Assembly (NCBI GenBank): GCA_035999335.1
Contig: DASYGV010000008.1
Span: forward strand, 3,700 to 67,699
Reading direction: 5' to 3'
Length of the DNA: 64,000 bases
DNA from: Thermoanaerobaculia bacterium
GTDB lineage: Bacteria > Acidobacteriota > Thermoanaerobaculia > Gp7-AA8
In this document: positions 1 through 64,000 of the stretch, in pieces
How positions within the stretch are numbered: position 1 is the stretch's first letter
Layout: each line of letters starts with the position of its first letter
Notes under the pieces: generated by a model
Seen by the model: only the letters and a program-made list of their open reading frames with translations
Databases searched by the model: none
Told to the model about the DNA's origin: nothing
Made by a program: the position numbers and the translations under genes

Positions 1-867
1 CGTCGCGACGACGACCGGCAGATCGTCGGACGGCAGAAGATACAGCCCACGCTTCACCTCCGCGTGATCGATCATCCACTGCACGATCCGCTCGGGAAAG
101 AGGCGCCGCATCTCGTCGGGCCTGAAGTAACGATTGCGATCCTCGAACGGCAACCGGTACGGCCGTCCGTGCGTGAGGTTCGTCGTCATCATCTCGAGGT
201 TCACGCCCGCTTTGCGCAGGTCGCCGAACGTCAGCGGTTGCGCCACGCCGGCCACGCCATCGATCTCGTCCGCGAGCCACTCCGCCAACGCGATGCCGCT
301 GCTCACGCCGAAGCCGTTCTTCGGTAACATGCGATTCGCGAAGAGCAAGGCTTCGACGACGCTCGCAATGACGACCGCGCCCGCGGTGATCGCGGCGAGA
401 GCAGCGACGACGACCACGATCGCGACGTGATCCGCTGACAGCGCGGCAACGATCATCAGCGCGACGCCGACGAACGCCGCCATGCTGCCGAACGCGGGGA
501 AGCCGCGCAGCAACGCACGCACGACCGCGCTCCACTTCTTCGTCTCGATGTACGCGAGCGCGATCTCGAACAGCCGCGCGGTCTCGCCCGTCGGCTCAAA
601 GAGCCGCAACAGACGCGAGCGTCCGTCGACGACCTCCGACACCCACGCCGGGACTTCCGCGATCCGCTCGAAGCCGGCGCTGCCGCCGTCGTTCTGCCGG
701 CGATACTCCGCGGCCGCCGTGAGCGCCGCCGCAATCGCGCCCGCGGACGTCCCGCCGATGTTCGCGAACCGGAACTCCTTCGAAAGCTCGAGCACGGCTC
801 CCGGATAGACGATCCCGCTGGTGATTCCGCCCTTCATGACCAGGTCGCATTTCTTCATGCGGTCCAT
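1..867 (-). CDS. patatin-like phospholipase (partial; C-terminus beyond window start)
   Basis: Own translation of the minus strand from ATG at 867: MDRMKKCDLVMKGGITSGIVYPGAVLELSKEFRFANIGGTSAGAIAAAL. It has a glycine-rich oxyanion loop (KGGITSG) followed by GTSAG (GxSxG nucleophile elbow), the patatin signature. The frame is open to position 1, so it is absent from the ORF track. A long hydrophobic segment lies mid-protein. Confidence 0.75.
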   Translation of the reverse strand, partial: MDRMKKCDLVMKGGITSGIVYPGAVLELSKEFRFANIGGTSAGAIAAALTAAAEYRRQNDGGSAGFERIAEVPAWVSEVVDGRSRLLRLFEPTGETARLFEIALAYIETKKWSAVVRALLRGFPAFGSMAAFVGVALMIVAALSADHVAIVVVVAALAAITAGAVVIASVVEALLFANRMLPKNGFGVSSGIALAEWLADEIDGVAGVAQPLTFGDLRKAGVNLEMMTTNLTHGRPYRLPFEDRNRYFRPDEMRRLFPERIVQWMIDHAEVKRGLYLLPSDDLPVVVAT

Positions 868-899
868 GATGGCGGGATCGTGCGATAATCGCGACCTCG

Positions 900-962
900 A
901 TGCGCGCCAATCGATTTTTCGGCTTTACCCCATCTTTAGGAGCGAAGCTGCCGGCGCGCTAG
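900..962 (+). CDS. candidate Phe-rich leader peptide upstream of pheA (MRANRFFGFTPSLGAKLPAR)
   Basis: 20-codon ORF read by hand, with 3 Phe in 4 consecutive codons (ttt ttc ggc ttt). It ends 24 nt before a strong terminator hairpin that abuts the pheA RBS. No clear Shine-Dalgarno. Confidence 0.3.
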   Translation: MRANRFFGFTPSLGAKLPAR

Positions 963-985
963 AACACCATCAACAAACGATCGCC

Positions 986-1023
986 GAGGCCCGCTCCCAC
1001 AGGAGCGGGCCTCTTGCTTTTTT
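986..1023 (+). terminator. intrinsic-terminator-like hairpin in the pheA 5' leader (possible attenuator)
   Basis: GAGGCCCGCTCC-CACA-GGAGCGGGCCTC (12-bp stem) followed by TTGCTTTTTT. There is no upstream + strand gene to terminate, because the neighbour is divergent. The T-tract runs straight into GGGAGG (1024-1029) and ATG 1034. Confidence 0.55.
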
Positions 1024-1033
1024 GGGAGGAACG

Positions 1034-1867
1034 ATGAGAGTCGCATATCAGGGTGAGCGCGGTGCATTCAGCGAGAGCGCGGCCAGACGGCTGCTGGGCG
1101 AGGCGGCGACACTGCCGTTCGCCTCATTCGAGGAGATGTTCGACGCCGTGCGCAACGGCGACGCCGACTGTTGCGTCGCGCCGATCGAGAACAGCCTGGC
1201 CGGCTCGATCCATCGCAACTACGACTTGCTGCTCGACTCCGAGCTCGCCATCTTCGGCGAGACGAACCTGCGCATCGTGCACAACCTCCTCGGCTCGCAC
1301 GGAGCGTCGGTCGGCGACGTCCGCCGCGTCTACTCGCATCCCGTGGCGCTCGCGCAATGCGGTCGCTTCTTCCGCGCGAATCCGCACATCGAGCCAGTGC
1401 CCGTGCACGACACCGCCGGCGCGGTGCGCATCGTGATGGAGCGCGGCAACGACGACGAAGCGGCGATCGCCTCGGATCGTGCGGGAGAGATCTACGGCGC
1501 CGCGACGCTCGCCGCCGGAATCGAAGACCACGCCCAGAACTTCACGCGCTTCTTCCTCGCCGCGCCGAGAAACACGGCGATCCGCCCCGTTGCCGACGGC
1601 CCCGCGCGGCGGTGGAAGACATCGATCCTCCTGCGCGTCGCCAACAAGCCTGGCGCGCTGTTCCGCGCCCTCGGCGCATTTGCACTCAGAGAGATCGATC
1701 TCTCGAAGATCGAGTCGCGCCCGATCGAAGGAAGGCCGTGGGAGTACGCGTTCTACGTCGACGTCGTCGGGAAGGTCGAGGAGGAGCCGCTCGCGGGAGC
1801 GTTGGAGAACCTGAGGAGCATCGCGGAGCTCGTGAAAGTGTTGGGGTCCTACCCCACGCGGTGGTGA
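1034..1867 (+). CDS. pheA: prephenate dehydratase (PDT + ACT domains)
   Basis: ORF 821..1867 trimmed to ATG 1034, which has an RBS. MRVAYQGERGAFSE N-terminus, NFTRFF (TRF motif) and IDLSKIESRP (ESRP motif of the ACT domain). Confidence 0.9.
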   Translation: MRVAYQGERGAFSESAARRLLGEAATLPFASFEEMFDAVRNGDADCCVAPIENSLAGSIHRNYDLLLDSELAIFGETNLRIVHNLLGSHGASVGDVRRVYSHPVALAQCGRFFRANPHIEPVPVHDTAGAVRIVMERGNDDEAAIASDRAGEIYGAATLAAGIEDHAQNFTRFFLAAPRNTAIRPVADGPARRWKTSILLRVANKPGALFRALGAFALREIDLSKIESRPIEGRPWEYAFYVDVVGKVEEEPLAGALENLRSIAELVKVLGSYPTRW

Positions 1868-1872
1868 GCATG

Positions 1873-1942
1873 GAACGATGAGCGATGAACGATGAACTCC
1901 GCCCTCCCGGTTCATCGTTCATCGCTCATCGTTCATCGTTTT
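1873..1942 (+). terminator. perfect 25-bp-stem hairpin built from GAACGAT heptamers, followed by a T-run
   Basis: 1873-1897 gaacgatgagcgatgaacgatgaac is the exact reverse complement of 1910-1934, with a 12-nt loop, then atcgtttt. It lies 6 nt after the pheA stop. Confidence 0.6.
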
Positions 1943-1989
1943 CACCGTGCGTATTGCCACGTTCGTCCCATGCATAGTCTGATACCGTC

Positions 1990-4473
1990 GTGACACTGAC
2001 CGCCGGAACGAAGCTGGGTGCGTACGAGATCGTCGCACCCCTCGGCGCCGGCGGGATGGGCGAGGTCTACCGTGCGCGCGATCCACGTCTCGGCCGCGAC
2101 GTCGCCGTCAAGATCCTCCCACCCGCGTTCGCGGAGAGCGAAGATCGCCTCCGGCGATTCGAACAGGAAGCGCGCGCCGCCGGTGTGCTCAGCCATCCGA
2201 ATCTGCTCACCGTGTTCGACGTCGGCATGCACGAGCGCATGCCGTTCATCGTCTCGGAGCTGCTCGAAGGCGAGACCCTCCGCGAGCGGCTTCTGCACGG
2301 AGCGCTGCCGATCCGCCGCGCCATCGAGCTCGCCGTGCAGATCGCCGTCGGCGTCGCCGCCGCGCACGAGAAGTCGATCATCCATCGCGACCTCAAGCCG
2401 GAGAACATCTTCATCACCAGCGACGAGCGCATCAAGCTGCTCGACTTCGGCCTGGCGAAAGTCCTCGCCGACGCCGACAACGCGAACGACGCCCCGACCA
2501 TCGAGATCGTCACCGACGCCGGCACGGTCCTCGGCACGCCCGGCTACATGTCGCCGGAACAAGTGCACGGCCAGCCGCTCGACGCGCGCACCGACATCTT
2601 CTCGTACGGCGTAGTGCTCCTCGAGATGCTGACCGGCGTCTCGCCGTTCCGCCGCGAATCGCGCATGGCCACGCTGCACGCGACGCTGACCGACGATCCG
2701 CAGTTTCCGCCGGGATTCCCGGCCGCGTTCGAGCGCGTCATCCGCCATGCGCTGGAGAAGAAACCGCTGCAGCGATTCCAGTCGATGCGCGACGTCGCGT
2801 TCGCGCTGGAGACGTTCAGCGTGACCAGCGATTCCGCGCCCCCGGCGCAGAAGCGCGTGCGCGAGAAGCGCGCCGTTCCGCCGAAGCTGCCGACGTTTGA
2901 AAAACTCACGTTCCACCGAGGATTCATCCTGACGGCGCGATTCGCGCGAGATGCGTCCATCGTCTATGGCGCGGCGTGGGAAGACCGTCCGCTGGAGATT
3001 TTCGCGGCGACGCCGGGCGATCCACACTCGCGTTCCCTCGGACTTCCCACCGCCGACGTGCTCTCCGTCTCGCCGGCAACCGGCGAGCTGGCGATCTCCC
3101 TCGACCGCCGCTACGTCGCGGGATGGGTGAGCATCGGCACGCTCGCACGCGTGCCGGTCGGCGGCGGCGCACCTCGCGAAGTCTGCGAGGCCGTGCAGGA
3201 AGCGGAGTGGGGGCCCGACGGAAAGAATTTCATCATCATCCGCCGCGCCGACGACGTGTTCTCGATCGAATATCCGATCGGCAAGAGGATTTACGAGTCG
3301 ACGCGCTGGCTCAGTCACCTCCGCTTGTCGCCGAAGGGCGATCTCCTCGCGTTCATCGAGCATCCGATCTGGGGCGATGACGCGGGCTGCGTGACGGTGA
3401 TCGATCTCGAAGGCAACACGCGCATGAAGAGTCAGTCATGGGGCAGCACGGCCGGACTCGCATGGACGCCGAAAGGCGACGAGGTGTGGATCGCCGGGTC
3501 GCTGGGCGACGGAACCCGGCCGATCTTTTCGGTCTCGCTCGCGGGCAAAGAGCGCGTGGTCTTTCCCGTTCCCGGCCATCTGACGCTGTTCGACATCGCG
3601 CCGAACGGAGAGCTCCTGCTCTCCTATGACCACGTGATCCGCGAGGTCATCGCCGGCAAGCGCGGCGGCGAGGGCCGCAACCTCTCCTGGTTCGACTGGT
3701 CTTTCCTCTCCGGAATCTCCAACGACGGATCGCGCATCGTCTTCGAGGAGCAGCAGCGAACGACACGCGGGAAACACCCGGAGATCTACGTGCGCAAGCT
3801 CGACGGAAGTCCCGCGATCCACATCGGAGAAGGACATGCGCACGGGTTTTCTCCCGACGGCCGATGGGTGCTCATCCGTCCGCAAGGCGGCTCATTCGAG
3901 CTTGTGCCGATCGGTGCCGGCGAGCCGCGCGCGGTTCCGTGCAAAGGACTCGAGGAAGTGCTCTGGTGGCAATGGTTCCCCGACGGCAAGCGCATCCTGA
4001 TCTGGGGCAACGCGCCCGGCGAAGGCACGAGCATCTTCGAGCTGGCGTTGGACGGCGACGGCACGGTTCGTCCGGTCGGTTCCTCACACATCGCGGACTG
4101 GCTGCAGGCGATCTCGCCGGACGGACAACAGCTCGCCGCGACGAACGCTCGCGACGAGACGCTGTTCATTCAGTCGCTCGTGCGCGACGAAGCACCGGTG
4201 CCCGTCCGCGGCGCGCGTCCCGGCGATCACCCCGTTCTCTGGTCCGAGGATGGCGGACTGTACGTGCATCAGATCGCACGCACGAACGCGCTCATCGAGC
4301 GGATCGATCTGACGACCGGCGAACGAACCCCGTGGCACGAACTGAAGCCCGCCGATGCAGCGGGTGTGTCGAACGTCCAGCCGGTGTTCATAGCACCCGA
4401 TCTGGAGACGTACGCGTTCAGCTATCGCAGGTTGTTGTCGGAGATGTTCCTCGCGCGGAATCTGATCTCCTGA
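1990..4473 (+). CDS. Ser/Thr protein kinase fused to a PD40/TolB-like beta-propeller region
   Basis: GTG start. LGAGGMGEVYRARD, VAVK, HRDLKPENI, DFG and GTPGYMSPE (Hanks kinase motifs). The C-terminal ~530 aa carry repeated SPDG/SPKG propeller-blade motifs. Confidence 0.9.
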   Translation: MTLTAGTKLGAYEIVAPLGAGGMGEVYRARDPRLGRDVAVKILPPAFAESEDRLRRFEQEARAAGVLSHPNLLTVFDVGMHERMPFIVSELLEGETLRERLLHGALPIRRAIELAVQIAVGVAAAHEKSIIHRDLKPENIFITSDERIKLLDFGLAKVLADADNANDAPTIEIVTDAGTVLGTPGYMSPEQVHGQPLDARTDIFSYGVVLLEMLTGVSPFRRESRMATLHATLTDDPQFPPGFPAAFERVIRHALEKKPLQRFQSMRDVAFALETFSVTSDSAPPAQKRVREKRAVPPKLPTFEKLTFHRGFILTARFARDASIVYGAAWEDRPLEIFAATPGDPHSRSLGLPTADVLSVSPATGELAISLDRRYVAGWVSIGTLARVPVGGGAPREVCEAVQEAEWGPDGKNFIIIRRADDVFSIEYPIGKRIYESTRWLSHLRLSPKGDLLAFIEHPIWGDDAGCVTVIDLEGNTRMKSQSWGSTAGLAWTPKGDEVWIAGSLGDGTRPIFSVSLAGKERVVFPVPGHLTLFDIAPNGELLLSYDHVIREVIAGKRGGEGRNLSWFDWSFLSGISNDGSRIVFEEQQRTTRGKHPEIYVRKLDGSPAIHIGEGHAHGFSPDGRWVLIRPQGGSFELVPIGAGEPRAVPCKGLEEVLWWQWFPDGKRILIWGNAPGEGTSIFELALDGDGTVRPVGSSHIADWLQAISPDGQQLAATNARDETLFIQSLVRDEAPVPVRGARPGDHPVLWSEDGGLYVHQIARTNALIERIDLTTGERTPWHELKPADAAGVSNVQPVFIAPDLETYAFSYRRLLSEMFLARNLIS

Positions 4474-5359
4474 CGAAGACCGGTCCCTGCTCGTTGTTCC
4501 CACCTCGCGTGAGCTGCTTCAGTCCCGACCCATCGGGCTTCATCACGAAGATGTCGTAGTTCCCTTCCTGCTTCACGTCGAGAGCGATCGCGCTGCCGTC
4601 CGGCGCCCAATGGTGGTAGCCCGCGTCGATGTCGGTCGCGGTGATTCGCTTCGGTTCGGACCCACTCGGATCGACGGCGAAGAGCCCATACTTTCCGTCC
4701 CGCCAGGACATGTAAGTGATCTGTTTCCCGTCCGGCGACCAGCGCGGCGGCCCCGCGCGATACAGGTGCTGCTCGCCGATGGATTCCGGCGCGGGATGCG
4801 ACGTGAGTTGCCGCGCCCCTGTCCCATCGATGTTCATGATCCAGAGCTCCCCGGCGTCACCGGAGCGAAAGACGACCTTCGTACCATCCGGCGAGACGGC
4901 GGGATCGAGATCGCGAGCCGCGGTCGTCGTCAACCGCCGAAGCTCGACACCTTCGCGATCGATCCGGTAGAGGTCGAAGTCGTTCTCCTTCCGGATCGAA
5001 ACGATCAACTCCCCACAGTCGTCCCACCCATTCACGTGCGAGTCCGGCACTTTGTACGACGTGATGCGCCGCACGTTCCCACCATCCGCGGTCATCTCAT
5101 AGAGGTTGTAGCCCTTGCCGCCGGTATCGCGCGTCGAGACGAAGTACAGCCGATCGCCACACGCCCCATACACCCAATCCGTGCCCGGACTGTTGCTGAT
5201 GTTGCGCACATCCGAGCCGTCCGGAGCCATCGAGAAAATCTCGTAGTCCTTCGTCTCCGCCAGGTGAACGTTGTAGACGATTCGGTACCGCTCCGTTGCG
5301 GGGCGGTGGGCGCAGGACGCCAGGACGAGAACCACGATCGCCGCCAGTTGTCGGTTCAT
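4418..5359 (-). CDS. PD40/TolB-like beta-propeller lipoprotein
   Basis: ORF trimmed to MNRQLAAIVVLVLASC (lipobox), with GGAGG upstream. Repeated MAPDGS, VSPDG, WSPDG and WAPDGS blades. Confidence 0.8.
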   Translation of the reverse strand: MNRQLAAIVVLVLASCAHRPATERYRIVYNVHLAETKDYEIFSMAPDGSDVRNISNSPGTDWVYGACGDRLYFVSTRDTGGKGYNLYEMTADGGNVRRITSYKVPDSHVNGWDDCGELIVSIRKENDFDLYRIDREGVELRRLTTTAARDLDPAVSPDGTKVVFRSGDAGELWIMNIDGTGARQLTSHPAPESIGEQHLYRAGPPRWSPDGKQITYMSWRDGKYGLFAVDPSGSEPKRITATDIDAGYHHWAPDGSAIALDVKQEGNYDIFVMKPDGSGLKQLTRGGNNEQGPVFVRRSDSARGTSPTTTCDS

Positions 5360-5419
5360 GGGAAGAGTTTCCTCCAACCATGTCATACAACGAAATGCGC
5401 GAATTCTTTCGTGCTTCGG

Positions 5420-5815
5420 TCAGCCGAGATGAACGCGCCGAACATCGGTCTGTGCGAAGTCCTTACCCTTGAAACATAGCGGCTCACCAGAGCTCTTGCT
5501 GAGCGCGTAGGAGAAGCAGTCGCCGAAGTTCAGGCCAGCGGGATGACGGCCTTTCCCCCACGCGCGATACGCAAGACGCGCCTGCCTCGCTTGTTCGCGA
5601 TCGAAAGCGACGACCTCGATTCCAGCGCGCGAAAGCAACAGGTCGAGCTCGCGGCCCCCGTTCTCGCCGAAACGCGTCTCGATGACCAGCGCGGTCTCGA
5701 GAAAGGATGCGGCGGAGAGCAGTCTCGTTGCATCCGCCTCGATCGCGTCACGAATCGCCTCCGACTCCGGTTCGTTGAGCAGGATCGCCAGAAGGGCGGA
5801 AGTGTCGAGAACCAT
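5420..5815 (-). CDS. vapC: type II toxin VapC (PIN-domain ribonuclease)
   Basis: [13 protein letters not shown]-terminal acidic PIN motif and C-terminal GDCFSYAL. Its start codon shares 1 nt with the stop of the upstream antitoxin gene. Confidence 0.85.
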   Translation of the reverse strand: MVLDTSALLAILLNEPESEAIRDAIEADATRLLSAASFLETALVIETRFGENGGRELDLLLSRAGIEVVAFDREQARQARLAYRAWGKGRHPAGLNFGDCFSYALSKSSGEPLCFKGKDFAQTDVRRVHLG

Positions 5816-6069
5816 CAGCGTGGTAGCCCGCGTTTGTCATAACCCAGGATCTGATCGGGTGAACGAGCATCGATCACCGGCAGCGAAGCGCAGCGACGGC
5901 CAATCTCGCCGAGCTCCTCGGCCAACCCTCGCCGGCGCGTTCTCTTCTTCTCCCGCTCGAGCCGTTCCCGTAGCGACGTCACGATCGCTTCGGTCAACGT
6001 CTCCCCAGTTCTCGCCGCCAACTCCCGCGCGAGACGATCGGCGTCGGGATCTTTGATGCTCAGAGCCAT
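5815..6069 (-). CDS. vapB: type II antitoxin VapB-like (Rv0623/PSK_trans_fac type)
   Basis: ORF 5815..6165 trimmed to ATG 6069. [37 protein letters not shown]; 84 aa; TGATG overlap with vapC. Confidence 0.75.
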
Positions 6070-6077
6070 GGTCGTGA

Positions 6078-6105
6078 GTATATACGAGGTGGTTGTTGTA
6101 TATAT
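6078..6105. promoter_or_regulatory. AT-rich palindromic boxes upstream of vapB (candidate promoter/operator)
   Basis: GTATATAC (self-palindromic, 6078-6085) and GTATATAT (6098-6105) are 12 nt apart and begin 9 nt upstream of the vapB start. The patch is conspicuously AT-rich in a GC-rich genome. Confidence 0.35.
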
Positions 6106-6298
6106 TTCAGAACTGGCTAGCCGCAGCTTGCGATGCGCGCGCGCCACACCGGCGTCCGCGGCCAAGCTCGAAGACCAGACGTAAATCTCGCCGCGCGATA
6201 CAAGCGTCGCACATCGGAAGGATCGTGCAAAACATTGGAACGATCGATCAACGATGCCCCGCCTCGTGGCGTTATCTCTGGAGCTGACGAATGAATGA

Positions 6299-8484
<2,186 letters not shown>

Positions 8485-8500
8485 CGGCAACAAGAGGAAA

Positions 8501-9424
8501 ATGATGGTCGTGGCAGCTGACACTGTGACGCTCGCGAAGTTGATCGCCACACTCGTCCCAAACGACGGAACCGTCGAGCTTCGCCTCCCCGGTGTGCGCG
8601 CCGCCAGGGTGTCGCAGACCAACCAGGAGCCGCAGCATTACGTACAGCGTTCGTCGTTGTGCCTCGTTGCGCAAGGCGCGAAGATCGTGATGATCGGCGG
8701 CGACACCTACGGCTACGAAGGCGGACAGATGGCGGTGTACTCGATCGACGTGCCGATGGCGGGTCGAGTCACGCGGGCCAGTCACTCGGAACCGTACCTG
8801 CTGCTGATGATCGATCTCGATGCGGAGAAGATCGCCGAGATGGCTCTGAAGGTGTTTTCGCACGGCCCGCCGCAACCGCGAGACACTCGCTCGCTCTATG
8901 TCGGTGACGCCGACGGGAAGATCATCGATGCGGCGACGCGACTTCTCGAATTGATGGCGCAGCCCGTCGATGCCGAGCTCCTCGCACCGCTCGTGCGCGA
9001 TGAGATTCTGATCCGGCTGCTCCGCAGTCCGCTGGGGAGTCGTGTTGCACAGATCGGTCAGGCTGGGTCGAGCGTACAGCGAATCGGGAATGCCGTGTCG
9101 TGGCTGCGCGCGAATTTCGACCAGCCGGCGAACATCGAACAACTGGCCAAGCTGGTGAATATGAGCGTCACGTCGTTTCACCGGCAATTCAAGGCCGTCA
9201 CCGGCATGAGCCCACTGCAGTACCAGAAAACGCTACGGCTGCAGGAAGCGCGACGGCTGATGCTGACGACAATGATGGATGCGGGCAGCGCGGGGCGGCG
9301 CGTCGGCTATGGCAGCGCGTCACAGTTCAGCCGCGAGTACAACCGGTTCTTCGGGAGTGCGCCGATGAAAGATATCAACCGGTTACGCGAAGAGGGTTTC
9401 AGGCAGGGAGACGCTCTCGAATAG
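8501..9424 (+). CDS. AraC-family transcriptional regulator
   Basis: C-terminal double HTH: LAKLVNMSVTSFHRQFKAVTGMSPLQYQKTLRLQEARRLM and GYGSASQFSREYNRFFG. Confidence 0.85.
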   Translation: MMVVAADTVTLAKLIATLVPNDGTVELRLPGVRAARVSQTNQEPQHYVQRSSLCLVAQGAKIVMIGGDTYGYEGGQMAVYSIDVPMAGRVTRASHSEPYLLLMIDLDAEKIAEMALKVFSHGPPQPRDTRSLYVGDADGKIIDAATRLLELMAQPVDAELLAPLVRDEILIRLLRSPLGSRVAQIGQAGSSVQRIGNAVSWLRANFDQPANIEQLAKLVNMSVTSFHRQFKAVTGMSPLQYQKTLRLQEARRLMLTTMMDAGSAGRRVGYGSASQFSREYNRFFGSAPMKDINRLREEGFRQGDALE

Positions 9425-9450
9425 GACAGCGTGAGCGAGGAACGATGATG

Positions 9451-9651
9451 CTATGGTTTCCCATCGTACGGTCCGAATCGCGCGCGGATCTGGCTGACAT
9501 CGAGCCCCGCCGCTTTGATCTGTTCGTCGGTCAAGGAACGCATCAGCCGCCGCAGGATGCGCCCTTGCCGGAACCTCAGCCAGAGGACCGCTATCAGGGC
9601 CAGCGAGGAAACGATCGCGACAAGCGAGTAGGTCTCGTCGGACATTACCAA
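9451..9651 (-). CDS. small single-pass membrane protein, hypothetical
   Basis: 66-aa ORF with one hydrophobic helix (LVAIVSSLALIAVLWL) followed by a basic stretch. No family recognised. Confidence 0.35.
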   Translation of the reverse strand: MVMSDETYSLVAIVSSLALIAVLWLRFRQGRILRRLMRSLTDEQIKAAGLDVSQIRARFGPYDGKP

Positions 9652-9759
9652 CGAGTGTACCTCGATCCCGAATGACGCGCCGTCCCCCGCACCGACATGC
9701 CCCGCTTGACGAAATGCGTCGGTCGCGTTCGAGGGATCGATCGCATCTCGAGAGGCGAT

Positions 9760-9835
9760 TGGAGCGGGCGACGGGATTCGAACCCGCGACCAAGAGCTTG
9801 GGAAGCTCCTACTCTACCAACTGAGCTACGCCCGC
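9760..9835 (-). tRNA. tRNA-Gly (anticodon CCC)
   Basis: Hand-folded cloverleaf of the reverse complement: GCGGGCG acceptor, GCTC/GAGT D-stem, GGAGC-TTCCCAA-GCTCT anticodon arm, GCGGG-TTCGAAT-CCCGT T-arm, encoded CCA. Confidence 0.9.
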
Positions 9836-9863
9836 TCAGGCGTGAGGCGGCGATTGTAGCGCA

Positions 9864-10349
9864 TCAGTGGCGCGGGACCGACGGTGGTGGCTTGAGCCTG
9901 GACATCGTCGTGGATCGCGTGACCTTGCGCAGGGGTTTGCGTTTGCGTTTCTTTTCGCGGAGGAAGTAGATGAAGAGCGGGATGCCTACCGCGATCAGGA
10001 CGACTCCTGCGATCAGGCCGTTTTGCGGGGGGGCTGCCGATCGCTCGAGGAACGACTCCGACGGCACCTTCGGGTTGACGTAGGCGATCACGCGGCGGCC
10101 GGGGGCGTAGCGGTTGGCACCGCTGCTTCCGGAGATCCGCCCGTGCGGGTTGCGGTACTCGCGGCCGCCGTATTCGTAGCGATACGCAACCTCGATCGCA
10201 CCTGCCTGCGCGGTCGCTTTTTCGATCGTCGCCAGAACCTGCGCATGACCTTTACCGGTTGGCGCCGCCGCGTTGGCCAACGCCCAAACGACGATCAACA
10301 CGATCCCAGCGATGACGGGCACGCCGCCAAACAACAGTGCTTTTTTCAT
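9864..10349 (-). CDS. DUF3592-like membrane protein
   Basis: N-terminal TM helix, beta-rich middle (VAYRYEYGGREY), second TM helix and a basic tail. This architecture is typical of DUF3592. Confidence 0.55.
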   Translation of the reverse strand: MKKALLFGGVPVIAGIVLIVVWALANAAAPTGKGHAQVLATIEKATAQAGAIEVAYRYEYGGREYRNPHGRISGSSGANRYAPGRRVIAYVNPKVPSESFLERSAAPPQNGLIAGVVLIAVGIPLFIYFLREKKRKRKPLRKVTRSTTMSRLKPPPSVPRH

Positions 10350-10385
10350 TTAACCCGGGAGATCCTACCTCACCGGAAAAGCGCT

Positions 10386-10514
10386 TTACCACTTCCTTCG
10401 CAACTCGTTCGCATGGAAGAGCTGGGCAAGCACGAGCGAAACGCCGCCGAGGAGGGCGTACGTCGCGATCACCATCGGCGTCGCCGTGCCGAACTACCCC
10501 GCGAAATCGAGGCC
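10386..10514 (-). pseudogene. relic 3' end of an ABC-2 permease gene (duplicate of 13838-13966) with an in-frame stop
   Basis: Hand alignment to 13838-13966 gives 109/129 identical positions with no gaps. It translates to GLDFAG*FGTATPMVIATYALLGGVSLVLAQLFHANELRRKW*, against SLDFAGWFGTATPTVIATYALFGAGSLALAQLFHANELRRKW* in the intact gene (TGG to TAG). Confidence 0.75.
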
Positions 10515-10515
10515 C

Positions 10516-10546
10516 GAGGATGGGGCTCGTTCGAAGCCCCATCCTC
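10516..10546 (-). terminator. hairpin downstream of the M23-like gene
   Basis: GAGGATGGGGC-9 nt loop-GCCCCATCCTC, beginning 9 nt after the stop at 10555. The U-tract is weak. Confidence 0.4.
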
Positions 10547-10554
10547 ATCGAAGT

Positions 10555-12582
10555 TCACTCTTGCGGGACCTTTGCAAATCGGATGGTCACGCCGCCGACC
10601 GGGCCGCTGACCTTCGGTTGCGTCAGCGTTCCATGCTCGATGACGTGCGCGACGAGCTCGCGTCCATCCGTCGATCCGCGCACGACCAGGAGCAATCGCT
10701 CCGGCTTGCGCGCCTCGATTCCGTGCAGCACTACCCGTCCACCGACGTCGATTCCACGCACGGCGAGGAGGCAGTATTTCTTGCGCGCCTCCTCGGGCGT
10801 CGTGCACGAGTCATCGCATAGACGCACGTCCGTCTTCACACCCCGGACGTCTTCCGGACGCGCGACGGTGAGTCCTCCACCGATGATGCGCTCGACGCCG
10901 AGCTCCGGCGGCAGGAGCAGCGAGATCTCGAGCTTGCCGCGCAGCTGGGGCGCGGCTTCGAAGACGATCTCGAGCGAGCGGTCGTGGATCATCTCCTGCG
11001 GGTTGACCCAGAAGTCGGCCGCGCCCGGCGCGCCGGGTCCCGGCGGATCGACGAACTCGATGTTCTGCTGGGCGCGGTTGTCGTCCCAGTTCACGGCCGG
11101 CGTGTTCTGTACTGGATCGGCCGGCGGGTGATCGACCCAGGCCACGAGACAGTGGTGCCCCAGCGGTGTGGTCGCCGCGCTCGGCGTCCAGGTGAAGGTC
11201 GTCACTCGCGATCCGCCAACCGCCATGCCTCCAGCACCGACAGTCACGGTCTGACAGCCGATGACTTGTGCCGCGGGCAACGGATGCGTGATGCTGCCCG
11301 AAGGCGGACCCCATCCGAGACAGACCGTGTACACGGTTCCGGCCGCGATGTCGCAGCTCCCCGAGTTGCGCACGGTAACGTCGATCGGATTCGCGTCGCC
11401 GACGCGAATGTTCGCGTCCTGAAACGATGTACCGGGATTCGCGGTGATGTCCGGGCTCTGCCACCACACCGGACCGGCATACGGAATGCCGCCGGGATCG
11501 TCGGAGGCGTCGCGGATCATCAATTCGGTGACGCAGCCGGCGCCGTTCTGCACGCAGGCATGCACGTTCCGCACGGTTGTGTTTCCGGCGAAGTCCGTGG
11601 CCTCGATACTGACCGTGTACGCGCCGTCGGCGACCGCCGTCGTATCCCAGCGGCCAGCCGTATTCGCGGTACCGGCCGCGAAGTTCGTGACGATGCCGTA
11701 GTTCCACGTTGTCGCGCAGTAGTCGGAACTGCTGTCATACGGCGCGAGATTGCTGAATGCGGCGGTACTGAATGCGTTGCCCCCACCGCCGATCGCGAGC
11801 GGCAGCGTCGCGTAGTCGCGTGTATCGACCCAGGCACAGCCAGGTGTCGCGTCCGGACAGGCGCGCCAGCGGAGGTTTCGCGTGAATGCCGTGGTCGCGC
11901 CGGTCAGTGCCGAGCCGGCGTCGTCGCGGTCGCGGATCTGGCCGATGACGTCGACGTTGCCGGAGACGACGATGCAGCCTCCCGAGGACACGGGCGAGAA
12001 CGTGCTCCACGGCATGACGTTGTTCTGCACGAGCGCGATGGACTGGATCAGCGGCGCATTGGGATCGGGGTTCGGCGTGATGTCGGCGAACGGATTGATG
12101 TAGTTCGTCGCGTCGTACAGATCGTAGTGACAGTGGTGGTAATCGCAGCTCCACCGGACGACCTTGGCGATGCGGTCGTTGGCCGCGACCGGGTCGCCGT
12201 TGTTGAAGTTCGTCACGAACGTCGGATCATAGCTGTCGTACTCGAGATGCCAGTAGCGATAGGTAGACCCGTCGTCGCCGTCGACCGTCGCGCCGTTATA
12301 GGCCGTCGCCGGACTGTTACTGTACGAATCAATCGACCCGGCGACGGTCGCGCGCACCCACGGCGCGGCCGCGTTCTCGGTGCCGTCCGCGTTCATCATC
12401 GGGATCGACAGGATGTCGAGGCCGGTGTGCTGGTAGACCCCGCCGAAGTCCTGGAACTCGCCGAAGCTGTTGCCGATCGGATGCTCGCCCGCAGTCGGCT
12501 CGAGAGGCCATCCATGCTGCGCGAGCAGCGGCGCTGCCGTGGACAGCGCGAGAACAAGAACGGAAATCGTCGTGGCTCTCAT
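10555..12582 (-). CDS. secreted M23-like metallopeptidase with Ig/CARDB-like C-terminal domains
   Basis: ORF trimmed to ATG 12582 (GAGGAGG upstream). Signal peptide MRATTISVLVLALSTAAPLLAQ. HTGLDI (HxxxD), YRYWHL and HHCHYD (HxH) match M23 zinc ligands. A later NPIDVTVRNSGSCDIAAG segment is CARDB-like. Confidence 0.65.
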   Translation of the reverse strand: MRATTISVLVLALSTAAPLLAQHGWPLEPTAGEHPIGNSFGEFQDFGGVYQHTGLDILSIPMMNADGTENAAAPWVRATVAGSIDSYSNSPATAYNGATVDGDDGSTYRYWHLEYDSYDPTFVTNFNNGDPVAANDRIAKVVRWSCDYHHCHYDLYDATNYINPFADITPNPDPNAPLIQSIALVQNNVMPWSTFSPVSSGGCIVVSGNVDVIGQIRDRDDAGSALTGATTAFTRNLRWRACPDATPGCAWVDTRDYATLPLAIGGGGNAFSTAAFSNLAPYDSSSDYCATTWNYGIVTNFAAGTANTAGRWDTTAVADGAYTVSIEATDFAGNTTVRNVHACVQNGAGCVTELMIRDASDDPGGIPYAGPVWWQSPDITANPGTSFQDANIRVGDANPIDVTVRNSGSCDIAAGTVYTVCLGWGPPSGSITHPLPAAQVIGCQTVTVGAGGMAVGGSRVTTFTWTPSAATTPLGHHCLVAWVDHPPADPVQNTPAVNWDDNRAQQNIEFVDPPGPGAPGAADFWVNPQEMIHDRSLEIVFEAAPQLRGKLEISLLLPPELGVERIIGGGLTVARPEDVRGVKTDVRLCDDSCTTPEEARKKYCLLAVRGIDVGGRVVLHGIEARKPERLLLVVRGSTDGRELVAHVIEHGTLTQPKVSGPVGGVTIRFAKVPQE

Positions 12583-12592
12583 GTCGTCCTCC

Positions 12593-13753
12593 TCATTGAT
12601 TCGCCGGGCGGCCGACAATCGTCGTTCCGCGAGTGAAACCCACGAAGACACCGCTTCGCCATGTGGTATCGATGCTCGGCTCGCCGGCGATGGCGTCGCC
12701 GAGCTCGAACGTCCTGAGAAACACCGCGCGCCCCTGGGACGTGACGGCCACGATCGTTCCGCGCGGCCATCCCTTGCGCAGCGACTCATCGGCCGGATGA
12801 AGAACGCCGAACACGAACGTCTTCTCGTCGAGATAGTCGGCGTCGAAGATGTAGGACCGCTCGCGCAGCGGAAGGCGCCCCTCCCGGAATCGGGAGGTCG
12901 TCAGATCGAGCTGAAAGTAGCGTCCGCGGTCTCCGATGACGAGTCCGCCGCTTCCCTCGGTTGGCAGGACGAGCTGGTGAACCGGCGTCGGAAACGTAAC
13001 CGCATTTCCCTCACCGCCCGACCGTACGATGACGACCTGGCGGATGTCTTTGGCCGGATTGAGCAACGCCACGGAGCCGCCGCTGGAGATGGCGCCAGAG
13101 CGGTAGCGCCCCTCGCGTGTCCAGAGAAGCTTGCCATCGCCGTTGTATGCCGAGGCGCTCTTACGCCCGAGGAGGAGGAGCGATTTGCCGCTCGGATCGA
13201 CGACGGGGTTGACGTGATCATCGACCAGGACGCTGCCTCGGGGACTGCCATCGCGATCCCAGAACGTAAAAAGGAACGGCGGTTCGGTTCCCTCCCAGTT
13301 CCGGAGCGGGGCCACGGTGACGATGAGATTGCCTCGAAAGCCGAGGATGACTCCGAGGTAGCCGCCCGGCTGTTCTTTCATCGGTCGCAGCGGCACCGCG
13401 CTGCCTTCTGGCAGCGTACGCACTTCGACACCGAACAGGGTTTGCGCGTGCGTGCCCGGAACCAACACGGCATAGAGGCCGCCGCCTGGCGCGAGGACGA
13501 CACGACCCTCGTCACCGCTGCGGTCGGCGATGCGCTCCAGGCGCTCGCCTTTGGACTGGTAGATGCCCGAACGCGTTGCGACATAGATCGTGCCGCCTTC
13601 TTCCTCGACTGCCGCGCGCGTCACCGCACCGCGGTAGTCGCGGCTGGCCTGCCACGAAGCGACGACGGTTCCCGTGAGCCGCTCCTGAGCCTGGGCGTGG
13701 AGTGGGAACACAAACGGAACCAAGAGAATCGTGAGGATTGCTCGTCTCGACAC
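12593..13753 (-). CDS. secreted hypothetical protein (beta-rich, propeller-like)
   Basis: ORF trimmed to GTG 13753, with GAAGGAGG 6-7 nt upstream. Signal peptide ILTILLVPFVFPLHAQAQ. It ends 10 nt before the M23-like gene start. No family recognised. Confidence 0.6.
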   Translation of the reverse strand: MSRRAILTILLVPFVFPLHAQAQERLTGTVVASWQASRDYRGAVTRAAVEEEGGTIYVATRSGIYQSKGERLERIADRSGDEGRVVLAPGGGLYAVLVPGTHAQTLFGVEVRTLPEGSAVPLRPMKEQPGGYLGVILGFRGNLIVTVAPLRNWEGTEPPFLFTFWDRDGSPRGSVLVDDHVNPVVDPSGKSLLLLGRKSASAYNGDGKLLWTREGRYRSGAISSGGSVALLNPAKDIRQVVIVRSGGEGNAVTFPTPVHQLVLPTEGSGGLVIGDRGRYFQLDLTTSRFREGRLPLRERSYIFDADYLDEKTFVFGVLHPADESLRKGWPRGTIVAVTSQGRAVFLRTFELGDAIAGEPSIDTTWRSGVFVGFTRGTTIVGRPANQ

Positions 13754-13837
13754 GAATTGCCTCCTTCGCACTAACGAGTAGTGAAGGATGGAGCTATTTC
13801 GTTACAAGAGAGTGGGAGCGTTGCCGGACGAACGCGT

Positions 13838-15408
13838 TCACCATTTCCGCCGCAGCTCGTTCGCGTGGAAGAGCTGCGCGAGGGCGAGCGATCCCGCGCC
13901 GAAGAGGGCGTACGTCGCGATCACCGTCGGCGTCGCCGTGCCGAACCATCCGGCGAAATCGAGGCTTGGCGAGACGCCGCGATCCTGAGCGGCGATGTAC
14001 CAGAACGACAGGAACGCGACGATGAACGTCTTCGCGTTCGAGCTGAGGATGCCGAGGGCGGTGGAGGCGGCGGCGAGGAAGGCGACGCCGACGAGCAGCG
14101 CGATCGTCATCCGCGGACGCGACAGGATGGCCGAGGCCAGCGGCACGGCCAGGAACGCCAGCGCGACGATCAGCGTCGACGCGAACTTCCACCAGACGAA
14201 CCGTGTGCGCAGGCCGGGCGCGGCGAAGACGAGCGCGGTCGTGCCGGCGCGTTTCTCGCGCGACGCGATGTCCGCGATCGCGATCGCGCAACCGGCGAAT
14301 GCGATCGGCAGCACGCCGGTGAAGAGACTGTTTGCGTTGTTCGCGGCGAGCGTGGCGATCGCGAAGGCGATCATGGCGATTGCAATCAGCGGGAACGCGG
14401 CGATCGTCATCACTGCGTCGGTCACCGCAGCGTTGCCGGAGAACGGCGCGAGCGCGCGCACGAACAGGCGTGCGATCGGTTTGGAGATCAGGTTCAGGCG
14501 TCCGATCCAGCTGCGTCGCGCCTTCTCGTTCGGCACGGCGCGCACGCGCGCCGGATCGAAGCGGTGGAAGAACACGCGCGCGACGCCGAGGAGCGCGATC
14601 GGCCAGAGCGTGGCGACGACGCGCGTGGCGATCCAGTATCCGGTCGCGTGCAGACCCGCAAATGGCATCGTGCCCTTGCTGGCGTCGAACGACGACGCGC
14701 CGATCGAAAGCGAATTCGTGTCGTAGTACACGCGCATCTGCTGGAGCATCACCCCGAATCCGGAAATGTCGAAGAACGGCGCCCAGCTCGCACCGATCCC
14801 TTGCTCCATCAGCGAGGTCACGACGCCCAGCGATGAGACCCACACAAAGAAGTACAGCACGTCGCCGAACTTCGTCCGCAACAGCGGCGTCGATTCAAAG
14901 AGGATCGCGATCGCGGAGACGAATGCGATTGCCGGAGGCACGAGCAGAAGGTACTGCCGCACGAACACGAGCGGCTCCAGCGGCGCCTCGCCGCGCACGA
15001 GCACCATGACCATGGACGTGGCCATGAATCCGCCCATGAACACAGACAGGAAGACCACGTTGCCCGCGAACTTGCCGGCGAGATACTCGCTGCCGCGCAT
15101 CGTCGTCGAGGCGATGACGTAGCCGCAGCGCGTGAGGACGTCGCGCCGCAGCGCATTCGAAATGACGTAGAACCCGAACAGGCCGATGAACATCGTCCCC
15201 AGCATGGCCGTGGCCATGCCGATGGTCGCGGAGTTGTAGAGCGCGCGCCTGCCGCCGATCTGCATCAGCGCGCGGCCGCTCGCCGGATCCGGAATCCAGA
15301 GATACGGAATCGCGGAGAGCAACAAGAACACGACCATCGTCGACGGCCGCCGCAGCCGGATGAGGAAGTCCGCGCGGACGATGGCGGCCAGCCGATGGAG
15401 GCGATCGC

Positions 15409-15412
<4 letters not shown>
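13838..15412 (-). CDS. ABC-2-type transporter permease (large multi-pass)
   Basis: 524 aa with many hydrophobic helices. 4-nt overlap with the upstream ABC ATPase gene. Confidence 0.75.
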
Positions 15413-16140
<728 letters not shown>

Positions 16141-16180
16141 GCGCCCGTATACGAGTCGCGGGAAGGGAAGGTTTATGGGG

Positions 16181-16210
16181 AAAACAAAGGGGCGGCCCGA
16201 AGGCCGCCCC
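16181..16210 (-). terminator. intrinsic terminator after the recombinase gene
   Basis: On the minus strand: GGGGCGGCC-TTCG-GGCCGCCCC followed by TTTGTTTT. Confidence 0.6.
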
Positions 16211-16238
16211 CGTGACGGGCTGAAGCCCATCCTACGCT

Positions 16239-17216
16239 TTACGCTTTTTTCTTGATCAGGAGCCGCGGGTCGTTTGCGTCCGTCACCGGCCGCGCGAGTT
16301 GCGCGGTGCGGTTGCGCTTCTGGATCGGGAGGCGCGTGTAGACCTGCGTCGAGAGGATCGACGCGTGACCGAGGATCTCCTGCACTTCCTTGATGTCCGC
16401 GCCGGAGGAGACGAGCTGCGCCGCCATCGTGTGCCGCAGCGAGTGCGGAGTCACGTGACGTTTGATCTCGGCGAGGCGAACGTGCTTCTTGAAGATGTTC
16501 TCGATCGAGTAGATCGTGAGACGCGTTCCCGAGCGACCGACGAAGAGCGCCGGCGTGGACAGGCCGCGATCGCCGCGGAGCGCGAGGTACTGCTGGATCG
16601 ACGTGAGCAGGTTCTCGGACGACAGCGTCACAGCGCGACCACGCGTGGCGCGGCCGGTGATGTGGACCGACTGCCTGTCGATGTCGACGTCGGAAACGTT
16701 CAACGCAACGAGCTCGCCGATGCGGATGCCCGTCGAGAAGAGGAGCTCGAGGATGAGATCGTCGCGGACGGCGCAGAAGTAGCGGTTGCGGCTTCCGGCG
16801 GAGTGATCGCGAGCGACAGCTAGCTCTTCGACCTGCTCTTTCGGAGCGGCGAGCAGCGCGCGGACTTCGCGATTCGAAAGGACGGTCGGAACGCGGTTCT
16901 CGACCGGTTTCTTGATCTTCAGCTTGCGCGCCGGCGACTCTTCGACGATGCCCTGCTCTTCGAGAAAGCGGAAGAAGACCTTCAGCGCGGCCACCTTGCG
17001 GCGGATCGACGTGTCGCGGTACGGACCGTCGCCGAGCTTGTCGAGATACGTCTCGAGGTGATCGGAAGTGATGGTCGCGGCCGGAACGTCGCTCATGTGC
17101 ACGTGAAACTGCGCAAGATCCGACTGATAGGCGCGCACGGTCCGGTCGGACAAATTGCGCACGGTCTGTCCATGCTCGAGGAATTGGGCTATTGCCTGCT
17201 GCACGTTCATAGTCAA
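16239..17216 (-). CDS. tyrosine site-specific recombinase, XerC/XerD family
   Basis: N-terminal SAM-like domain (RTVRAYQSDLAQF). Catalytic region has ELLFSTGIRIGELVAL, TPHSLRHTMAAQL and LGHASILSTQVYTRL. Confidence 0.85.
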   Translation of the reverse strand: MTMNVQQAIAQFLEHGQTVRNLSDRTVRAYQSDLAQFHVHMSDVPAATITSDHLETYLDKLGDGPYRDTSIRRKVAALKVFFRFLEEQGIVEESPARKLKIKKPVENRVPTVLSNREVRALLAAPKEQVEELAVARDHSAGSRNRYFCAVRDDLILELLFSTGIRIGELVALNVSDVDIDRQSVHITGRATRGRAVTLSSENLLTSIQQYLALRGDRGLSTPALFVGRSGTRLTIYSIENIFKKHVRLAEIKRHVTPHSLRHTMAAQLVSSGADIKEVQEILGHASILSTQVYTRLPIQKRNRTAQLARPVTDANDPRLLIKKKA

Positions 17217-17324
17217 GTCGCTTTACACCGATATTTGGAGGTTCGGGGCCGACTCGCAGTCTACGCGGCGGTCCCTGTTTGTCAACACTTATTTGCGTCC
17301 TTCAAGGGTGCACTTTACGCGAGA

Positions 17325-17708
17325 ATGTGTGATGTGCGCGGCCTTCGACTCTATGTCCGCCCCATCGACTCCGCCGACGCCTCGGCGGTGACAGCGTTTT
17401 ACGAGCTGAACCGTCCCGACGAACCGTTGCCCCCGGCATGGGGTCTGCTGGGGAAGCTCCTCGGCGACATCGTCGCCGTCGTGGCGCTCGAGATCACCGA
17501 GGACGCGCTCCGGGTCGACGACATCGTCGTGGCGCGAGAGCTGCGGAGGAAGTGGATCGGCCGCGCGATGATGCGCGAGGTCGAACAGCTCGCGGCGAAG
17601 TTCGAGCGCGGCCGGGTGATCGTCGACGACGCCGGCGACGCGGACGAGTTCTTCCGGCGCGTGGGGTTTGAAAACAAGGGGAGCCAATGGGTCAGGGTCG
17701 TGTCGTAA
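17325..17708 (+). CDS. small GNAT-family N-acetyltransferase
   Basis: ORF 17058..17708 trimmed to ATG 17325. VVARELRRKWIGRAMM resembles the acetyl-CoA-binding beta4-alpha3 loop. Short at 127 aa. Confidence 0.55.
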   Translation: MCDVRGLRLYVRPIDSADASAVTAFYELNRPDEPLPPAWGLLGKLLGDIVAVVALEITEDALRVDDIVVARELRRKWIGRAMMREVEQLAAKFERGRVIVDDAGDADEFFRRVGFENKGSQWVRVVS

Positions 17709-19723
17709 CGGGTGTGGTGGTGGTGATGGTGTGGTGCGCGGCGTGCTCGACACCGCCCGACGCTCCTCTTCCGGCGGTGGCTCCTCGTGCGCTGGTTGAA
17801 GAAACAACTCCCGAGCCCGAGCCCTCGCCTGCCGAGCTCGCGCGCCGCGGGCTCGAACTTCTCGAGAAGAAGCAGTGGGACGACGCGGTCGCGACGCTCA
17901 CCGAAGCGGCCGATGCGTATCCCGAAGTCGCGCCGTTCCTTCGATTGCGTATCGCGGAGGCTGAGGCGGCGCGCGGAAACGTGCAAAGCGCAGCGACGAT
18001 CCTGTCGGAGGTCGTCGCCATCAGCGACACCTCCGCGGCGACGGTCGCGCGTCTTCGGCTCCCCGCGCTCTACGAGCAACTCGGCGATGCGGCGTCGACC
18101 GACGCGGCGTGGCAGCAGACGAATCCAATCGCGATCGATGAGCTGACCGAGGCCGACTTCGTGAGCATGGCTACCGCGCTGGCGAAGGCGGGACGCACCG
18201 ACCTCGCGATGAGGACGCGCGTGCGGCTCCTCACGACGTACACGCAGGGCCGCTACACGGAGCAGACATTCGACTTCCTGAAAGACGAGCTTGCGAAGTT
18301 GCCGGCGAGCGAGAAGGTCGCACTTGCCGCGAAGCTGGCGCGCTCCGATCGCTACGATCAGGCGCTGGCGCTCCTTCCGGCGGATGCACCGGAAGCGCGC
18401 GCGACGCGCATTCGCGCGCTCTTCAACTCGCGGAACTACACGACACTGCTCGCCGAGACCGAGGGCGTGAAGCTCGGCGATTCCGCGCTCATGCTGTTGC
18501 GTGCGCGGGCCGCGTGGCGCAGCAACAACCCGCAGGTGTTCCTCGCCGGACTCGACGCGCTCGAAAGAGAGTTCCCCGCGAGCAGGGACGCGGTCGAGGC
18601 GAAGATCCAGCGCGCGAAGTACTACACGACCGATTCGCCGGACTACGCGCGCGCCGTCGAGAACCTCACCAAAGCGATCGACGCCGGCGCCTCCGACGAG
18701 AACCTCTGGACCCTCGGCTGGATCTACGTGCTCTGGGGACGCGAGGACGACGCGCTGAAGACGTTCGACCGCTACATCAGCACGTACGCGGACGGCGACT
18801 GGAAAACGAATTCGCTGTTCTGGTCCGCGAAGCTCTTCGATCGACGCGGCCGCACGGCGGAGCGCGACGCGAAAGTCGCGCAGCTCGTCTTGGAGTATCC
18901 GCACAGCTACTACGCGTATCGCGCGAAGGAGCTTTGGAGCACGGGCAACGGGCAACGGGCAACGGGCAACGTCTTTCCCGACCTCGAAGCCGAGCTCGCG
19001 AAAATCACCGAGCCGCGCTTCGCCACCGTCCGCGAGCTCCAGTCGATCGGCCTCGATCGCGCCGCCGCGCGTGAGATGAAAGAGCTCGCCGCGAAGTACG
19101 AGGACAATGCAGGCGTGCAGTTCATGCTCGCGGACGTCTACGTCCGCGGCGGCGAGCCGTTCAAGGCGAACGGCGTGCTGCAACGCCGCTTCCGCCAGTT
19201 TGTGCGCCACGGTGGCGAGAACATCCCGCGGCGTTTCTGGGAGATCCTCTTTCCTCTCGCCTACTGGGAGACGATCCGCGAGGAGGCGGAGCGCCGCGGC
19301 CACGATCCGTATCTCATCGCGTCGATCATCCGCCAGGAGAGCGGCTTCGAGCCGACGACGGTCTCGAATGCCGGCGCGGTCGGCCTCATGCAGATCATGC
19401 CCGAGGAGGCGTCGCGCATCGGGACGGCCGGAGGCCTCGGCGAGATCGCCCGCGAGGACCTGTTCGATCCGCAAAAAAACATCGCCCTCGGCGCCGCCGA
19501 GTACTCGCAGAAGCTGGCGACGATGAGCGACAACCCGATCCTTGCGATCGCCGCGTACAACGCCGGCGAGACCGCGGTGCGCGAGTGGATCGTGCGCACG
19601 TCGCCCGACGATGCGGACCTCTTCATCGAGTCGATCCCCTACGCCGAGACGCGGCTGTACGTGAAGACGGTGACGCGCAATCGCCACGAATACCATCGAA
19701 TTTACGAGCGATCGGGCGGATAA
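17687..19723 (+). CDS. soluble lytic murein transglycosylase (Slt70-like)
   Basis: C-terminal SLT domain: IIRQESGFEP, VGLMQIMP, AAYNAGETAVREW. The N-terminal region has helical repeats and a Cys-containing signal-like start (VWCAACS). Confidence 0.85.
   Translation: MGQGRVVTGVVVVMVWCAACSTPPDAPLPAVAPRALVEETTPEPEPSPAELARRGLELLEKKQWDDAVATLTEAADAYPEVAPFLRLRIAEAEAARGNVQSAATILSEVVAISDTSAATVARLRLPALYEQLGDAASTDAAWQQTNPIAIDELTEADFVSMATALAKAGRTDLAMRTRVRLLTTYTQGRYTEQTFDFLKDELAKLPASEKVALAAKLARSDRYDQALALLPADAPEARATRIRALFNSRNYTTLLAETEGVKLGDSALMLLRARAAWRSNNPQVFLAGLDALEREFPASRDAVEAKIQRAKYYTTDSPDYARAVENLTKAIDAGASDENLWTLGWIYVLWGREDDALKTFDRYISTYADGDWKTNSLFWSAKLFDRRGRTAERDAKVAQLVLEYPHSYYAYRAKELWSTGNGQRATGNVFPDLEAELAKITEPRFATVRELQSIGLDRAAAREMKELAAKYEDNAGVQFMLADVYVRGGEPFKANGVLQRRFRQFVRHGGENIPRRFWEILFPLAYWETIREEAERRGHDPYLIASIIRQESGFEPTTVSNAGAVGLMQIMPEEASRIGTAGGLGEIAREDLFDPQKNIALGAAEYSQKLATMSDNPILAIAAYNAGETAVREWIVRTSPDDADLFIESIPYAETRLYVKTVTRNRHEYHRIYERSGG
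18941..18970 (+). repeat. tandem heptanucleotide repeat (ACGGGCA x4.3) inside the slt coding sequence
   Basis: acgggca acgggca acgggca acgggca ac read directly from the sequence; it encodes TGNGQRATGN. Confidence 0.9.
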
Positions 19724-19852
19724 GCCCTATCATTCTGCCTACAACAAACAAGCTGGGGGAGTGTCCTGTCGGGGGACTTGGCACGCCCATTGGACAACCG
19801 CACGCCATGACCGACTAATCAGGTAGGAGTCGATCCCGATCGGGGCGTAACC

Positions 19853-21271
19853 ATGAACGCAATACCGCAGTCCTCGGCGAGCAAGCAACAACGCAACAGC
19901 GTTCTGACCCTCTCCGCGATCCTCACCCTCCTCATCACGACCCAGGCCGCCGCCGCGACACAGCTCTTACTCAAGCGCGGCGATCACAATCATCCCGCGA
20001 CCGAATACACCGGCATCGTCGATCTGCTCATCGATCCCGAAATCGAGAACGCGAAGGTCACGGTGACGGTCGACGGGCAGAAGGTCGCAACGAATCTCCT
20101 CGCGCCGTACCGCGTCAGCGTGGACTTCGGCCTGATGCCGGTGCAACACAAGATCACGATCACTGCCACGGCGGCGAAAGGAAAGCGCACGCAGTGGACG
20201 GAGACGATCAACCAGGGCAACCTCCCGCTCGCGGTGAAACTCAGGCAGATCGACGCGCGCACGTTCGTGGCCGAGACCACGTCGCCGAACGACGACCCGA
20301 TCGAGATCGTGCAGCTCTGGGACAACGGCCAGGCCGTCGCCTCGGACAGCGAGGCGCCGTATCGCTTCGAAGTTCCCGACTCGCTTCTCGCCGACGGCTT
20401 CGTGCAGGTGACGGCGAAAACGAAATCGGGCGAAGAAGCCGCGGACTTCTGGTCGCAAACCGGGAGCATCGTCGCCGAGGAGATGCAGGTCCGCACGATT
20501 CCGATCTTCGTTTCCGTCGTCGACCGCAACGGCAACACGCGCGACGACATCGATCGCTCGCAGTTCCGAATCATCGACAACGAGTCCGAGGCGACGATCG
20601 TCGAGTTCGGCAAAGCGTTCGATCAGCCGATCTCCATCGCGTTGCTCCTCGACGCCTCGGCGAGCATGACCTATTCGATGACGCATGCCGCGAAGGCGGC
20701 CGCCGAGTTCGTCGACAAGGCCTTGAAGGATGGAGACCGCTGCAGCGTCACCGCCATCCAGGACGTCCCGCGCCGCAAGCAGACGCTGTCCGCCGATCGC
20801 ATGGAGATCGCGACCGCGGTGCGCGGCATCCAACCCAGGGGACGCACCGCGCTGTTCGACGCCGTCATCAGCGCGATCCGCGAGCTGCGGGATGAGAAGA
20901 ACCGCCGCGCGATCGTCATCCTCACCGACGGCAGCGACACCGGCTCGAACTATTCGTACGACGACGTGCACAAAATGGCGCGCGAGGCCGGCATCCCGAT
21001 CTACTTCATCGTCTACGAGGGCGGCGCGGAACCGCGGGATCTCGAGCGGCTGCGCTACCTTGCCGGGGAGACGGGCGGGTTCGTCGCGACCGCCACGCAA
21101 CAGAACCTGATGGCGAAGTACGAGGCCATCGAGAAGGACCTGCGCGCGCAGTTCGCGATCAAGTACCAGGTGTCGGACTTCGGGAAGTCGAACCAGTACC
21201 GCCGCGTGCGGGTGGTGTTGGACTCTCCGAAGCTGACGGCGCGTACGATCAAGGGCTACTTCACGCCATAG
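19853..21271 (+). CDS. secreted VWA-domain protein
   Basis: Signal peptide (LTLSAILTLLITTQAAAA). LLLDASASM (DxSxS MIDAS) and ILTDGSDTGS. Confidence 0.8.
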   Translation: MNAIPQSSASKQQRNSVLTLSAILTLLITTQAAAATQLLLKRGDHNHPATEYTGIVDLLIDPEIENAKVTVTVDGQKVATNLLAPYRVSVDFGLMPVQHKITITATAAKGKRTQWTETINQGNLPLAVKLRQIDARTFVAETTSPNDDPIEIVQLWDNGQAVASDSEAPYRFEVPDSLLADGFVQVTAKTKSGEEAADFWSQTGSIVAEEMQVRTIPIFVSVVDRNGNTRDDIDRSQFRIIDNESEATIVEFGKAFDQPISIALLLDASASMTYSMTHAAKAAAEFVDKALKDGDRCSVTAIQDVPRRKQTLSADRMEIATAVRGIQPRGRTALFDAVISAIRELRDEKNRRAIVILTDGSDTGSNYSYDDVHKMAREAGIPIYFIVYEGGAEPRDLERLRYLAGETGGFVATATQQNLMAKYEAIEKDLRAQFAIKYQVSDFGKSNQYRRVRVVLDSPKLTARTIKGYFTP

Positions 21272-21328
21272 GACGGATAGGACGCATAGGACCTATAGGT
21301 CTTACTCGTCCTATTCGTCCTATTATCC
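21268..21328. repeat. nonamer-periodic palindromic element (ATAGGACNN / NNGTCCTAT family), copy 1
   Basis: ataggacgg ataggacgc ataggacct ataggtctt actcgtcct attcgtcct attatcc. The left and right halves are imperfect reverse complements. The TAG stop of the VWA gene lies inside the first unit. Confidence 0.8.
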
Positions 21329-21336
21329 GCGCGCGC

Positions 21337-24300
21337 ATGGATCGCAACGATGCCCTGATCTCGGAGCTGCGCGCGCGCGTGCACCGCGCGTCCTTCTTTC
21401 CGAAGCTCACCTCGGCCGACTCACGCCTCGACGTCACCGGCGCGACGGTCGAAGCGCGCGCACTGCTCATCGCCGCGCTGCAGGATCGGGATCGTCGCCC
21501 GATCGCGGTCATCACGGCGGGCGATGCAGCGGTCGCGGACTTCGACACCGCGTTGCGTCTTTTCCATCGCGAGCCGGACCGCGTTTCGGTCTATCCCGCG
21601 CCATCGCTCTCGCCGTATCAGGATGTCGCGCCGTCGCTCGGCGTCGTCCGCGATGAGATCCATGCCCTCGGCATGCTCATCGACGGCGCGGTGGACGTGC
21701 TCGTCGTCCCCTCGCGCGCGCTCTTCCAGCGGCTTCCCCGCGCGGAGGACTTTCGCGAGCGCATCCTACGGATGGCCGATGGCGACGACCTCGACATGCA
21801 CTCGCTCCTGCAGCAACTCGTCGAGAACGGCTTCGTGCGCACGGACCTCGTCGGCGAGGCCGGCGAGTTCGCGTTCCGAGGCGGGATCCTCGACGTGTTT
21901 CCGCCGAACCTCGCGCAGCCGATGCGCGTGGAGCTTTTCGGCGACACGATCGACTCGCTGCGCTGGTTCGACGTCGAGACCCAGCGCTCCGAGGAGCCGA
22001 GCGGCGCGATCACGATCTATCCGATCACGCAGTTTCCTGTCACGAAAGAGACTCGGCAGAAACTCGCGAAACGCATCTCCCTCGACTTCATGGATCCGCA
22101 CTTCAAACGCGACGTGGCGGACAAGATCGAGAAGCTCCAGGAAAACGGGACCTTTCCCGGCATCGAGCACTACGTGCCGGTGGCGATGGAGAGTGCGACG
22201 TTCGCGGACTACATCCGCGACTGGGACCTGATCCTCATCGAGCCCGACCAGATCACGACGACGATCGCGCGGTACGAGAGTCTGTTGCGCAACGAATACG
22301 AGATCGCGGCAGAAAAAGGACGCGCGGTGTATGCGCCGGAGAGGCTGGGCCTGTCGGGAACGGAGATCCTGCCGTTCATCGGCAAGGCGCGGCTGGGCTT
22401 CAGCGAGGTGCACATTCGTTCATCCTCGTCACTAGTCGAGCTTCACGTCGGCACCCACCCCACCGATCGCTATGCGAACCGCCTCAGCGAGTTCCCCGCG
22501 GACGTGCTACGCAACGAGCTGCAACAGATCTTCTTCACCGCCACGAAGGGCGGCCGCGAGAAGATCGAGCGCCTCCTCAAGGAATTCAGCGTGCCGTTCT
22601 CCGAGGATCGCATCGGCGCCGACCTGACGATCACGCCGGGCAACATCGCGCGCGGCTTCACCTTCGACGAGCTCGGCGTCGTCGCTTATTCGGAATGGGA
22701 CCTCTTCGAGCCGCCGACGTCGACGCGCATCGGTAGCCGCAGGAAGAAGTCTGACGCATTCGTCTCCGATCTCCGCGATCTCAAGACCGGCGACTACATC
22801 GTTCACGTCGATCACGGTGTCGGACGCTTCCTCGGACTGCAGCGCATCCCGTTCGGCGACACCGAGCGCGAGGTGATGCAGATCGAGTACGGCGGCGGCG
22901 GCAAGCTGCTGATGCCGATGGAGAACCTGAACCTCATCCAGCGCTTCACCGCGGGTGAGGAGGCGCAGCCGCAGCTCGACAAGCTCGGCGGCACGAGCTG
23001 GGGACGCAAGAAAGCGTCGGTCAAGAAGGCCATGCGCGACATGGCCGACGAGCTCCTCAAGCTCTACGCGACGCGGCGCATGGTCCACGGCCACGCGTTC
23101 GCGAAGGACTCGCCGTGGCAGTTCGACTTCGAGGACGCGTTCGAGTTCGACGAGACCGACGATCAGATGACGGCCATCGAAGATGTGAAGAGCGACATGG
23201 AGTCGCGCAAGCCGATGGACCGCCTCCTGTGCGGCGACGTCGGCTACGGCAAAACCGAGGTCGCGATGCGGGCGGCGTTCAAGTCGGTGATGGACGGCAA
23301 GCAGGTCGCGGTGCTCGCGCCGACGACGGTCCTCACCTTCCAGCACTACCGCACGTTCCTCCGCCGCTTCGCGTCGTTCCCGGTCACGATCGAGCTGCTC
23401 ACGCGCTACTACTCCGCGAAGGAGCTGAAGGAGATCCTGAAGAAGGTCGAGACGGGCGAGATCGACGTGATCGTCGGCACGCACCGCCTGTTGTCGAAGG
23501 ACGTCGCGTGGAAAGACCTCGGCCTCGTCGTCATCGACGAGGAGCAGCGCTTCGGCGTGGCGCAGAAGGAGCGGCTGAAGGCGATCAAGAAAAGCGTCGA
23601 CGTGCTGGCGATGTCGGCGACGCCGATCCCGCGCACCTTGCACATGTCGCTCGTCGGAATCCGCGACATCTCGGTAATCGAGACACCGCCGAAGGACCGT
23701 CTCGCGATCCAGACCGCGGTCGTGCCGTTCGACGACGAGTTCATCCGCGAGGCGATCGAGTTCGAGGTCGGCCGCGGCGGGCAGGTGTTCTTCGTCCATA
23801 ACCGCGTGGAGTCAATCTACGCGATGAAGGAGATGCTCGAGAGGATCGTGCCCGGGCTGCGCGTGATCGTCGGGCATGGGCAGATGGACGAGCGCGAGCT
23901 CGAGCGGGCGATGCTCGCGTTCATCAACCGCGAATACGATCTGCTCCTGGCGACGACGATCATCGAGAACGGCATCGACATCCCCGCGTGCAACACGATC
24001 CTCATCAATCACGCGGAGCGCTTCGGGCTGTCGCAGCTCTACCAGTTGCGCGGACGCGTCGGCCGCAGCGACCGTCTCGCGTTCTGTTATCTGCTCGTCC
24101 CCTCGGACCGCGTGCTCTCGGCGGACGCGCGCAAGCGCCTCGCGGCGATTCAGGAGTTCTCCGATCTCGGCGCGGGCTTCCGCATCGCCGCGCGCGACCT
24201 CGAGATCCGCGGAGCCGGCAACATCCTCGGCGGCGAGCAGTCCGGCCAGATCGCCGCCGTCGGCTTCGAGATGTACACGAAGCTGCTCGAGGAGACCGTG

Positions 24301-24765
24301 CGCGAGATGAAGGGCGAGAAGATCGAGGAGGAGGTCGAGACCTCGATGAACCTCGGCGTCGACATCTACATCCCTCGCGAGTACATCGGCGACGAGAACC
24401 TGCGCATGACTTTCTACAAGAAGATCGCCTCGGCCTCGACCGAGGAGCGGCTGACGGACATCCGCAACGAGATGCGCGACCGCTTCGGCGCTCTGCCACA
24501 GAACGTCGACGCGCTGCTGCACTTCGTGAAGGTGAAGTGGCGCGCGAAGCAGCTCGGAGTGCTGTCGGTCGTCCGCGAAGGCGCGCGTGCTGTCATGAAG
24601 CTCACGCCGCACGCGAAGGTCGATCCGAACAAGCTGCTGGTGTTTCTCAGTGAGAACCCGCAGGCGAAATTCTCGCCGAACGGCGTACTGTCGTTCCCGC
24701 TGCGCGAGCACGGCATGGAGGTGATCGACGCGGTGGAGCAGGTTCTTCACGCAATCGCGGCGTAG
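21337..24765 (+). CDS. mfd: transcription-repair coupling factor
   Basis: 1142 aa. DYIVHVDHGVGRFLG (CarD-like RNAP-interaction domain). SF2 motifs GDVGYGKTEVA, DEEQRFGV and QLRGRVGRS. Confidence 0.95.
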   Translation: MDRNDALISELRARVHRASFFPKLTSADSRLDVTGATVEARALLIAALQDRDRRPIAVITAGDAAVADFDTALRLFHREPDRVSVYPAPSLSPYQDVAPSLGVVRDEIHALGMLIDGAVDVLVVPSRALFQRLPRAEDFRERILRMADGDDLDMHSLLQQLVENGFVRTDLVGEAGEFAFRGGILDVFPPNLAQPMRVELFGDTIDSLRWFDVETQRSEEPSGAITIYPITQFPVTKETRQKLAKRISLDFMDPHFKRDVADKIEKLQENGTFPGIEHYVPVAMESATFADYIRDWDLILIEPDQITTTIARYESLLRNEYEIAAEKGRAVYAPERLGLSGTEILPFIGKARLGFSEVHIRSSSSLVELHVGTHPTDRYANRLSEFPADVLRNELQQIFFTATKGGREKIERLLKEFSVPFSEDRIGADLTITPGNIARGFTFDELGVVAYSEWDLFEPPTSTRIGSRRKKSDAFVSDLRDLKTGDYIVHVDHGVGRFLGLQRIPFGDTEREVMQIEYGGGGKLLMPMENLNLIQRFTAGEEAQPQLDKLGGTSWGRKKASVKKAMRDMADELLKLYATRRMVHGHAFAKDSPWQFDFEDAFEFDETDDQMTAIEDVKSDMESRKPMDRLLCGDVGYGKTEVAMRAAFKSVMDGKQVAVLAPTTVLTFQHYRTFLRRFASFPVTIELLTRYYSAKELKEILKKVETGEIDVIVGTHRLLSKDVAWKDLGLVVIDEEQRFGVAQKERLKAIKKSVDVLAMSATPIPRTLHMSLVGIRDISVIETPPKDRLAIQTAVVPFDDEFIREAIEFEVGRGGQVFFVHNRVESIYAMKEMLERIVPGLRVIVGHGQMDERELERAMLAFINREYDLLLATTIIENGIDIPACNTILINHAERFGLSQLYQLRGRVGRSDRLAFCYLLVPSDRVLSADARKRLAAIQEFSDLGAGFRIAARDLEIRGAGNILGGEQSGQIAAVGFEMYTKLLEETVREMKGEKIEEEVETSMNLGVDIYIPREYIGDENLRMTFYKKIASASTEERLTDIRNEMRDRFGALPQNVDALLHFVKVKWRAKQLGVLSVVREGARAVMKLTPHAKVDPNKLLVFLSENPQAKFSPNGVLSFPLREHGMEVIDAVEQVLHAIAA

Positions 24766-24868
24766 CCGCGGAGCGCCGGCTTCCTAGCCGGCCGCTACGC
24801 CGGCATCTTGCCGGCATGCCCGCCTGGAAGACGGCGTAGCGGCCGGCTGGAAGCCGGCGCTCCGCGGC
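24765..24868. repeat. long GC-rich hairpin (about 37-nt arms) directly after the mfd stop
   Basis: gccgcggagcgccggcttcctagccggccgctacgccg pairs with cggcgtagcggccggctggaagccggcgctccgcggc (one 1-nt indel). It shares the GGAGCGCCGGC lead-in with the element at 42760. Confidence 0.7.
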
Positions 24869-24869
24869 A

Positions 24870-25790
24870 GTGCTAAACTTCGCCGCGCCCGTGCTCGCCC
24901 GCCGCGTCGCAATCCTTTTGCTCGCTTCCCTCTCGCTGCTTGCCGCCTGCAAGCGTAAGCCGTCCATTCCGCCGGACGTGATCGTGCGCGTCAACGAACG
25001 GATGCTCACGCTCGAGGACTTCAAGCGCTACCTCGACCGCAACGCCGGCGCCGAGCTCGCGCAGGTCACGCCGGAGGTCGCGAGCGCGATGCTCGACCAG
25101 TACGTCGAGGAGGTCATCATCTCCGAATACGCGGCCTCGCACGGCGTCGAAGTCCCAAGCGAGAAGATCGCCGAGGCGGTTCGCACCGAGGCCGGGGCGA
25201 CCGTCATCGAAAAACGCGACGAGATGCGCCGCCAGCGGCTGATCACGAACCTCAGCGCCGAGATCCCCGAGCCCTCGGATGCCGAGGTGCAGAACTACTA
25301 TCAGGAGCACCAAAGCGAGTTCCGGAGCGGCGAAGAAGTGCGCGTCCGCCAGATCCTGGTCAACGACGAAGCGGTCGCGAAGGACATCGTCCAGAAGCTG
25401 AAGAGCGGCTCGTCGTTCGAGGAGCTCTCGACGCAGTTCTCGCGCGCTCCGAACGCCAAGCGCGGCGGCGAGATCGGATTCGTCAGCCGCGGTGACTTGC
25501 CGAAGATGTTCGAGGACGAAATCTTCCGGCTGCGGGCCGGGCAGATCAGCGACGTCATCCGCACGGATTCCACCTTTCACATCTTCCGAGTCGACGAGCG
25601 CCGTCCGCCGGGGATGCTCGGCGTTCAGGCCGCCACGCCGCTCATCCAGGCCCGCCTACGCGAAGACGCCGTCCGCGAGCGCATGGCGCAGCTGGTCGGC
25701 TCCAGCCGCCGGGAGATGACCCTCGCCGTTCTGACGAGGCGCCTCCCCTTCCGCTACTCCGGAGGCCTCCCCAAGGCGGAAGACGAATAA
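24870..25790 (+). CDS. parvulin-type peptidyl-prolyl isomerase lipoprotein (PrsA/SurA-like)
   Basis: GTG start. Lipobox SLLAAC. PpiC domain: VRVRQILV, GGEIGFVSRGDL, FHIFRV. Confidence 0.8.
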   Translation: MLNFAAPVLARRVAILLLASLSLLAACKRKPSIPPDVIVRVNERMLTLEDFKRYLDRNAGAELAQVTPEVASAMLDQYVEEVIISEYAASHGVEVPSEKIAEAVRTEAGATVIEKRDEMRRQRLITNLSAEIPEPSDAEVQNYYQEHQSEFRSGEEVRVRQILVNDEAVAKDIVQKLKSGSSFEELSTQFSRAPNAKRGGEIGFVSRGDLPKMFEDEIFRLRAGQISDVIRTDSTFHIFRVDERRPPGMLGVQAATPLIQARLREDAVRERMAQLVGSSRREMTLAVLTRRLPFRYSGGLPKAEDE

Positions 25791-25842
25791 ATCGTTTCGG
25801 AACTTGTTCTGCTGGCTACCCGTCTCACCTCGAGGCACCATC

Positions 25843-26829
25843 ATGAAAAAAATCATTCTGATTCTCGTCCTGGCGCTGAGCACGTTCAGTGCGTCCGCCG
25901 CACAGATCCTCGAAGGCATCGTCGTCCGCGTCGGTGACCGCATCATCACGCGCACGCAGTACGAACGCCGCCTCCGCGACATCTTCACGGAGATCGAGGC
26001 CGCCAACCGGCCTGCCGAACAGGCAGCCGAAGCCCGCGAGACCGCGCGCAAGAACCTCGTCAATGAGCTGATCAGCGAGCTGCTCATCAAAGACCGCGCC
26101 GACCGCCTCGGTCTGAGCGTCACCGACGCCGAGGTCAAGGACGCCGTCACGCGCCTCAAGCAGCAGTACGGCATCTCCACTGACGAGCAATTCAACTCAT
26201 CGCTCCAGCAGTCCGGCCTCACCCGCCCCGAGATGGAAGCGCGCCTCCGCGACACGCTGATCACCAACAAAGTGTTCAGCCGCGAGCTCCGCAACCGCAA
26301 CGAGCTCACCGACCCCGAGCTCCGCGACCGCTACAACCGCGAAAAGGACCAGTATCGCCTTCCGGAGCGCGCACACCTGCGCGAGATCGTCGTGCTGAAG
26401 CCCGACACGAGCGACACGGCGAAGATCGAGGAAGCACGCCAGCGGGCGACCGAGATCGGTGAAGCGGCCCGCAAGCCAGGCACCGACTTCGCCAACCTCG
26501 CCTCGACGATGTCCGACTCCAGCACCCGCGAAAAGGGCGGCGACCTCGGCGAGATCGCGAAGGGCGACCTCGTCCCCGATCTCGACAAGGCGGTTTTCGC
26601 CGCGCCATCCGGCTCGATCATCGGACCGATCGAGTCGAAGTCCGCATGGCACGTCGTGCGCGTCGAACAACGTCTTCCCTCCGAAGTGCCGGCGTTCGAG
26701 TCGGTCAAAGACCGCCTCCGCAAGGACGCGAGCGAGGAGACGTTCCAGCGCGACTACAAGACCTACATCGAGAACCTGCGCAAGGACGCCTTCATCCAGA
26801 TCAACGAAGAGATGATCCCGAAGGGATAG
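25843..26829 (+). CDS. SurA-like periplasmic chaperone/PPIase
   Basis: ORF trimmed to MKKIILILVLALSTFSASAAQ. SurA-N-like region (RVGDRIITRTQYERR) plus a parvulin domain (GGDLGEIAKGDL, WHVVRVEQR). Confidence 0.8.
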   Translation: MKKIILILVLALSTFSASAAQILEGIVVRVGDRIITRTQYERRLRDIFTEIEAANRPAEQAAEARETARKNLVNELISELLIKDRADRLGLSVTDAEVKDAVTRLKQQYGISTDEQFNSSLQQSGLTRPEMEARLRDTLITNKVFSRELRNRNELTDPELRDRYNREKDQYRLPERAHLREIVVLKPDTSDTAKIEEARQRATEIGEAARKPGTDFANLASTMSDSSTREKGGDLGEIAKGDLVPDLDKAVFAAPSGSIIGPIESKSAWHVVRVEQRLPSEVPAFESVKDRLRKDASEETFQRDYKTYIENLRKDAFIQINEEMIPKG

Positions 26830-26891
26830 GACCTATAGGACGAATGGGACTGATAGGACCTATTCGTCCTGTTCGTCTTATTCGTCCTATC
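26826..26891. repeat. nonamer-periodic palindromic element, copy 2
   Basis: ataggacct ataggacga atgggactg ataggacct attcgtcct gttcgtctt attcgtcct atc. The TAG stop of the SurA-like gene is inside the first unit. Confidence 0.8.
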
Positions 26892-27003
26892 TACCTCTCG
26901 TATCTCAACTGCACAAGTTTCGTTGCCCTCGGATAGCGCTGATCACCCTCGCCGGTAGATTCCGGCCGAACCCTTGACACAGCCACCTTAAAGTTGCTTC
27001 GTC

Positions 27004-27714
27004 ATGATCGAAGCAGCCATCCGCGCGATCCGCAACGCGCGCCCCCGCAACGTCGTCGTCTTCACCGGCGCGGGCGTATCCGCCGACAGCGGCATCCCCA
27101 CCTTCCGCGGTCCCGGGGGTCTCTGGCGCGACTTCCGACCGGAGGAGCTCGCGACGCCGGAAGCTTTCCGCCGCGATCCGAAGCTCGTGTGGGAGTGGTA
27201 CGAGTGGCGCCGCGATCTCATTCGCAACGCGAAGCCGAACGCCGCTCACGAGGCCATCGCTCGTCTTCCCGACGCGGTCGTGGTCACACAGAACGTGGAC
27301 AACCTTCACGCGCGCGCGGGCTCACTCGACGTCATCGAGCTCCACGGCAACATCTTCCGCGTGCGCTGTACGCGCGAACAGACGACGCACGTGCGCGACG
27401 AGCCCTTCGCGCAGGTTCCACCGTCGTGCGACTGCGGTGCGCTGCTCCGCCCCGACGTCGTCTGGTTCGGTGAGGCTCTGCCGCCGCACGCGGTCGCGCG
27501 CGCCGTCGGCGCGATCCGCGCTGCCGATCTCCTCCTCGTCATCGGCACCTCCGGCGTCGTCTATCCCGCCGCGGGCTTCGTGAGCATGCACGAAGGGCTG
27601 TCGATCGAGATCAACCCCGAGGCCAGCGGCGTCAGCTCTGCCTGCAAATTCGCGATCGCCGAGCGCGCCGCGGTCGCGACCCCGAAGCTCATCGAAGCAA
27701 TCCTGGAGGCATGA
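27004..27714 (+). CDS. cobB: NAD-dependent protein deacylase (Sir2 family)
   Basis: FTGAGVSADSGIPTFRG, TQNVDNLH, ELHGN, VVWFGE. Confidence 0.9.
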   Translation: MIEAAIRAIRNARPRNVVVFTGAGVSADSGIPTFRGPGGLWRDFRPEELATPEAFRRDPKLVWEWYEWRRDLIRNAKPNAAHEAIARLPDAVVVTQNVDNLHARAGSLDVIELHGNIFRVRCTREQTTHVRDEPFAQVPPSCDCGALLRPDVVWFGEALPPHAVARAVGAIRAADLLLVIGTSGVVYPAAGFVSMHEGLSIEINPEASGVSSACKFAIAERAAVATPKLIEAILEA

Positions 27715-28385
27715 CCATGTATCTCATCCGCGATATCCCCGCCGACATTCGTCCCCGCGAACGGCTGCTCGCCCATGGCGCCGGGACGCTCTCCGATTCC
27801 GAGTTGCTCGCGATCATTCTCGGGACCGGCGCACCGGGCAAGAACGCCATCCAGCTGGCGCGCGAGCTCCTCCTCAGCGGGATGACCGACCTTCGCCATC
27901 GTCACGCCTCGAAGCTGTCGAAGGTGCGCGGCGTCGGCCCGGCGAAGGCTGCTCGAATCGCGGCCGTGTTCGAGATCGCGCATCGCCTCGCTCTCGACAC
28001 TCCGACAGAAAAATCACGTTTCGACGCGACGATCCTGGGGCCGAAGCTCGTCAGTGGATGGGGTCATCATCCGCAGGAGCGGATGGGCGCCGTGTTGCTC
28101 GACTCGAAGCATCGTCTCGGCCGCCAGAAGGAGATCTTCGTCGGCCTGAAGGACAGGGCGCTCGTGTCGCCCGGCGAGATCATGCGCTTCGCGCTGATCG
28201 ATGGCGCGGCCGCGGTGGTCGTCTTTCACAACCATCCGTCCGGAGATCCGACGCCTTCGTTGGAAGACGTCACTTTCACCACGAGGCTGAAGGAATCGCT
28301 CGGGATGATCGACATCGAGCTCGTCGATCACCTCGTGCTCAGCACGCACCGATTCCTCTCGATGAAACAGAGAGGGGACATCTGA
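27711..28385 (+). CDS. radC: RadC-family JAB/MPN-domain protein
   Basis: PRERLL and SDSELLAIILGTG N-terminus. HNHPSGDPTPSLEDV JAMM motif. ATGA overlap with cobB. Confidence 0.9.
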   Translation: MTMYLIRDIPADIRPRERLLAHGAGTLSDSELLAIILGTGAPGKNAIQLARELLLSGMTDLRHRHASKLSKVRGVGPAKAARIAAVFEIAHRLALDTPTEKSRFDATILGPKLVSGWGHHPQERMGAVLLDSKHRLGRQKEIFVGLKDRALVSPGEIMRFALIDGAAAVVVFHNHPSGDPTPSLEDVTFTTRLKESLGMIDIELVDHLVLSTHRFLSMKQRGDI

Positions 28386-28405
28386 TCGTGCTCGCTGTCG
28401 TGGAA

Positions 28406-29374
28406 TTAGGTCGCTGCGAGCGCCGGCTTCCGCGCTTCCGCCTCGTGCTCGACGTAAACCGGCGTGAGCCAGTTGTATCGGTCCGGAATCTCTCCGCCGA
28501 TGTACGCGAAGAACTCCTTCTGAAGGCGCTCGGTGATCGGTCCGCGTCTGCCGTTGCCGACTTTGATACGGTCGATCGAGCGAATTGGAGTGACCTCGGC
28601 CGCGGTCCCGGTGAAGAACACCTCGTCCGCGATGTACAGCATCTCGCGCGGGATGAGCCCCTCCACGACCTCGTATCCGAACTCCTTCGCGATCGTGATG
28701 ATGCTGTTCCGCGTAATGCCGCCGAGAATCGACGAGCCGAGGGGCGGGGTGAAGATCTTTCCGTCGCGGATGACGAAGATGTTTTCGCCGGAGCCTTCGC
28801 TGACGTACCCGTTGACGTCGAGCGCGATGCCCTCGGAGTAGCCGTCGATCGCCGCTTCCTGACGGATCAGGATCGAGTTCATGTAGTTGCCCGTCGCCTT
28901 GGCCAGCGCGGGAAACGTGTTCGGGGCCATGCGGTTCCACGACGAGACGCGCACGTCCACGCCCTGTTCGATCGCCTCGGGGCCGAGGTACTTGCCCCAT
29001 CGCCACGCGCCGATGACGACGTCGACCGGGCAAGCTCCGGGGAAGACGCCGAGAGAGTGATAGCCGCGATAGACGACCGGGCGGAGGTAGCAGTCCTCGA
29101 ACTCGTTCGCGCGGACTATCTCGGCGCACGCACTGTTGATCTCGTCAGGTGTGTACGGCAGATCCATGCGATAGATCTTGCTGCTGTCGAACAGACGGCG
29201 GGTATGGTCCTGCAGGCGGAAGATCGCCGGCCCTCGTTTCGTGTTGTAGCAGCGGATGCCTTCGAACAGTCCCGAGCCGTAGTGAACGGCGTGCGTGAAG
29301 ACGTGGATTTTGGCGTCGGCGAAGTCGACCAGCCGGCCGTTCATCCAGACTTTTTTGACTTCTTCGAATGGCAT
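28406..29374 (-). CDS. ilvE: branched-chain amino acid aminotransferase
   Basis: Fold-type IV aminotransferase features: HYGSGLFEGIRCY, SEGSGENIFV, LGGITR. Confidence 0.9.
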   Translation of the reverse strand: MPFEEVKKVWMNGRLVDFADAKIHVFTHAVHYGSGLFEGIRCYNTKRGPAIFRLQDHTRRLFDSSKIYRMDLPYTPDEINSACAEIVRANEFEDCYLRPVVYRGYHSLGVFPGACPVDVVIGAWRWGKYLGPEAIEQGVDVRVSSWNRMAPNTFPALAKATGNYMNSILIRQEAAIDGYSEGIALDVNGYVSEGSGENIFVIRDGKIFTPPLGSSILGGITRNSIITIAKEFGYEVVEGLIPREMLYIADEVFFTGTAAEVTPIRSIDRIKVGNGRRGPITERLQKEFFAYIGGEIPDRYNWLTPVYVEHEAEARKPALAAT

Positions 29375-29499
29375 GAGACCTCCTGGTCGGGCGCGGCGGG
29401 ACTCGTTGGAGTCGAAGGATGGACTTCGGCCGGAGTATAGGTGCCGTTCTTTTGCAGTGTCAAATGCGAGAACGCTGCCGATAAGATCGCTTTCGGAAT

Positions 29500-30282
29500 A
29501 TGGAACTGCGAGGCAAAAACGTCGTCATCACCGGGGCTTCGAGCGGCATCGGGCGAGCCACCGCGCTCGAGATGGCCCGCCGCGGAGCGAACGTCGTTCT
29601 CGCCGCGCGCCGCGCCAATCGGCTCGAGCAAGTAGCCGCCGAATGCCGCGCGTTGGGAGTGAACGCCATCACTGTTCCGACGGACGTCGCGAACGCGGCG
29701 GAGTGTCGCCGTCTGATCGATACCGCCGGCGAAGTCGACGTGCTCGTGAACAACGCAGGCTTCGCGATCTTCTCCTCGATCCCTGATGCAAACGCGAACG
29801 AGGCTCGGGCAATGATCGAGACCAACTACTTGGGCGCGTTCCACTGCACGCAGGCCGTGTTGCCGCGGATGCTCGCGCGGCGCAGCGGCACGATCGTGAA
29901 CATTTCGTCGATCACAGGATTGATGGGGTTCGCGCGCATGAGCGCGTACTGCGCGAGCAAGTTCGCGCTGACGGGGTTTACCGAAGGCTTGCGCGACGAG
30001 GTGATCGGCAGCGGTGTGCATGTTGCACTGGTGTGCCCCGGAACGACGGACACGGAATTCTTCGTCAAAGCCGAGCGAGGTAAGATGCCCGGCGCTTCGC
30101 GACTGATGCTCGCCGTCAAACCGGAACGTGTTGCACGCGCGGTGTGCGACGCGGCCGAGGACGGCCGCTATCGCCGCATCCTGCCGATCCTCGCCGCCAC
30201 CTACATGCGCATGAAAGAAGTGTTTCCTCGTCTCGCACACCTACTCTTCCGCAAGGTCTCCGCGCTCATGGAGCGCAGATGA
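29500..30282 (+). CDS. SDR-family oxidoreductase
   Basis: ITGASSGIG, NNAG, YCASK. Confidence 0.85.
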   Translation: MELRGKNVVITGASSGIGRATALEMARRGANVVLAARRANRLEQVAAECRALGVNAITVPTDVANAAECRRLIDTAGEVDVLVNNAGFAIFSSIPDANANEARAMIETNYLGAFHCTQAVLPRMLARRSGTIVNISSITGLMGFARMSAYCASKFALTGFTEGLRDEVIGSGVHVALVCPGTTDTEFFVKAERGKMPGASRLMLAVKPERVARAVCDAAEDGRYRRILPILAATYMRMKEVFPRLAHLLFRKVSALMERR

Positions 30283-30896
30283 ACAATCGACGCCACTGGA
30301 GCCGCACGCCGGCGACCACAGTCCTGATCGCTCTGATCCTTATCGCATTCGGACTGGAGGTCGTCGGGATTCCGTTGACCGCGATGTTCTGCAACTTCGC
30401 GCCGCTCGTAAAAAAAGAGCCCTGGCGGTTGGTGACCTCGATGTTTCTCCACGCCGGAGCGCTGCATCTGGTCGTGAACCTGGTCGCGTTGTTTCAGCTG
30501 GGCCGGTTTTACGAGCTCATGTTCGGTACGAGACGCTTTCTGCTGATCTACTTCGCCTCGGGCCTGATCGCGTCTCTTGCAAGCGCATGGTGGAACCAGG
30601 GCCCGTCCGTCGGCGCCAGCGGCGCGATCTTCGGAATCCTCGGCGCGATGATCTTCTCGATCCGGCGCTCACCCCGATGGAGAAACGACCCTTTCGGCCG
30701 CAGCATCGTCACTCAAGGCGTGTTCCTGATCCTCGCGAATCTCGTCATCACCTGGACGGTTCCGCAGATCGACAAGGCCGGCCACATCGGTGGCCTGGTC
30801 GCCGGGCTTCTGCTGGGCGCTCTCCTGCCGCAGAAGCCTGAGCCGCCACGCCCACCCGCGCAGGTGGTGATCGACGTGCAGCCTCACGACGTCTGA
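30279..30896 (+). CDS. rhomboid-family intramembrane serine protease
   Basis: ORF trimmed to ATG 30279 (ATGA overlap with the SDR gene). GASGAIFGILGA (GxSG) and GHIGGLVAG (catalytic His). Confidence 0.85.
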   Translation: MNNRRHWSRTPATTVLIALILIAFGLEVVGIPLTAMFCNFAPLVKKEPWRLVTSMFLHAGALHLVVNLVALFQLGRFYELMFGTRRFLLIYFASGLIASLASAWWNQGPSVGASGAIFGILGAMIFSIRRSPRWRNDPFGRSIVTQGVFLILANLVITWTVPQIDKAGHIGGLVAGLLLGALLPQKPEPPRPPAQVVIDVQPHDV

Positions 30897-31978
30897 CGAA
30901 GCACGAGCCGAAGGTCCTGCGGCGCGAACAGACGATCGTTCACGGCGTGGATCACGCGCTGCAACTCCGGAGGGTCGCTCTCCAGGATCGCGATCTTCGC
31001 CCCCTCGGGCAGCTCGTGCACGGCGCGGACTTCTTCGATCTCGAATCCGTGCTCGCGCGCGAGCACGGTCAGCGCGGCCGGATGCCGCGGAGCGATGTGC
31101 GTTGGATCGCGCCAGAAGTCGGAGGCCGCGGCGAGGATCGACTCCGCGTTCGGCGTCTCGATCATCAGCAGCCCTCCGGGACGCAGTACGCGCGCGGACT
31201 CGCGGAAGAGCGCAAGCAGCGCGTCAATCGGCAGGTGCTCGACGACATGCATCGCCAGCACGCTTCCCGTCGAAGCATCCGCCAGCGATGCGAAACAGTC
31301 CGGCACAGCGGCCAGCGAGACGTCGAAACCGCGTTGTTGCAGGTCCGCGACGGAACGCTCGTTCGTATCGACTCCGCGCGCGGCGATCCCTGCCTCACGG
31401 CAGGCCGCGAGGAACTCGCCGCGACCGCATCCGACATCGAGCACGGGCTGATGGTCGGTGGCGAGGCGGATGTAGTGCATCACGTCGCCGCGCACGTGCG
31501 ATTCGCTGCCGCGCAACGCGTCTTCCAATCGCCGGTAAACGACGTCGGGCGAATGCGCGACGGAAGGATTCACGGCATCGCGCACGCGCACGGCCACGGT
31601 CTCGATCTTCTGGTCGAGCGCCGCGATGAGCGCGTCATTCCGCTTCGCCGCGGTGACGACCAACTCGCGCAGCCGCGTGCTCTCCGCGGCCATTGCGCCC
31701 GCGAGATCGCGCTGCAGCGAGTCGATGTCCGCGCGCAGATCGCGGCGAACCGCTTCCACGTCGCTGCGGATGTCGGACAACAGGTCGAGCAGGACGAGAT
31801 TGAAGTTCTTCTGCCTCTCGTCGTCCGGCTCGCTGGCGCGGCGCACGAGCCGACGCAGCCGCGCGAGCATCCACTCCTGCTTCGATCCACGCGGCCGATA
31901 GCGGCGATCCTCGCGCCACACCTCGCGCCAGCCATCCGCACCGGCGGGAGGATCGTCGACGTAGCGATCGTCTGCCAT
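30884..31978 (-). CDS. class I SAM-dependent methyltransferase with an N-terminal coiled-coil region
   Basis: ORF trimmed to MADDRY (ATG 31978), so it no longer overlaps the hairpin at 31991-32020. VLDVGCGRGEF motif I. Confidence 0.75.
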   Translation of the reverse strand: MADDRYVDDPPAGADGWREVWREDRRYRPRGSKQEWMLARLRRLVRRASEPDDERQKNFNLVLLDLLSDIRSDVEAVRRDLRADIDSLQRDLAGAMAAESTRLRELVVTAAKRNDALIAALDQKIETVAVRVRDAVNPSVAHSPDVVYRRLEDALRGSESHVRGDVMHYIRLATDHQPVLDVGCGRGEFLAACREAGIAARGVDTNERSVADLQQRGFDVSLAAVPDCFASLADASTGSVLAMHVVEHLPIDALLALFRESARVLRPGGLLMIETPNAESILAAASDFWRDPTHIAPRHPAALTVLAREHGFEIEEVRAVHELPEGAKIAILESDPPELQRVIHAVNDRLFAPQDLRLVLRQTS

Positions 31979-31990
31979 GCGCGGAGAATA

Positions 31991-32020
31991 ACGTAGGGCG
32001 GGCTTCAACCCGCCCTACGT
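31991..32020. repeat. TAGGGCGGGC...GCCCGCCCTA hairpin family, copy 1
   Basis: acgtagggcgggc-ttca-acccgccctacgt, between the rplI stop and the methyltransferase start. Confidence 0.75.
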
Positions 32021-32035
32021 AATGAGACGGCAGGT

Positions 32036-32530
32036 TTACTCGGCAGCCGTTTCTTCGGCGGCGGGAGCTTCCTCGAGCTTTTCCACCCCCATCGGCACGA
32101 CTTCGACCTGAATGGAGGCGGTGACGTCGTGGTGCAGGCGCACTTCCACGTCGTGCACGCCGATGTTCTTGATCGGCTGCGCCAGCTCGATGCGGCGCTT
32201 GTCGACCTCGATCCCCTTCTCGGCCAGCGCGTCCGCGATCTCGTTCGCGGTGACAGAGCCGAACAGATGTCCGTGCTCGCCCACGCGCTTCTCGACCGTG
32301 ATCTTCACGCCCTTGACGCGATCCGCCGCCTTCTGCGCGACGTTCTTCTCTTCCTGCGCGAGCAGCGCCCACTTGCGGCGCTGGTGCTCGATCGCATTGA
32401 GGTTGCCCTTCGTTGCTTCCTGGGCCAGGTTCTTCGGAATGAGGTAGTTCCGCCCGTAGCCGTCCTTGACGGTGACCACGTCTCCGCGCGTGCCAAGCCC
32501 GCGGATTTCCTCAGTCAGAATGACTTTCAT
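32036..32530 (-). CDS. rplI: 50S ribosomal protein L9
   Basis: MKVILTEEIRGLGTRGDVVTVKDGYGRNYLIPK. Confidence 0.95.
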   Translation of the reverse strand: MKVILTEEIRGLGTRGDVVTVKDGYGRNYLIPKNLAQEATKGNLNAIEHQRRKWALLAQEEKNVAQKAADRVKGVKITVEKRVGEHGHLFGSVTANEIADALAEKGIEVDKRRIELAQPIKNIGVHDVEVRLHHDVTASIQVEVVPMGVEKLEEAPAAEETAAE

Positions 32531-33518
32531 GAGAGTCGTCCTTTCGCTTCTTGAAATGTCGGAAATCGAAAAATGAATCGAACAGTCCGGCCACGGCGAC
32601 GAACAGCATGCTGAACGGCATCGTGATCGCCAGCAGCGCCCAGCCGAACGCGGTCCCCAGGATGCCCGCGCCGATCGACAACAGCATCGACCGGAAGACC
32701 GCCAGTCCCTGCAACAGGTACAGGAATGCGACCACGCCGAGGACGTTCGCGGCGACCTTCTGGAGCAATCCGGTCGCGAGCGGCGCGATGCCGCCGAAGA
32801 CGAACGCGAACAGCAGCCAGTCGGGCAGCGTCAAGTTCCGGAACAGATACGGGCGCGCGGACTCGTTCTGCCACGCGCGCAAACGGCCGAACATCATCAG
32901 GCTGAGCGTGTGGACCACGGTCAGCGACACCAGCAGCTGCGCCGCGAACAGATACGCGGCGACGGGTCCGGCTCGCTCCGCGAAACGGACCAGTTCCGCA
33001 GGCATCTTGTTCTCGCGGTAGATCTGTGCGACGAGGCGCCAGACCTCCTTCGTCTGCGCGACCTGCGCCGCGTACGGCGAGAACGAGATCAGCATCTGCG
33101 ATGCAGCCTCGGTCACGGCCAGGCCGACGAGCGCGCCCGCCAGCAGGAACAGCAGCACGCGGCCGAACGACTCGCCGCGTTCCACCATCGGGATCGCGGC
33201 CATCGCCGGCAGCATGATCGCCAGCACCACCGCGGCCAGGAACGACCACGCCATCTTCTGCGCGTCCGGCGTATTCTCCGGTATCGCCACGGCGTAGAGC
33301 GAGGCGACCGCGATCGACAGCACCAGCACCGCCCACGCCGCGCGGCGCCCGTTCCGAACCGCGCAATGCAGCAGTGCGGCCGGCACGAACACCAGCATCG
33401 GCGTGACGATCATCAGCGCCATCAACAGCGAATACCCGATCACACTGCGCACCTGCCGGCCGAACGGCCGGCCCGGCAGCAGCACGGGCTCGCTCTGAGG
33501 GAGGGACGATTCGATCAT
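32511..33518 (-). CDS. multi-pass membrane protein, DUF2232/YybS-like (positional inference)
   Basis: About 8 hydrophobic helices. It sits between rpsR and rplI, where YybS-type proteins occur in other phyla. The family call was not verifiable here. Confidence 0.5.
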   Translation of the reverse strand: MIESSLPQSEPVLLPGRPFGRQVRSVIGYSLLMALMIVTPMLVFVPAALLHCAVRNGRRAAWAVLVLSIAVASLYAVAIPENTPDAQKMAWSFLAAVVLAIMLPAMAAIPMVERGESFGRVLLFLLAGALVGLAVTEAASQMLISFSPYAAQVAQTKEVWRLVAQIYRENKMPAELVRFAERAGPVAAYLFAAQLLVSLTVVHTLSLMMFGRLRAWQNESARPYLFRNLTLPDWLLFAFVFGGIAPLATGLLQKVAANVLGVVAFLYLLQGLAVFRSMLLSIGAGILGTAFGWALLAITMPFSMLFVAVAGLFDSFFDFRHFKKRKDDSHESHSD

Positions 33519-33527
33519 CGAGAAGTC

Positions 33528-33848
33528 TTAGTCAGCAGTGAACGGCAGCAGCGCCGCGATGCGCGCGCGCTTGATGGCGTTCTGCAGTTTGCGCTGATGC
33601 AGCGCGCACGTTCCGGAGATGCGGCGCGGAAGGATCTTCCCGCGCTCCGGGATGAACTGCTGCAGGGTCTTGATGTCTTTGAAATCGATGTATTCGATCT
33701 TCTCGACACAGAACTTGCAGACCCGCTTGCGGCGATAGAAGAACTTCTTCTTGCCGCCCTGCTGTCCGCCCGGTCCGCCGCCGCGGCGATCGTCACCACC
33801 ACCGGCGCCACCGCCGGGACCTCTTCTCTGGGGCATCGTCGTAGCCAT
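33528..33848 (-). CDS. rpsR: 30S ribosomal protein S18
   Basis: [44 protein letters not shown]. Confidence 0.95.
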
Positions 33849-33862
33849 GGCTCATCTCCTCC

Positions 33863-34300
33863 TTAGGCCTGCGGCGCCGTCTCGTCGGCACCGGCCAGCA
33901 ATGCGCTGTCGATGTCGGCCACGACCGGCACGGCAGCAGCAGCGGCAACCGGGACGGCGGGACGGACGCGCTCCTTCTTCGGGTTGCGCTTGGCGAGCTT
34001 CTCCGCGCGCTTGTGCTCGAGGTCCGTGCGCACGATGACGTGACGCAGGACGCGATCGACGTTCTTCATGCGCCGATCGAGCTCCGAAAGCGAAGAATCG
34101 CTCTCGAGGACGAAGAGGTGGTAGATGCCTTCGTTGGACTTCTGGATGGGGTAGGCGAGACGACGGCGGCCCCACGCTTCTTCGTTCTTGAGCGTGGCAC
34201 CGTTCTTCTCGGCGATCGCCTTGAAATCGGTGATCAAGGTCGTCGCTTCTTCCTCCGTCACTTGCGGAGAAAGGATGAACAGGACTTCATAAGTCCTCAT
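33863..34300 (-). CDS. rpsF: 30S ribosomal protein S6
   Basis: MRTYEVLFILSPQ and WGRRRLAYPI. Confidence 0.95.
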   Translation of the reverse strand: MRTYEVLFILSPQVTEEEATTLITDFKAIAEKNGATLKNEEAWGRRRLAYPIQKSNEGIYHLFVLESDSSLSELDRRMKNVDRVLRHVIVRTDLEHKRAEKLAKRNPKKERVRPAVPVAAAAAVPVVADIDSALLAGADETAPQA

Positions 34301-34447
34301 GAATCCTCCTTCTGGCCTAGCGGAACCTCGCCTCGGCGGGGTTCAAGGAGCTGGCAGATTGTTAAAGAATGTCCGGCGCACGAACGCAGTCCGGGCCGGC
34401 AAGGATAGGCAAAGCGCGGCAGGCGCGCAATTATTTCTTGGTCCCTT

Positions 34448-34575
34448 GCCCCGAGCGAAGTCGAGGGGCCAACTTAGCACCTGCGGCGCGTGTTCACGAA
34501 GCGCGCTGCACGTGCCGTCGCGAGTCGGCTTGCTCCGCGCTGCTGCTAAGCTGGCCCCTCGACTCCGCTCGGGGC
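34448..34575. repeat. inverted repeat with 32-nt arms and a 64-nt spacer (MITE/REP-like) in the rpsF / BNR-gene divergent intergenic region
   Basis: gccccgagcgaagtcgaggggccaacttagca (34448-34479) matches the reverse complement of 34544-34575 with 2 mismatches. It ends 13 nt before the ATG at 34589. Confidence 0.8.
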
Positions 34576-34588
34576 TAAAGGAGTAACA

Positions 34589-37417
34589 ATGCTTCACCTC
34601 GCCGCGATCCTCCTCTTCACCCAACTCGATTTCGCCGAAATGCGCTGGCGCTCCATCGGACCGTTCCGCGGCGGCCGCACCGTCGCCGCTGTCGGCATCC
34701 CGGAGCAGCCCAACGTCTTCTTCATCGGCGTCAACAACGGAGGAGTCTGGAAGACCACCGACTACGGACGCGTCTGGACGCCGATCTTCGACGACCAGCC
34801 CAGCGGCTCCATCGGCGCGATCGCCATTGCCCCGTCGAATCCGGACGTCATTTACGTCGGCAGCGGCGAGGGACTGCATCGCCCCGATCTCTCCACCGGC
34901 GACGGCCTGTACAAATCCGTCGACGGCGGCAAGACCTGGACGCACCTCGGCCTCCGCGACGGCCAGCAGATCGCGATGATCGCCGTCGACCCCCGCGATC
35001 CCGACCGCCTCTTCGTCGCCGTCCTCGGCCATCCGTACGGCCCGAACGAGGAGCGCGGACTCTTTCGCTCCATCGACGGAGGCAAGAGCTTCGAAAAGAT
35101 TCTCTATCGCGACGAAAACACGGGCGCCATCGACGTCATCCTCGATCCGTCGAATCCGCAGATCGTTTACGCCGCACTATGGGAAGCACGCCAGGGACCG
35201 TGGGAGAACGGCGCGTTCTTCGGACCCGGTAGCGGCGTCTTCAAATCGACGGACGGCGGCACGACGTGGAGCCAGCTCACCAGCGGTCTACCGGCCACCG
35301 GCGAGCTTCTCGGTCGTGCCGGTCTCGAGATCGCGCGCTCGAATCCGCGCCGCCTCTACGCGATCGCCGGTACGACCAAAGAAAGCGGCGGCCTCTATCG
35401 CTCCGACGACGCGGGCGAGACCTGGCAGCGCGTCAACGACGACGATCGCCTGTGGGGACGTCCCGGAGACTTCAACGAAGTGCGCGCCGATCCGACGAAC
35501 GCCGACGTCGTGTACGTCGGGAACATCGTCACGTGGAAGTCGACCGACGGCGGGAAAACGTTTCGCGCGCTTCGCGGCGCGCCCGGCGGCGACGACTATC
35601 ACCGTCTCTGGATCAATCCGCTCCATCCGAACATCATTCTCAACGCCGCCGATCAGGGCGCGGTGATCACCGTCAACGGCGGCGCGACGTGGAGCTCCTG
35701 GTACAACCAGCCGACCGCGCAGATGTTTCACATCAATGCCGACAATGCGTTTCCGTATCGCGTCTGCGGCGGACAGCAGGAGAGCGGCTCCGCGTGCGTG
35801 CCGAGCCGCGGCGACGAAGGGCAGATCACGTTCCGCGACTGGACTCCGGTCGCGGCCGAAGAGTACGGCTACGCGGTGCCGGATCCGCTCGATCCCGACA
35901 TCGTGTACGGCGGACGAATCACGCGCTACGACCGCCGTACGCGGCAGGCCGAGGACGTTACGCCGAAGCCGCTGCGCGGCAGCGGATATCGCGTCGTCCG
36001 TACGCAGCCGATCGTCTTCTCCGGCGCGGATCCACGCATCCTCTTCTACGCCTCGAACACGCTTTGGAAAACGACGAACGGCGGGCGGGCGTGGACCGAG
36101 ATCAGTCCGGATCTCTCGCGGAAAGAATGGAGCGTTCCGGCGAACGTCGGTAAGTACATCGGCACGCCCGCCGCGGAGCCGCGGCAGCGCGGCGTGATCT
36201 ACGCGGTCGCGCCATCGCCGCTCGATGTCAACCGGATCTGGGCCGGCACCGACGACGGTCTCATTCACGTCACCGCCGACGGTGGCAAGACGTGGAGCGA
36301 CGTTACTCCAGCGGCGCTCGTGCCGTGGGCCAAGGTCTCGATTCTCGAGGCTTCGCACTTCGACGCGAGCACGGCCTACGCCGCGATCAACACGTTCCGC
36401 TTGGACGATCTGCGCCCGCACATCTACCGCACGCGTGATGGCGGCAAGACCTGGACGCACATCACACGCGGCATCCCCGGCGGCGGGATCATCAACGTGG
36501 TGCGCGAGGACGCGAAAACGCGCGGACTGCTCTTCGCGGGCAGCGAAACGCAGGTTTACGTCTCGTACGATGACGGCGAGCAGTGGCAGTCGCTGCGCCT
36601 GAACATGCCCGCGACGTCCATTCGCGATCTCGTCGTGCACCAGGACGACGTCGCCGTCGCCACGCACGGCCGCGGCTTCTGGATCCTCGACGCCATCGAG
36701 CCTCTGCGCCAGGCGAAATCGAAAGACGTGCTGTTGAAACCGCAGCGCGCATGGCGCTTCCGCTGGAACAAGAACACCGACACGCCTCTGCCGGCCGATG
36801 AGCCGGCGGGCCAAAATCCGCCCGATGGAGCGATCCTCGATTACCGGCTCGCGTCCGACGCAAAGGAAGTGACGATCGAGATCCTCGATGCGAACGGAGC
36901 GCTCGTGCGCCGATACTCGAGCAACGATCCGGCGCCCGCGCCGCAGGACACCGGACAGGTTCCCGCGAACTGGATTCGTCCGCTGCGTGCGCTCCCCACC
37001 AGCGCGGGACATCACCGCGTCACGTGGGACCTGCGCTATCCGCCGCTCCTGCAGGCGCGGCCGTCCTATCCAATCGCAGCGATCCCGTATGACACGCCGC
37101 CTTCCGCTACGTCTCCGTACGCGATGCCAGGCACGTACACCGTGCGCCTCACCGTCGACGGCAAGAGCTCGACGCAACCGCTCGTCGTCGAGATGGACCC
37201 GCGCGTGAAAGCATCGCGTGACGATCTCGTGCGGCAGTTCGCGCTCTCGATGAAAACATATGAATGGCTGAAGCAGCTGGGCGACGACGAGAAGAATGCC
37301 GAGCTGAGAACCTCCGCCGCGAGTCTCCTCCGGTCCTTGCAATCCGCCGACGCCGCACCGTCCGCTCAGCTCGCCGCTTCCGTGGCGGAACTGGAGACTA
37401 GAATCCCCGCGCGATGA
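34589..37417 (+). CDS. BNR/Asp-box repeat (sortilin-Vps10/glycosidase-like) double beta-propeller protein
   Basis: Many SxDxGxTW boxes: SVDGGKTW, SIDGGKSF, STDGGTTW, SDDAGETW, STDGGKTF, TTNGGRAW, TADGGKTW, TRDGGKTW, SYDDGEQW. Confidence 0.85.
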   Translation: MLHLAAILLFTQLDFAEMRWRSIGPFRGGRTVAAVGIPEQPNVFFIGVNNGGVWKTTDYGRVWTPIFDDQPSGSIGAIAIAPSNPDVIYVGSGEGLHRPDLSTGDGLYKSVDGGKTWTHLGLRDGQQIAMIAVDPRDPDRLFVAVLGHPYGPNEERGLFRSIDGGKSFEKILYRDENTGAIDVILDPSNPQIVYAALWEARQGPWENGAFFGPGSGVFKSTDGGTTWSQLTSGLPATGELLGRAGLEIARSNPRRLYAIAGTTKESGGLYRSDDAGETWQRVNDDDRLWGRPGDFNEVRADPTNADVVYVGNIVTWKSTDGGKTFRALRGAPGGDDYHRLWINPLHPNIILNAADQGAVITVNGGATWSSWYNQPTAQMFHINADNAFPYRVCGGQQESGSACVPSRGDEGQITFRDWTPVAAEEYGYAVPDPLDPDIVYGGRITRYDRRTRQAEDVTPKPLRGSGYRVVRTQPIVFSGADPRILFYASNTLWKTTNGGRAWTEISPDLSRKEWSVPANVGKYIGTPAAEPRQRGVIYAVAPSPLDVNRIWAGTDDGLIHVTADGGKTWSDVTPAALVPWAKVSILEASHFDASTAYAAINTFRLDDLRPHIYRTRDGGKTWTHITRGIPGGGIINVVREDAKTRGLLFAGSETQVYVSYDDGEQWQSLRLNMPATSIRDLVVHQDDVAVATHGRGFWILDAIEPLRQAKSKDVLLKPQRAWRFRWNKNTDTPLPADEPAGQNPPDGAILDYRLASDAKEVTIEILDANGALVRRYSSNDPAPAPQDTGQVPANWIRPLRALPTSAGHHRVTWDLRYPPLLQARPSYPIAAIPYDTPPSATSPYAMPGTYTVRLTVDGKSSTQPLVVEMDPRVKASRDDLVRQFALSMKTYEWLKQLGDDEKNAELRTSAASLLRSLQSADAAPSAQLAASVAELETRIPAR

Positions 37418-38433
37418 AAAAGCGCGTCTACGTCATCTACACCGGCGGCACGATCGGCATGCAGCAGACGCCGGACGGCTACGCGCCCGCGCCAGGCTCG
37501 CTGCAGGAACAGATGAAGGGCATGCCCGAGCTGCGCGACGCCGCCATGCCCGACGTCACGATTCACGAGTACGAGCCGCTGCTCGATTCGTCGAACATGA
37601 CGCCGGCGGAGTGGATGAAGATCGCCCGCGACATCGCCGATCACTACGACGACTACGACGGCTTCGTCGTCCTCCACGGCACCGACACGATGGCCTACAC
37701 CGCCTCCGCCCTCCCCTTCATCCTCGAAGGGCTCGGCAAACCGGTGGTCGTCACCGGATCGCAGATCCCGTTGACGGAGCCCCGCAGCGACGGACGCGAC
37801 AACCTCGTGAGCTCGCTCCTCACCGCCGCGTCGTTCGACATCCCCGAGGTCTGTCTGTACTTCGGACGCTCGTTGCTGCGCGGCAACCGCGCCGTGAAAG
37901 TGAGCACGCACGGCCTCGCCCCCTTCTCCTCCCCCAACTTCCCGCCCCTCGGCACCTTCGGCGTCGACATCGACATCCGCTGGGACCTCGTACACAAGCC
38001 GAAGCTCGATGCGCGGTTGCGCGTGCACGAGCTCCGCTCCGCCGTCGTCAGCGTCGTGCGCCTCATCCCCGGCATCTCCGCGAGCTTCATCCGCAACGTC
38101 CTCGCGCCGCCCGTACAGGCCGTCGTACTGCAGGCGTACGGCGTCGGCAACGGTCCCGATCGCGACACGGAGTTTCTCGCTGCGCTCTCCGAGGCGACCG
38201 AGCGCGGCGTAGTCGTCGTCGACTGCAGCCAATGCCTCACCGGTTACGTCGATCTCGACTCCTACGCCGCCGGCTCCGCGCTCGCGAATGCGGGCGTGAT
38301 CAGTGGCTACGACCTCACCGTCGAAGCCGCGGTCGCGAAGCTGACTTACCTCTTCAGCCGCAACTACGATGTCGACCGAGTGAAGCTGGAGATGCAACGC
38401 GATCTTCGCGGCGAGATGACCGTGACGTCATAA
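37414..38433 (+). CDS. ansA: L-asparaginase, type I
   Basis: VIYTGGTIGM (nucleophilic Thr) and LHGTDTMAYTA. ATGA-type overlap with the upstream gene. Confidence 0.9.
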   Translation: MKKRVYVIYTGGTIGMQQTPDGYAPAPGSLQEQMKGMPELRDAAMPDVTIHEYEPLLDSSNMTPAEWMKIARDIADHYDDYDGFVVLHGTDTMAYTASALPFILEGLGKPVVVTGSQIPLTEPRSDGRDNLVSSLLTAASFDIPEVCLYFGRSLLRGNRAVKVSTHGLAPFSSPNFPPLGTFGVDIDIRWDLVHKPKLDARLRVHELRSAVVSVVRLIPGISASFIRNVLAPPVQAVVLQAYGVGNGPDRDTEFLAALSEATERGVVVVDCSQCLTGYVDLDSYAAGSALANAGVISGYDLTVEAAVAKLTYLFSRNYDVDRVKLEMQRDLRGEMTVTS

Positions 38434-38589
38434 CTCGTCGTCCTGCTTCAGGATGTGCACGACCTTCGTGCGATGCATGATGTTCATGACTTTTTCGATC
38501 TCCTCCGGTGTCATCTTCACGCCTGCGAGCGCGCCCATCTGCAGCATGCATGCGAGCAGAATCCTTCCCAGGACTTTTCTCAGGGACAT
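38428..38589 (-). CDS. 53-aa small protein with an N-terminal hydrophobic signal-like segment (below the ORF-track length cutoff)
   Basis: Hand translation: MSLRKVLGRILLACMLQMGALAGVKMTPEEIEKVMNIMHRTKVVHILKQDDEL. GGAGGAAC lies immediately upstream of the ATG. Confidence 0.45.
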   Translation of the reverse strand: MSLRKVLGRILLACMLQMGALAGVKMTPEEIEKVMNIMHRTKVVHILKQDDEL

Positions 38590-38625
38590 GGTTCCTCCGT
38601 TTGCGTTTCGTCGGACCGTGCGAGG

Positions 38626-38826
38626 TCAGACGAGCGCGGGAGGAGCGCGGAAGGAGACGAGCGCGAGGAGCGCGACAGGTTGATCGTCGCAACGCGTATT
38701 TACGCGGCGCAGCGTGCGGATCGCGACGAACGTGAAGAACGTGACCGTCGCGGCAATGAGGATCACCGGCACGAACGGCACGAATGCCGCGAGCAGGGCG
38801 ACCGCGAGAATGAGAATTCGAATCAC
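38626..38826 (-). CDS. small two-helix membrane protein, hypothetical
   Basis: GTG 38826. VIRILILAVALLAAFVPFVPVILIAATVTFFTFVAI. It lies 11 nt downstream of the DyP gene stop. Start uncertain. Confidence 0.3.
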   Translation of the reverse strand: MIRILILAVALLAAFVPFVPVILIAATVTFFTFVAIRTLRRVNTRCDDQPVALLALVSFRAPPALV

Positions 38827-38837
38827 GCGCGACGATC

Positions 38838-39704
38838 TTAAACGCCTAGCGCGCTCAAATCCAAACGTTCCTTCGCGATCGGCGGACACCAGTAGTACCC
38901 GCCCGTCACCGGTCGCGAGAACGTGAACAGGCCGTCGACGATCCCGTCCTCGCGTCCGACCATCCGCTTCATCATGGTCTCGAAGACGTCGAGCGAATTC
39001 ACCTGCGCAACGAACTCGAGGCCTTCCTGCGTCGCGTTCGCCCACGGCATCGACTTGCGGAGCATGAACATCGGCGGGTCGAAGCTCTCCTGCTCCGTGC
39101 GTTTGATGTGTGCGGACGGCGGCGCGTCCTCGATCTCCTCGTTCGACTCCGCGCGGCGGCCGATGAGCATCTCCCGATCTTCCTCGTCGAGATCGCGGAA
39201 GCGAGAGAGGTCGTGCACCCAGCGCTGCACGACCAGGAAGCTCGAGCCGTCCTCACGCACCGCGGCCGCTGCAGCATCGTCGCCTTTCGGATTCTCCGTC
39301 CCGTCCTCGAAGCGCGTGAGATCGCGTCCGCCGTGATAGGTGAACGTGTCATTCGAGTCGACGAGCAAAAACGCGTCGCCGAGGAGCTCGCGGATGTTCT
39401 GCGTGAGATCGAAGACGACGCCGCGGTCCGGCCCGCGCAGGAGGAAACAGAGCGCCTCCTGCGTCGACGGCACGCTGCACGCGGGACCCGACATCGCCGG
39501 AAACGTGCGCAGTCCGTCGACCGTTTTCTTCAGCGCCAGCACCAGTGGCTCGCCGATCCCGATCACGCCGCACTCGATCGACAGTTCGTCGCGCAGCCGC
39601 CGCAACGCCTGCGGCACATCGGACTGTGGCGCGATGCGAAACAGAAGCGTGCGTCCGACCGGCGGCCGGTCGGCGAGGACGGCAGGCTGGGCGTTCTCGA
39701 TCAT
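38838..39704 (-). CDS. Dyp-type peroxidase
   Basis: The 492-aa track ORF was trimmed to MIENAQP (ATG 39704). FEDGTENP (GxxDG DyP motif) and TGGYYWCPP C-terminal block. Confidence 0.85.
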   Translation of the reverse strand: MIENAQPAVLADRPPVGRTLLFRIAPQSDVPQALRRLRDELSIECGVIGIGEPLVLALKKTVDGLRTFPAMSGPACSVPSTQEALCFLLRGPDRGVVFDLTQNIRELLGDAFLLVDSNDTFTYHGGRDLTRFEDGTENPKGDDAAAAAVREDGSSFLVVQRWVHDLSRFRDLDEEDREMLIGRRAESNEEIEDAPPSAHIKRTEQESFDPPMFMLRKSMPWANATQEGLEFVAQVNSLDVFETMMKRMVGREDGIVDGLFTFSRPVTGGYYWCPPIAKERLDLSALGV

Positions 39705-39743
39705 CGGGCGCGGGATTATGGCAGAGGCGTAGAATCTTGCGCG

Positions 39744-40301
39744 ATGGCGCCACAGACGACCACGAGACTGACGTACGAGGATTTCGTCAAACTGCCGGAC
39801 GACGGTAACCGCTACGAGATCATCGAGGGGAAGTTGTACGTGAATCCTGCGCCCGTGCCGCGACATCAGCGGATCGTAAAAAACCTGCTCCTCTCTCTTG
39901 AACTCTATTTCCGCGCACACCACAACGGCGAAGTTCTTCAATCGCCCATCGACGTCGTTCTTGCCGAGGATGGCATCGTCGAACCCGACCTCATCGTCAT
40001 CAAATCCGAACGTGCCTCGATCGTCGGCGAGAAGAACGTCAAGGGCGCTCCGAACCTCGTCATCGAAGTCCTCTCCGACGGCACTCGGCGTATCGACGAA
40101 GGCAAGAAGCGAAAACTCTACGAGCGCTCGGGCGTCGACGAGTACTGGATCGTCGATCCCGAAGCGGAGTTGGTGAAGATCTACCGGCGCGTCGACGCCG
40201 CGTTTCAGCACGCAGCGGAGTTCAATGCCGACGACGGCGGCACGATCACCACCCCCCTTCTCCCCGGTTTCTCCCTCGACGTCCGCGAAGTCTTCGCCTG
40301 A
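39744..40301 (+). CDS. Uma2-family (DUF820) restriction-endonuclease-fold protein
   Basis: Track ORF trimmed to MAPQTTTRLTYEDF. YEIIEGKLYVNPAP, EPDLIVI and PNLVIEVLS (PD-ExK-like) with KRKLYERSGVDEYWIVDP. Confidence 0.85.
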   Translation: MAPQTTTRLTYEDFVKLPDDGNRYEIIEGKLYVNPAPVPRHQRIVKNLLLSLELYFRAHHNGEVLQSPIDVVLAEDGIVEPDLIVIKSERASIVGEKNVKGAPNLVIEVLSDGTRRIDEGKKRKLYERSGVDEYWIVDPEAELVKIYRRVDAAFQHAAEFNADDGGTITTPLLPGFSLDVREVFA

Positions 40302-40347
40302 GCCGGGCACGCGCACTGCACCGCACCGCTCTCATCTGGAGGTATGC

Positions 40348-40587
40348 ATGAACGAAGAGATCGAATCGGGTTTGCTAGAGGATGTCCACGACCTTGACCC
40401 TGTGGCGCTGGCAGCGGCCTCGCCCATCCGCGCCGCCGACAGCGACGGCACCGACACCGCCGATGACGACGGCACCGACGCCGGTGACGCCGACGGCACG
40501 GACGACAGCGAAGCCGACGGCGACGGCGAGGACGGCAAAGACAGCGATGGCGAAGACGCCGACGGGGACGGCGAAGACAACGCCTGA
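40348..40587 (+). CDS. 79-aa highly acidic Asp/Gly/Thr-rich small protein
   Basis: ATG 40348 with GGAGG 6 nt upstream. MNEEIESGLLEDVHDLDPVALAAASPIRAADSDGTDTADDDGTDAGDADGTDDSEADGDGEDGKDSDGEDADGDGEDNA. Repeated DGTD / DxDGxD units. Confidence 0.6.
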   Translation: MNEEIESGLLEDVHDLDPVALAAASPIRAADSDGTDTADDDGTDAGDADGTDDSEADGDGEDGKDSDGEDADGDGEDNA

Positions 40588-40594
40588 CACGAGA

Positions 40595-40682
40595 CTGTCA
40601 TCCTGAGCCGGCGGAGCGCGGCGAAGGATCTCCTCCCCACTCGCGGGAGGTCCTTCGCCGTCTACGCGGCTCAGGATGACAA
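40595..40682. repeat. TGTCATCCTGAGC...GCTCAGGATGACA long imperfect hairpin
   Basis: Outer arms ctgtcatcctgagccg / cggctcaggatgacag-like. Inner arms ggcgaaggatctcctccc / gggaggtccttcgcc. The right arm contains the ATG (40676) of the JmjC gene. Confidence 0.8.
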
Positions 40683-41878
40683 GCAAGGACACCGTGACCA
40701 TCACCTTCGCCGAAACCCTCGGCGGCGCGATCCGCGTCGACGACTTTCTCGCGCGCGTCTGGGGCCGAACCTTCGCGCACCTCCCGGGCGCGCCCGGCCG
40801 CTTCCACGGCCTCCTTTCCTGGTCCGAGGTCAACGGAATGCTCCAGAAGCATCGCTTGCAGCCGCCGAGGTTGCGGCTCGTGCGCAAAGGCGAGTTCGCG
40901 TCGAAGAGCGAGTACCTCCGTTTCGAAGGCAACGTGCCGTTCGTCGTGCCGGAGAGACTCTCGCAGCGGCTCCGCGACGGCTACACGCTGATCATCGACG
41001 CGGTCGACGACATGACCGACGGCGTGATGCAGGCGGCCGAGGACTTCGAGCGCGTGTTGCAGGAGTCCGTGCAGGTGAATCTGTACGCGGGCTGGCGCGA
41101 ACAGCAGGGCTTCAACCGCCACTGCGACACGCACGACGTCGTCGTCCTGCAGGTCTACGGGAAAAAATACTGGCGCGTATACGAAGGCGGTCGTCTGCAT
41201 CCGCTGAAGAACGACATCGCGCCAAACAAGGAAGCACCGCAGAAGGTGGTCTGGGAAGGGATGCTCGAGGACGGCGAAGCGCTTTACATCCCGCGCGGGT
41301 GGTGGCACGAGGCCTCGGGCGTCGGCGAGGTTACGCTGCACCTGACGTTCGGCATCCATCAGCGCACGGGCGTGGATCTCGTGCGATGGCTCGCCGATCA
41401 GTTCCGCGCGTCGACGGAGTTTCGCGCGCCGCTGCGCCGTTTCGGATCGCGCGAAGAACAGCAGCAACAACTGCAGGAGCTGCTCCGCCAACTCGTCAAC
41501 GCGATCGACGACGATCTGCTGCCGCGCTACTTCACGGACCAGAACGCGCGCGCGCGAACGCGCGGGTGGGCCAGTCTCCCGTGGACCGTTGCGAACACCG
41601 AAGCGCCTCCGATGAATGCGCGGGTCACGCTCTCCGCGCCTCGCGAGCTGAACCTCGTCCGCGACAATGGGTCGATCCGCTTCGATGCGAACGGACGTGT
41701 GTGGCAGTTCGCCGCCGCGGCCGAGCCTCTCCTCCACACGCTCGCGCGCGGTCCCGCCACCGTCGCGGAATTGTGCACCGCCACCGCGGGAGCGCTGGAC
41801 GGCGCGACCGTGCAGCAATTCGTCGTCGAGCTCGCGCGGCAAGGCCTCGTCCAGGTGACGGGCGAGCCCGGCGCGTGA
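40676..41878 (+). CDS. JmjC / cupin-4 family Fe(II)/2-oxoglutarate-dependent oxygenase
   Basis: GFNRHCDTHDVVVLQVYGKKYWRVY (HxD facial triad plus the QVxGxKxW block of RoxA/YcfD-type enzymes) and GEALYIPRGWWHEA (distal His). Confidence 0.8.
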   Translation: MTSKDTVTITFAETLGGAIRVDDFLARVWGRTFAHLPGAPGRFHGLLSWSEVNGMLQKHRLQPPRLRLVRKGEFASKSEYLRFEGNVPFVVPERLSQRLRDGYTLIIDAVDDMTDGVMQAAEDFERVLQESVQVNLYAGWREQQGFNRHCDTHDVVVLQVYGKKYWRVYEGGRLHPLKNDIAPNKEAPQKVVWEGMLEDGEALYIPRGWWHEASGVGEVTLHLTFGIHQRTGVDLVRWLADQFRASTEFRAPLRRFGSREEQQQQLQELLRQLVNAIDDDLLPRYFTDQNARARTRGWASLPWTVANTEAPPMNARVTLSAPRELNLVRDNGSIRFDANGRVWQFAAAAEPLLHTLARGPATVAELCTATAGALDGATVQQFVVELARQGLVQVTGEPGA

Positions 41879-42759
41879 GCCGCGTCTACTGCTCCGACGC
41901 CGCCCGCCTCCGCGGCGACGACAACGCCGCCACCGCCGCGCGCATCGACGTCTGGATCCTCGTCGAGCTCCCGATCACCTGGGGCCGCGATCCGATCACC
42001 GAGGCCGCGCTGCCGCAGACGGTGCGAAACGCACTGAAGCGCGCGTCGCACGACATCCCACGAAGCCGCGTCGTCTTCATTCGCAAACGCGTCGAATGCC
42101 TCGGCGCAACCCGCGTTTACGTCATCCGCAGCGCGCCGCACACCGGCGTGACGCAACTCGACCTCGACACGCTCGAAGACGTCGCGACCGTGCCGTTCGT
42201 CTCGATCGCCAACGACACGGCGTCGTCCGCGGCGCGCCCGCTCGTCCTCGTCTGCACGCACGGACAGCACGATTCGTGCTGCGGCCGCCGCGGCTATCCG
42301 CTCTTCGACGCGCTGCGCCAGCACGACGGCATCGATCTCTGGCAGTGCTCGCACATCGGAGGGGACCGCTTCGCGGCGAACGCCGTCGTCCTTCCGTGGG
42401 GCCTCTACTACGGCCCGGTCGAGCCGCGCGACGCCGGTGCGCTCGTGGACTCGCTAGCGCGCGACGAGATATTTCTCCCCGCGTATCGCGGACGCTGCTC
42501 GATGCCGAAACCGCTCCAGGCCGCGGAGACGTTCGTGCGACGCGAGACGAACATCCTCGCGCGCGACGCGTTCGAGCTCCTGTCGCGCGAGAAGCTCGAG
42601 CACGGACGGATGCAGGTTCGGCTGAAGGACACTTCCGGAGCGATCCACGACGTGACGATCGAACGATCCGACTCGGCGGAGACCGCGATGCTCACCTGCA
42701 CGGCGAGCACGGCGGCCAACGTGTCGCAGTTCCGGATGATCGACTACAAACGCATCTAG
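41875..42759 (+). CDS. sucrase/ferredoxin-like (thioredoxin-like [2Fe-2S]) family protein
   Basis: Track ORF trimmed to GTG 41875 (GTGA overlap with the JmjC stop). LVCTHGQHDSCCGRRG and CSHIGGDRFAANAVV match the Suc_Fer-like Cys/His motifs. Confidence 0.7.
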   Translation: MSRVYCSDAARLRGDDNAATAARIDVWILVELPITWGRDPITEAALPQTVRNALKRASHDIPRSRVVFIRKRVECLGATRVYVIRSAPHTGVTQLDLDTLEDVATVPFVSIANDTASSAARPLVLVCTHGQHDSCCGRRGYPLFDALRQHDGIDLWQCSHIGGDRFAANAVVLPWGLYYGPVEPRDAGALVDSLARDEIFLPAYRGRCSMPKPLQAAETFVRRETNILARDAFELLSREKLEHGRMQVRLKDTSGAIHDVTIERSDSAETAMLTCTASTAANVSQFRMIDYKRI

Positions 42760-42850
42760 GAGCGCCGGCGTCCTCGCCGGCTGGCCCGCAGGCGTCCCGC
42801 GCCTGCGTTTCTGCGAGGCGGCGAGGACGCCGCCTGGCCAGCCGCCGGGG
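42760..42850. repeat. GC-rich composite repeat with several short inverted repeats
   Basis: It starts GGAGCGCCGGC right after the TAG stop, as the 24765 element does. ggcgtcctcgcc (42767-78) pairs with ggcgaggacgcc (42820-31). Inner hairpin gcaggcg-tcccg-cgcctgc. Confidence 0.5.
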
Positions 42851-42923
42851 ACGGCGGCGTTCCACTCCCTCGGGTAGGGAAAACCCCTATCATCATCCCT
42901 CCTTCTGAAGAGAGGCTCGCACC

Positions 42924-44843
42924 ATGCCCAACCATCCCGAGATCGAAGCGCCGGCCACCCGTCCCTTGAAGGCATACGCGTTCGACCCGAGCGCAGGGAA
43001 GCTCCTCGGCAACGAGATGACGATGAACGTCCGTTACGAAGAGCTCGAGCCCGGCCCGGTCGTGAAGGTGCCGTTCGAAGCGGAGAAAAGAGGGGAGATC
43101 GAGCGGCGCGGCAACGCGGTCGCGGTCGTCGACTACGACGGCGCGAACAAGACCTACTACCAGCCGGTCGACCTCGACGACCCGCGCATCCTCATTCGCG
43201 GCGGACTCGATCCCAAAGCATGCGATCCTCGCTTCCATCAGCAGATGGTCTATGCGGTCGTCACCGACACGATCCAGCACTTCGAGACCGCACTCGGCCG
43301 GCGGATCCACTGGCGGCGCGCAGAGCGCAAGGCGGGTGCACCCGGCGGACCCAATCCCGATCACATCTGGACACTCAACCTCTACCCGCACGCGTTCATC
43401 GGCCGCAACGCGTTCTATAGCCCGCGCGCGCACGGCATTCTCTTCGGCTACTTCCGCGCGGGGACGGAGAACGTCGGCCGCAATCTCCCCGGCCAGACCG
43501 TCTTCACCTGCCTCTCGCACGACATCGTCGTGCACGAGACGACACACGCAATCATCGACGGAATCCGCAAGTACTTCACTGAGCGGACGAATCCTGATGT
43601 CATCGCGTTCCACGAGGCCCTCGCCGACCTCGCCGCGCTGTTCCGCCACTTCACGCACCGCGAAGTCCTGCGCGACACCATCGAGCGCACGGGCGGCGCG
43701 CTCTACCGCTACCAGCTGAATCCTGAGATCGAAGTTTCCGCGCTCGACGACTACGAGAACAGCGACGACTCCACGAAGCGGAAACTCAGCTCCCAGTACA
43801 CGCGGCGGAACCCGCTCGTCGAGCTCGCGCAGCAGTACGGCGAGGCCACCGGAAAGGAGCAGGCCCTCCGCTCCGCCCTCGGCAGCAAGCCGAACTCCGA
43901 CGACATCAAGAAGATCACCGAGCCGCACAAGCGCGGCTCGATCCTCGTGGCCGCGGTGTTCGACGCGTTCTTCACGATCTATCAGAAACGCACCGCCGAC
44001 TTGTGGCGCATCTTCCGCGCTGGCGGCGGCAGCGACAATCCGACCGACGTCCCCGTGCCGCTTGCAGACCGTTTGTGCGAGGAAGCGACGCGTCTCGCCG
44101 AACAGTTCTTCCAGATCTGCGTGCGCGCACTCGACTACTGTCCGCCGGTCGACATCACTTTCGGCGGGTATCTGCGCGCGCTCGTCACCGCCGATCTCGA
44201 CCTGCGGCCGCGCGACGAAGTCGGCGTGCGCGACGCGATCATGCAGAGCTTCCGCATGCGCGGCATCTATCCCGAAGGCGCGGGATCGTTCTCCGAGGGG
44301 GCGATCGCGTGGCCGACTGCGCAGGCCCTCGACCTCCCACCTGTGAAGGGTCTCGCCTTCGGCGATCCGAATGGACTGACGGCATGCGAGAAGGATGCAA
44401 CCGGCGACGCACTTCGCGAATACCTCAAAGTCGAGGGCGTCCTCGAGAAGCTCAGCTTCGAGAAGGACCACACGATGCCGGTGCTAGTCACGTCCTTCCA
44501 CCCGCTGTTCCGCATCAACGCCGACGGGAGTCTCCGCACGGACATGATCGTGGAGATGGTCCAGACGCGTCAGATCCCGCTGCAGGCAGACGCGCCGGAG
44601 CTCGGCACGATGGCGTTGCGCGGAGGTGCGACGCTCATCATCCGGAAACCGCGAGCCCACGAGCCCGAAGCGAAGCGCAACGAGGCGACGATCTGCTACG
44701 TGATCAGCAAACATCTGAAGGATCCGGACACCGGGGAAGACCGCGCCGACCGGCAGCGCCGCTTCGCGGAATCCCTCGGCCTCGCCGAAGGCAACGATCC
44801 CGAGCGCTTCCAGATCGACTTCGCAATGGTGCACGGAGTCTGA
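42924..44843 (+). CDS. cytoplasmic HExxH gluzincin-like metallopeptidase-fold protein, family not recognised (module 1, gene A)
   Basis: 639 aa, no signal peptide. TCLSHDIVVHETTHAIIDG then FHEALADL, with the Glu 23 residues after the second His. Alignable over its full length with the 567-aa protein at 52398-54101. Confidence 0.8.
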   Translation: MPNHPEIEAPATRPLKAYAFDPSAGKLLGNEMTMNVRYEELEPGPVVKVPFEAEKRGEIERRGNAVAVVDYDGANKTYYQPVDLDDPRILIRGGLDPKACDPRFHQQMVYAVVTDTIQHFETALGRRIHWRRAERKAGAPGGPNPDHIWTLNLYPHAFIGRNAFYSPRAHGILFGYFRAGTENVGRNLPGQTVFTCLSHDIVVHETTHAIIDGIRKYFTERTNPDVIAFHEALADLAALFRHFTHREVLRDTIERTGGALYRYQLNPEIEVSALDDYENSDDSTKRKLSSQYTRRNPLVELAQQYGEATGKEQALRSALGSKPNSDDIKKITEPHKRGSILVAAVFDAFFTIYQKRTADLWRIFRAGGGSDNPTDVPVPLADRLCEEATRLAEQFFQICVRALDYCPPVDITFGGYLRALVTADLDLRPRDEVGVRDAIMQSFRMRGIYPEGAGSFSEGAIAWPTAQALDLPPVKGLAFGDPNGLTACEKDATGDALREYLKVEGVLEKLSFEKDHTMPVLVTSFHPLFRINADGSLRTDMIVEMVQTRQIPLQADAPELGTMALRGGATLIIRKPRAHEPEAKRNEATICYVISKHLKDPDTGEDRADRQRRFAESLGLAEGNDPERFQIDFAMVHGV

Positions 44844-44844
44844 G

Positions 44845-46197
44845 ATGACGACAGAAAAAACAGGCTTGCGCGTACGGATGTATCGCGTCGGGTTCGGCGA
44901 TTTCTTCCTCGTCACCGTTCCCACCGACGACGGGCCGAAACACATCCTCATCGACTGCGGCGTCACGCCGGGCACGACGCACAACGGCGACATCGGCACG
45001 ATCAAAGCTGCCGTCACGCACATGACCGAGGAGACGAACAAAAAGCTCGCGCTGATCATCGTCACCCATCGGCACATGGATCACATCATCGGCTTCAGCC
45101 GCTGCCCCGAGTTCCAAAAGGACTTCACGGTCGAATCGATCTGGATGCCGTATTGGGAATCCGAATACGACGAGGCGGTGAAGTTCCAGGCGGACCTCAC
45201 CGAGCTCGCGACGGACATGCAGCACTACCTCGCCTTCTCCGCGGACAAGAACACCGAGACGAACGAGTTGCTCGGCATGCTGCGCAATGCGACCGGTCTC
45301 GAGGACGATGAGTTGTTCGCCGTCGCGGGCACGACGCCTGGCAAAGGCGGCGGCACCAATGCGAAATCTCTCGCGATGCTGAAGAACGGCTTCGGCGTGA
45401 AGCCGGAGTACTACAAGAAAGGCGACAACCCGAAGCTGCCGAAGAGTCTGGAGAACTCCGGTCTCGAGGCCGTGATCCTCGGCCCACCGCCACCCGACGC
45501 GATGGACTTCATGAAGCTCAACGATCTCAAGAAAGGCGTCGGACAGTATCTCGGCGCCGATGGAGGTTCGACCACGCAGTCGAAGATCTTCGAGCCGTTT
45601 GGAAAGATGTGGCAGACCGACGCCAGTGCGTATCCGGAATCCGCGTTCCGCGAATACGCGCCGCGAGTCGAGGACCCGAACGCGAAGCCCGCGCATGAGA
45701 AGCTCGAAGCGGTGATCAATGCCGCGCAGCCGGCGATTCTCCTCACCGCGGTGAAAGAGCTCGAGCATTCGCTCAACAACCAGAGCCTCGTCGTGCTTTT
45801 CACGTTCAAAGGCAAGAGGCTCCTCTTCGTGGGCGACGCGCAGGCGGGGAACTGGACGTACTGGATGTACGGCGGCACTCCCACGAAGGCGCCCTCGCTC
45901 GATGATCTGTCGGCCGAGGGAAAGAGCGTCCTCGGAAATCTCGACTTCTACAAGGTCGGCCACCATGGCAGCACGAACGCGACGCCGATCACCGCGGTCG
46001 ATGCGATGGGTGGGACGTTCGCGTCGATGTGCTCGACGCAGGCGGATACGTACGGCAACCCCGACAAAGGCACCGAGGTGCCGCGCGATCCGCTGCTCGC
46101 GGCGCTGGCGAAAAAGAGTGCGCTCGTGCGCAGCGACTCTCCGGACGCGCAGGGCAAGTTCGACGTCACTGATCTCTACGTCGACTACGAAATGTAG
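44845..46197 (+). CDS. MBL-fold metallo-hydrolase, ComEC/Rec2-type motifs (module 1, gene B)
   Basis: 450 aa. YRVGFGDFFLV, ILIDCG, THRHMDHIIGF (HxHxDH), FVGDA, YKVGHHGSTNATP. The ATG is 1 nt after the gene A stop. Confidence 0.85.
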   Translation: MTTEKTGLRVRMYRVGFGDFFLVTVPTDDGPKHILIDCGVTPGTTHNGDIGTIKAAVTHMTEETNKKLALIIVTHRHMDHIIGFSRCPEFQKDFTVESIWMPYWESEYDEAVKFQADLTELATDMQHYLAFSADKNTETNELLGMLRNATGLEDDELFAVAGTTPGKGGGTNAKSLAMLKNGFGVKPEYYKKGDNPKLPKSLENSGLEAVILGPPPPDAMDFMKLNDLKKGVGQYLGADGGSTTQSKIFEPFGKMWQTDASAYPESAFREYAPRVEDPNAKPAHEKLEAVINAAQPAILLTAVKELEHSLNNQSLVVLFTFKGKRLLFVGDAQAGNWTYWMYGGTPTKAPSLDDLSAEGKSVLGNLDFYKVGHHGSTNATPITAVDAMGGTFASMCSTQADTYGNPDKGTEVPRDPLLAALAKKSALVRSDSPDAQGKFDVTDLYVDYEM

Positions 46198-46220
46198 GGC
46201 GGGCTGAAGCCCGCCCTACA
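46193..46220. repeat. TAGGGCGGGC...GCCCGCCCTA hairpin family, copy 2 (bidirectional terminator position)
   Basis: tgtagggcgggc-tgaa-gcccgccctaca followed by tttt. It lies between convergent stops and contains the TAG stop of the MBL gene. Confidence 0.8.
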
Positions 46221-46233
46221 TTTTGCCAATCCT

Positions 46234-49200
46234 TCAGGGCAACTGGATGGTGATCGTGTTGGTGTTGTTGGTCTCGACGGACTCGTCGACCTCATTCGAG
46301 CTATCCGCGGTCACGTCGATCGTGGTTTGCCCCGAATGCCCGCTCGTCTGCACCGTCACCTCGATCCATCCGTGCGGGGCAAGCGCGGGGGTTTCGACCA
46401 CACCGATGAACGCGTTGCCGTCGATCTGGATCTTCGTCTTCGATGGGGCAGCCGTGGAATCGCCGGTGTTGGAGATCAGTGCGGTCACGGTGAGCTCATC
46501 CGAGGTGCCATGGGAGGGCTCGGCGCGAATCGACGCCACGACCAGATCCGGTTTCTGCGCGGGCGGCGGCGTGTAGTAGACCTGCGTCGACACGACATTG
46601 GACCATCCGCTCGGCAGGCCCACGGGACCCGCCGCGAACGTCGTGCGCACGCGGTAGTAATACATGCCGGTCGAGACGCCGTTGCGGATGTACGTGGTTC
46701 CGGCCGTGGTCGCGAGGTCGGCCCAGTTCGACGATTCGACGCGGACGTCGTCGACGAACCATCCCATCGGAGTCGAACCGGGTTTGTTTTCAGGGCCAGT
46801 GATGAACCGGAAGCGCAGACGGATGGACTTGTCCTTGTAGGCGGTGAGACTGATCGACTGCGGCGTCATCGCCTCCGCGTCGAACGCGAGAGCCGCATCG
46901 GGCGCGAGCGCCGAGCGCGCGCTCTCATACACGGTGTCCCAGTCGAGAGTGCCGTCGTCTTCCGCGATCTGGACGACGACTTTGTCGTCGCTCTCATTCA
47001 TCGACCAATCGGAGAACTCGAGCGTCGCGGTTCCCACCGCAGGAATGGCAATCGGTTGCGCATACGTCAGCGTCGAGGTCGCGTTGGTGGCGCCTTCCGC
47101 CGCACGTCCCCAGAACGAATTCGAGCCGGAGCTCACCTTCAGGCTCGATGTCTCCCAGTTGAACGCGCCCGTGCCCTCGGTCGAAGACACCCACTGGCCG
47201 AGGCCGGACTCCGCATCGTCACTGGCGAGTGAAGCGAGGAATGTCGCTTCCTGCAACTCGTCGGGTCCGGTGGCTCCCGCGGGACGATCCCACGCCAGCT
47301 CGATCTTGCCGTCGGTGTCGGGCTCGGTATGCCCAACGCCGAAACGGAGGACCGGAGGCTGTTTGACGATCGAGCAGTCGGGCGTCACGTCGGCGATCAC
47401 GGTCGCCGTGAGATTCGTCGTGTTGCCGTCGCTCGTGAAGCCGGTGAGGCCCGTGAGCGTCAGGGCGACGCCGGCCGGGAGCTTCCACGTCGCCGACGTC
47501 GCGGTCTGGTAGTTGTCGATGTGTGTACATCCATCGAACTCGTTGTCGTTCGTCCCCAACGTGTACGCGGCGTCATCGAGATTCGGCGTCGCGTTTCCGG
47601 GCTGCGGCTGCGAGTCGACGACGGTCTGCGCGGGCTGATCGGACGCCCCCGTGTTTCCGTAGCCGTGGTTCTCGTCGGTATAGAGGATCGCCAGGCCCGG
47701 CGCCCAGGTCGGATCGCCGCGTTCACTCTGCCCTTTCCCGTCCTTGTCCCAACTGTTCCGGTCACGCACTTCGATGTAATAGGCGTGATCGAGATTCACG
47801 CCATCCGCTGAGCTGACGCGCGAAAAGCCGTTCGGGAAGAGGCGCGTGTGCTCGTCGCTCGACTCGAAGTCGCTTGCGTAAATCTGCTGCGCGCCGGCCG
47901 AGATGTCGATGTCGTCGATGAACCATCCGCGCTTCGCGACCGCGGGATCCGTCGAATAGGCGAAACGAAGCAGCAGTTCCTGTCCCTTGAACGGAGTCAG
48001 GTCGAATTCGTCATCGATCCACTGTGGATCGGGGTAGGTGCCGAGATGGCGGTTCGTATTGGTGAGTGCATTGGCTTCGCCGGACACGCCGGTGATGAAG
48101 TTTCCGTATTGCAGATTGCAGGCGTTGTTGTTCGGATTGAATCCGGTGAGCGTCGTTCCGTTCCTCGAGGCCAGTGAAGTCCAGGTCTGGCCGCCATCGA
48201 CCGACGCGAGCACGAAGGCGTAGTCCCAGTCCCACTCGATCTCGAACAGCGACTTGAACTTCAACGTGATCGCAGGCGCGTTCGCATGCTGAACGAGGTC
48301 AGGGAGGAAGACGTCGAGAGTGTGCCCGGGGCAACCGAAGTCGTCGCCCTGGCCCGAATGCCACGCACGCACACCCGAGGGAACGCTGTCGATCAGCTTC
48401 ACCTTCGGAAGATCGACGCGAAGCGCGTCGGCGTTGTGGATGCCCGGACCCGTCAAGGTGTACGGCGTGCCGTCCGGACGCTTCCAAGTGATCTCGCCCG
48501 TGTCCTTCTTCGACTCCCGCAGCGTGTAGATGCCGTCCGTTGCCTCGAGCGGGACGATCCAGCCGAGATCCTGGCGGCTGAACACCGTCATGAACTGCGC
48601 GTGGTCGCTGCCCATGAGCTCCCACGATCCCATCGTCGCTCGCGAGCCCGTGGAGTAGAAATCGGGCAGGCCGAGGGAGTGGCCGTATTCGTGCGCGATG
48701 ACGGACATCTTCTCCACGGCGGATTCAGGATTCACGTTGTACGGTCCGACGCGGATGAAAACCGGGATGCCCGTGTAGGTGGTCGTCATCTCCCTGCGCG
48801 AGCTGTCCGTCCACCACATCACCTGACCTTCGTGATTGCGAAGCATGTCGTTCGAGACATAGCCCTGCTCGCCGTTCGCGTCGGTGAAGTAGTACTGAAG
48901 ATCGGACTTGTGCGGCCAGACGTTGTTGATCCCGGTCACGCTCGTGTTGCCATTGCCGCCGTCGCCCGCGAACATCAGGTTGAAGAAATCGACGACTCCG
49001 TCCTTGTCGGTGTCGAAGTCGTTGTAGTCGAGGTCGGGATCGGCGAGCGATGCGGCGTCATAGACGATCTTTGCCGTCGGTCCGCACGCATCGTCGACTC
49101 CGAACAACAATCCCTGTCCCGTCAGCGCGCCGAGAAGCGCGTGACCGGTCTTGTCCGCACCGTAGTAACCCTGCGTGCCCGGAAGCAGGTACCAACCGTT

Positions 49201-50046
49201 CTCGATGCGATTTGCATACAACGGAGTCCCCTTCAGCGGCGCGAGAGTCTGGCCCGTGCAGGTTCCGCCCGGGCTGAGGCTGGAGAACTTGTGGTTGTAG
49301 GTCGCATCGAAGGGCTTCGTCGTCGAGCCGACCGCCGGACGAACGAACCCAACCGGCGAAAGCTGTCCAAACGACATGTCCTGATACAACTGCCACAGAC
49401 TCTTGCCGGAGGTCTTCGAATTCACGGCGGCATCGAGGGCCTGCGCAGTGTGATTCCCGGTGCATTCCTCATACGGCTGACCGGGTCCCGTGCAGTGTTT
49501 GATGTCCTGGTACTGCACCATGACGACCGGAAACGGCCGCTCGCCATAGCGCGCGGTCTGAAGCGTCGTCACCTTCGGTCCCATCGTCTTTGCAGCAACC
49601 GCCTGAGGGATTCCCGTGACGGACGCGGTGAGGCTCGCGTTCGCGGAGAGATCTTTCCAAATGATCTCGGGGTCCTGATCGAGATCGAGCGCCTTCGCAC
49701 GAATCAGAATGCGCCCGCTCCCGTTGGGAGCCAGGATTCCGACGTTCCACGTCAAAGGTGAAGCCGGAGTGCCGATTCCGGAGTTGGGTGCAGGCGTGGC
49801 GTTCACGAAGACGGCCGATGCCGGCAAAGTGACCTTGACGACCACGGAAGTTGCACCCGCGGCACCCGCGTCGTATTGCACAAAAAACGGGTAGGTCTCC
49901 CCGGGCTGGACCCATCCGTAGGCGGAGTTGAACTTCGCAGCAAGTTTTACCGCCTGCCCGTGGGCGGCGGCGGATCCGAAGACCAGGACTGCTAACACTA
50001 GGTAAAACAAGGACTTCCTGCCGGACTGCGGCTTCCCGATGTTCAT
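46234..50046 (-). CDS. secreted M6 (immune inhibitor A-like) metallopeptidase, 1271 aa, with C-terminal CARDB-like domain
   Basis: ORF trimmed to MNIGKPQSGRKSLFYLVLAVLVFGSAAAHGQ. VIAHEYGHSLGLPDFY (HExxHxxGxxD M6 motif). The C-terminal PDLVVASIRAEP...TVTALISNTGDSTA segment is CARDB-like. Confidence 0.85.
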   Translation of the reverse strand: MNIGKPQSGRKSLFYLVLAVLVFGSAAAHGQAVKLAAKFNSAYGWVQPGETYPFFVQYDAGAAGATSVVVKVTLPASAVFVNATPAPNSGIGTPASPLTWNVGILAPNGSGRILIRAKALDLDQDPEIIWKDLSANASLTASVTGIPQAVAAKTMGPKVTTLQTARYGERPFPVVMVQYQDIKHCTGPGQPYEECTGNHTAQALDAAVNSKTSGKSLWQLYQDMSFGQLSPVGFVRPAVGSTTKPFDATYNHKFSSLSPGGTCTGQTLAPLKGTPLYANRIENGWYLLPGTQGYYGADKTGHALLGALTGQGLLFGVDDACGPTAKIVYDAASLADPDLDYNDFDTDKDGVVDFFNLMFAGDGGNGNTSVTGINNVWPHKSDLQYYFTDANGEQGYVSNDMLRNHEGQVMWWTDSSRREMTTTYTGIPVFIRVGPYNVNPESAVEKMSVIAHEYGHSLGLPDFYSTGSRATMGSWELMGSDHAQFMTVFSRQDLGWIVPLEATDGIYTLRESKKDTGEITWKRPDGTPYTLTGPGIHNADALRVDLPKVKLIDSVPSGVRAWHSGQGDDFGCPGHTLDVFLPDLVQHANAPAITLKFKSLFEIEWDWDYAFVLASVDGGQTWTSLASRNGTTLTGFNPNNNACNLQYGNFITGVSGEANALTNTNRHLGTYPDPQWIDDEFDLTPFKGQELLLRFAYSTDPAVAKRGWFIDDIDISAGAQQIYASDFESSDEHTRLFPNGFSRVSSADGVNLDHAYYIEVRDRNSWDKDGKGQSERGDPTWAPGLAILYTDENHGYGNTGASDQPAQTVVDSQPQPGNATPNLDDAAYTLGTNDNEFDGCTHIDNYQTATSATWKLPAGVALTLTGLTGFTSDGNTTNLTATVIADVTPDCSIVKQPPVLRFGVGHTEPDTDGKIELAWDRPAGATGPDELQEATFLASLASDDAESGLGQWVSSTEGTGAFNWETSSLKVSSGSNSFWGRAAEGATNATSTLTYAQPIAIPAVGTATLEFSDWSMNESDDKVVVQIAEDDGTLDWDTVYESARSALAPDAALAFDAEAMTPQSISLTAYKDKSIRLRFRFITGPENKPGSTPMGWFVDDVRVESSNWADLATTAGTTYIRNGVSTGMYYYRVRTTFAAGPVGLPSGWSNVVSTQVYYTPPPAQKPDLVVASIRAEPSHGTSDELTVTALISNTGDSTAAPSKTKIQIDGNAFIGVVETPALAPHGWIEVTVQTSGHSGQTTIDVTADSSNEVDESVETNNTNTITIQLP

Positions 50047-50148
50047 ATGCTGTTCGACCCTTCTTCTCTCGCTTTTGGTAGTGTTACCACTACCCTGCCC
50101 GGCGCAAGGCACAAAGGGTGCCAGTTCTCAGGAGTCTGCGAGTGAGGC

Positions 50149-50228
50149 CGGATCGGATCGATGGACGCGTTCCATCGCGGCCTGGAAAGCCTGTCAATCC
50201 GCGTGGTCTGAAGCCTTCAGCGGGGCGA
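50149..50228. repeat. ~80-bp direct repeat, copy 1 (flanks the Uma2 gene)
   Basis: Hand alignment to 50925-51002 gives about 70 of 80 positions identical with two 1-nt gaps. Shared core: GTTCCATCGCGGCYTGGAAAGCC...TGGTCTGAA...TTCAGCGGGGCGA. Confidence 0.75.
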
Positions 50229-50255
50229 TGAGGGATGAGGGTTGCGTCGAAACCG

Positions 50256-50831
50256 TCAGGGCACTGCGCTGTTGCGGTAGATCTCGTCGACGAACAACTC
50301 CGCGCTCAACGAAGGAACTGCGACGCTCCCGCCCTTGACCGCGTCTCGGGCGGTCCAACCGCCCATCGATTCGCGGAAGTGGATCGTGATTCGTCGTTCG
50401 CGATGCGACACGATCACATACTCGCGAATGCTCGGGATCGTCCGGTAGTACTCGAGCTTCAGGCCGGTGTCGTAGTCCTCCGATGAGTCACTCGTCACCT
50501 CGACGAGAATCGTCGGATTGAGAGCCGTGACATTGGGACTGGGGTCGTGTTGCTGAAGCGGTCCGCAAATCACCGACACATCCGGAAACGTGGCCAGACC
50601 GACGCTTTCCACGTAGATCCGCAGATCCGAGGTGTGCACGCGACTCGGACGATCTCCGACGGCGTTGCCGAGCGCCCAGACCATCGTCGCCGCGAGAGCC
50701 GAATGCTCCTCGGAACCGCCGGCCATCGCATAGATCTCGCCATCGAGGAACTCATGTTTTTCGGCGGACACCATCTCCAGCGCGACGTAGTCGGCATACG
50801 TGTATCGATGGAGTCGGCGCGTCTCACGCAT
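50256..50831 (-). CDS. Uma2-family (DUF820) restriction-endonuclease-fold protein
   Basis: ORF trimmed to MRETRRLHRYTYADY. HEFLDGEIYAMAGG, PDVSVICG, TILVEVTSDSS and LKLEYYRTIPSIREYVIV. Confidence 0.85.
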   Translation of the reverse strand: MRETRRLHRYTYADYVALEMVSAEKHEFLDGEIYAMAGGSEEHSALAATMVWALGNAVGDRPSRVHTSDLRIYVESVGLATFPDVSVICGPLQQHDPSPNVTALNPTILVEVTSDSSEDYDTGLKLEYYRTIPSIREYVIVSHRERRITIHFRESMGGWTARDAVKGGSVAVPSLSAELFVDEIYRNSAVP

Positions 50832-50924
50832 CGAGGCGATTCTACGCGGAAACGCAGGCAGGCCAACGAACAAGGCCACCGTTGCCGGTGGCCTGCGAAC
50901 ATTCCTGCTGGAGCCGAGTAAGGT

Positions 50925-51002
50925 CGGATCGATCGATGGAGGTGTTCCATCGCGGCTTGGAAAGCCCGTCACACCGGTGGTCTGAAACTTTCAGCGGGGC
51001 GA
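50925..51002. repeat. ~80-bp direct repeat, copy 2 (overlaps the last 12 nt of the MBL gene at 50991)
   Basis: See copy 1. Its final tcagcggggcga is the stop plus the last three codons (SPR) of the MBL gene. Confidence 0.75.
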
Positions 51003-52397
51003 GCGTTTCCTGCCGCGGAACTTCACTGTGATTTCCTTGACCAGCCCCGCCTCGCCTTTTCCTTTGCAGTCGGTGGTCGAGTGATAGTCACTGCGCGCCT
51101 TGAGCTCGGCGACGAGCGTCTTGCGCGGCACTTCCGTGTGCGAATCCGTGTCGCCATGTTTGCCCCGTCGCGTCGACATCAGCGTCACGATCTTCGGCTT
51201 GTTTTTGAACAGCTCCCAAAGCGGTTTCGGCGTGGCGTTGAGACTTCCGTGATGACCGACCTTGTACAAGTTCGTCGCGCGGAGCCGCCTGCGCATCGCG
51301 ACCCGATTCTTCGCGTGGTTCAACGCGTAGTCCCAGTTCTCGATTTGCGCGTCGCCCGGAAAAAGGAGCAGCTTGCCGTTCACTTCGAACAGAAGAATGA
51401 GACTCGTGTTGTTCAGCGTGCCGTCGATGATCCGTACGAGCTCGAGCAGCTGCTTTGCCTGCGCCTGGCGCAGCTTGCGTACAAACCAGCGCACCGACTT
51501 CGGCAGCGCGTCTCCCTGCACCGACGGCGCGTCCGGAAAGAGCTTCTCGACGGTGAGCTCCGCGCTCACGCGCGTGGCCGCGGCCTGAAGGCTCCAGTAC
51601 TGGTCCGACTCCTTTGCGTACGAACGGACTTCCGGATGATCCTCGATCGTCGGCGGTCCAAGGACGTGCACCTTCACGCCCGGGAGGACTACACCCGCGA
51701 GCGCGGTCTTCATGCCGTACGACAACCATTCGTGCGCCCTGCCCATCGCCTGCAGATTGCGTACGGCGGCGAGGTTCTTGAGGTTCGTTTCGCCGAGGAA
51801 CCCGAGACGGCTGACGAGCGTGCGCCCCACGCCGAGCTGGCCGACCATCGCGCGGTCCGGTTGCGGCTCCGGCGACTCCTCTTCGGCGACGTCGTTCTCG
51901 GCCTCGTCTTCCAATTCCTCGAACTCGTGTGCCTTGACGCGCGCGACGACTGCCTTCGCTACGTTTTGCATCGAATCGAGCGATCGGGCGTGGAGCGCGG
52001 AGAACGCCTTCCCGTCGGTTCGTGCGGCGCCACGTCCCCGCACGGCGCCTCGCGGCAGCTCCGGGTCCTCGGTCCACGGCTGGATGATCAGTGCGTTTTC
52101 GCTGATGCTCCTGATGACGTCGCCCGGACCTTTGCCGTTCGCACGCGGCGTGAACCCGCTGATGTGATCCGCGTGACGATGCGTCACGATCACCGCGTCG
52201 AGCCGCCCCCCGGTGATCTTCTTGATGTTGGCCGCGGTGTCATCCATCTGCGACTCGCGCCGCTCTGGAGCCGCCGTCGAGCCGAAGTCGATCAGGATGT
52301 GCCGTTCGCGATCGTTCTTGTAGCGGAACGTCAACAGGAAGCAGTCGCCAAACCCAACGTTGTACATCCGGATGCGGACATCGACCGGACTCGCCAT
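50991..52397 (-). CDS. MBL-fold metallo-hydrolase, ComEC/Rec2-type motifs (module 2, gene B)
   Basis: 468 aa. YNVGFGDCFLL, ILIDFG, THRHADHISGF, FPGDA, YKVGHHGSLNATPK. Paralogue of 44845-46197. Its start codon directly abuts the stop codon of gene A (0-nt spacer). Confidence 0.85.
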   Translation of the reverse strand: MASPVDVRIRMYNVGFGDCFLLTFRYKNDRERHILIDFGSTAAPERRESQMDDTAANIKKITGGRLDAVIVTHRHADHISGFTPRANGKGPGDVIRSISENALIIQPWTEDPELPRGAVRGRGAARTDGKAFSALHARSLDSMQNVAKAVVARVKAHEFEELEDEAENDVAEEESPEPQPDRAMVGQLGVGRTLVSRLGFLGETNLKNLAAVRNLQAMGRAHEWLSYGMKTALAGVVLPGVKVHVLGPPTIEDHPEVRSYAKESDQYWSLQAAATRVSAELTVEKLFPDAPSVQGDALPKSVRWFVRKLRQAQAKQLLELVRIIDGTLNNTSLILLFEVNGKLLLFPGDAQIENWDYALNHAKNRVAMRRRLRATNLYKVGHHGSLNATPKPLWELFKNKPKIVTLMSTRRGKHGDTDSHTEVPRKTLVAELKARSDYHSTTDCKGKGEAGLVKEITVKFRGRKRSPR

Positions 52398-54101
52398 CTA
52401 CCACTCCTCCTCGGGGCGTTTCTTCGATCGCGTGGCGCGCCGAAGATGCAGGCTCGAGATCGACAGGCGCGCCGTGGACTCTCCGCGCAACGCGCCCGAC
52501 TCCCACAGGAAGTCGAGTCGTTTCTGCTGCTGCTCGACGCTGCGCAGCGGGTTGTACACGTGATACTTGAGGTGGCCGTATTCGTCGAAGATCAGCGCGC
52601 CGCCGCCGAACAGACGCAGCTTCTTCTCGTCCGGCATTCCCTCCGGCTTGCGCATGTCGAGGGAGTCGAGCTCCGACGCCAGCGGCTCGAGGATCTGCAC
52701 GTATTCGCAGACCGTCTCATGGAGCACGAATCCGTCGGAGCCGACGCGCATGCACGGACGCACCGTGGTCACACGCGTGAACGCTTCCGGGTGCAGGCCG
52801 AGGTCGCGGCGGTTCTCCCAGACAAAATGAAACACCTCGTCGTGATCGCGCCGCATCGCGTCGAAATGCGTCCGCGAGTAGTCGAGCTTCTCCGGCGCCG
52901 CCTTCCAGTACCCATCCGCCGTACCCGACGCCGGCTTGATCCCGAACGCCTGGAACGCCGATCGAACGCACGCGCGCAACTCATACCGCGTGTCGGCCGG
53001 CCGGATCTCGCGATCGGCGGTCAGGAGCGCGGAAAGGTAATCGCCGAATGTGACATCGACCGGCGGCGCGTAGTCGAGCGCCCGAATCGCGGAGGTGAGG
53101 AGGCAGTCCGCGATGTCCGCTCCTTCTTCGATCGCGCGCGAGCGATCGACGCGCGTGCGATCGCGAATCAGGGCCGTCAGACGCCGGCTCCACATCTCCA
53201 CAAACGCCGTCAGCATCGCCGCGACGAGGATCTCTCCGCGGCGATGCGCCTCCACGAATTCCTCGTCCTTATGGTAATGATCGGGACTCGGTGCGAGGTC
53301 ACGCATCGAATGCCGCAGCGGGCCGCGCACCAGATTCAATTCGTCGCCGACCTGTTCCGCCAATCCGAAGATCATGTTCTTTCGCAACGCTTCGCGAGAG
53401 AGATCCTTCGTGCTCAAAGGAGCGTCGCCGCGGCCGCGATCGATGGTGCTCGCGATGACTGCCGGCAGCGAGAACACGGACAGGAGCGCAACCACGTCCG
53501 CGAATCCTTCGTGGAACGCGGCTTGATCGGCCGACGACGGCTCGCGGTAGCGCTCCCGGAGTCCGTCGATGAGCGCGTGCGTCGTTTCGTGCACGATGAT
53601 GTCGTGGGAGAGACAGGTGAACACCGGCGCCCCGCCCTTGCCCGGGAAGTAGCCGAACAGAAGCGCGTTGAGCTGGTCGGAGTAGAACGCATTCGCCTCC
53701 GAGAACGCGTGCGGAGCGACTTTGAGCTGATGGCCGTCGAATCCCCAGTTGATGCGGCGGCCGAGGGCGAGCTCGAAGCGGCTGAGCGTCTTCATCACCA
53801 GCGCGTAGACGTTGTGCCGGTGGAACTCCGGGTCGCGAACGAGCTTGTCTCCCAGACCCTCTTTCGGTTGCTTCGACCAGCGATCGGGATCGATCCGGGA
53901 GGCGGGCGTGTAGAGCGTATCCGTCGCTGCGTCGAAGTCGACGACTTCGACGCGGTATCCGACCGGCCCGGGACTCAGCTTCTCGGCTGGAATGGTGATC
54001 TGGGCCAGCAGGATCTCGCCGTCGACGCGAACGGTCGGATCCTGCGCGATGATCGTGACGCTACGCTCCCGCGGCGGCGGCAGTGCGGCAGATTCCTTCA
54101 T
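52398..54101 (-). CDS. cytoplasmic HExxH gluzincin-like metallopeptidase-fold protein (module 2, gene A)
   Basis: 567 aa, no signal peptide. TCLSHDIIVHETTHALIDG then FHEGFADVVALL. It shares LxPGPV, VVDxDxA..T.Y.P, FE.ALGRRI.W, RG.ILVAA and ALDYxPPVDxTFGxYL blocks with 42924-44843. Confidence 0.8.
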   Translation of the reverse strand: MKESAALPPPRERSVTIIAQDPTVRVDGEILLAQITIPAEKLSPGPVGYRVEVVDFDAATDTLYTPASRIDPDRWSKQPKEGLGDKLVRDPEFHRHNVYALVMKTLSRFELALGRRINWGFDGHQLKVAPHAFSEANAFYSDQLNALLFGYFPGKGGAPVFTCLSHDIIVHETTHALIDGLRERYREPSSADQAAFHEGFADVVALLSVFSLPAVIASTIDRGRGDAPLSTKDLSREALRKNMIFGLAEQVGDELNLVRGPLRHSMRDLAPSPDHYHKDEEFVEAHRRGEILVAAMLTAFVEMWSRRLTALIRDRTRVDRSRAIEEGADIADCLLTSAIRALDYAPPVDVTFGDYLSALLTADREIRPADTRYELRACVRSAFQAFGIKPASGTADGYWKAAPEKLDYSRTHFDAMRRDHDEVFHFVWENRRDLGLHPEAFTRVTTVRPCMRVGSDGFVLHETVCEYVQILEPLASELDSLDMRKPEGMPDEKKLRLFGGGALIFDEYGHLKYHVYNPLRSVEQQQKRLDFLWESGALRGESTARLSISSLHLRRATRSKKRPEEEW

Positions 54102-54230
54102 TTACTCTAGGAGTGCCGCAAACACGCATTTCCCTACTCATGTACGGACCGTAGGTCCATCCAAACGGCAAACGCCGGCCCAACGGACCGTCATCCACCA
54201 AGGCATCGCGGCGACCGACCGGGCTCGGCG

Positions 54231-54263
54231 TAAAACAGCGACGCCGGCCTCACGGCCGGCGTC
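54231..54263 (-). terminator. intrinsic terminator downstream of tRNA-Thr
   Basis: On the minus strand: GACGCCGGCC-GTGA-GGCCGGCGTC followed by GCTGTTTTA. Confidence 0.6.
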
Positions 54264-54277
54264 GATCAAGATTCATC

Positions 54278-54353
54278 TGGAGCCGTTGACCGGACTTGAA
54301 CCGGTGACCTGCTGATTACGAATCAGCTGCTCTACCAACTGAGCTACAACGGC
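54278..54353 (-). tRNA. tRNA-Thr (anticodon CGT)
   Basis: Hand-folded: GCCGTTG acceptor, GCTC/GAGC D-stem, GCTGA-TTCGTAA-TCAGC anticodon arm, ACCGG-TTCAAGT-CCGGT T-arm, encoded CCA. Confidence 0.9.
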
Positions 54354-54493
54354 TTATCGCCCGGGGACCGAAGGGGATCCGCACGGACCCTCGGCTCAAC
54401 GGCGCGGGCGCGGATTTTATTCACGGCCATCGGGTCTGTCGAGTCATTTCCGTCTAAACTGGCGCGTCCAAAGGTCCAGGAGCCCTGAACAAC

Positions 54494-57400
54494 ATGATCG
54501 TCGTCCCCCGCTGTGCAGCGCTTGCCGCGCTGGTTGTCCTTCTCGCTCTTCCTCTTGCCGCGCAGCAGAATCCGTGGGATGCGCCGGCATTCACCGCCGA
54601 CCCGAAAGCGCTGATCGCCGCCGCCGGACGCGTCGAAGCCGGCGACTACTCCGTGGTCATGCTCCTCGACGAAGCCGAATACGTCGTCGGCGCCGAGGGC
54701 GAAACGCGCAGCCGCGAGCGCGTCATGCTTTACGTCGTCACCGACGCCGGCGTCGAATGGTCGAGCGAAGTCCGCGCGCCGTGGGCGCCGTGGCACGACG
54801 AGCGTCCCACGATCGAAGCGCGCGTCGTCACGCGCGACGGCAACGTCGTCCCGCTCGACCAGAGCGCGGTCGTCGAAGTCCCGGCCGGCGAAGAGACCGA
54901 CATCTTCAGCGACGGCCGCGTCCTTCGCGCGCCGCTCCCCGCCGTCGCCACCGGCTCGGTCATCGAATACGTCATCACGCGCGCCGGCAGAAATCCCATC
55001 CCCGGCGCGGGCACGGCCATCCACTACAACTTCGGCGGCTACCTGCCGATCGAGCGCACGCGCGTCACCATCGACGCGCCGCTGACCGTCGACCTGCGCG
55101 TCGTCAACCAGACCGGCGTCGAGCCTCGCCTTGACGAGAAAAACACAGAGAAAGACGGCCGCCGCCGCACCGTGTACGAGGCCGCACGCATCGAGGGAAC
55201 GCGCGAGCTCGACGAGTACGTGCCCTACGACGTCGCCGTGCGGCGCTACCTCGCCTTCTCCACCGGAAAGTCGTGGCAGAACATCGCCACCAGCTACTCC
55301 GCGATCGTCGACAAGCAGATCGCCGACGGCGACCTCCAGAAACTCGTGCGCGGTGCGGTCGGCACCGCCACCGACCGCAAGGAAGTCGTTGCGCGACTCC
55401 TCGCCGCGATCCAGAAAGACATCCGCTACGCCGGCATCGAGATCGGCGAAGGCTCGATCGTCCCGCGCACGCCGCGGCAGGTGCTCGCGAACCACTACGG
55501 CGACTGCAAGGACAAAGCGTCGCTGCTCGTGGCCATGCTCCGCCTGTCCGGCTTCTCCGCGCACGTCGCGCTCCTCAACGCCGGGAGCGGCTTCGACACG
55601 CAGCCCGAGCTCCCTGCGCTCAGCTACTTCAATCACGCCATCGTCGTCGTCGATGAATCAACGACGGGCGAGCCCGCGATCTGGGTCGATCCGACCGACG
55701 TCTTCGCGCGCGCCGGCGAATTGCCGCAACTCGACCAGGGCCGCATGGCGCTGATCGCGAGACCGGAGACGACGACGCTCACTCGCACGCCCGAGATCGA
55801 GTCGACGGCGCACGTCTATCGCGAGCTGCGCACGTTTTATCTCCCCGAGGACGGCAAGGCGCGCGTGGTAGAGATCACGGAGCCGAGCGCAACCACCGAG
55901 GCAAGCCTGCGCCGCTGGGTCACCGGCTTCGATCCGAAGAGACTGCGCGAGCAGATCGAAGAGTACGCGAAGTCCGCGTACGTCGCGAAAACGCTCACGC
56001 GCTACGAAACGACCGAGTCGAAAGATCTCACCAAGCCGTTCCGCCTGACCGTGGAAGTGCCCGAATCCGGGAGCAGCAGCGTTGGAAACGGCGAAGGGGC
56101 CGTGATCATCAACCTCGCGTCGCTGCCGCAGAACGTTCCGAACACGCTGCGCGACTGGAAGGAAGTGGAGCCCGGCGAGAGCCCCGACGACGCACCGAAG
56201 AAGCGGACGCACGACTTCCTCTTCCCGCAGCCGGGCGTGCGCGAATGGGTGTATCGGATCGTGCCGCCGGTCGGATACCTGCCGCGGACGCTTCCCGCGA
56301 ACGAGACGAAGAACATCGGAACGACGAAGTTCTCGCAGGAGCTTCGCACCGAGGCGGACAACACCGTCGTCGCGACGTTCCGCTTCGACAGCGGCAAGCG
56401 CCGCATCACGCGCGCCGAGTTCGAGGAGACACGGGTCGCGTTCACGAAGTTCGTCACGACCAACACCGTCACGATCGGCTTCGAGATGGCCGGCCAGTCG
56501 AAGCTGAACGCCGGCGACGTCCGCGGCGCGCTCGACGAGTTCCGGCGTCTGGCCGCGCTGCATCCGAAAGAAGCGCAGCACCACATCGAGACCGCGCGCG
56601 CACTGCTCGCAGGCGGCCTCGGCGACGCGGCCCGCGACGAGATCCGCCGCGCCGTCGCCATCGAGCCGAAGAACGCGCGGGCGCATCAGATGTTCGGTTA
56701 CATCCTCCTCCACGACTCTCTCGGACGCATGTACCGCAAAGGCTTCGATCTGAAGGGCGCCATCGCCGCGTATCGCAAAGCGAAGGAGCTCGACTCCGAC
56801 GACTATGCGATCCGCTCCTCGTTCGCGAACGTGCTTTCGTACGGCGAAGACGGTTATCGCTTCGGCCGCGGCGCGCGTCTCACCGAAGCCGTCGACGAGG
56901 TCCTGGCGATGGCCAAGGACCTCGGCGAAGGAGGAAAGCCGATGCTCCCCGAGCTCGCGCTGCTCTATTCGCACATGGGCCGTTTCGCCGACGTGCGGAC
57001 GCTCGCACCGACGCTCGAGGACACACGGCAGCGCGACATGGCCAGCGTCCTCGCCACCGCGTCGCTCGACGGCGCCGAGGCCGCGGTCCGCGAGCTCGGC
57101 GCGTTTGACCAGCAGCGCAAGCGCACATACGCGTCCAACGTCGCGCAGACGTTGCTGGCGCTGCGTCTCTATCCGCAGGCCGCCGCGCTGATGGACGTCG
57201 CCACGCAAGGCACCGCCGCCGCCGCCGAGCAGAGGCAGGCCATCGACCTGTTCAAGAAGCTGAAGCGAGTCGAAGACACACCACAGGACAACGGACCTCG
57301 CGGCGTGGTCGCGAAGTTTTTCGACGCGTTGATGATGAAAGACGTCGCGATGCTCAGGCAGCTCCTCCCCGCCGAATACATGAACGGCGACGACGATCCG

Positions 57401-58603
57401 CTTCACGAGCTCGCGGAGATGGACCTGCGCCCGCCGGACGAGATTCCCGTGCCGGTCTTCCGTGATCTGCTCGCGATGGTGTTCGAGGTGCAGCAGGACG
57501 GCGATGACGAAACCGGCTACCGGCTGCGGTTGCGCGCGATGGGCGCAGCCGCCGCGAACGACGAGATGGCGCTTTTCGTGCGGCGCGAGAACGGCAGCTG
57601 GCTCATTCGCGGCGCAACGAACGGCGAGGAATTGAACGGCTTCACCGTTCTCGGCATGGCGGCGAAAGGAGAGCTCGAGCCGGCGCGCAAGTGGCTGAAC
57701 TGGACGCGCGAAGATGCGACCGGCGGCACGAGCGACGATCCTCTCGATGGCGATCCGTTCGCGGCGCTCTGGCCGAAGTCGAAGGCGACCGCCACCATCG
57801 AGGAGATCCGGCTCGCCGCGGCTTCGCTCGCGACGGACAAGTACAGCTGGGCGCAGAGCGAGCCGATTCTCGTCGCGGGGCGCGAGCAGGCAGCGAGCGA
57901 GCAGGCGAAGGCCGCGATCGATCTCGCGCTCGTCAAGATCTATCAGGGCCGCAAGGACTGGCCGCGCATGCTCGAAGCGACCTCGCGGCTCGTCGCATCC
58001 AACGCCGATTCGGCAACCGCATTCTCGACCCACATCGAAGCGCTGCTGCGGAACGGAAAGACATCTGAGGCTACGGCGCTTGCGCAAAAACGCCTCGAGC
58101 GGCTGCCCGAAGACCGCGAAGCCGTGCGCGCGCTTGCGCTCAGTGCGGCCGAGACCGGCGACTACACCGCGGCGCAGCAGTACGCGGTCAAGGTCGTCGA
58201 CGAGCTCCGTCCAAAGGACGACGACTTCACGCACGCGGCTTGGATCGCGCTCTTCACCGGCAATCAGCTCGAGCGCGCCATCGAGCACGCGCAGCGAGCG
58301 TCCCAGCAGAAGAAAGAGAAAGAGAACAAGGAGCAACCGCTGCCCGCGCTGGCCGCGCTCTACGCCGAGACCGGCCGAAGCGTGGAAGCACGCACCGCGT
58401 TGCTGCAGGGCATCGACGACACGAGCGCCGGCGTCCTGCACGACGGCGACTGGTACGTCCTCGGGCGCATCGCCGAGAACTACGGCGTCGACGACTACGC
58501 GATCACGGCCTACCGCAAGGTCGGCAAGAAAGGCGACGGCGCCGCGACCGTAAACGAGCTCGCGCAGCGTCGCCTCGACGGGCTGGTGAAGAAAAAGAAG
58601 TAA
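54494..58603 (+). CDS. large secreted transglutaminase-like (DUF3857 + transglutaminase core) protein with TPR-rich C-terminal half
   Basis: Signal peptide (AALAALVVLLALPLAAQ). HYGDCKDKASLLVAMLRLSG (transglutaminase-core Cys). Many TPR-like helical repeats in the C-terminal ~700 aa. Confidence 0.75.
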   Translation: MIVVPRCAALAALVVLLALPLAAQQNPWDAPAFTADPKALIAAAGRVEAGDYSVVMLLDEAEYVVGAEGETRSRERVMLYVVTDAGVEWSSEVRAPWAPWHDERPTIEARVVTRDGNVVPLDQSAVVEVPAGEETDIFSDGRVLRAPLPAVATGSVIEYVITRAGRNPIPGAGTAIHYNFGGYLPIERTRVTIDAPLTVDLRVVNQTGVEPRLDEKNTEKDGRRRTVYEAARIEGTRELDEYVPYDVAVRRYLAFSTGKSWQNIATSYSAIVDKQIADGDLQKLVRGAVGTATDRKEVVARLLAAIQKDIRYAGIEIGEGSIVPRTPRQVLANHYGDCKDKASLLVAMLRLSGFSAHVALLNAGSGFDTQPELPALSYFNHAIVVVDESTTGEPAIWVDPTDVFARAGELPQLDQGRMALIARPETTTLTRTPEIESTAHVYRELRTFYLPEDGKARVVEITEPSATTEASLRRWVTGFDPKRLREQIEEYAKSAYVAKTLTRYETTESKDLTKPFRLTVEVPESGSSSVGNGEGAVIINLASLPQNVPNTLRDWKEVEPGESPDDAPKKRTHDFLFPQPGVREWVYRIVPPVGYLPRTLPANETKNIGTTKFSQELRTEADNTVVATFRFDSGKRRITRAEFEETRVAFTKFVTTNTVTIGFEMAGQSKLNAGDVRGALDEFRRLAALHPKEAQHHIETARALLAGGLGDAARDEIRRAVAIEPKNARAHQMFGYILLHDSLGRMYRKGFDLKGAIAAYRKAKELDSDDYAIRSSFANVLSYGEDGYRFGRGARLTEAVDEVLAMAKDLGEGGKPMLPELALLYSHMGRFADVRTLAPTLEDTRQRDMASVLATASLDGAEAAVRELGAFDQQRKRTYASNVAQTLLALRLYPQAAALMDVATQGTAAAAEQRQAIDLFKKLKRVEDTPQDNGPRGVVAKFFDALMMKDVAMLRQLLPAEYMNGDDDPLHELAEMDLRPPDEIPVPVFRDLLAMVFEVQQDGDDETGYRLRLRAMGAAAANDEMALFVRRENGSWLIRGATNGEELNGFTVLGMAAKGELEPARKWLNWTREDATGGTSDDPLDGDPFAALWPKSKATATIEEIRLAAASLATDKYSWAQSEPILVAGREQAASEQAKAAIDLALVKIYQGRKDWPRMLEATSRLVASNADSATAFSTHIEALLRNGKTSEATALAQKRLERLPEDREAVRALALSAAETGDYTAAQQYAVKVVDELRPKDDDFTHAAWIALFTGNQLERAIEHAQRASQQKKEKENKEQPLPALAALYAETGRSVEARTALLQGIDDTSAGVLHDGDWYVLGRIAENYGVDDYAITAYRKVGKKGDGAATVNELAQRRLDGLVKKKK

Positions 58604-58626
58604 GCCGCGTTAAACTCGCGGCGCGC

Positions 58627-58702
58627 GCGCCCTTAGCTCAGTGGATAGAGCAGCGGTCTTCGGAACCGCGGGTCGGGGGTTCGAATCCCTCAGGGCGCGC
58701 CA
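58627..58702 (+). tRNA. tRNA-Arg (anticodon TCG)
   Basis: Hand-folded: GCGCCCT acceptor, GCTC/GAGC D-stem, GCGGT-CTTCGGA-ACCGC anticodon arm, GGGGG-TTCGAAT-CCCTC T-arm, encoded CCA. Confidence 0.9.
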
Positions 58703-58709
58703 ACCAGTT

Positions 58710-60257
58710 TTGTCGAGATCCGAACGCCTCCTGCTGTGGTCCACTTTCGCCGCGACGTTTGTCCTGCGCGCGGTCGCGTACTTCCGCTATCGCTTCGACT
58801 CCGACGAGCAGCAGCATCTCCACGTGACCTGGGGCTGGACCGCGGGCAAGGTCCAGTACCGCGACCTCTTCGATAATCACACACCGCTCTTTCACATCCT
58901 CACCGCGCCGATCCTCGCGTTGTTCGGTGAGCGCGCCGACATCTTGTTGTGGATGCGATTGCCGATGCTCGTCGTCTTCGCCGTGGTCGTGTGGGCGACG
59001 TGGGACGTCGCGCGCCGGATGTACGACGAGCGTGTCGCGATGTGGAGCGTCGCGCTGCTGATCCTCTTTCCGCCGTTCTTTCTCAAGTCGCTCGAGTTCC
59101 GGCCCGACAATCTCTGGAACGCGCTCTGGATGCTCGCGGTCGTCGGCCTCGTGCGCGGGTGGAGACCGTTCGTCATCGGCCTGCTCCTCGGATGCGCGGT
59201 CGCCGCCTCGCTGAAAACGTCGCTCCTGCTGATCACACTCGTCGGCGCAGCGATTCTGATGATCGTGTTCCGACGAGAGCGATGGAATGCGCGATGGCTC
59301 GAAGCGGCGATCGGCTTCGCCATCGTGCCTGGCGCGCTCGCGATGTACTTCATCAGCGCCGGCGCCTGGGACAAGCTGGTCTACTGCATCGTGACCTTCA
59401 ACGGCGACGTCGTCCTCACGCGAAAGAACCTCTGGATCGGACGAGCACTCTTTCCGTTCACGTCCGCGGCGCTCGTGTACGTAGCGTGGCGCACGCGGAA
59501 CGCGCCGCATCGATGGCGCTGGTACTTCGCGGTCGCGATGGGCGTGTTCACCGTGACGCTCGCGGGATTCTGGCCGCTGATCTCGCCGCGCGATTTCCTG
59601 CCGCTGATGCCGCTCGCCGCGATCTTCGCCGCGGCCGCGCTCACGCGCGCGCGCCGGCCGGTGATCGCGTTCAGCACCGTCATCGCGATCTTCCTCGGCG
59701 CGCTTTATTACTACGCCGATCGTTTCGAGAACAACACCGACTGGCACGTGACGATGATGGATCAGGCGCTGCGCCTGACTCGTCCCGGCGAGCGGCTGAT
59801 CGACGTCAAAGGCGAGACGATCTACCGCGAGCGGCCGTTCTACTTCGCGCTGGAGGTCGTCACGCGTTCGCAGATGGCGCAGGGCCGCATCCCCGACACG
59901 ATTGAAAAGGACGTGATCCGCACGCGCACGTATGCCGCGCAGGCCGACGGTCCGATGTGGCCTCCCGCCGCGCGCGCGTTCCTCAGCGACAACTTCGTGA
60001 ACCTCGGACGCCTCCGCGCGGCCGGGCAATGGGTGAAGCCCGACGGCACGTTCACGATCGCGATCCCGGGCGAGTACGTCGTTCTCAACGGTCTCGGCCA
60101 CGCGCGGGGCGCGCTCGACGGCACGCCGTACACCGGCGCGCGCGTGCTGGCGGCCGGCGCGCATCGGTTCGTTGGGGAGGAAGGAACGTGCGTAGTGTGG
60201 GCGCCTGCGTATCGGCGCGGCCACTCACCGTTTCACTTGCGCGATCTGGAGTTCTGA
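58710..60257 (+). CDS. GT-C membrane glycosyltransferase (GT39/ArnT/PMT_2-like)
   Basis: The track ORF start (58641) lies inside the tRNA and was rejected. The earliest in-frame start after the tRNA is TTG 58710, just before TM1 (LLLWSTFAATFVLRAVAYF). RFDSDEQQH in the first loop resembles the DE catalytic loop. About 10 TM helices. Start uncertain. Confidence 0.65.
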   Translation: MSRSERLLLWSTFAATFVLRAVAYFRYRFDSDEQQHLHVTWGWTAGKVQYRDLFDNHTPLFHILTAPILALFGERADILLWMRLPMLVVFAVVVWATWDVARRMYDERVAMWSVALLILFPPFFLKSLEFRPDNLWNALWMLAVVGLVRGWRPFVIGLLLGCAVAASLKTSLLLITLVGAAILMIVFRRERWNARWLEAAIGFAIVPGALAMYFISAGAWDKLVYCIVTFNGDVVLTRKNLWIGRALFPFTSAALVYVAWRTRNAPHRWRWYFAVAMGVFTVTLAGFWPLISPRDFLPLMPLAAIFAAAALTRARRPVIAFSTVIAIFLGALYYYADRFENNTDWHVTMMDQALRLTRPGERLIDVKGETIYRERPFYFALEVVTRSQMAQGRIPDTIEKDVIRTRTYAAQADGPMWPPAARAFLSDNFVNLGRLRAAGQWVKPDGTFTIAIPGEYVVLNGLGHARGALDGTPYTGARVLAAGAHRFVGEEGTCVVWAPAYRRGHSPFHLRDLEF

Positions 60258-60258
60258 G

Positions 60259-60316
60259 TTAGGACAAATAGGACGGATAGGACCTATGTGTCCCATTTGT
60301 CCTATTTGTCCTATCC
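60259..60316. repeat. nonamer-periodic palindromic element, copy 3
   Basis: ttaggacaa ataggacgg ataggacct atgtgtccc atttgtcct atttgtcct atcc. It fills the gap between convergent genes, and the fabG stop codon (cta, 60311-60313) lies in the last GTCCTAT unit. Confidence 0.8.
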
Positions 60317-61042
60317 CGTAAAAAGCCCGCCGCTCACGTTCAGCACCGTGCCGGTGATGTACGACGCCTGCTCGCTCGCGAGGAACACCACCGTGTATGC
60401 GATGTCGTCCGTCGTGCCGAGGCGCTTCAGCGCGATCCGCTCCGTCAGCTTTTCGCGCGCGTCGTCGCCGAGGGCGTCGGTCATCGCGGTCTGGATGTAG
60501 CCCGGCGCGACCGCGTTGACCGTGACGTTGCGCGACCCGATCTCCAACGCGAGCGACTTCGTGAAGCCGATCAGCGCCGCCTTGGACGACGCGTAGTTCA
60601 CCTGGCCAGGATTTCCCATCAGGCCGACGATCGACGAGATGTTGATCACGCGGCCCCACCGCGTGCGGATCATCTTCTTCACCACTTCCTGTGTGATGTG
60701 GAACGCGGAGTCGAGGTTCGTGCGCAGCACGTTCGTCCATGCCTCGACTTTCATACGGATGAAAAGATCGTCTTCCGTGATTCCCGCGTTGTTCACGAGG
60801 ATGTCGATCGGCCGCTCCTTCAGCAGCGCGCCGATGCGCTCGCGCACGTCGGCGGCGGCGATGTCGAGCTCCACGCCCGTCGCGTTGCCGATCTCGCCCG
60901 CGATCTGATTCACGCGATCGAGCGAGCGCGCGGCGACGAGCACGTGCGCCCCCGCTTCGCCGAGGCGGCGGGCGATCGATTCGCCGATGCCGCGCGAGGC
61001 GCCGGTGACGAGGGCGGTTTTTCCGGTGAGGTCGATCTTCAT
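60311..61042 (-). CDS. fabG: 3-oxoacyl-[ACP] reductase
   Basis: ORF trimmed to MKIDLTGKTALVTGASRGIG. NNAGI and YASSKAALIGFTKSLA. Confidence 0.9.
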   Translation of the reverse strand: MKIDLTGKTALVTGASRGIGESIARRLGEAGAHVLVAARSLDRVNQIAGEIGNATGVELDIAAADVRERIGALLKERPIDILVNNAGITEDDLFIRMKVEAWTNVLRTNLDSAFHITQEVVKKMIRTRWGRVINISSIVGLMGNPGQVNYASSKAALIGFTKSLALEIGSRNVTVNAVAPGYIQTAMTDALGDDAREKLTERIALKRLGTTDDIAYTVVFLASEQASYITGTVLNVSGGLFTG

Positions 61043-61053
61043 TTCGATTCCTT

Positions 61054-61683
61054 TCAAGTGAACAGATACGGGCCGACGACGTGCGCGGTGACGTCGCCGG
61101 CGAAGTGCGCGACGATTGCGGCTTCGATGCCCCACTTGCGATAGATCACCGCGAGCGCGATGGCGATGAACCCGTTCACCAACATCACCGCCGCGATCAC
61201 CATCGGGCCTGCCGCCATCCACCGCGTCAGATGCGCCGCGCCGAACGCGATCGCCGCGACGATGATGCCGCTCCAGATCGCGGCGTTGCGCGGCATTACG
61301 TGCGACAGCGCCCATGCGACGACGGTCATGATGAACAGCCGGAACACGATCTCTTCGAGGATGCTCGAGTCGAACGCGATGACGATGCGCTTCCAGAGCG
61401 GGATGGCCGCCTCGGCGATGATGCGGCTCTGCAGACCCGCGAGCGGAAGCAGCGCCAACGTGATGCCGCCGAGGACCACGCCGATCGGAAACGCGAGCAG
61501 CAGTCGCTTGGCAGTCGGCGGTACGTCGAGGCCGACACGCGCGCGGGCGTGAATCCCGGCGAGGACGAGCAACGCCACCGCAACCTCCGCGATCAGCAGC
61601 GCGGGGATCGGCGGCGGGAACGGGAACGAGAGCAGCGTCGCGATCGCGCCGAGTCCGAACAGCAACGCGAACGCACGCTTCAC
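61054..61683 (-). CDS. CPBP-family intramembrane glutamic endopeptidase (CAAX protease-like)
   Basis: SILEEIVFRLF (EExxxR motif) and FGAAH (FxxxH motif). Multi-pass membrane protein. Confidence 0.8.
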   Translation of the reverse strand: MKRAFALLFGLGAIATLLSFPFPPPIPALLIAEVAVALLVLAGIHARARVGLDVPPTAKRLLLAFPIGVVLGGITLALLPLAGLQSRIIAEAAIPLWKRIVIAFDSSILEEIVFRLFIMTVVAWALSHVMPRNAAIWSGIIVAAIAFGAAHLTRWMAAGPMVIAAVMLVNGFIAIALAVIYRKWGIEAAIVAHFAGDVTAHVVGPYLFT

Positions 61684-61684
61684 G

Positions 61685-62626
61685 TCAGCTCCCGCTGCTG
61701 GCCAGAAAGGCCTCGAGCGACGGCACGTCCGATACGTTCACCAGCTCGGCGGTGGAATCGATGCGCTTGATGAGACCCGTCAGCACGCTGCCCGGTCCGA
61801 TCTCGACGAAGCGCTTCACTCCCATCGCCACCATCTTCTCGACCGACTCCACCCATCGCACCGGCGACGCGACCTGCCGAAGCAGCGCGTTGCGTACGGC
61901 GGTCGCGGTCCCGATCGGCGAGGCATCGACATTCGATACGAGCGCGAACCAGAGGTCTTTGAAATGCGCCGCATCGAGAATCGGCTCGAGACGATCCGCG
62001 GCAGGCTTCATCAATTCGCAGTGAAATGGCGCGGACACCGGCAGCGGCAGCGCGCGGCGCACGCCGCGTTTCTTCGCGACGTCGATCGCGCGCTCGATGC
62101 CCGCCTTCGTGCCGGCGATGACGATCTGTCCCGGCGCGTTGATGTTCGCGACGGAGACGACCTCGCCCTGCGCGGCTTCCTCGCAGATCGCGCGCGCGTC
62201 TTCGACCGAGGGACCGATGAGCGCGGCCATGCCGCCCGTGCCGACCGGCACCGCGTCCTGCATGAACTTCCCGCGCGCGCGAACGATCGTTGCGGCTTCG
62301 GGTGCCCTGAGTCCGCCGACGCTCACGATCGCGCTGTACTCGCCGAGGGAGTGTCCAGCAACGAGATCGCGCCGCGTGGCGCCGTGCTCCTCGAGCACTG
62401 CGTGCAACGCCGAGGAGACGGCGAGGATCGCGGGCTGCGTGTTCTCGGTGAGCCTGAGGTCTTCGTCCGGACCCTCGAAGCAGAGCTTCGAGATCGAGAA
62501 GCCGAGGGCGGCGTCGATCTCATCGAAGACGCGCCGTGCGGCCGGATACTTTTCGGCGACGTCCCGACCCATGCCGGCGTACTGAGACCCCTGGCCAGGG
62601 AAGACGAATGCGGTGTTGTGGTCCAT
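61685..62626 (-). CDS. fabD: malonyl-CoA:ACP transacylase
   Basis: FVFPGQGSQYAGMG and GHSLGEYSA (active-site Ser). Confidence 0.95.
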   Translation of the reverse strand: MDHNTAFVFPGQGSQYAGMGRDVAEKYPAARRVFDEIDAALGFSISKLCFEGPDEDLRLTENTQPAILAVSSALHAVLEEHGATRRDLVAGHSLGEYSAIVSVGGLRAPEAATIVRARGKFMQDAVPVGTGGMAALIGPSVEDARAICEEAAQGEVVSVANINAPGQIVIAGTKAGIERAIDVAKKRGVRRALPLPVSAPFHCELMKPAADRLEPILDAAHFKDLWFALVSNVDASPIGTATAVRNALLRQVASPVRWVESVEKMVAMGVKRFVEIGPGSVLTGLIKRIDSTAELVNVSDVPSLEAFLASSGS

Positions 62627-62654
62627 CTCGGCGCGGATGATATCCCGCGCGATG

Positions 62655-63698
62655 TCAGCTCGACGCCAGCAATCCGCTGTCGTGCTCGCGAGAATGCAAG
62701 TCGCTGATCTTCTCGCGGATCTTGGCGTCGACGCGGTTCATGGCGAACCCGCGCGCGACGCGGACGGCGTTCTTGATCGCCTTCGCGTTCGAACGGCCGT
62801 GGGAGATGATGCAGCCGCCGTTCACGCCGAGAAGCGGCGCGCCGCCGTACTCGGAGTAGTCCATTCGCTTCTTGATGTCGGCGAACGCGCCTTTGAGGAT
62901 CGCCGCGCCGACCTTGCGCGCCGCGGTGCGCGTCACCTCGGACTTCAGCATCCCGCCGACCATCTCGCCGAGAGCTTCCGAGGCCTTCAGCACGACGTTG
63001 CCGATGAAGCCGTCGCAGACCACCACGTGCGCGTTGCCGTTGAACACGTCGCGCCCTTCCGCGTTCCCGATGAAGTTGAGGCCCGTTTCCTTCAGGACGC
63101 GGAACGTCTCCTTCGTCAGCTCGTTGCCCTTCCCCTCTTCCTCACCAATCGAGAGGAGACCGACGCGCGGCGCGTCGATGCCGAAGATCATCTGCGCGTA
63201 GAAGTGACCCATGACCGCGAACTCGCGCAGATACGCGGCCTTCGAGTCGACGTTGGCGCCGACGTCGAGCAGCACGGTGTGGCCGACGTCACTCGCGCTC
63301 GGCAGCACCGCCGCGAGCGCGGGACGGCTGACGCCCTCGATCGTTCCGATGACTCGGTACGCCGAGGTCATGGCCGCGCCGGTGTGCCCCGCGGAGACCA
63401 TGGCTTGCGCCTTCCCCTCGGCGACGAGGTTCGCGCAGACGCGGACGGACGAGTTGCGCTTGCGACGCAGCGGCGCGAGCGCGTTGTCCGTCATGTCGAC
63501 GACTTCGCGCGCGTCCACGAGGACGATGCGCGACGGGATCGTGCCGAGCTGTTCGCGCAGCACTTCCTCCCGTCCGACCAGCAGGATCTCGACGTCCGGG
63601 TACTCCTCGACCGCGAGCAGCGCGCCCTGTACGACTTCCGTGGGGGCGTTGTCGCCGCCCATGGCATCCAGGGCAATCCGGCAGCTCGGGGCGGCCAT
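62655..63698 (-). CDS. plsX: phosphate acyltransferase
   Basis: ORF trimmed to MAAPSCRIALDAMGGDNAP. GFIGNVVLK. Confidence 0.9.
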   Translation of the reverse strand: MAAPSCRIALDAMGGDNAPTEVVQGALLAVEEYPDVEILLVGREEVLREQLGTIPSRIVLVDAREVVDMTDNALAPLRRKRNSSVRVCANLVAEGKAQAMVSAGHTGAAMTSAYRVIGTIEGVSRPALAAVLPSASDVGHTVLLDVGANVDSKAAYLREFAVMGHFYAQMIFGIDAPRVGLLSIGEEEGKGNELTKETFRVLKETGLNFIGNAEGRDVFNGNAHVVVCDGFIGNVVLKASEALGEMVGGMLKSEVTRTAARKVGAAILKGAFADIKKRMDYSEYGGAPLLGVNGGCIISHGRSNAKAIKNAVRVARGFAMNRVDAKIREKISDLHSREHDSGLLASS

Positions 63699-63709
63699 CT
63701 GCGGAAGGA

Positions 63710-63892
63710 CTAGAGGACGTCCTTGGCGATGACTTCCCGACCCTTGTAGTAACCGCACTTCGCGCACACGCGATGCGGCTCTTTCGCTTCATGGCACTGC
63801 GGGCAGGTGGAGAGAGACTGCGGCTTGAGGAAATCGTGCGCACGGCGCGTGCGCGTTCTCTCCTTTGAGTGGCGGCGTTTCGGATTCGGCAT
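63710..63892 (-). CDS. rpmF: 50S ribosomal protein L32
   Basis: MPNPKRRHSKERTRTRRAH with CPQC...CAKCG zinc ribbon. Confidence 0.95.
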   Translation of the reverse strand: MPNPKRRHSKERTRTRRAHDFLKPQSLSTCPQCHEAKEPHRVCAKCGYYKGREVIAKDVL

Positions 63893-63916
63893 GAGTGGAC
63901 TCCTTCATGAATTCAG

Positions 63917-63938
63917 GGACGGGCTAAAGCCCGTCCTA
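63917..63938. repeat. GGACGGGC...GCCCGTCC hairpin (variant of the TAGGGCGGGC family)
   Basis: ggacgggc-taaa-gcccgtcc followed by tacg, between a partial yceD-like gene and rpmF. Confidence 0.6.
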
Positions 63939-63943
63939 CGTTT

Positions 63944-64000
63944 CTAAATGTTCTTTTTCTTCGACAGCTCTTCGCGAAAATCTTTCAGGGCTCCCCAGCG
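63944..64000 (-). CDS. DUF177/YceD-like protein (3' fragment; N-terminus beyond window end)
   Basis: Hand translation of the minus strand ends RWGALKDFREELSKKKNI*. This matches the conserved DPRW..LK C-terminus and the usual position upstream of rpmF. Confidence 0.5.
   Translation of the reverse strand, partial: RWGALKDFREELSKKKNI

What the first reader, a model, noticed from the sequence alone, without database searches (positions are those of the whole stretch)
42924..46197. Candidate undescribed two-gene system, copy 1: cytoplasmic HExxH gluzincin-like protein coupled to a ComEC-type MBL hydrolase
A 639-aa ORF without a signal peptide carries VVHETTHAIIDG followed 23 residues later by FHEALADL. 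That is an HExxH plus downstream Glu zincin arrangement, but it sits in about 600 aa that I cannot place in any named peptidase family. Its stop codon (44841-44843) is 1 nt from the ATG (44845) of a 450-aa MBL-fold protein with THRHMDHIIGF and a C-terminal YKVGHHGSTNATP. That motif pair is characteristic of the ComEC/Rec2 MBL domain, which acts as a nuclease in competence proteins. Neither gene has a metabolic partner nearby. The same ordered pair recurs in diverged form 4.8 kb away on the other strand. A protease-like sensor or activator paired with a nuclease-like effector is common logic in conflict (anti-phage or abortive-infection) systems, yet I do not recognise this pair as any named system. 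An alternative reading is a leader-peptidase/tailoring pair serving the acidic-peptide operon immediately upstream.
Basis: partly seen in the sequence, partly recalled or inferred. Interest (0 to 1): 0.8.

Follow-up and report, generated by a model that had tools for sequence, protein, structure and literature searches.

The report
Metalloprotease paired with gated nuclease
Two diverged copies of a two-gene module pair an unannotated cytoplasmic thermolysin-like zinc protease with a DNA-uptake-type nuclease carrying two extra loops; this most likely is a protease-activated suicide nuclease of the kind recently found in anti-phage immunity, but with a protease class not yet reported for it.

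Summary
Two translationally coupled pairs lie at 42924-46197 (+) and 54101-50991 (-). Each encodes an HExxH...E protein (here "Z") followed by a metallo-beta-lactamase (MBL) protein (here "M").

Z models as a thermolysin/aureolysin fold and has no Pfam, NCBIfam or PADLOC hit. M is a ComEC-type MBL with about 180 extra residues in two insertions that contain disordered loops.

- **Linkage:** the pair is conserved across more than 10 phyla. Of 80 loci, 74 have the MBL directly downstream, and 5 of the 6 exceptions are cut at contig ends.
- **Co-variation:** Z and M distance matrices correlate at r = 0.89.
- **Mobility:** the pair sits on 37 plasmids, in the inspected cases next to Hachiman, SIR2, toxin-antitoxin and integrase genes.
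- **Extra effectors:** 29 of 80 loci add a phospholipase gene. Z is also found fused to MBL, S8 protease and lipase domains.

The closest known kind is the protease-gated MBL pro-nuclease (HamM, Avs1a, CanC; Tuck 2025, Evans 2025). Those studies report only trypsin, caspase and S8 partners.

Best reading: Z cleaves M's gating loops to release a DNase, causing abortive infection. This is a new variant of a known kind and has not been tested experimentally. The link to the upstream acidic-peptide operon is rejected.

The parts
42759..42863 (.). Imperfect 39-nt inverted repeat in the 165-nt gap between the upstream operon (stop about 42759) and Z1. It is the likely transcriptional boundary.
   Evidence: arms 42759-42797 / 42825-42863, 82% complementary; GC3 shows the real upstream gene ends at 42759, not 42908
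42924..44843 (+). Z1: 639-aa cytoplasmic thermolysin-fold zinc metallopeptidase. It has an N-terminal beta-rich region (about residues 10-100), a catalytic domain (about 100-450) and a fast-evolving C-terminal alpha/beta domain (about 450-639).
43533..43616 (+). Zinc and catalytic motif of Z1: H204-E205-T-T-H208 through E231 (HEALAD).
   Evidence: invariant in 46 of 46 aligned sequences; the HExxH...[H/N]Exxx[D/E] motif is kept in 138 of 138 full-length family representatives
44845..46197 (+). M1: 450-aa ComEC-type MBL hydrolase, a predicted gated pro-nuclease, translationally coupled to Z1.
45067..45084 (+). MBL metal-binding motif H75-R-H77-M-D79-H80 of M1. The other core motifs are D331 (GDA) and H373-H374 (HHGS, 45961-45972).
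   Evidence: invariant; 40 of 41 diverse partner proteins keep HxHxDH and 41 of 41 keep HHG[S/G]
45157..45405 (+). Insertion 1 of M1 (residues about 105-187) relative to the ComEC MBL domain. It is helical with a low-confidence loop at 160-168, and N172 is invariant.
45493..45777 (+). Insertion 2 of M1 (residues about 217-311). It contains a low-confidence, sequence-variable loop (about 237-250) flanked by the conserved motifs Q-Y-L and P251-F252...W256. This loop is the candidate gating and cleavage site.
46190..46223 (.). Perfect 16-bp hairpin overlapping the M1 stop codon, between M1 and the convergent M6 protease gene. Likely a bidirectional terminator.
52398..54101 (-). Z2: 567-aa paralogue of Z1 with IVHETTHALIDG...FHEGFADV. 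It belongs to a second clade that ends in ...LHRRRA...EEW.
50991..52397 (-). M2: 468-aa paralogue of M1 (THRHADH, GDAQ, YKVGHHGS). Its ATG directly follows the Z2 stop codon.

Best explanation
Each pair is an autonomous two-gene conflict module made of a zinc metalloprotease (Z) and a latent nuclease (M).

**Shown here**
- Z is a cytoplasmic thermolysin-fold protein with all catalytic motifs intact.
- M is a ComEC-type MBL with intact metal-binding motifs and two large insertions containing disordered loops.
- The two genes are translationally coupled, almost never separated, vary together in sequence and move horizontally.

**Inferred by analogy with HamM, Avs1a, VcMBL and CanC**
- M is a zymogen whose insertions gate the active site.
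- On a trigger, probably phage infection, Z cuts the insertion loop or loops.
- The released Zn-dependent DNase degrades DNA and stops the infected cell (abortive infection).
- The trigger may be sensed through Z's fast-evolving C-terminal domain or through its oligomerisation.
- In many relatives the same protease is also coupled or fused to phospholipases or other lytic enzymes. It probably licenses those as second effectors.
- The two copies in this genome are old, separately co-adapted protease-nuclease pairs. They may respond to different triggers.
For: **M matches the published gated-nuclease architecture**
- Its best sequence families are the defence MBLs LmuA-MBL (E 1e-19 and 5e-21), Avs1a, RTasMBL, PDC-M48B and 6A-MBL, plus ComEC.
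- Its best structural match is the ComEC MBL domain 9ic4 (E 1.4e-8, TM 0.70 on the 266-residue target).
- About 254 profile positions of M correspond to about 76 ComEC residues between the motif-II strand and HHGS. That gives roughly 180 extra residues, split into two insertions.
- The insertions carry low-pLDDT loops at 160-168 and 222-260.
- Tuck et al. report dual disordered insertions in every protease-associated nuclease and show cleavage-dependent DNase activation. Evans et al. show the same for VcMBL.

**Z looks like an active protease**
- Thermolysin and aureolysin are its top two PDB matches (probability 0.99 and 0.98).
- The HExxH...[H/N]Exxx[D/E] motif is present in 138 of 138 full-length representatives, and NAF[Y/W] in 129 of 138.
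- H335, R337 and G338 are invariant.

**Obligate linkage**
- 74 of 80 loci from more than 10 phyla have the MBL directly downstream on the same strand. Five of the six exceptions are truncated contigs.
- Stop and start codons overlap or abut.
- A Z-MBL fusion protein exists (P0270).
- Z and M distance matrices correlate (r = 0.89, Mantel p = 0.001, n = 41).

**Conflict-system signatures**
- Distribution is patchy and cross-phylum identity is high. Bradyrhizobium Z is 57-58% identical to Z1, whereas Z1 and Z2 in the same genome share 34%.
- Z is on 37 plasmids, 21 of them conjugative.
- Inspected plasmid loci have these neighbours: Hachiman (DUF1837 plus helicase), SIR2 twice, VapC, a CHAT protein, ThiF/multiubiquitin/JAB genes, integrases and IS elements.
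- Canu-like MBL genes lie adjacent in several loci.

**Effector swapping**
- A lipase-type gene lies within 6 kb in 29 of 80 loci (patatin 21, PLD 2, DUF2235 3, PLC-like 3).
- N-terminal fusions to Z include S8, PLC-like phosphoesterase, Zn-PLC, alpha/beta-lipase, an amidase-like domain and DUF2278.

**Possible sensor or oligomerisation features**
- Tandem Z-Z proteins often have a degenerate first HExxH, which suggests Z works as a dimer.
- The C-terminal part of Z evolves faster (33-34% mean identity against 54-65% for the catalytic domain).
Against: - No experiment exists for this family. Cleavage, DNase activity, toxicity and phage defence are all inferred.
- M scores far below the curated cut-offs of Avs1a (46-53 bits against 420), 6A-MBL and ComEC. 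It is a separate clade.
- The motif-III histidine is not obviously conserved. M1 has ILGPP where a ComEC-type His would be expected; this ComEC comparison rests on my recollection, not on a tool result.
I could not check that the insertions actually cover the active site.
- No universally conserved cleavage-site residue was found in the loops.
- Published systems attach the protease to a recognisable sensor (STAND, HamA-HamB and others). Z has no recognisable sensor domain.
- The window itself is ordinary chromosome, with ribosomal proteins, PlsX/FabD and Mfd, rather than an obvious defence island.
- Most immediate neighbours in the 80 genome loci are housekeeping genes.
- The second-best structural match of M is a phosphorylcholine esterase. 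A non-DNA phosphodiester substrate is therefore not excluded.
Confidence: 0.6

Rival explanations
1. Z is a regulator or sensor module, and another protease is the real activator. That protease would be the S8 domain fused to Z in some relatives, or one encoded elsewhere. Alternatively, Z restrains M in a toxin-antitoxin-like way by degrading or sequestering it until Z is inactivated.
For: - Published work describes an S8-associated MBL clade.
- S8-Z fusions followed by an MBL gene exist. S8 is found in 9 of 80 loci.
- Tandem Z-Z proteins tolerate loss of HExxH in one copy.
Against: - 115 of 149 family representatives are standalone Z with no S8; only 12 carry S8.
- The catalytic motif is kept in 138 of 138 full-length members, and always in at least one copy of the tandems.
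- A pure adaptor would not need an invariant active site.
Confidence: 0.12
2. The genes encode exported degradative enzymes or antibacterial toxins. Protease, nuclease and phospholipases would be used for predation, interbacterial competition or nutrient scavenging, not for intracellular immunity.
For: - The partner set (patatin, PLD, Tle1-like DUF2235, PLC, amidase, nuclease) resembles type VI secretion and polymorphic-toxin effector repertoires.
- A secreted M6 protease gene lies between the two copies in the window.
Against: - None of the four proteins has a signal peptide or transmembrane segment.
- No PAAR, Rhs, VgrG or immunity-gene pattern recurred in the neighbourhoods.
- The M6 gene is not conserved next to the pair; only one weak hit was found in 80 loci.
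- The MBL clade is related to intracellular defence nucleases.
Confidence: 0.07
3. The pair has a housekeeping role in DNA uptake, repair or turnover: a ComEC-like nuclease plus a maturation protease.
For: ComEC is the closest solved structure, and TIGR00361 gives a partial match.
Against: - There is no competence channel or transmembrane domain.
- The score is far below the ComEC cut-off (21-24 bits against 190).
- Distribution is patchy and plasmid-borne, with several diverged copies per genome. For example, L001, L047 and L056 come from one MAG.
- No conserved DNA-metabolism neighbours were found.
Confidence: 0.04
4. One reading: a leader-peptidase and tailoring pair serving the acidic-peptide/JmjC operon immediately upstream.
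For: Physical proximity and the same strand: acidic 80-aa ORF at 40345-40587, JmjC at 40676-41878, third gene ending at 42759.
Against: - No homologue of the JmjC protein, the acidic peptide, the third gene or Uma2 occurs in any of the 80 related loci.
- A 165-nt gap with a 39-nt inverted repeat separates the units.
- The second copy of the pair has no such operon beside it.
Confidence: 0.01

Closest known systems
Protease-gated MBL pro-nucleases of anti-phage systems: HamM (HamMAB Hachiman), Avs1a / VcMBL (AVAST), LmuA-associated MBL, DRT UG9 MBL, CanC (canu). Sources: Tuck et al., Science 2025 (PMC12799240); Evans et al., bioRxiv 10.1101/2025.11.14.688446
   Same: - ComEC-type MBL fold with intact metal-binding motifs.
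- Two insertions with disordered loops at equivalent places in the fold.
- A dedicated, co-varying, adjacent protease gene.
- Horizontal mobility and defence-island contexts.
- Direct though weak sequence matches to the Avs1a, LmuA-MBL and RTasMBL models.
   Different: - The partner is a thermolysin-fold zinc metalloprotease, not a trypsin, caspase/CHAT or S8 protease.
- The protease gene lies upstream and stands alone, as in canu and unlike the trypsin systems.
- No recognisable sensor domain (STAND, HamA-HamB, SMC) is fused in most members.
- The insertions are longer (about 80 and 95 residues) and partly helical.
- Scores fall far below the family cut-offs, so this is a separate MBL clade.
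- Phospholipase genes often accompany the pair.
The 'subtilisin/S8-associated' MBL clade (Clade 3 of Evans et al.; subtilase track in Tuck et al. fig. S2). Described only bioinformatically.
   Same: - Proteins annotated 'S8 family serine peptidase' on Methylorubrum, Rhizobium and Phyllobacterium plasmids contain a full Z domain in their C-terminal half.
- In the two loci inspected the next gene downstream is an MBL (Methylorubrum) or an unannotated 513-aa protein (R. etli).
- The Methylorubrum MBL aligns with M1 across the insertions at 30% identity (E 1e-28).
   Different: - In this window, and in about 77% of family representatives, there is no S8 domain at all.
- The conserved partner of this MBL clade is therefore the Z metalloprotease domain, which Pfam-based annotation cannot see.
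- That the published clade is the same one is my inference. I could not see their trees.
Peptidase family M4 (thermolysin, aureolysin)
   Same: - HExxH, a Glu 23 residues downstream within an xEAxxD motif, and an NAF[Y/W] substrate-binding motif.
- The best structural matches are M4 enzymes.
- NCBI names some members 'peptidase M4'.
   Different: - The protein is cytoplasmic, with no signal peptide or propeptide.
- Pfam M4 models are not matched at threshold.
- It has an extra N-terminal region, a 50-residue low-confidence insert (267-316) and a 190-residue C-terminal domain.
ComEC/Rec2 competence nuclease domain
   Same: Closest solved structure; shared GxGD, HxHxDH, GD and HHGS motifs.
   Different: No membrane channel domain, two large insertions, and a score far below the TIGR00361 cut-off.

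Membership tests
Protease-gated MBL pro-nuclease modules (HamM/Avs1a/CanC type) | ComEC-like MBL nuclease core with intact metal-binding motifs | tested here: met
   Best fold match is ComEC 9ic4 (E 1.4e-8). HxHxDH, GD and HHGS are invariant. Pfam Lactamase_B is matched above its cut-off.
Protease-gated MBL pro-nuclease modules (HamM/Avs1a/CanC type) | Two insertions with disordered loops relative to the canonical ComEC nuclease | tested here: met
   In the AF2 model the insertions span about 105-187 and 217-311, with pLDDT below 50 at 160-168 and 222-260. About 180 residues are extra relative to ComEC between motif II and HHGS.
Protease-gated MBL pro-nuclease modules (HamM/Avs1a/CanC type) | The insertions occlude the active site | not testable with these tools
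Protease-gated MBL pro-nuclease modules (HamM/Avs1a/CanC type) | Adjacent, co-evolving protease gene | tested here: met
   74 of 80 loci have the MBL directly downstream. Distance matrices correlate at r = 0.89, Mantel p = 0.001. The protease class (metallo) differs from all published ones.
Protease-gated MBL pro-nuclease modules (HamM/Avs1a/CanC type) | Site-specific cleavage converts the MBL into a DNase; the system defends against phage | not testable with these tools
   Needs biochemistry and phage assays.
AVAST type 1 Avs1a (NCBIfam NF041809) / 6A-MBL (NF058524) / PADLOC LmuA-MBL, RTasMBL, PDC-M48B | Whole-protein score above the curated cut-off, with companion genes of the system present | tested here: not met
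   Avs1a scores 46-53 bits against a cut-off of 420; 6A-MBL scores 27-38 against 220. PADLOC matches cover mainly the N-terminal 100 residues. No STAND, SMC, RT or trypsin gene lies beside either copy in the window.
Peptidase M4 (thermolysin family) | HExxH plus a third zinc ligand Glu about 20 residues downstream, and an NAF[W/Y] motif | tested here: met
Peptidase M4 (thermolysin family) | Match to Pfam PF01447 / PF02868 at the gathering threshold | tested here: not met
   Z1 has no hit. Z2 scores 13.9 bits against a cut-off of 22.4. The family profile against PDB matches only the thermolysin motif stretch, at E = 0.14.
Peptidase M4 (thermolysin family) | Thermolysin fold of the catalytic domain | tested here: inconclusive
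   The top two PDB matches are thermolysin and aureolysin (probability 0.99 and 0.98, TM 0.54-0.55 on the target), but E is only 0.026-0.086 and rmsd is high.
Peptidase M4 (thermolysin family) | Secreted pre-pro-enzyme | tested here: not met
   No signal peptide or hydrophobic N-terminus.
ComEC/Rec2 competence protein (TIGR00361) | Polytopic membrane channel plus MBL domain; score of at least 190 bits | tested here: not met
   Scores of 20.8-23.7 bits; no transmembrane segment.
RiPP leader peptidase / tailoring pair for the upstream acidic peptide | Conserved co-occurrence with the precursor peptide and modifying enzyme | tested here: not met
   0 of 80 related loci carry homologues of the JmjC protein, the acidic peptide or the third gene.

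The most novel reading that the evidence does not exclude
Z defines a large, unannotated family of cytoplasmic immune metalloproteases: at least 1,500 clusters at 50% identity and more than 10 phyla.

- On this reading Z is both sensor and activator.
- Its fast-evolving C-terminal domain would detect infection.
- It would then license several different zymogen effectors: the gated MBL nuclease, patatin, PLD, DUF2235 and PLC phospholipases, and fused S8 or amidase domains.
- That would make it a self-contained two-gene immune system and a fourth, metallo, class of effector-activating protease.
- It would also be the true conserved partner of the MBL clade currently labelled 'S8-associated'.
Probability: 0.35. 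Interest if true: 0.8.

Novelty: new variant of a known kind. Interest (0 to 1): 0.62.

Why it matters
- Proteolytic licensing of suicide nucleases was established as a recurring logic of bacterial immunity only in 2025, and for serine and cysteine proteases only.
- This pair would add zinc metalloproteases to that logic.
- It would assign a role to a very large protein family that no domain library currently recognises.
- It would explain why phospholipase, PLD, patatin and DUF2235 genes cluster with that family.
- It may re-interpret the published 'S8' MBL clade.
- The module is compact, with two genes and no separate sensor. Homologues exist on plasmids of cultivable Agrobacterium, Rhizobium, Bradyrhizobium, Methylorubrum, Hymenobacter and Deinococcus. 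The hypothesis can therefore be tested directly.

Tried and rejected
- **Family libraries for Z:** Pfam, NCBIfam and PADLOC gave nothing usable. Sequence search of Z against PDB gave nothing.
- **Conserved third gene:** ORF clustering over 80 loci found only Z, M, their antisense shadow ORFs and the variable phospholipase, canu-like and S8 partners. No universal third component emerged.
- **Immediate-neighbour census (106 ORFs) against Pfam and PADLOC:** mostly housekeeping families. In metagenome-assembled chromosomes a defence-island signal is not evident from nearest neighbours alone. The signal comes from plasmid loci of cultured strains instead.
- **Window-wide scan:** ordinary chromosomal genes. 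A patatin-like gene exists at window positions about 4-858, but it is 42 kb away and not linked.
- **ORF 42096-42908:** rejected as a gene. Its GC3 is 0.52, against 0.89 for the overlapping frame that ends at 42759.
- **Universal cleavage-site residue in the M loops:** none found, only flanking conserved motifs.
- **'Phage' hit MT836994:** an unverified, unannotated 9.5-kb contig that also carries an RsbR/STAS gene. It is not evidence for phage carriage.
- **Promoter scan:** no sigma-70-type match upstream of Z1. This is uninformative for this phylum.
- **C-terminal domain of Z:** only chance-level fold matches.
- **Literature searches:** no description of a thermolysin-like or metalloprotease-MBL module in the searchable library.

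Full report
**1. The observation**

- Z1 (42924-44843, +, 639 aa) carries VVHETTHAIIDG and, 23 residues after the second His, FHEALADL.
- Its TGA stop (44841-44843) is followed by one base and then the ATG of M1 (44845-46197, 450 aa). M1 has THRHMDHIIGF and YKVGHHGSTNATP. A GGAG motif sits 6-9 nt before that ATG.
- The second pair lies on the minus strand: Z2 at 54101-52398 (567 aa) and M2 at 52397-50991 (468 aa). The Z2 stop TAG abuts the M2 ATG, and GAGGAGGAG lies upstream.
- The copies are old paralogues. Z1/Z2 share 36% identity. M1/M2 share about 30% in the C-terminal part and 44% in the N-terminal 79 residues.
- Codon-position GC (GC3 0.83-0.85) marks all four as real genes in a 65% GC genome.
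- None has a signal peptide or membrane segment.
- Pair 1 is bracketed by a 39-nt inverted repeat upstream (42759-42863) and a perfect 16-bp hairpin over the M1 stop (46190-46223).
- The apparent ORF 42096-42908 next to Z1 is a shadow ORF. The real upstream gene ends at 42759.

**2. What the proteins are**

Z has no hit in Pfam, NCBIfam or PADLOC. Only Z2 gives a sub-threshold Peptidase_M4 match.

- An alignment of 46 homologues shows these residues invariant: N162-A163-F164-Y165, H204-E205-x-x-H208, H230-E231...D235, and H335-x-R337-G338.
- From my own knowledge of thermolysin, the first three correspond to its NAFW, HExxH and NExxSD motifs.
- The AlphaFold2 model (pLDDT 77.6, pTM 0.85) matches thermolysin and aureolysin as its top two PDB hits. 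Probabilities are 0.99 and 0.98 and TM is 0.54-0.55 on the target, but E is only 0.026-0.086.
- Z is therefore a divergent, cytoplasmic, thermolysin-fold gluzincin. It also has a low-confidence 50-residue insert (267-316) and a roughly 190-residue C-terminal alpha/beta domain with no significant structural match.

M passes Pfam Lactamase_B.

- Its best specific families are defence nucleases: PADLOC LmuA-MBL, Avs1a, RTasMBL and PDC-M48B, and NCBIfam Avs1a and 6A-MBL, then ComEC. All score far below their cut-offs.
- The model (pLDDT 76.4, pTM 0.81) matches the ComEC MBL domain best (9ic4, E 1.4e-8, TM 0.70 on a 266-residue target).
- Relative to ComEC, M has about 180 extra residues in two insertions (about 105-187 and 217-311). 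These carry low-confidence loops at 160-168 and 222-260.
- The insertions hold conserved anchors (N172 in 41 of 41 sequences; Q-Y-L; P251-F252...W256). These flank a variable loop at about 237-250.

**3. The pair is a conserved, mobile unit**

- Z has thousands of homologues. An exhaustive profile search gives 1,553 clusters at 50% identity with E ≤ 1e-30.
- In one-genome-per-species contigs, at least 590 stretches encode a relative. The phyla include Acidobacteriota, Alpha-, Beta- and Gammaproteobacteria, Myxococcota, Chloroflexota, Actinomycetota, Bacteroidota, Planctomycetota, Gemmatimonadota, Armatimonadota, Verrucomicrobiota and Desulfobacterota.
- In 74 of the 80 fetched loci, an M homologue lies immediately downstream on the same strand. 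Five of the six exceptions end at the contig edge, and in the sixth the MBL is 4.5 kb downstream.
- Stop and start codons commonly overlap. One representative is a Z-MBL fusion (P0270).
- Z and M pairwise distances correlate (r = 0.89, Mantel p = 0.001, n = 41). This is expected for co-evolving partners, and also for genes that simply travel together.
- Alphaproteobacterial Z proteins are closer to Z1 (57-58% identity) than Z2 is (34%). That shows cross-phylum transfer and an ancient split between the two window copies.
- Catalytic motifs are universally retained. The HExxH...[H/N]Exxx[D/E] motif is present in 138 of 138 full-length Z representatives. HxHxDH is present in 40 of 41 partner M proteins and HHG[S/G] in 41 of 41.

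**4. Context and architectures**

- No third gene is universal.
- Lipase-type genes recur within 6 kb in 29 of 80 loci: patatin 21, PLD 2, DUF2235 (Tle1-like) 3, PLC-like phosphoesterase 3.
- Among 149 Z representatives, 115 are standalone and 8 are tandem Z-Z proteins. In 4 of those 8 the first copy has lost HExxH.
- The rest carry N-terminal fusions: S8 subtilase in 12, DUF2278 in 3, PLC-like phosphoesterase in 3, alpha/beta-lipase in 2, Zn-PLC in 1 and an amidase-like domain in 1.
- Several loci have an adjacent MBL with strong PADLOC LmuA / PDC-M48B matches, next to a roughly 960-aa protein. These look canu-like.
- Z occurs on 37 plasmids, 21 of them conjugative. All seven loci I inspected carry defence or mobility markers:
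  - Bradyrhizobium: PLD-Z-MBL with IS630, VapC and a CHAT protein.
  - Methylorubrum: S8-Z followed by MBL, with two SIR2 genes, an AAA-ATPase/exonuclease pair, DUF2235 and IS5.
  - Deinococcus: integrase, Z-MBL, patatin and ThiF.
  - Hymenobacter: integrase, an SMC/ABC-type ATPase directly upstream of Z-MBL, a JAB protein and a recombinase.
  - R. etli: S8-Z followed by a 513-aa gene, beside a cell-wall hydrolase and a second MBL gene.
  - Agrobacterium: patatin-Z-MBL directly next to DUF1837 plus a DEAD-box helicase, which is Hachiman.
  - R. gallicum: multiubiquitin and ThiF genes, Z-MBL and DUF2235.
- By contrast, the window is ordinary chromosome. Nearest neighbours in metagenome-assembled genomes are mostly housekeeping genes.

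**5. Mechanism**

- Tuck et al. (Science 2025, PMC12799240) showed that HamM, Avs1a and CanC are ComEC-like MBL 'gated pro-nucleases'. Two disordered insertions are cut by a partner protease, which unleashes a DNase.
- Evans et al. (bioRxiv 10.1101/2025.11.14.688446) showed the same for VcMBL and AtMBL. They also showed that alpha/beta-hydrolases can be protease-activated zymogens.
- Both studies list only trypsin-, caspase/CHAT- and S8/subtilase-associated MBL clades.
- M shares the fold, the two-insertion architecture and the obligate adjacent protease gene.
- I therefore infer that Z cleaves M's insertion loops to activate a DNase in an abortive-infection response. The associated or fused lipases would be further Z-licensed effectors.
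- The faster-evolving C-terminal half of Z (33-34% mean identity against 54-65% for the catalytic region) and the pseudo-dimeric tandem forms suggest sensing or oligomerisation through that region. This last step is speculation.

**6. Relation to the published 'S8 clade'**

- The MBL downstream of the Methylorubrum S8-Z fusion aligns with M1 across the insertions (30% identity over 387 positions, E 1e-28).
- A canu-type MBL shares only the core motifs with M1.
- Z is invisible to Pfam. Pfam-based annotation would therefore see only the S8 domain of such fusions and nothing for the standalone Z proteins, which are the majority.
- I infer that the published S8-associated clade is, at least in part, this Z-associated clade. 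I could not check their trees.

**7. Alternatives**

- The leader-peptidase reading is rejected.
- A secreted or interbacterial toxin role is disfavoured by the absence of export signals and immunity-gene patterns.
- A competence or housekeeping role is disfavoured by the architecture and the patchy, plasmid-borne distribution.
- It remains possible that Z is a regulator rather than the activating protease, or that M's substrate is not DNA. A phosphorylcholine esterase is M's second-best fold match.

**8. Verdict**

- It is a new variant (metalloprotease-coupled) of a recently established kind (protease-gated MBL pro-nuclease modules).
- It is not a member of any named system by the thresholds tested here.
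- All functional steps are untested experimentally.

Noticed in passing
window 40345-42759 (+): A three-gene unit upstream of pair 1. It encodes an 80-aa peptide with an extremely acidic Asp/Gly/Glu-rich C-terminal half, a JmjC/cupin protein (PF08007, E 1.6e-23) and a roughly 285-aa protein with a CTHGQHDSCC motif. The third gene's real frame ends at 42759. This could be a peptide-hydroxylation or RiPP-like operon. It is not linked to the Z-M pair.
   Followed up: partly
window 46234-50112 (-): A 1,292-aa secreted-type M6 (InhA-like) metalloprotease with MAM-like and CARDB domains lies between the two Z-M copies. It is not conserved next to the pair elsewhere (one weak hit in 80 loci).
   Followed up: partly
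L007, L013, L015, L027, L066 (e.g. L015:9253-12132 and L013:9489-10640): A roughly 960-aa protein with no Pfam hit, plus a second MBL with strong PADLOC LmuA / PDC-M48B matches, lies directly beside the Z-M pair in several genomes. This looks like a canu-type caspase/CHAT-nuclease locus stacked next to the metalloprotease-nuclease locus.
   Followed up: partly
proteins P0241, P0242, P0246, P0283 (representative search): Tandem Z-Z proteins of about 1,100-1,200 aa. The N-terminal copy has lost HExxH (HETTQ, HQLTH, HLVCH) while the C-terminal copy keeps it. These look like pseudo-dimers and hint that Z acts as a dimer.
   Followed up: partly
window 52398-52420 (C-terminus of Z2) and clade-2 homologues in alignment A1: Clade-2 Z proteins end in a conserved ...S-x-LHR-x-RA...(E/R)EEW tail, which clade 1 lacks (clade 1 ends ...MVHGG). 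The function is unknown; it may be a docking motif.
   Followed up: no
L084:4583-6976: In Hymenobacter monticola an SMC/ABC-type ATPase (AAA_23, AAA_21, SMC_N) ends 25 nt before Z. This suggests that some Z-M modules are plugged into a Lamassu/ABC-3C-like sensor.
   Followed up: partly
window 44845 vs 44878: A public gene call for M1 starts at Met12 (439 aa, P0390). The Shine-Dalgarno-like GGAG and the homologue N-termini favour the ATG at 44845.
   Followed up: yes
window about 4-858 (-): A patatin-like phospholipase fragment or gene lies at the left edge of the window, related to the patatins found next to Z in Actinomycetota and Deinococcus. It is 42 kb from the pairs, so probably unrelated.
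   Followed up: no
window 39750-40301 (+), 38838-39800 (-), 54494-58603 (+): A Uma2-family putative endonuclease, a Dyp-type peroxidase and a 1,369-aa DUF3857/transglutaminase/TPR protein flank the region. A SIR2-family protein and a phage-integrase-family protein also occur somewhere in the window. I did not map them.
   Followed up: no
L001, L047, L056 (all from MAG DATELS01): One Thermoanaerobaculia MAG carries at least three diverged Z loci. Multiple paralogous pairs per genome therefore seem common in this class, as in the window.
   Followed up: no

Follow-up and report, generated by a model that had tools for sequence, protein, structure and literature searches.

The minus strand of the window (the whole 64,000-nucleotide stretch of Thermoanaerobaculia DNA analysed here) carries two directly adjoining genes that we call A2 and B2. 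The open reading frame of A2 (positions 52398–54101) translates to a 567-amino-acid protein predicted to be a cytoplasmic thermolysin-like (gluzincin) zinc metalloprotease, and B2 (50991–52397) encodes a 468-amino-acid MBL-fold protein, a predicted DNA nuclease of the ComEC type that we propose to be a pro-nuclease. The TAG stop codon of A2 (52400–52398) directly abuts the ATG start codon of B2 (52397–52395), as an earlier note on this DNA had reported with coordinates and motifs that all check out; the spacer is 0 nt and the minus-strand junction reads ...GAG GAG GAG TGG TAG ATG GCG... An SD-like sequence for B2, GAGGAGGAG (52404–52412, minus strand), is contained within the final codons of A2, which indicates translational coupling of B2. 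Such a motif is present at positions −18 to −4 in 111 of 146 related loci, and the distance from A stop to B start falls between −4 and +4 nt in 103 of the 146.

A tRNA-Thr(CGT) gene found by ARAGORN (54278–54353, minus strand) lies 176 nt upstream of A2; it is a landmark rather than a component, and its 3′ end has no direct repeat elsewhere in the window. A terminator scan places a hairpin after this tRNA (54264–54239, minus strand). Roughly 100 nt past the B2 stop codon is another terminator-like hairpin (50873–50894, minus strand), a consensus match only, with a weak T tail and a stem of 9 pairs, 7 of them GC. The two hairpins thus bracket A2 and B2 as a predicted bicistronic unit. Both genes are under purifying selection, with dN/dS values of 0.14–0.19 for A2 against relatives of 77–83% protein identity and 0.16–0.31 for B2 against relatives of 66–79% identity.

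A second pair resides on the plus strand. A1 (42924–44843) encodes a 639-amino-acid paralogue of A2 from another subfamily (HETTHAIIDG...FHEALADL) and is separated by a 1-nt spacer from B1 (44845–46197), which encodes a 450-amino-acid MBL paralogue of B2 (HRHMDH, GDAQ, YKVGHHGS). In public assemblies, gene callers place the start of B1 11 codons further downstream (439 amino acids). Because the residues upstream of that later methionine are conserved between the copies (LRVRMY in B1, VRIRMY in B2), we favour the longer start.

A1 and A2 are 36% identical over 463 columns (BLAST, E = 3e-65), in an alignment that does not extend past roughly residue 390 of A2. B1 and B2 align in two blocks, with 44% identity over 79 amino acids (E = 1e-14) and 29% over 262 amino acids (E = 4e-21), or approximately 30% as a summary figure. 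Every block that the earlier note listed as common to the copies is visible in these alignments. Its view that the copies are old or were independently acquired is also supported, with A1/B1 and A2/B2 belonging to different large subfamilies and the A2 relatives of 77–83% identity standing alone in unrelated contexts. Some members of the large A1 subfamily are named 'peptidase M4' by NCBI, and relatives of A1 likewise have a B1-type MBL gene downstream. Both pairs are intact: all four reading frames are complete and keep their catalytic motifs, and the invariant catalytic residues and dN/dS values well below 1 speak against decay.

Protein A2 has no family match in Pfam, NCBIfam, PADLOC or PHROG; its score against Pfam Peptidase_M4 is 13.9 bits, for a cutoff of 22.4. 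An AlphaFold2 model (pLDDT 82, pTM 0.87) was compared with the PDB using Foldseek, which returned vibriolysin (3nqz_B), fungalysin (4k90), thermolysin (1kei), aureolysin and protealysin (E = 5.6e-5 to 7e-3, prob 1.0), with TM scores of 0.48–0.56 normalised to the target for the thermolysin-type matches. As modelled, A is a thermolysin-fold zinc protease. The zinc-binding and catalytic motif is H171-E172-T-T-H175 (53577–53591, minus strand), the third zinc ligand is E198 in FHEGFAD (53510–53508), and H171, E172, H175, E198 and H286 are invariant among 44 sequences including A1. Thus A shares with the thermolysin family (MEROPS M4 and the M36 fungalysins) the fold, an HExxH motif whose third zinc ligand is a Glu further along the chain, and a conserved histidine equivalent to the transition-state histidine.

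In contrast to M4 and M36 peptidases, A is cytoplasmic as judged from its sequence, having no N-terminal hydrophobic segment, no signal peptide and no FTP/PepSY propeptide detectable by Pfam. It also falls below the Peptidase_M4 gathering score, is always paired with a nuclease and has an extra C-terminal domain. In A2 this α/β domain (residues ~400–567; 52401–52904, minus strand) lies outside the thermolysin fold and ends in E-x-W. It is the most diverged part of A1 and A2, although a MAFFT alignment still reveals a few invariant positions (P449, R452, D456, G457, G499 and G500). Foldseek gives no significant structural match for it (NTF2/SnoaL-like, prob ≤ 0.15). No recognisable sensor (STAND, helicase or nucleotide cyclase) is fused to A or encoded alongside it. 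By analogy, the C-terminal domain is a candidate for sensing or for docking the substrate.

The best HMM matches of B are the MBL effectors of the Lamassu, AVAST (Avs1a) and DRT defence systems. Specifically, B2 matches Pfam Lactamase_B (9e-9) and, in PADLOC, LmuA of the MBL type (4.7e-21), Avs1a (1.1e-12) and DRT RTasMBL (5.3e-11); its NCBIfam matches are Avs1a, 6A-MBL and ComEC_Rec2, all far under the family cutoffs. Because the Avs1a, LmuA-MBL and 6A-MBL scores are so far below cutoff (53 versus 420 bits for Avs1a), B constitutes a separate clade. The best PDB match of the B2 AlphaFold2 model (pLDDT 77.7) is the β-lactamase-like domain of ComEC (9ic4; E = 3.7e-7, TM 0.62 target-normalised), which is also the best sequence-profile match. 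The metal-binding motif H73-R-H75-A-D77-H78 (HxHxDH; 52164–52181, minus strand), D349 (51353–51351) and the further ligands in H382-H383-G-S (51254–51243) are invariant among 44 sequences including B1 and at least 90% conserved in 65 locus-derived sequences.

These assignments bear on a housekeeping or catabolic role for the pair, such as peptide and nucleic-acid scavenging, RNA processing of the RNase Z/BN type or a function linked to the M6 peptidase described below. Several B relatives are indeed named 'ribonuclease BN' by JGI. The nearest fold, however, is the ComEC DNA nuclease domain and not RNase Z, and B scores only 12.7–15.5 bits against the NCBIfam RNase Z families, whose cutoffs are 252–315.

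Like the ComEC/Rec2 nuclease domain (PDB 9ic4, 30bt), B has VGxGD, HxxxDH and KVxHHGS motifs; unlike ComEC/Rec2, it is soluble and standalone, without a membrane channel or OB domain. Furthermore, the HxHxDH and HHGS motifs are 305 amino acids apart in B2 compared with about 115 in ComEC 9ic4, leaving approximately 190 extra residues between the catalytic motifs in two segments. Insertion 1 (residues ~111–220; 51738–52067, minus strand), absent from the ComEC MBL domain, comprises a disordered loop (111–133), a helix, a lineage-specific acidic loop (159–190) and a conserved helix (191–217). Its pLDDT is below 50 at residues 111–114, 116–133 and 165–190, its alignment is gappy and poorly conserved, and the BLAST blocks reveal no detectable similarity between B1 and B2 across residues 84–204. 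Insertion 2 (residues ~255–330; 51408–51635, minus strand) consists of two long helices around a loop (280–299); F287 (LFP) and P299 in this loop are invariant, as is R303, and pLDDT is 61–68 across residues 251–290. Both insertions fall between motif II and the HHGS motif, and both are modelled with low confidence and are poorly conserved overall.

Protease-gated MBL pro-nucleases were published in 2025, and as described there the homologous MBLs are zymogens with two insertions that block the active site; a linked trypsin-like or caspase protease cuts the zymogen to yield a DNase for abortive-infection defence (PMC12799240; 10.1101/2025.11.14.688446). By analogy, both insertions of B2 are candidates for gating the active site, and insertion 1 is also a candidate target of cleavage.

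Linkage between A and B is obligate. In 77/77 loci seeded with A, from genomes of many phyla, the next gene downstream on that strand is B; in 72/72 metagenome loci seeded with B and with room for a partner, A precedes it; and all substantial plasmid matches carry both. In none of 149 loci has another gene taken the place of B. Subfamily pairing is likewise strict (148 A2/B2, 6 A1/B1 and 0 mixed; 154/154 concordant), and the 1,271-amino-acid chain P0382, which contains HETTH...HEGFAD followed by HRHADH...GDAQ...HHGS, is a Rosetta-stone fusion of A and B. Distance matrices for A and B correlate with a Mantel r of 0.51 (maximum of 2,000 permutations, 0.35), which reflects the shared history of adjacent genes and alone is no proof of protease–substrate co-adaptation. 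The functional two-component unit proposed in the earlier note is supported by this linkage: no partner occurs alone in the 77 and 72 loci, and the comparison of phylogenies that it suggested, taken as the Mantel correlation and the subfamily concordance, reveals no incongruence.

Obligate pairing, close coupling of translation in which the protease gene leads, and frequent location on large conjugative plasmids would also be expected of a reversed toxin–antitoxin-like addiction module, which needs no dedicated sensor. In such a module B would be constitutively toxic, A would keep it harmless by constantly degrading or trimming it or by binding it, and B would be freed once A is no longer made, whether because the plasmid is lost or because a phage shuts the host down. 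We consider this arrangement unlikely. Experiments have shown that proteases activate homologous MBL effectors and do not destroy them (PMC12799240; 10.1101/2025.11.14.688446). Moreover, the large insertions of B are placed where known gating loops lie, and a stable A–B fusion is hard to reconcile with constitutive degradation of B.

A metalloprotease can also act in defence by itself. Lit, an abortive-infection protein of the E. coli e14 element, is an intracellular HExxH zinc metalloprotease that serves as a phage-triggered suicide switch; it belongs to Peptidase_U49, which has a different and unrelated fold, and it cleaves EF-Tu directly with no nuclease partner. A resembles Lit as an intracellular HExxH metalloprotease with a proposed suicide-switch role, and differs from it in fold family and in its pairing with B. 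On this precedent, A and B could be independent effectors or enzymes that respond to a common signal, with A targeting a host or phage protein and B remaining uncleaved. Patatin, DUF2235 and PLD genes join many of the operons, as in multi-effector conflict systems, and effector-less defence proteases are reported (10.1101/2025.11.14.688446). Nevertheless, such effectors usually swap freely, yet B stays unreplaced, and the 154/154 concordance, the A–B fusion and the disordered insertions of B are what a dedicated protease–substrate pair predicts. We therefore regard independent action as improbable and favour cleavage of B by A.

The A–B pair is a horizontally mobile cassette. The family comprises 4,708 clusters at 50% identity with a patchy phylum distribution, and the pair is frequent on large conjugative plasmids, occurs in multiple copies and is found in Mycobacterium and Chloroflexota genomes. 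A has no homologue in IMG/VR and no PHROG match, so the cassette seems not to be phage-borne. Several plasmid copies adjoin genes for a CBASS cyclase, Hachiman (DUF1837 and helicase), SIR2, CHAT or caspase proteins, and Septu PtuB adjoins the pair in the closest genome relative (L001). Among about 60 genome loci, however, the immediate neighbours are mostly ordinary and heterogeneous and known defence genes are a handful, so the association with defence islands is anecdotal.

Within the window, both pairs flank a gene for a secreted M6 InhA-like peptidase, and astacin-like peptidases flank six other A–B loci. These peptidases, and immediate neighbours that are mostly metabolic genes, would suit the housekeeping role considered above. 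The neighbours are nonetheless unconserved, the relatives of 77–83% identity having as neighbours either a Y1 transposase or an SNF2 helicase with an AAA_21 ATPase, and the patchy distribution, plasmid location and multiple copies also argue against such a role, which we judge very unlikely.

A same-strand lipase gene (patatin or DUF2235) adjoins the pair in 29 of 89 fully flanked loci, and PLD or PLC variants also occur. The adjacent genes match PF09994 (T6SS_Tle1-like_cat, E = 2e-70) and Patatin. Given that M4-type proteases are classic secreted virulence factors, the genes might encode toxins aimed at other bacteria or at a host and exported along with the Tle1/DUF2235, patatin and PLD lipases that are typical of type VI secretion. 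We find this very unlikely, because signal peptides, hydrophobic N-termini and Pfam-detectable FTP/PepSY propeptides are absent, the neighbourhood tables contain no T6SS, PAAR, VgrG or immunity genes, and most loci lack the lipase gene. The presence of the pair in Mycobacterium and Chloroflexota points the same way, as we know of no type VI secretion in those phyla. The resemblance of the pairs to immune or conflict loci that the earlier note suggested has good circumstantial support from the homology of B to defence MBL effectors, the variable lipase partners, the defence neighbours on plasmids and the patchy cross-phylum spread.

The closest described counterparts are the trypsin–MBL gated pro-nuclease modules of HamMAB Hachiman, Avs1/Avs2/Avs4-MBL, Lamassu and DRT variants (Tuck et al., Science 2025, PMC12799240), also treated by Evans et al. 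(10.1101/2025.11.14.688446). As these modules are described, A–B shares with them a ComEC-like MBL whose metal ligands are intact and whose catalytic motifs are separated by two insertions, obligate linkage and co-inheritance of nuclease and protease genes, HMM-level homology of B to Avs1a, LmuA-MBL and RTasMBL, and mobility with presence in defence islands (anecdotal for A–B). In contrast, A is a thermolysin-fold zinc metalloprotease rather than a trypsin-like serine protease and is unfused to STAND, HamA, RT or another sensor, whereas every characterised protease–MBL module has one. The nuclease gene lies downstream here and upstream there, B is a separate clade of 450–470 rather than about 390 amino acids, and proteolytic activation has been shown for those modules and is predicted for A–B.

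Canu (CanABC; PMC12799240) resembles A–B in architecture, being a standalone locus outside previously known systems, with the protease gene upstream of the MBL pro-nuclease gene and with accessory genes of no known function. As presented there, Canu relies on a cysteine protease of the caspase family that has an Ig-like domain and a partner, CanB. A, in contrast, is a gluzincin whose C-terminal α/β domain is unrelated, and its loci have no conserved third gene. The subtilisin (S8)-associated MBL clade 3 (10.1101/2025.11.14.688446) probably overlaps the A–B superfamily in its outer part. In Methylorubrum pCMU01, for example, an MBL gene follows the gene for a 1,032-amino-acid 'S8 family serine peptidase' that shares 40% identity with A1 over its C-terminal ~600 residues and retains HETTH...FHEAFAD there. 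The HETTH-type motif thus persists in an S8-fused relative, as it does in a relative misnamed 'serine protease'. A1 and A2 differ from clade 3 in having no S8 domain, and the account of that clade (10.1101/2025.11.14.688446) makes no mention of a metalloprotease domain.

We found no description of a metalloprotease–MBL pair in the literature, and A–B is probably an undescribed metalloprotease version of the protease-activated suicide-nuclease antiviral modules. With moderate confidence, we favour a reading in which A2–B2 and, independently, A1–B1 are self-contained mobile cassettes, most likely for abortive infection against phages or mobile elements, in which a metalloprotease cleaves a pro-nuclease. 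We infer the defence role, the cleavage of B by A, gating by the insertions and sensing by the C-terminal domain of A from analogy with the trypsin–MBL and caspase–MBL systems. If this model is correct, A and B would be co-translated off a single transcript, and B would be made as an inactive proenzyme whose ~190 inserted residues gate the active site. An infection cue, probably sensed by the variable C-terminal domain of A, would switch A on; activated A would then cleave the gating insertions of its cognate B, and the cut B would degrade DNA indiscriminately. A co-encoded patatin, DUF2235, PLD or PLC lipase may provide a second effector in about one-third of relatives. The two diverged pairs in the window would then be orthogonal protease–substrate pairs with differing triggers.

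The A2 gene (54101..52398, minus strand) encodes a putative 567-amino-acid zinc protease of the HExxH family, and the B2 gene (52397..50991, minus strand) encodes a 468-amino-acid predicted nuclease with a metallo-β-lactamase (MBL) fold. The two genes meet at the sequence GAG GAG GAG TGG TAG ATG, in which the A2 stop codon abuts the B2 start codon with a spacer of 0 nucleotides, and the last codons of A2 contain a Shine-Dalgarno-like GAGGAGGAG element. A tRNA-Thr(CGT) gene resides on the same strand, 176 nucleotides upstream of A2, with a GC-rich terminator hairpin of its own after it (54264..54239), and a terminator-like hairpin (50894..50873, minus strand) follows B2. Judging from these two hairpins, A2-B2 looks like a bicistronic unit. 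The gene directly after B2 (50256-50972, minus strand) encodes a Uma2-family protein (PF05685, 'putative restriction endonuclease'; E = 9.7e-27), and because a promoter-like site (50866..50839) accompanies the hairpin between the two genes, this gene appears to be transcribed on its own. A second Uma2-family gene is located at approximately 39700-40301 on the plus strand, and a relative at 83% identity (locus L096) also carries a Uma2 gene beside its A-B pair.

The copy 1 genes, A1 (42924-44843, plus strand) and B1 (44845-46197, plus strand), are separated by a 1-nucleotide spacer. Public gene calls place the start of B1 at Met12 (window position 44878) to give a 439-amino-acid protein. We favour the 450-amino-acid form that begins at 44845, because the residues ahead of Met12 match those of B2 (LRVRMY / VRIRMY) and a GGAG is present 9 nucleotides before this start. 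A1 and A2 are 36% identical (E = 3e-65), with the aligned region confined to roughly the N-terminal 390 residues of A2, and B1 resembles B2 in two blocks, one 44% and the other 29% identical. The earlier note had described copy 2 as a pair with a 0-nucleotide junction that shares a series of motif blocks with copy 1; this description is borne out, and every block listed is present. Both genes of copy 2 are under purifying selection (dN/dS of 0.14–0.19 for A2 and 0.16–0.31 for B2), as opposed to the decay expected of a pseudogene pair.

A2-type proteins usually terminate in the tripeptide E-x-W (EEW, EGW, EQW, EVW and others), which is encoded in A2 by window positions 52401-52409. The same nucleotides also carry the ribosome-binding site of B in 111 of 146 related loci. 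Conservation of this tail could reflect a function of the protein, such as autoinhibition or docking, a function of the RNA as ribosome-binding site, or both.

The association between A and B is obligate among the relatives surveyed. A scan seeded with A and restricted to one genome per species yielded 80 loci spanning Acidobacteriota, Pseudomonadota (including Pseudomonas, Cupriavidus, Mesorhizobium and Sphingomonas), Mycobacterium, Myxococcota, Planctomycetota, Chloroflexota, Nitrospirota, Gemmatimonadota and more. A B homologue follows directly downstream on the same strand in 77 of these, and the other three stop at a contig edge. Conversely, A is present in 72/72 metagenome loci that were seeded with B and have room upstream, and the A stop and B start codons are spaced by −4 to +4 nucleotides in 103 of 146 loci. 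The two genes have also been inherited together: distance matrices for A and B are correlated (Mantel r = 0.51, compared with a maximum of 0.35 among 2,000 permutations), and the pairing of A1-type with B1-type and of A2-type with B2-type proteins is concordant in all 154 loci. One protein (P0382, 1,271 amino acids) is a single-chain A-B fusion.

These data support the proposal of the earlier note that A and B form a functional two-component unit. Neither incongruent trees nor frequent solitary genes, which would have spoken against it, were encountered, given the matrix correlation and the presence of a partner in 77/77 and 72/72 loci with sufficient flanking sequence. We consider it very probable that A-B is a dedicated protease–nuclease unit. 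The alternative that A and B are independent effectors, each acting by itself, is less consistent with the evidence, as is a toxin–antitoxin-like arrangement in which A would restrain B. Apparent cases of A without B on Sinorhizobium/Ensifer plasmids proved to be matches of about 110 amino acids around the HExxH motif in unrelated peptidases that do not belong to the family.

Other architectures are found as well. P0363 and P0463 are listed along with P0382 for fusions in which a Zn-dependent phospholipase C lies N-terminal to A (935 amino acids) or DUF2278 is joined to A (807 amino acids), and tandem A-A single-chain proteins of about 1,100–1,200 amino acids also occur (for example, P0402). 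Within the A1-type subfamily, some operons have the order A-B-A′, where A′ is 46–47% identical to A1 (L087, 8001-13081; L089, 8001-13329 and 14748-17983), and L089 carries an additional A copy a few kilobases away. Protease A has thus been duplicated repeatedly in the family.

Protease A has no above-threshold family assignment in Pfam, NCBIfam, PADLOC or PHROGs, and a PDB sequence search returned a single match at chance level. The fold was therefore assessed from an AlphaFold2 model of A2 built from 44 sequences (pLDDT 82, pTM 0.87), for which Foldseek retrieved vibriolysin, fungalysin, thermolysin, aureolysin and protealysin with a probability of 1.0. In the 44-sequence alignment, H171, E172, H175, E198 and H286 are invariant in both A subfamilies, and no serine or cysteine protease domain is detected by Pfam. 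There is also no hydrophobic N-terminal segment: the maximum 15-residue Kyte-Doolittle value is no higher than 0.97, versus 2.42 in the neighbouring secreted M6 peptidase. Taken together, the structural matches, the invariant zinc-site residues and the lack of a hydrophobic N terminus indicate that A, as modelled, is a cytoplasmic thermolysin-fold gluzincin. The possibility that A and B are secreted inter-bacterial toxins is less consistent with the data.

A agrees with peptidase family M4 (thermolysin) in possessing HExxH and a downstream Glu ligand on the two-domain thermolysin fold. However, it falls below the Pfam gathering score and is not a member by sequence (Peptidase_M4, PF01447: A2 scores 13.9 bits where the cutoff is 22.4, and A1 gives no match). 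Furthermore, M4 enzymes are secreted as pre-pro-enzymes, whereas A shows no sign of a signal peptide and no Pfam match to an FTP or PepSY propeptide. The most diverged part of the protein is a C-terminal α/β domain of approximately 170 amino acids (about residues 400–567), which has no match in Pfam, NCBIfam or PADLOC and no significant structural match by Foldseek.

Nuclease B carries an intact MBL active site, in that the HxHxDH, GDAQ and HHGS motifs are all invariant in a 44-sequence alignment of B proteins from both subfamilies (H73, H75, D77, H78, D349, H382 and H383 of B2). ComEC is a DNA-uptake protein, and its β-lactamase-like nuclease domain (9ic4) is both the best structural match to B (E = 3.7e-7) and the best PDB profile match. 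HxHxDH and HHGS are 305 residues apart in B2 but about 115 in ComEC, and the additional ~190 residues form two segments (approximately 111–220 and 255–330) that contain low-pLDDT loops and are poorly conserved. No similarity between B1 and B2 is detectable across residues 84–204. At the family level, B comes closest to MBL effectors from Lamassu, AVAST type 1 and a DRT system, with scores far under the membership cutoffs in every case. By curated HMM cutoffs, B is not a member of the NCBIfam Avs1a (53.2 bits, cutoff 420), 6A-MBL (37.6 bits, cutoff 220) or LmuA-MBL families (73 bits for PADLOC LmuA, with partial coverage), and a tblastn search of plasmids with B2 did not reach the trypsin-associated Avs1a-type MBLs.

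These features recall a recently described form of immunity. Two papers of 2025 (PMC12799240; 10.1101/2025.11.14.688446) demonstrated that defence ComEC-like MBLs are 'gated' pro-nucleases in which two insertions obstruct the active site. A linked, co-evolving protease makes one cut per insertion, and the cleaved MBL aborts infection as a Zn-dependent DNase. Proteases fused to Hachiman HamA or to Avs sensors are trypsin-like, and the Canu protease is a caspase (PMC12799240; 10.1101/2025.11.14.688446). The second paper divides the MBLs into three clades, whose partners are trypsin-, caspase- or S8-type proteases, and also recognizes an α/β-hydrolase zymogen (10.1101/2025.11.14.688446). No metalloprotease–MBL pair is described in these papers, in a trypsin–MBL preprint, in a 2026 NAR survey or in the other literature retrieved by full-text searches.

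The A-B pair agrees with these modules in having a ComEC-like MBL with intact metal motifs and in its obligate linkage to, and co-evolution with, a protease gene. The two inserted segments of B2 may correspond to the insertions that block the active site in the known modules, as motif spacing by itself suggests. In contrast to the trypsin-, caspase- and S8-like enzymes, A is predicted to be a thermolysin-fold gluzincin. Moreover, the known modules have a sensor that is fused or encoded alongside (STAND NTPase, HamAB, RT, pAgo and others), whereas none is recognized with A. Thus, at the level of sequence and predicted structure, the pair has all the bioinformatic hallmarks of a protease-activated module except for the protease class and an attached known sensor, and is best described as a metalloprotease-based variant of protease-activated MBL pro-nuclease defence modules.

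The genomic surroundings of the family reveal that the A-B cassette moves as a unit. Relatives with 77–83% identity to A2 occupy unrelated neighbourhoods: one beside a Y1 transposase, another with a SNF2-type helicase, an AAA_21 ATPase and a Uma2 nuclease, and a third adjoining a CHAT protein and an ABC/nSTAND-like ATPase. No A1-B1 pair is present near any of them. The earlier note had left open whether the two window copies result from an old duplication or from independent acquisition, and these unrelated contexts favour the latter. Base composition is lower in GC over window positions ~44000-52000 (0.61–0.64), a region that includes both pairs beside the tRNA-Thr gene, than in its flanks (0.65–0.67). 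The stretch of about 11 kb from A1 to A2 also carries, in addition to the Uma2 endonuclease gene, a gene for a secreted 'immune inhibitor A' (InhA)-like M6 metallopeptidase with MAM-like and CARDB domains (46234-50112, minus strand, 1,292 amino acids). An integration island at the tRNA-Thr gene was considered and rejected, as no repeat of the tRNA 3′ 23-mer (three or fewer mismatches) was found and no integrase is among the ORFs or Pfam matches of the 38–64 kb region. A phage origin for the cassette is likewise unsupported, since IMG/VR viral contigs contain no relative of A. In six other loci, A-B is flanked by same-strand genes for astacin+PPC peptidases, and in L089 an astacin-like gene separates the A copies. 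On the other side of the tRNA-Thr gene, a 1,369-amino-acid protein with DUF3857, a transglutaminase-like core and many TPR repeats (54494-58603, plus strand) is encoded between tRNA-Thr and tRNA-Arg(TCG) (58627-58702) and is kept in identical public contigs.

An adjacent same-strand gene for a patatin or DUF2235/Tle1-like lipase is present in 29 of the 89 loci for which both flanks are available, and a PLD gene takes the lipase position on a Bradyrhizobium plasmid. Besides these optional lipases, no conserved third gene was found in 160 loci; clustering of flanking ORFs from 80 loci likewise gave no universal third gene, and recovered only shadow ORFs and optional patatin, DUF2235 and astacin genes as recurrent neighbours. 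Several plasmid copies reside near recognizable defence genes. The operon adjoins a CBASS cyclase and a SAV_2336-type protein in Rhizobium phaseoli, directly precedes Hachiman DUF1837 and helicase genes in Agrobacterium tumefaciens, with DUF3800, GIY-YIG and restriction genes around, and is flanked by SIR2 proteins in Methylorubrum; CHAT or caspase genes are also found close to plasmid copies. In L001, the closest relative among the genomes, a Septu PtuB gene lies just upstream. Most of the immediate neighbours of about 60 genome loci are ordinary genes of varied kinds, and a PADLOC scan of immediate neighbours gave few defence matches (PtuB, HamA, PDC-S01 and subtilase), so we claim no statistical enrichment in defence islands. 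Association with such islands is suggestive. The notion that A and B are housekeeping hydrolases is less consistent with the evidence.

The A-B family is very large and essentially unannotated. More than 7,500 A relatives are found in databases, nearly all named 'hypothetical', and when 1.84 billion cluster representatives were searched with a profile, 4,708 family clusters at 50% identity were recovered. Several B relatives carry the JGI name 'ribonuclease BN', which, like the PGAP name 'serine protease' given to other relatives, proved uninformative on inspection. For example, the 'serine protease' of a Phyllobacterium zundukense plasmid (L178, 4860-6692) is a divergent gluzincin with the motif HEFGH, in which no serine-protease domain is evident. 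Some relatives carry the label 'S8 family serine peptidase'; the one encoded by Methylorubrum extorquens pCMU01 (L084, 4726-7824) is a genuine fusion that joins an S8 domain to an A1-like domain with HETTH, and the protein retains both motif sets. This fusion raises the possibility that the published S8-associated MBL clade may touch the A superfamily.

The hallmarks shared with protease-activated modules lead us to propose that A cleaves the insertions of B to release a DNase. According to this model, a trigger would activate A, with its variable C-terminal domain as a possible reader; the triggered protease would cut both insertions of its cognate B, and the cut B would be released as a DNase. 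A lipase, where encoded, would be a second licensed effector, and the two paralogous pairs of the window would be orthogonal to each other. We somewhat favour a defence mechanism of this kind, based on proteolytic activation. A fuller reading, which we offer tentatively and regard as rather doubtful, is that A is a one-protein sensor-protease, in which the rapidly diverging C-terminal domain would itself recognize a phage component or the conserved E-x-W tail would hold A shut, and which would license at once both the MBL and lipase zymogens of the patatin, DUF2235, PLD or PLC type; the two window pairs would then be orthogonal and respond to different triggers. If this reading is true, the family would constitute a fourth branch of proteolysis-gated immunity, one that relies on a metalloprotease and is autonomous in sensing; this branch would comprise the 4,708 clusters, and its protease side has no entry in Pfam, NCBIfam or PADLOC.

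That bacteria license suicide effectors by proteolysis was established only in 2025, and solely for serine and cysteine proteases attached to known sensors; a metalloprotease-paired clade would extend this principle to a fourth protease class. The pair would provide a minimal two-gene system for learning how a protease is itself triggered without a STAND or helicase sensor, A1-B1 and A2-B2 in one genome offer a natural test of protease–substrate orthogonality, and the optional lipase genes offer a way to ask whether one protease licenses two kinds of effector. The clade is very widespread, occurring in Acidobacteriota, Pseudomonadota (including Pseudomonas and rhizobial plasmids), Mycobacterium, Myxococcota, Planctomycetota and Chloroflexota, and thousands of 'hypothetical protein' genes would gain a testable function.
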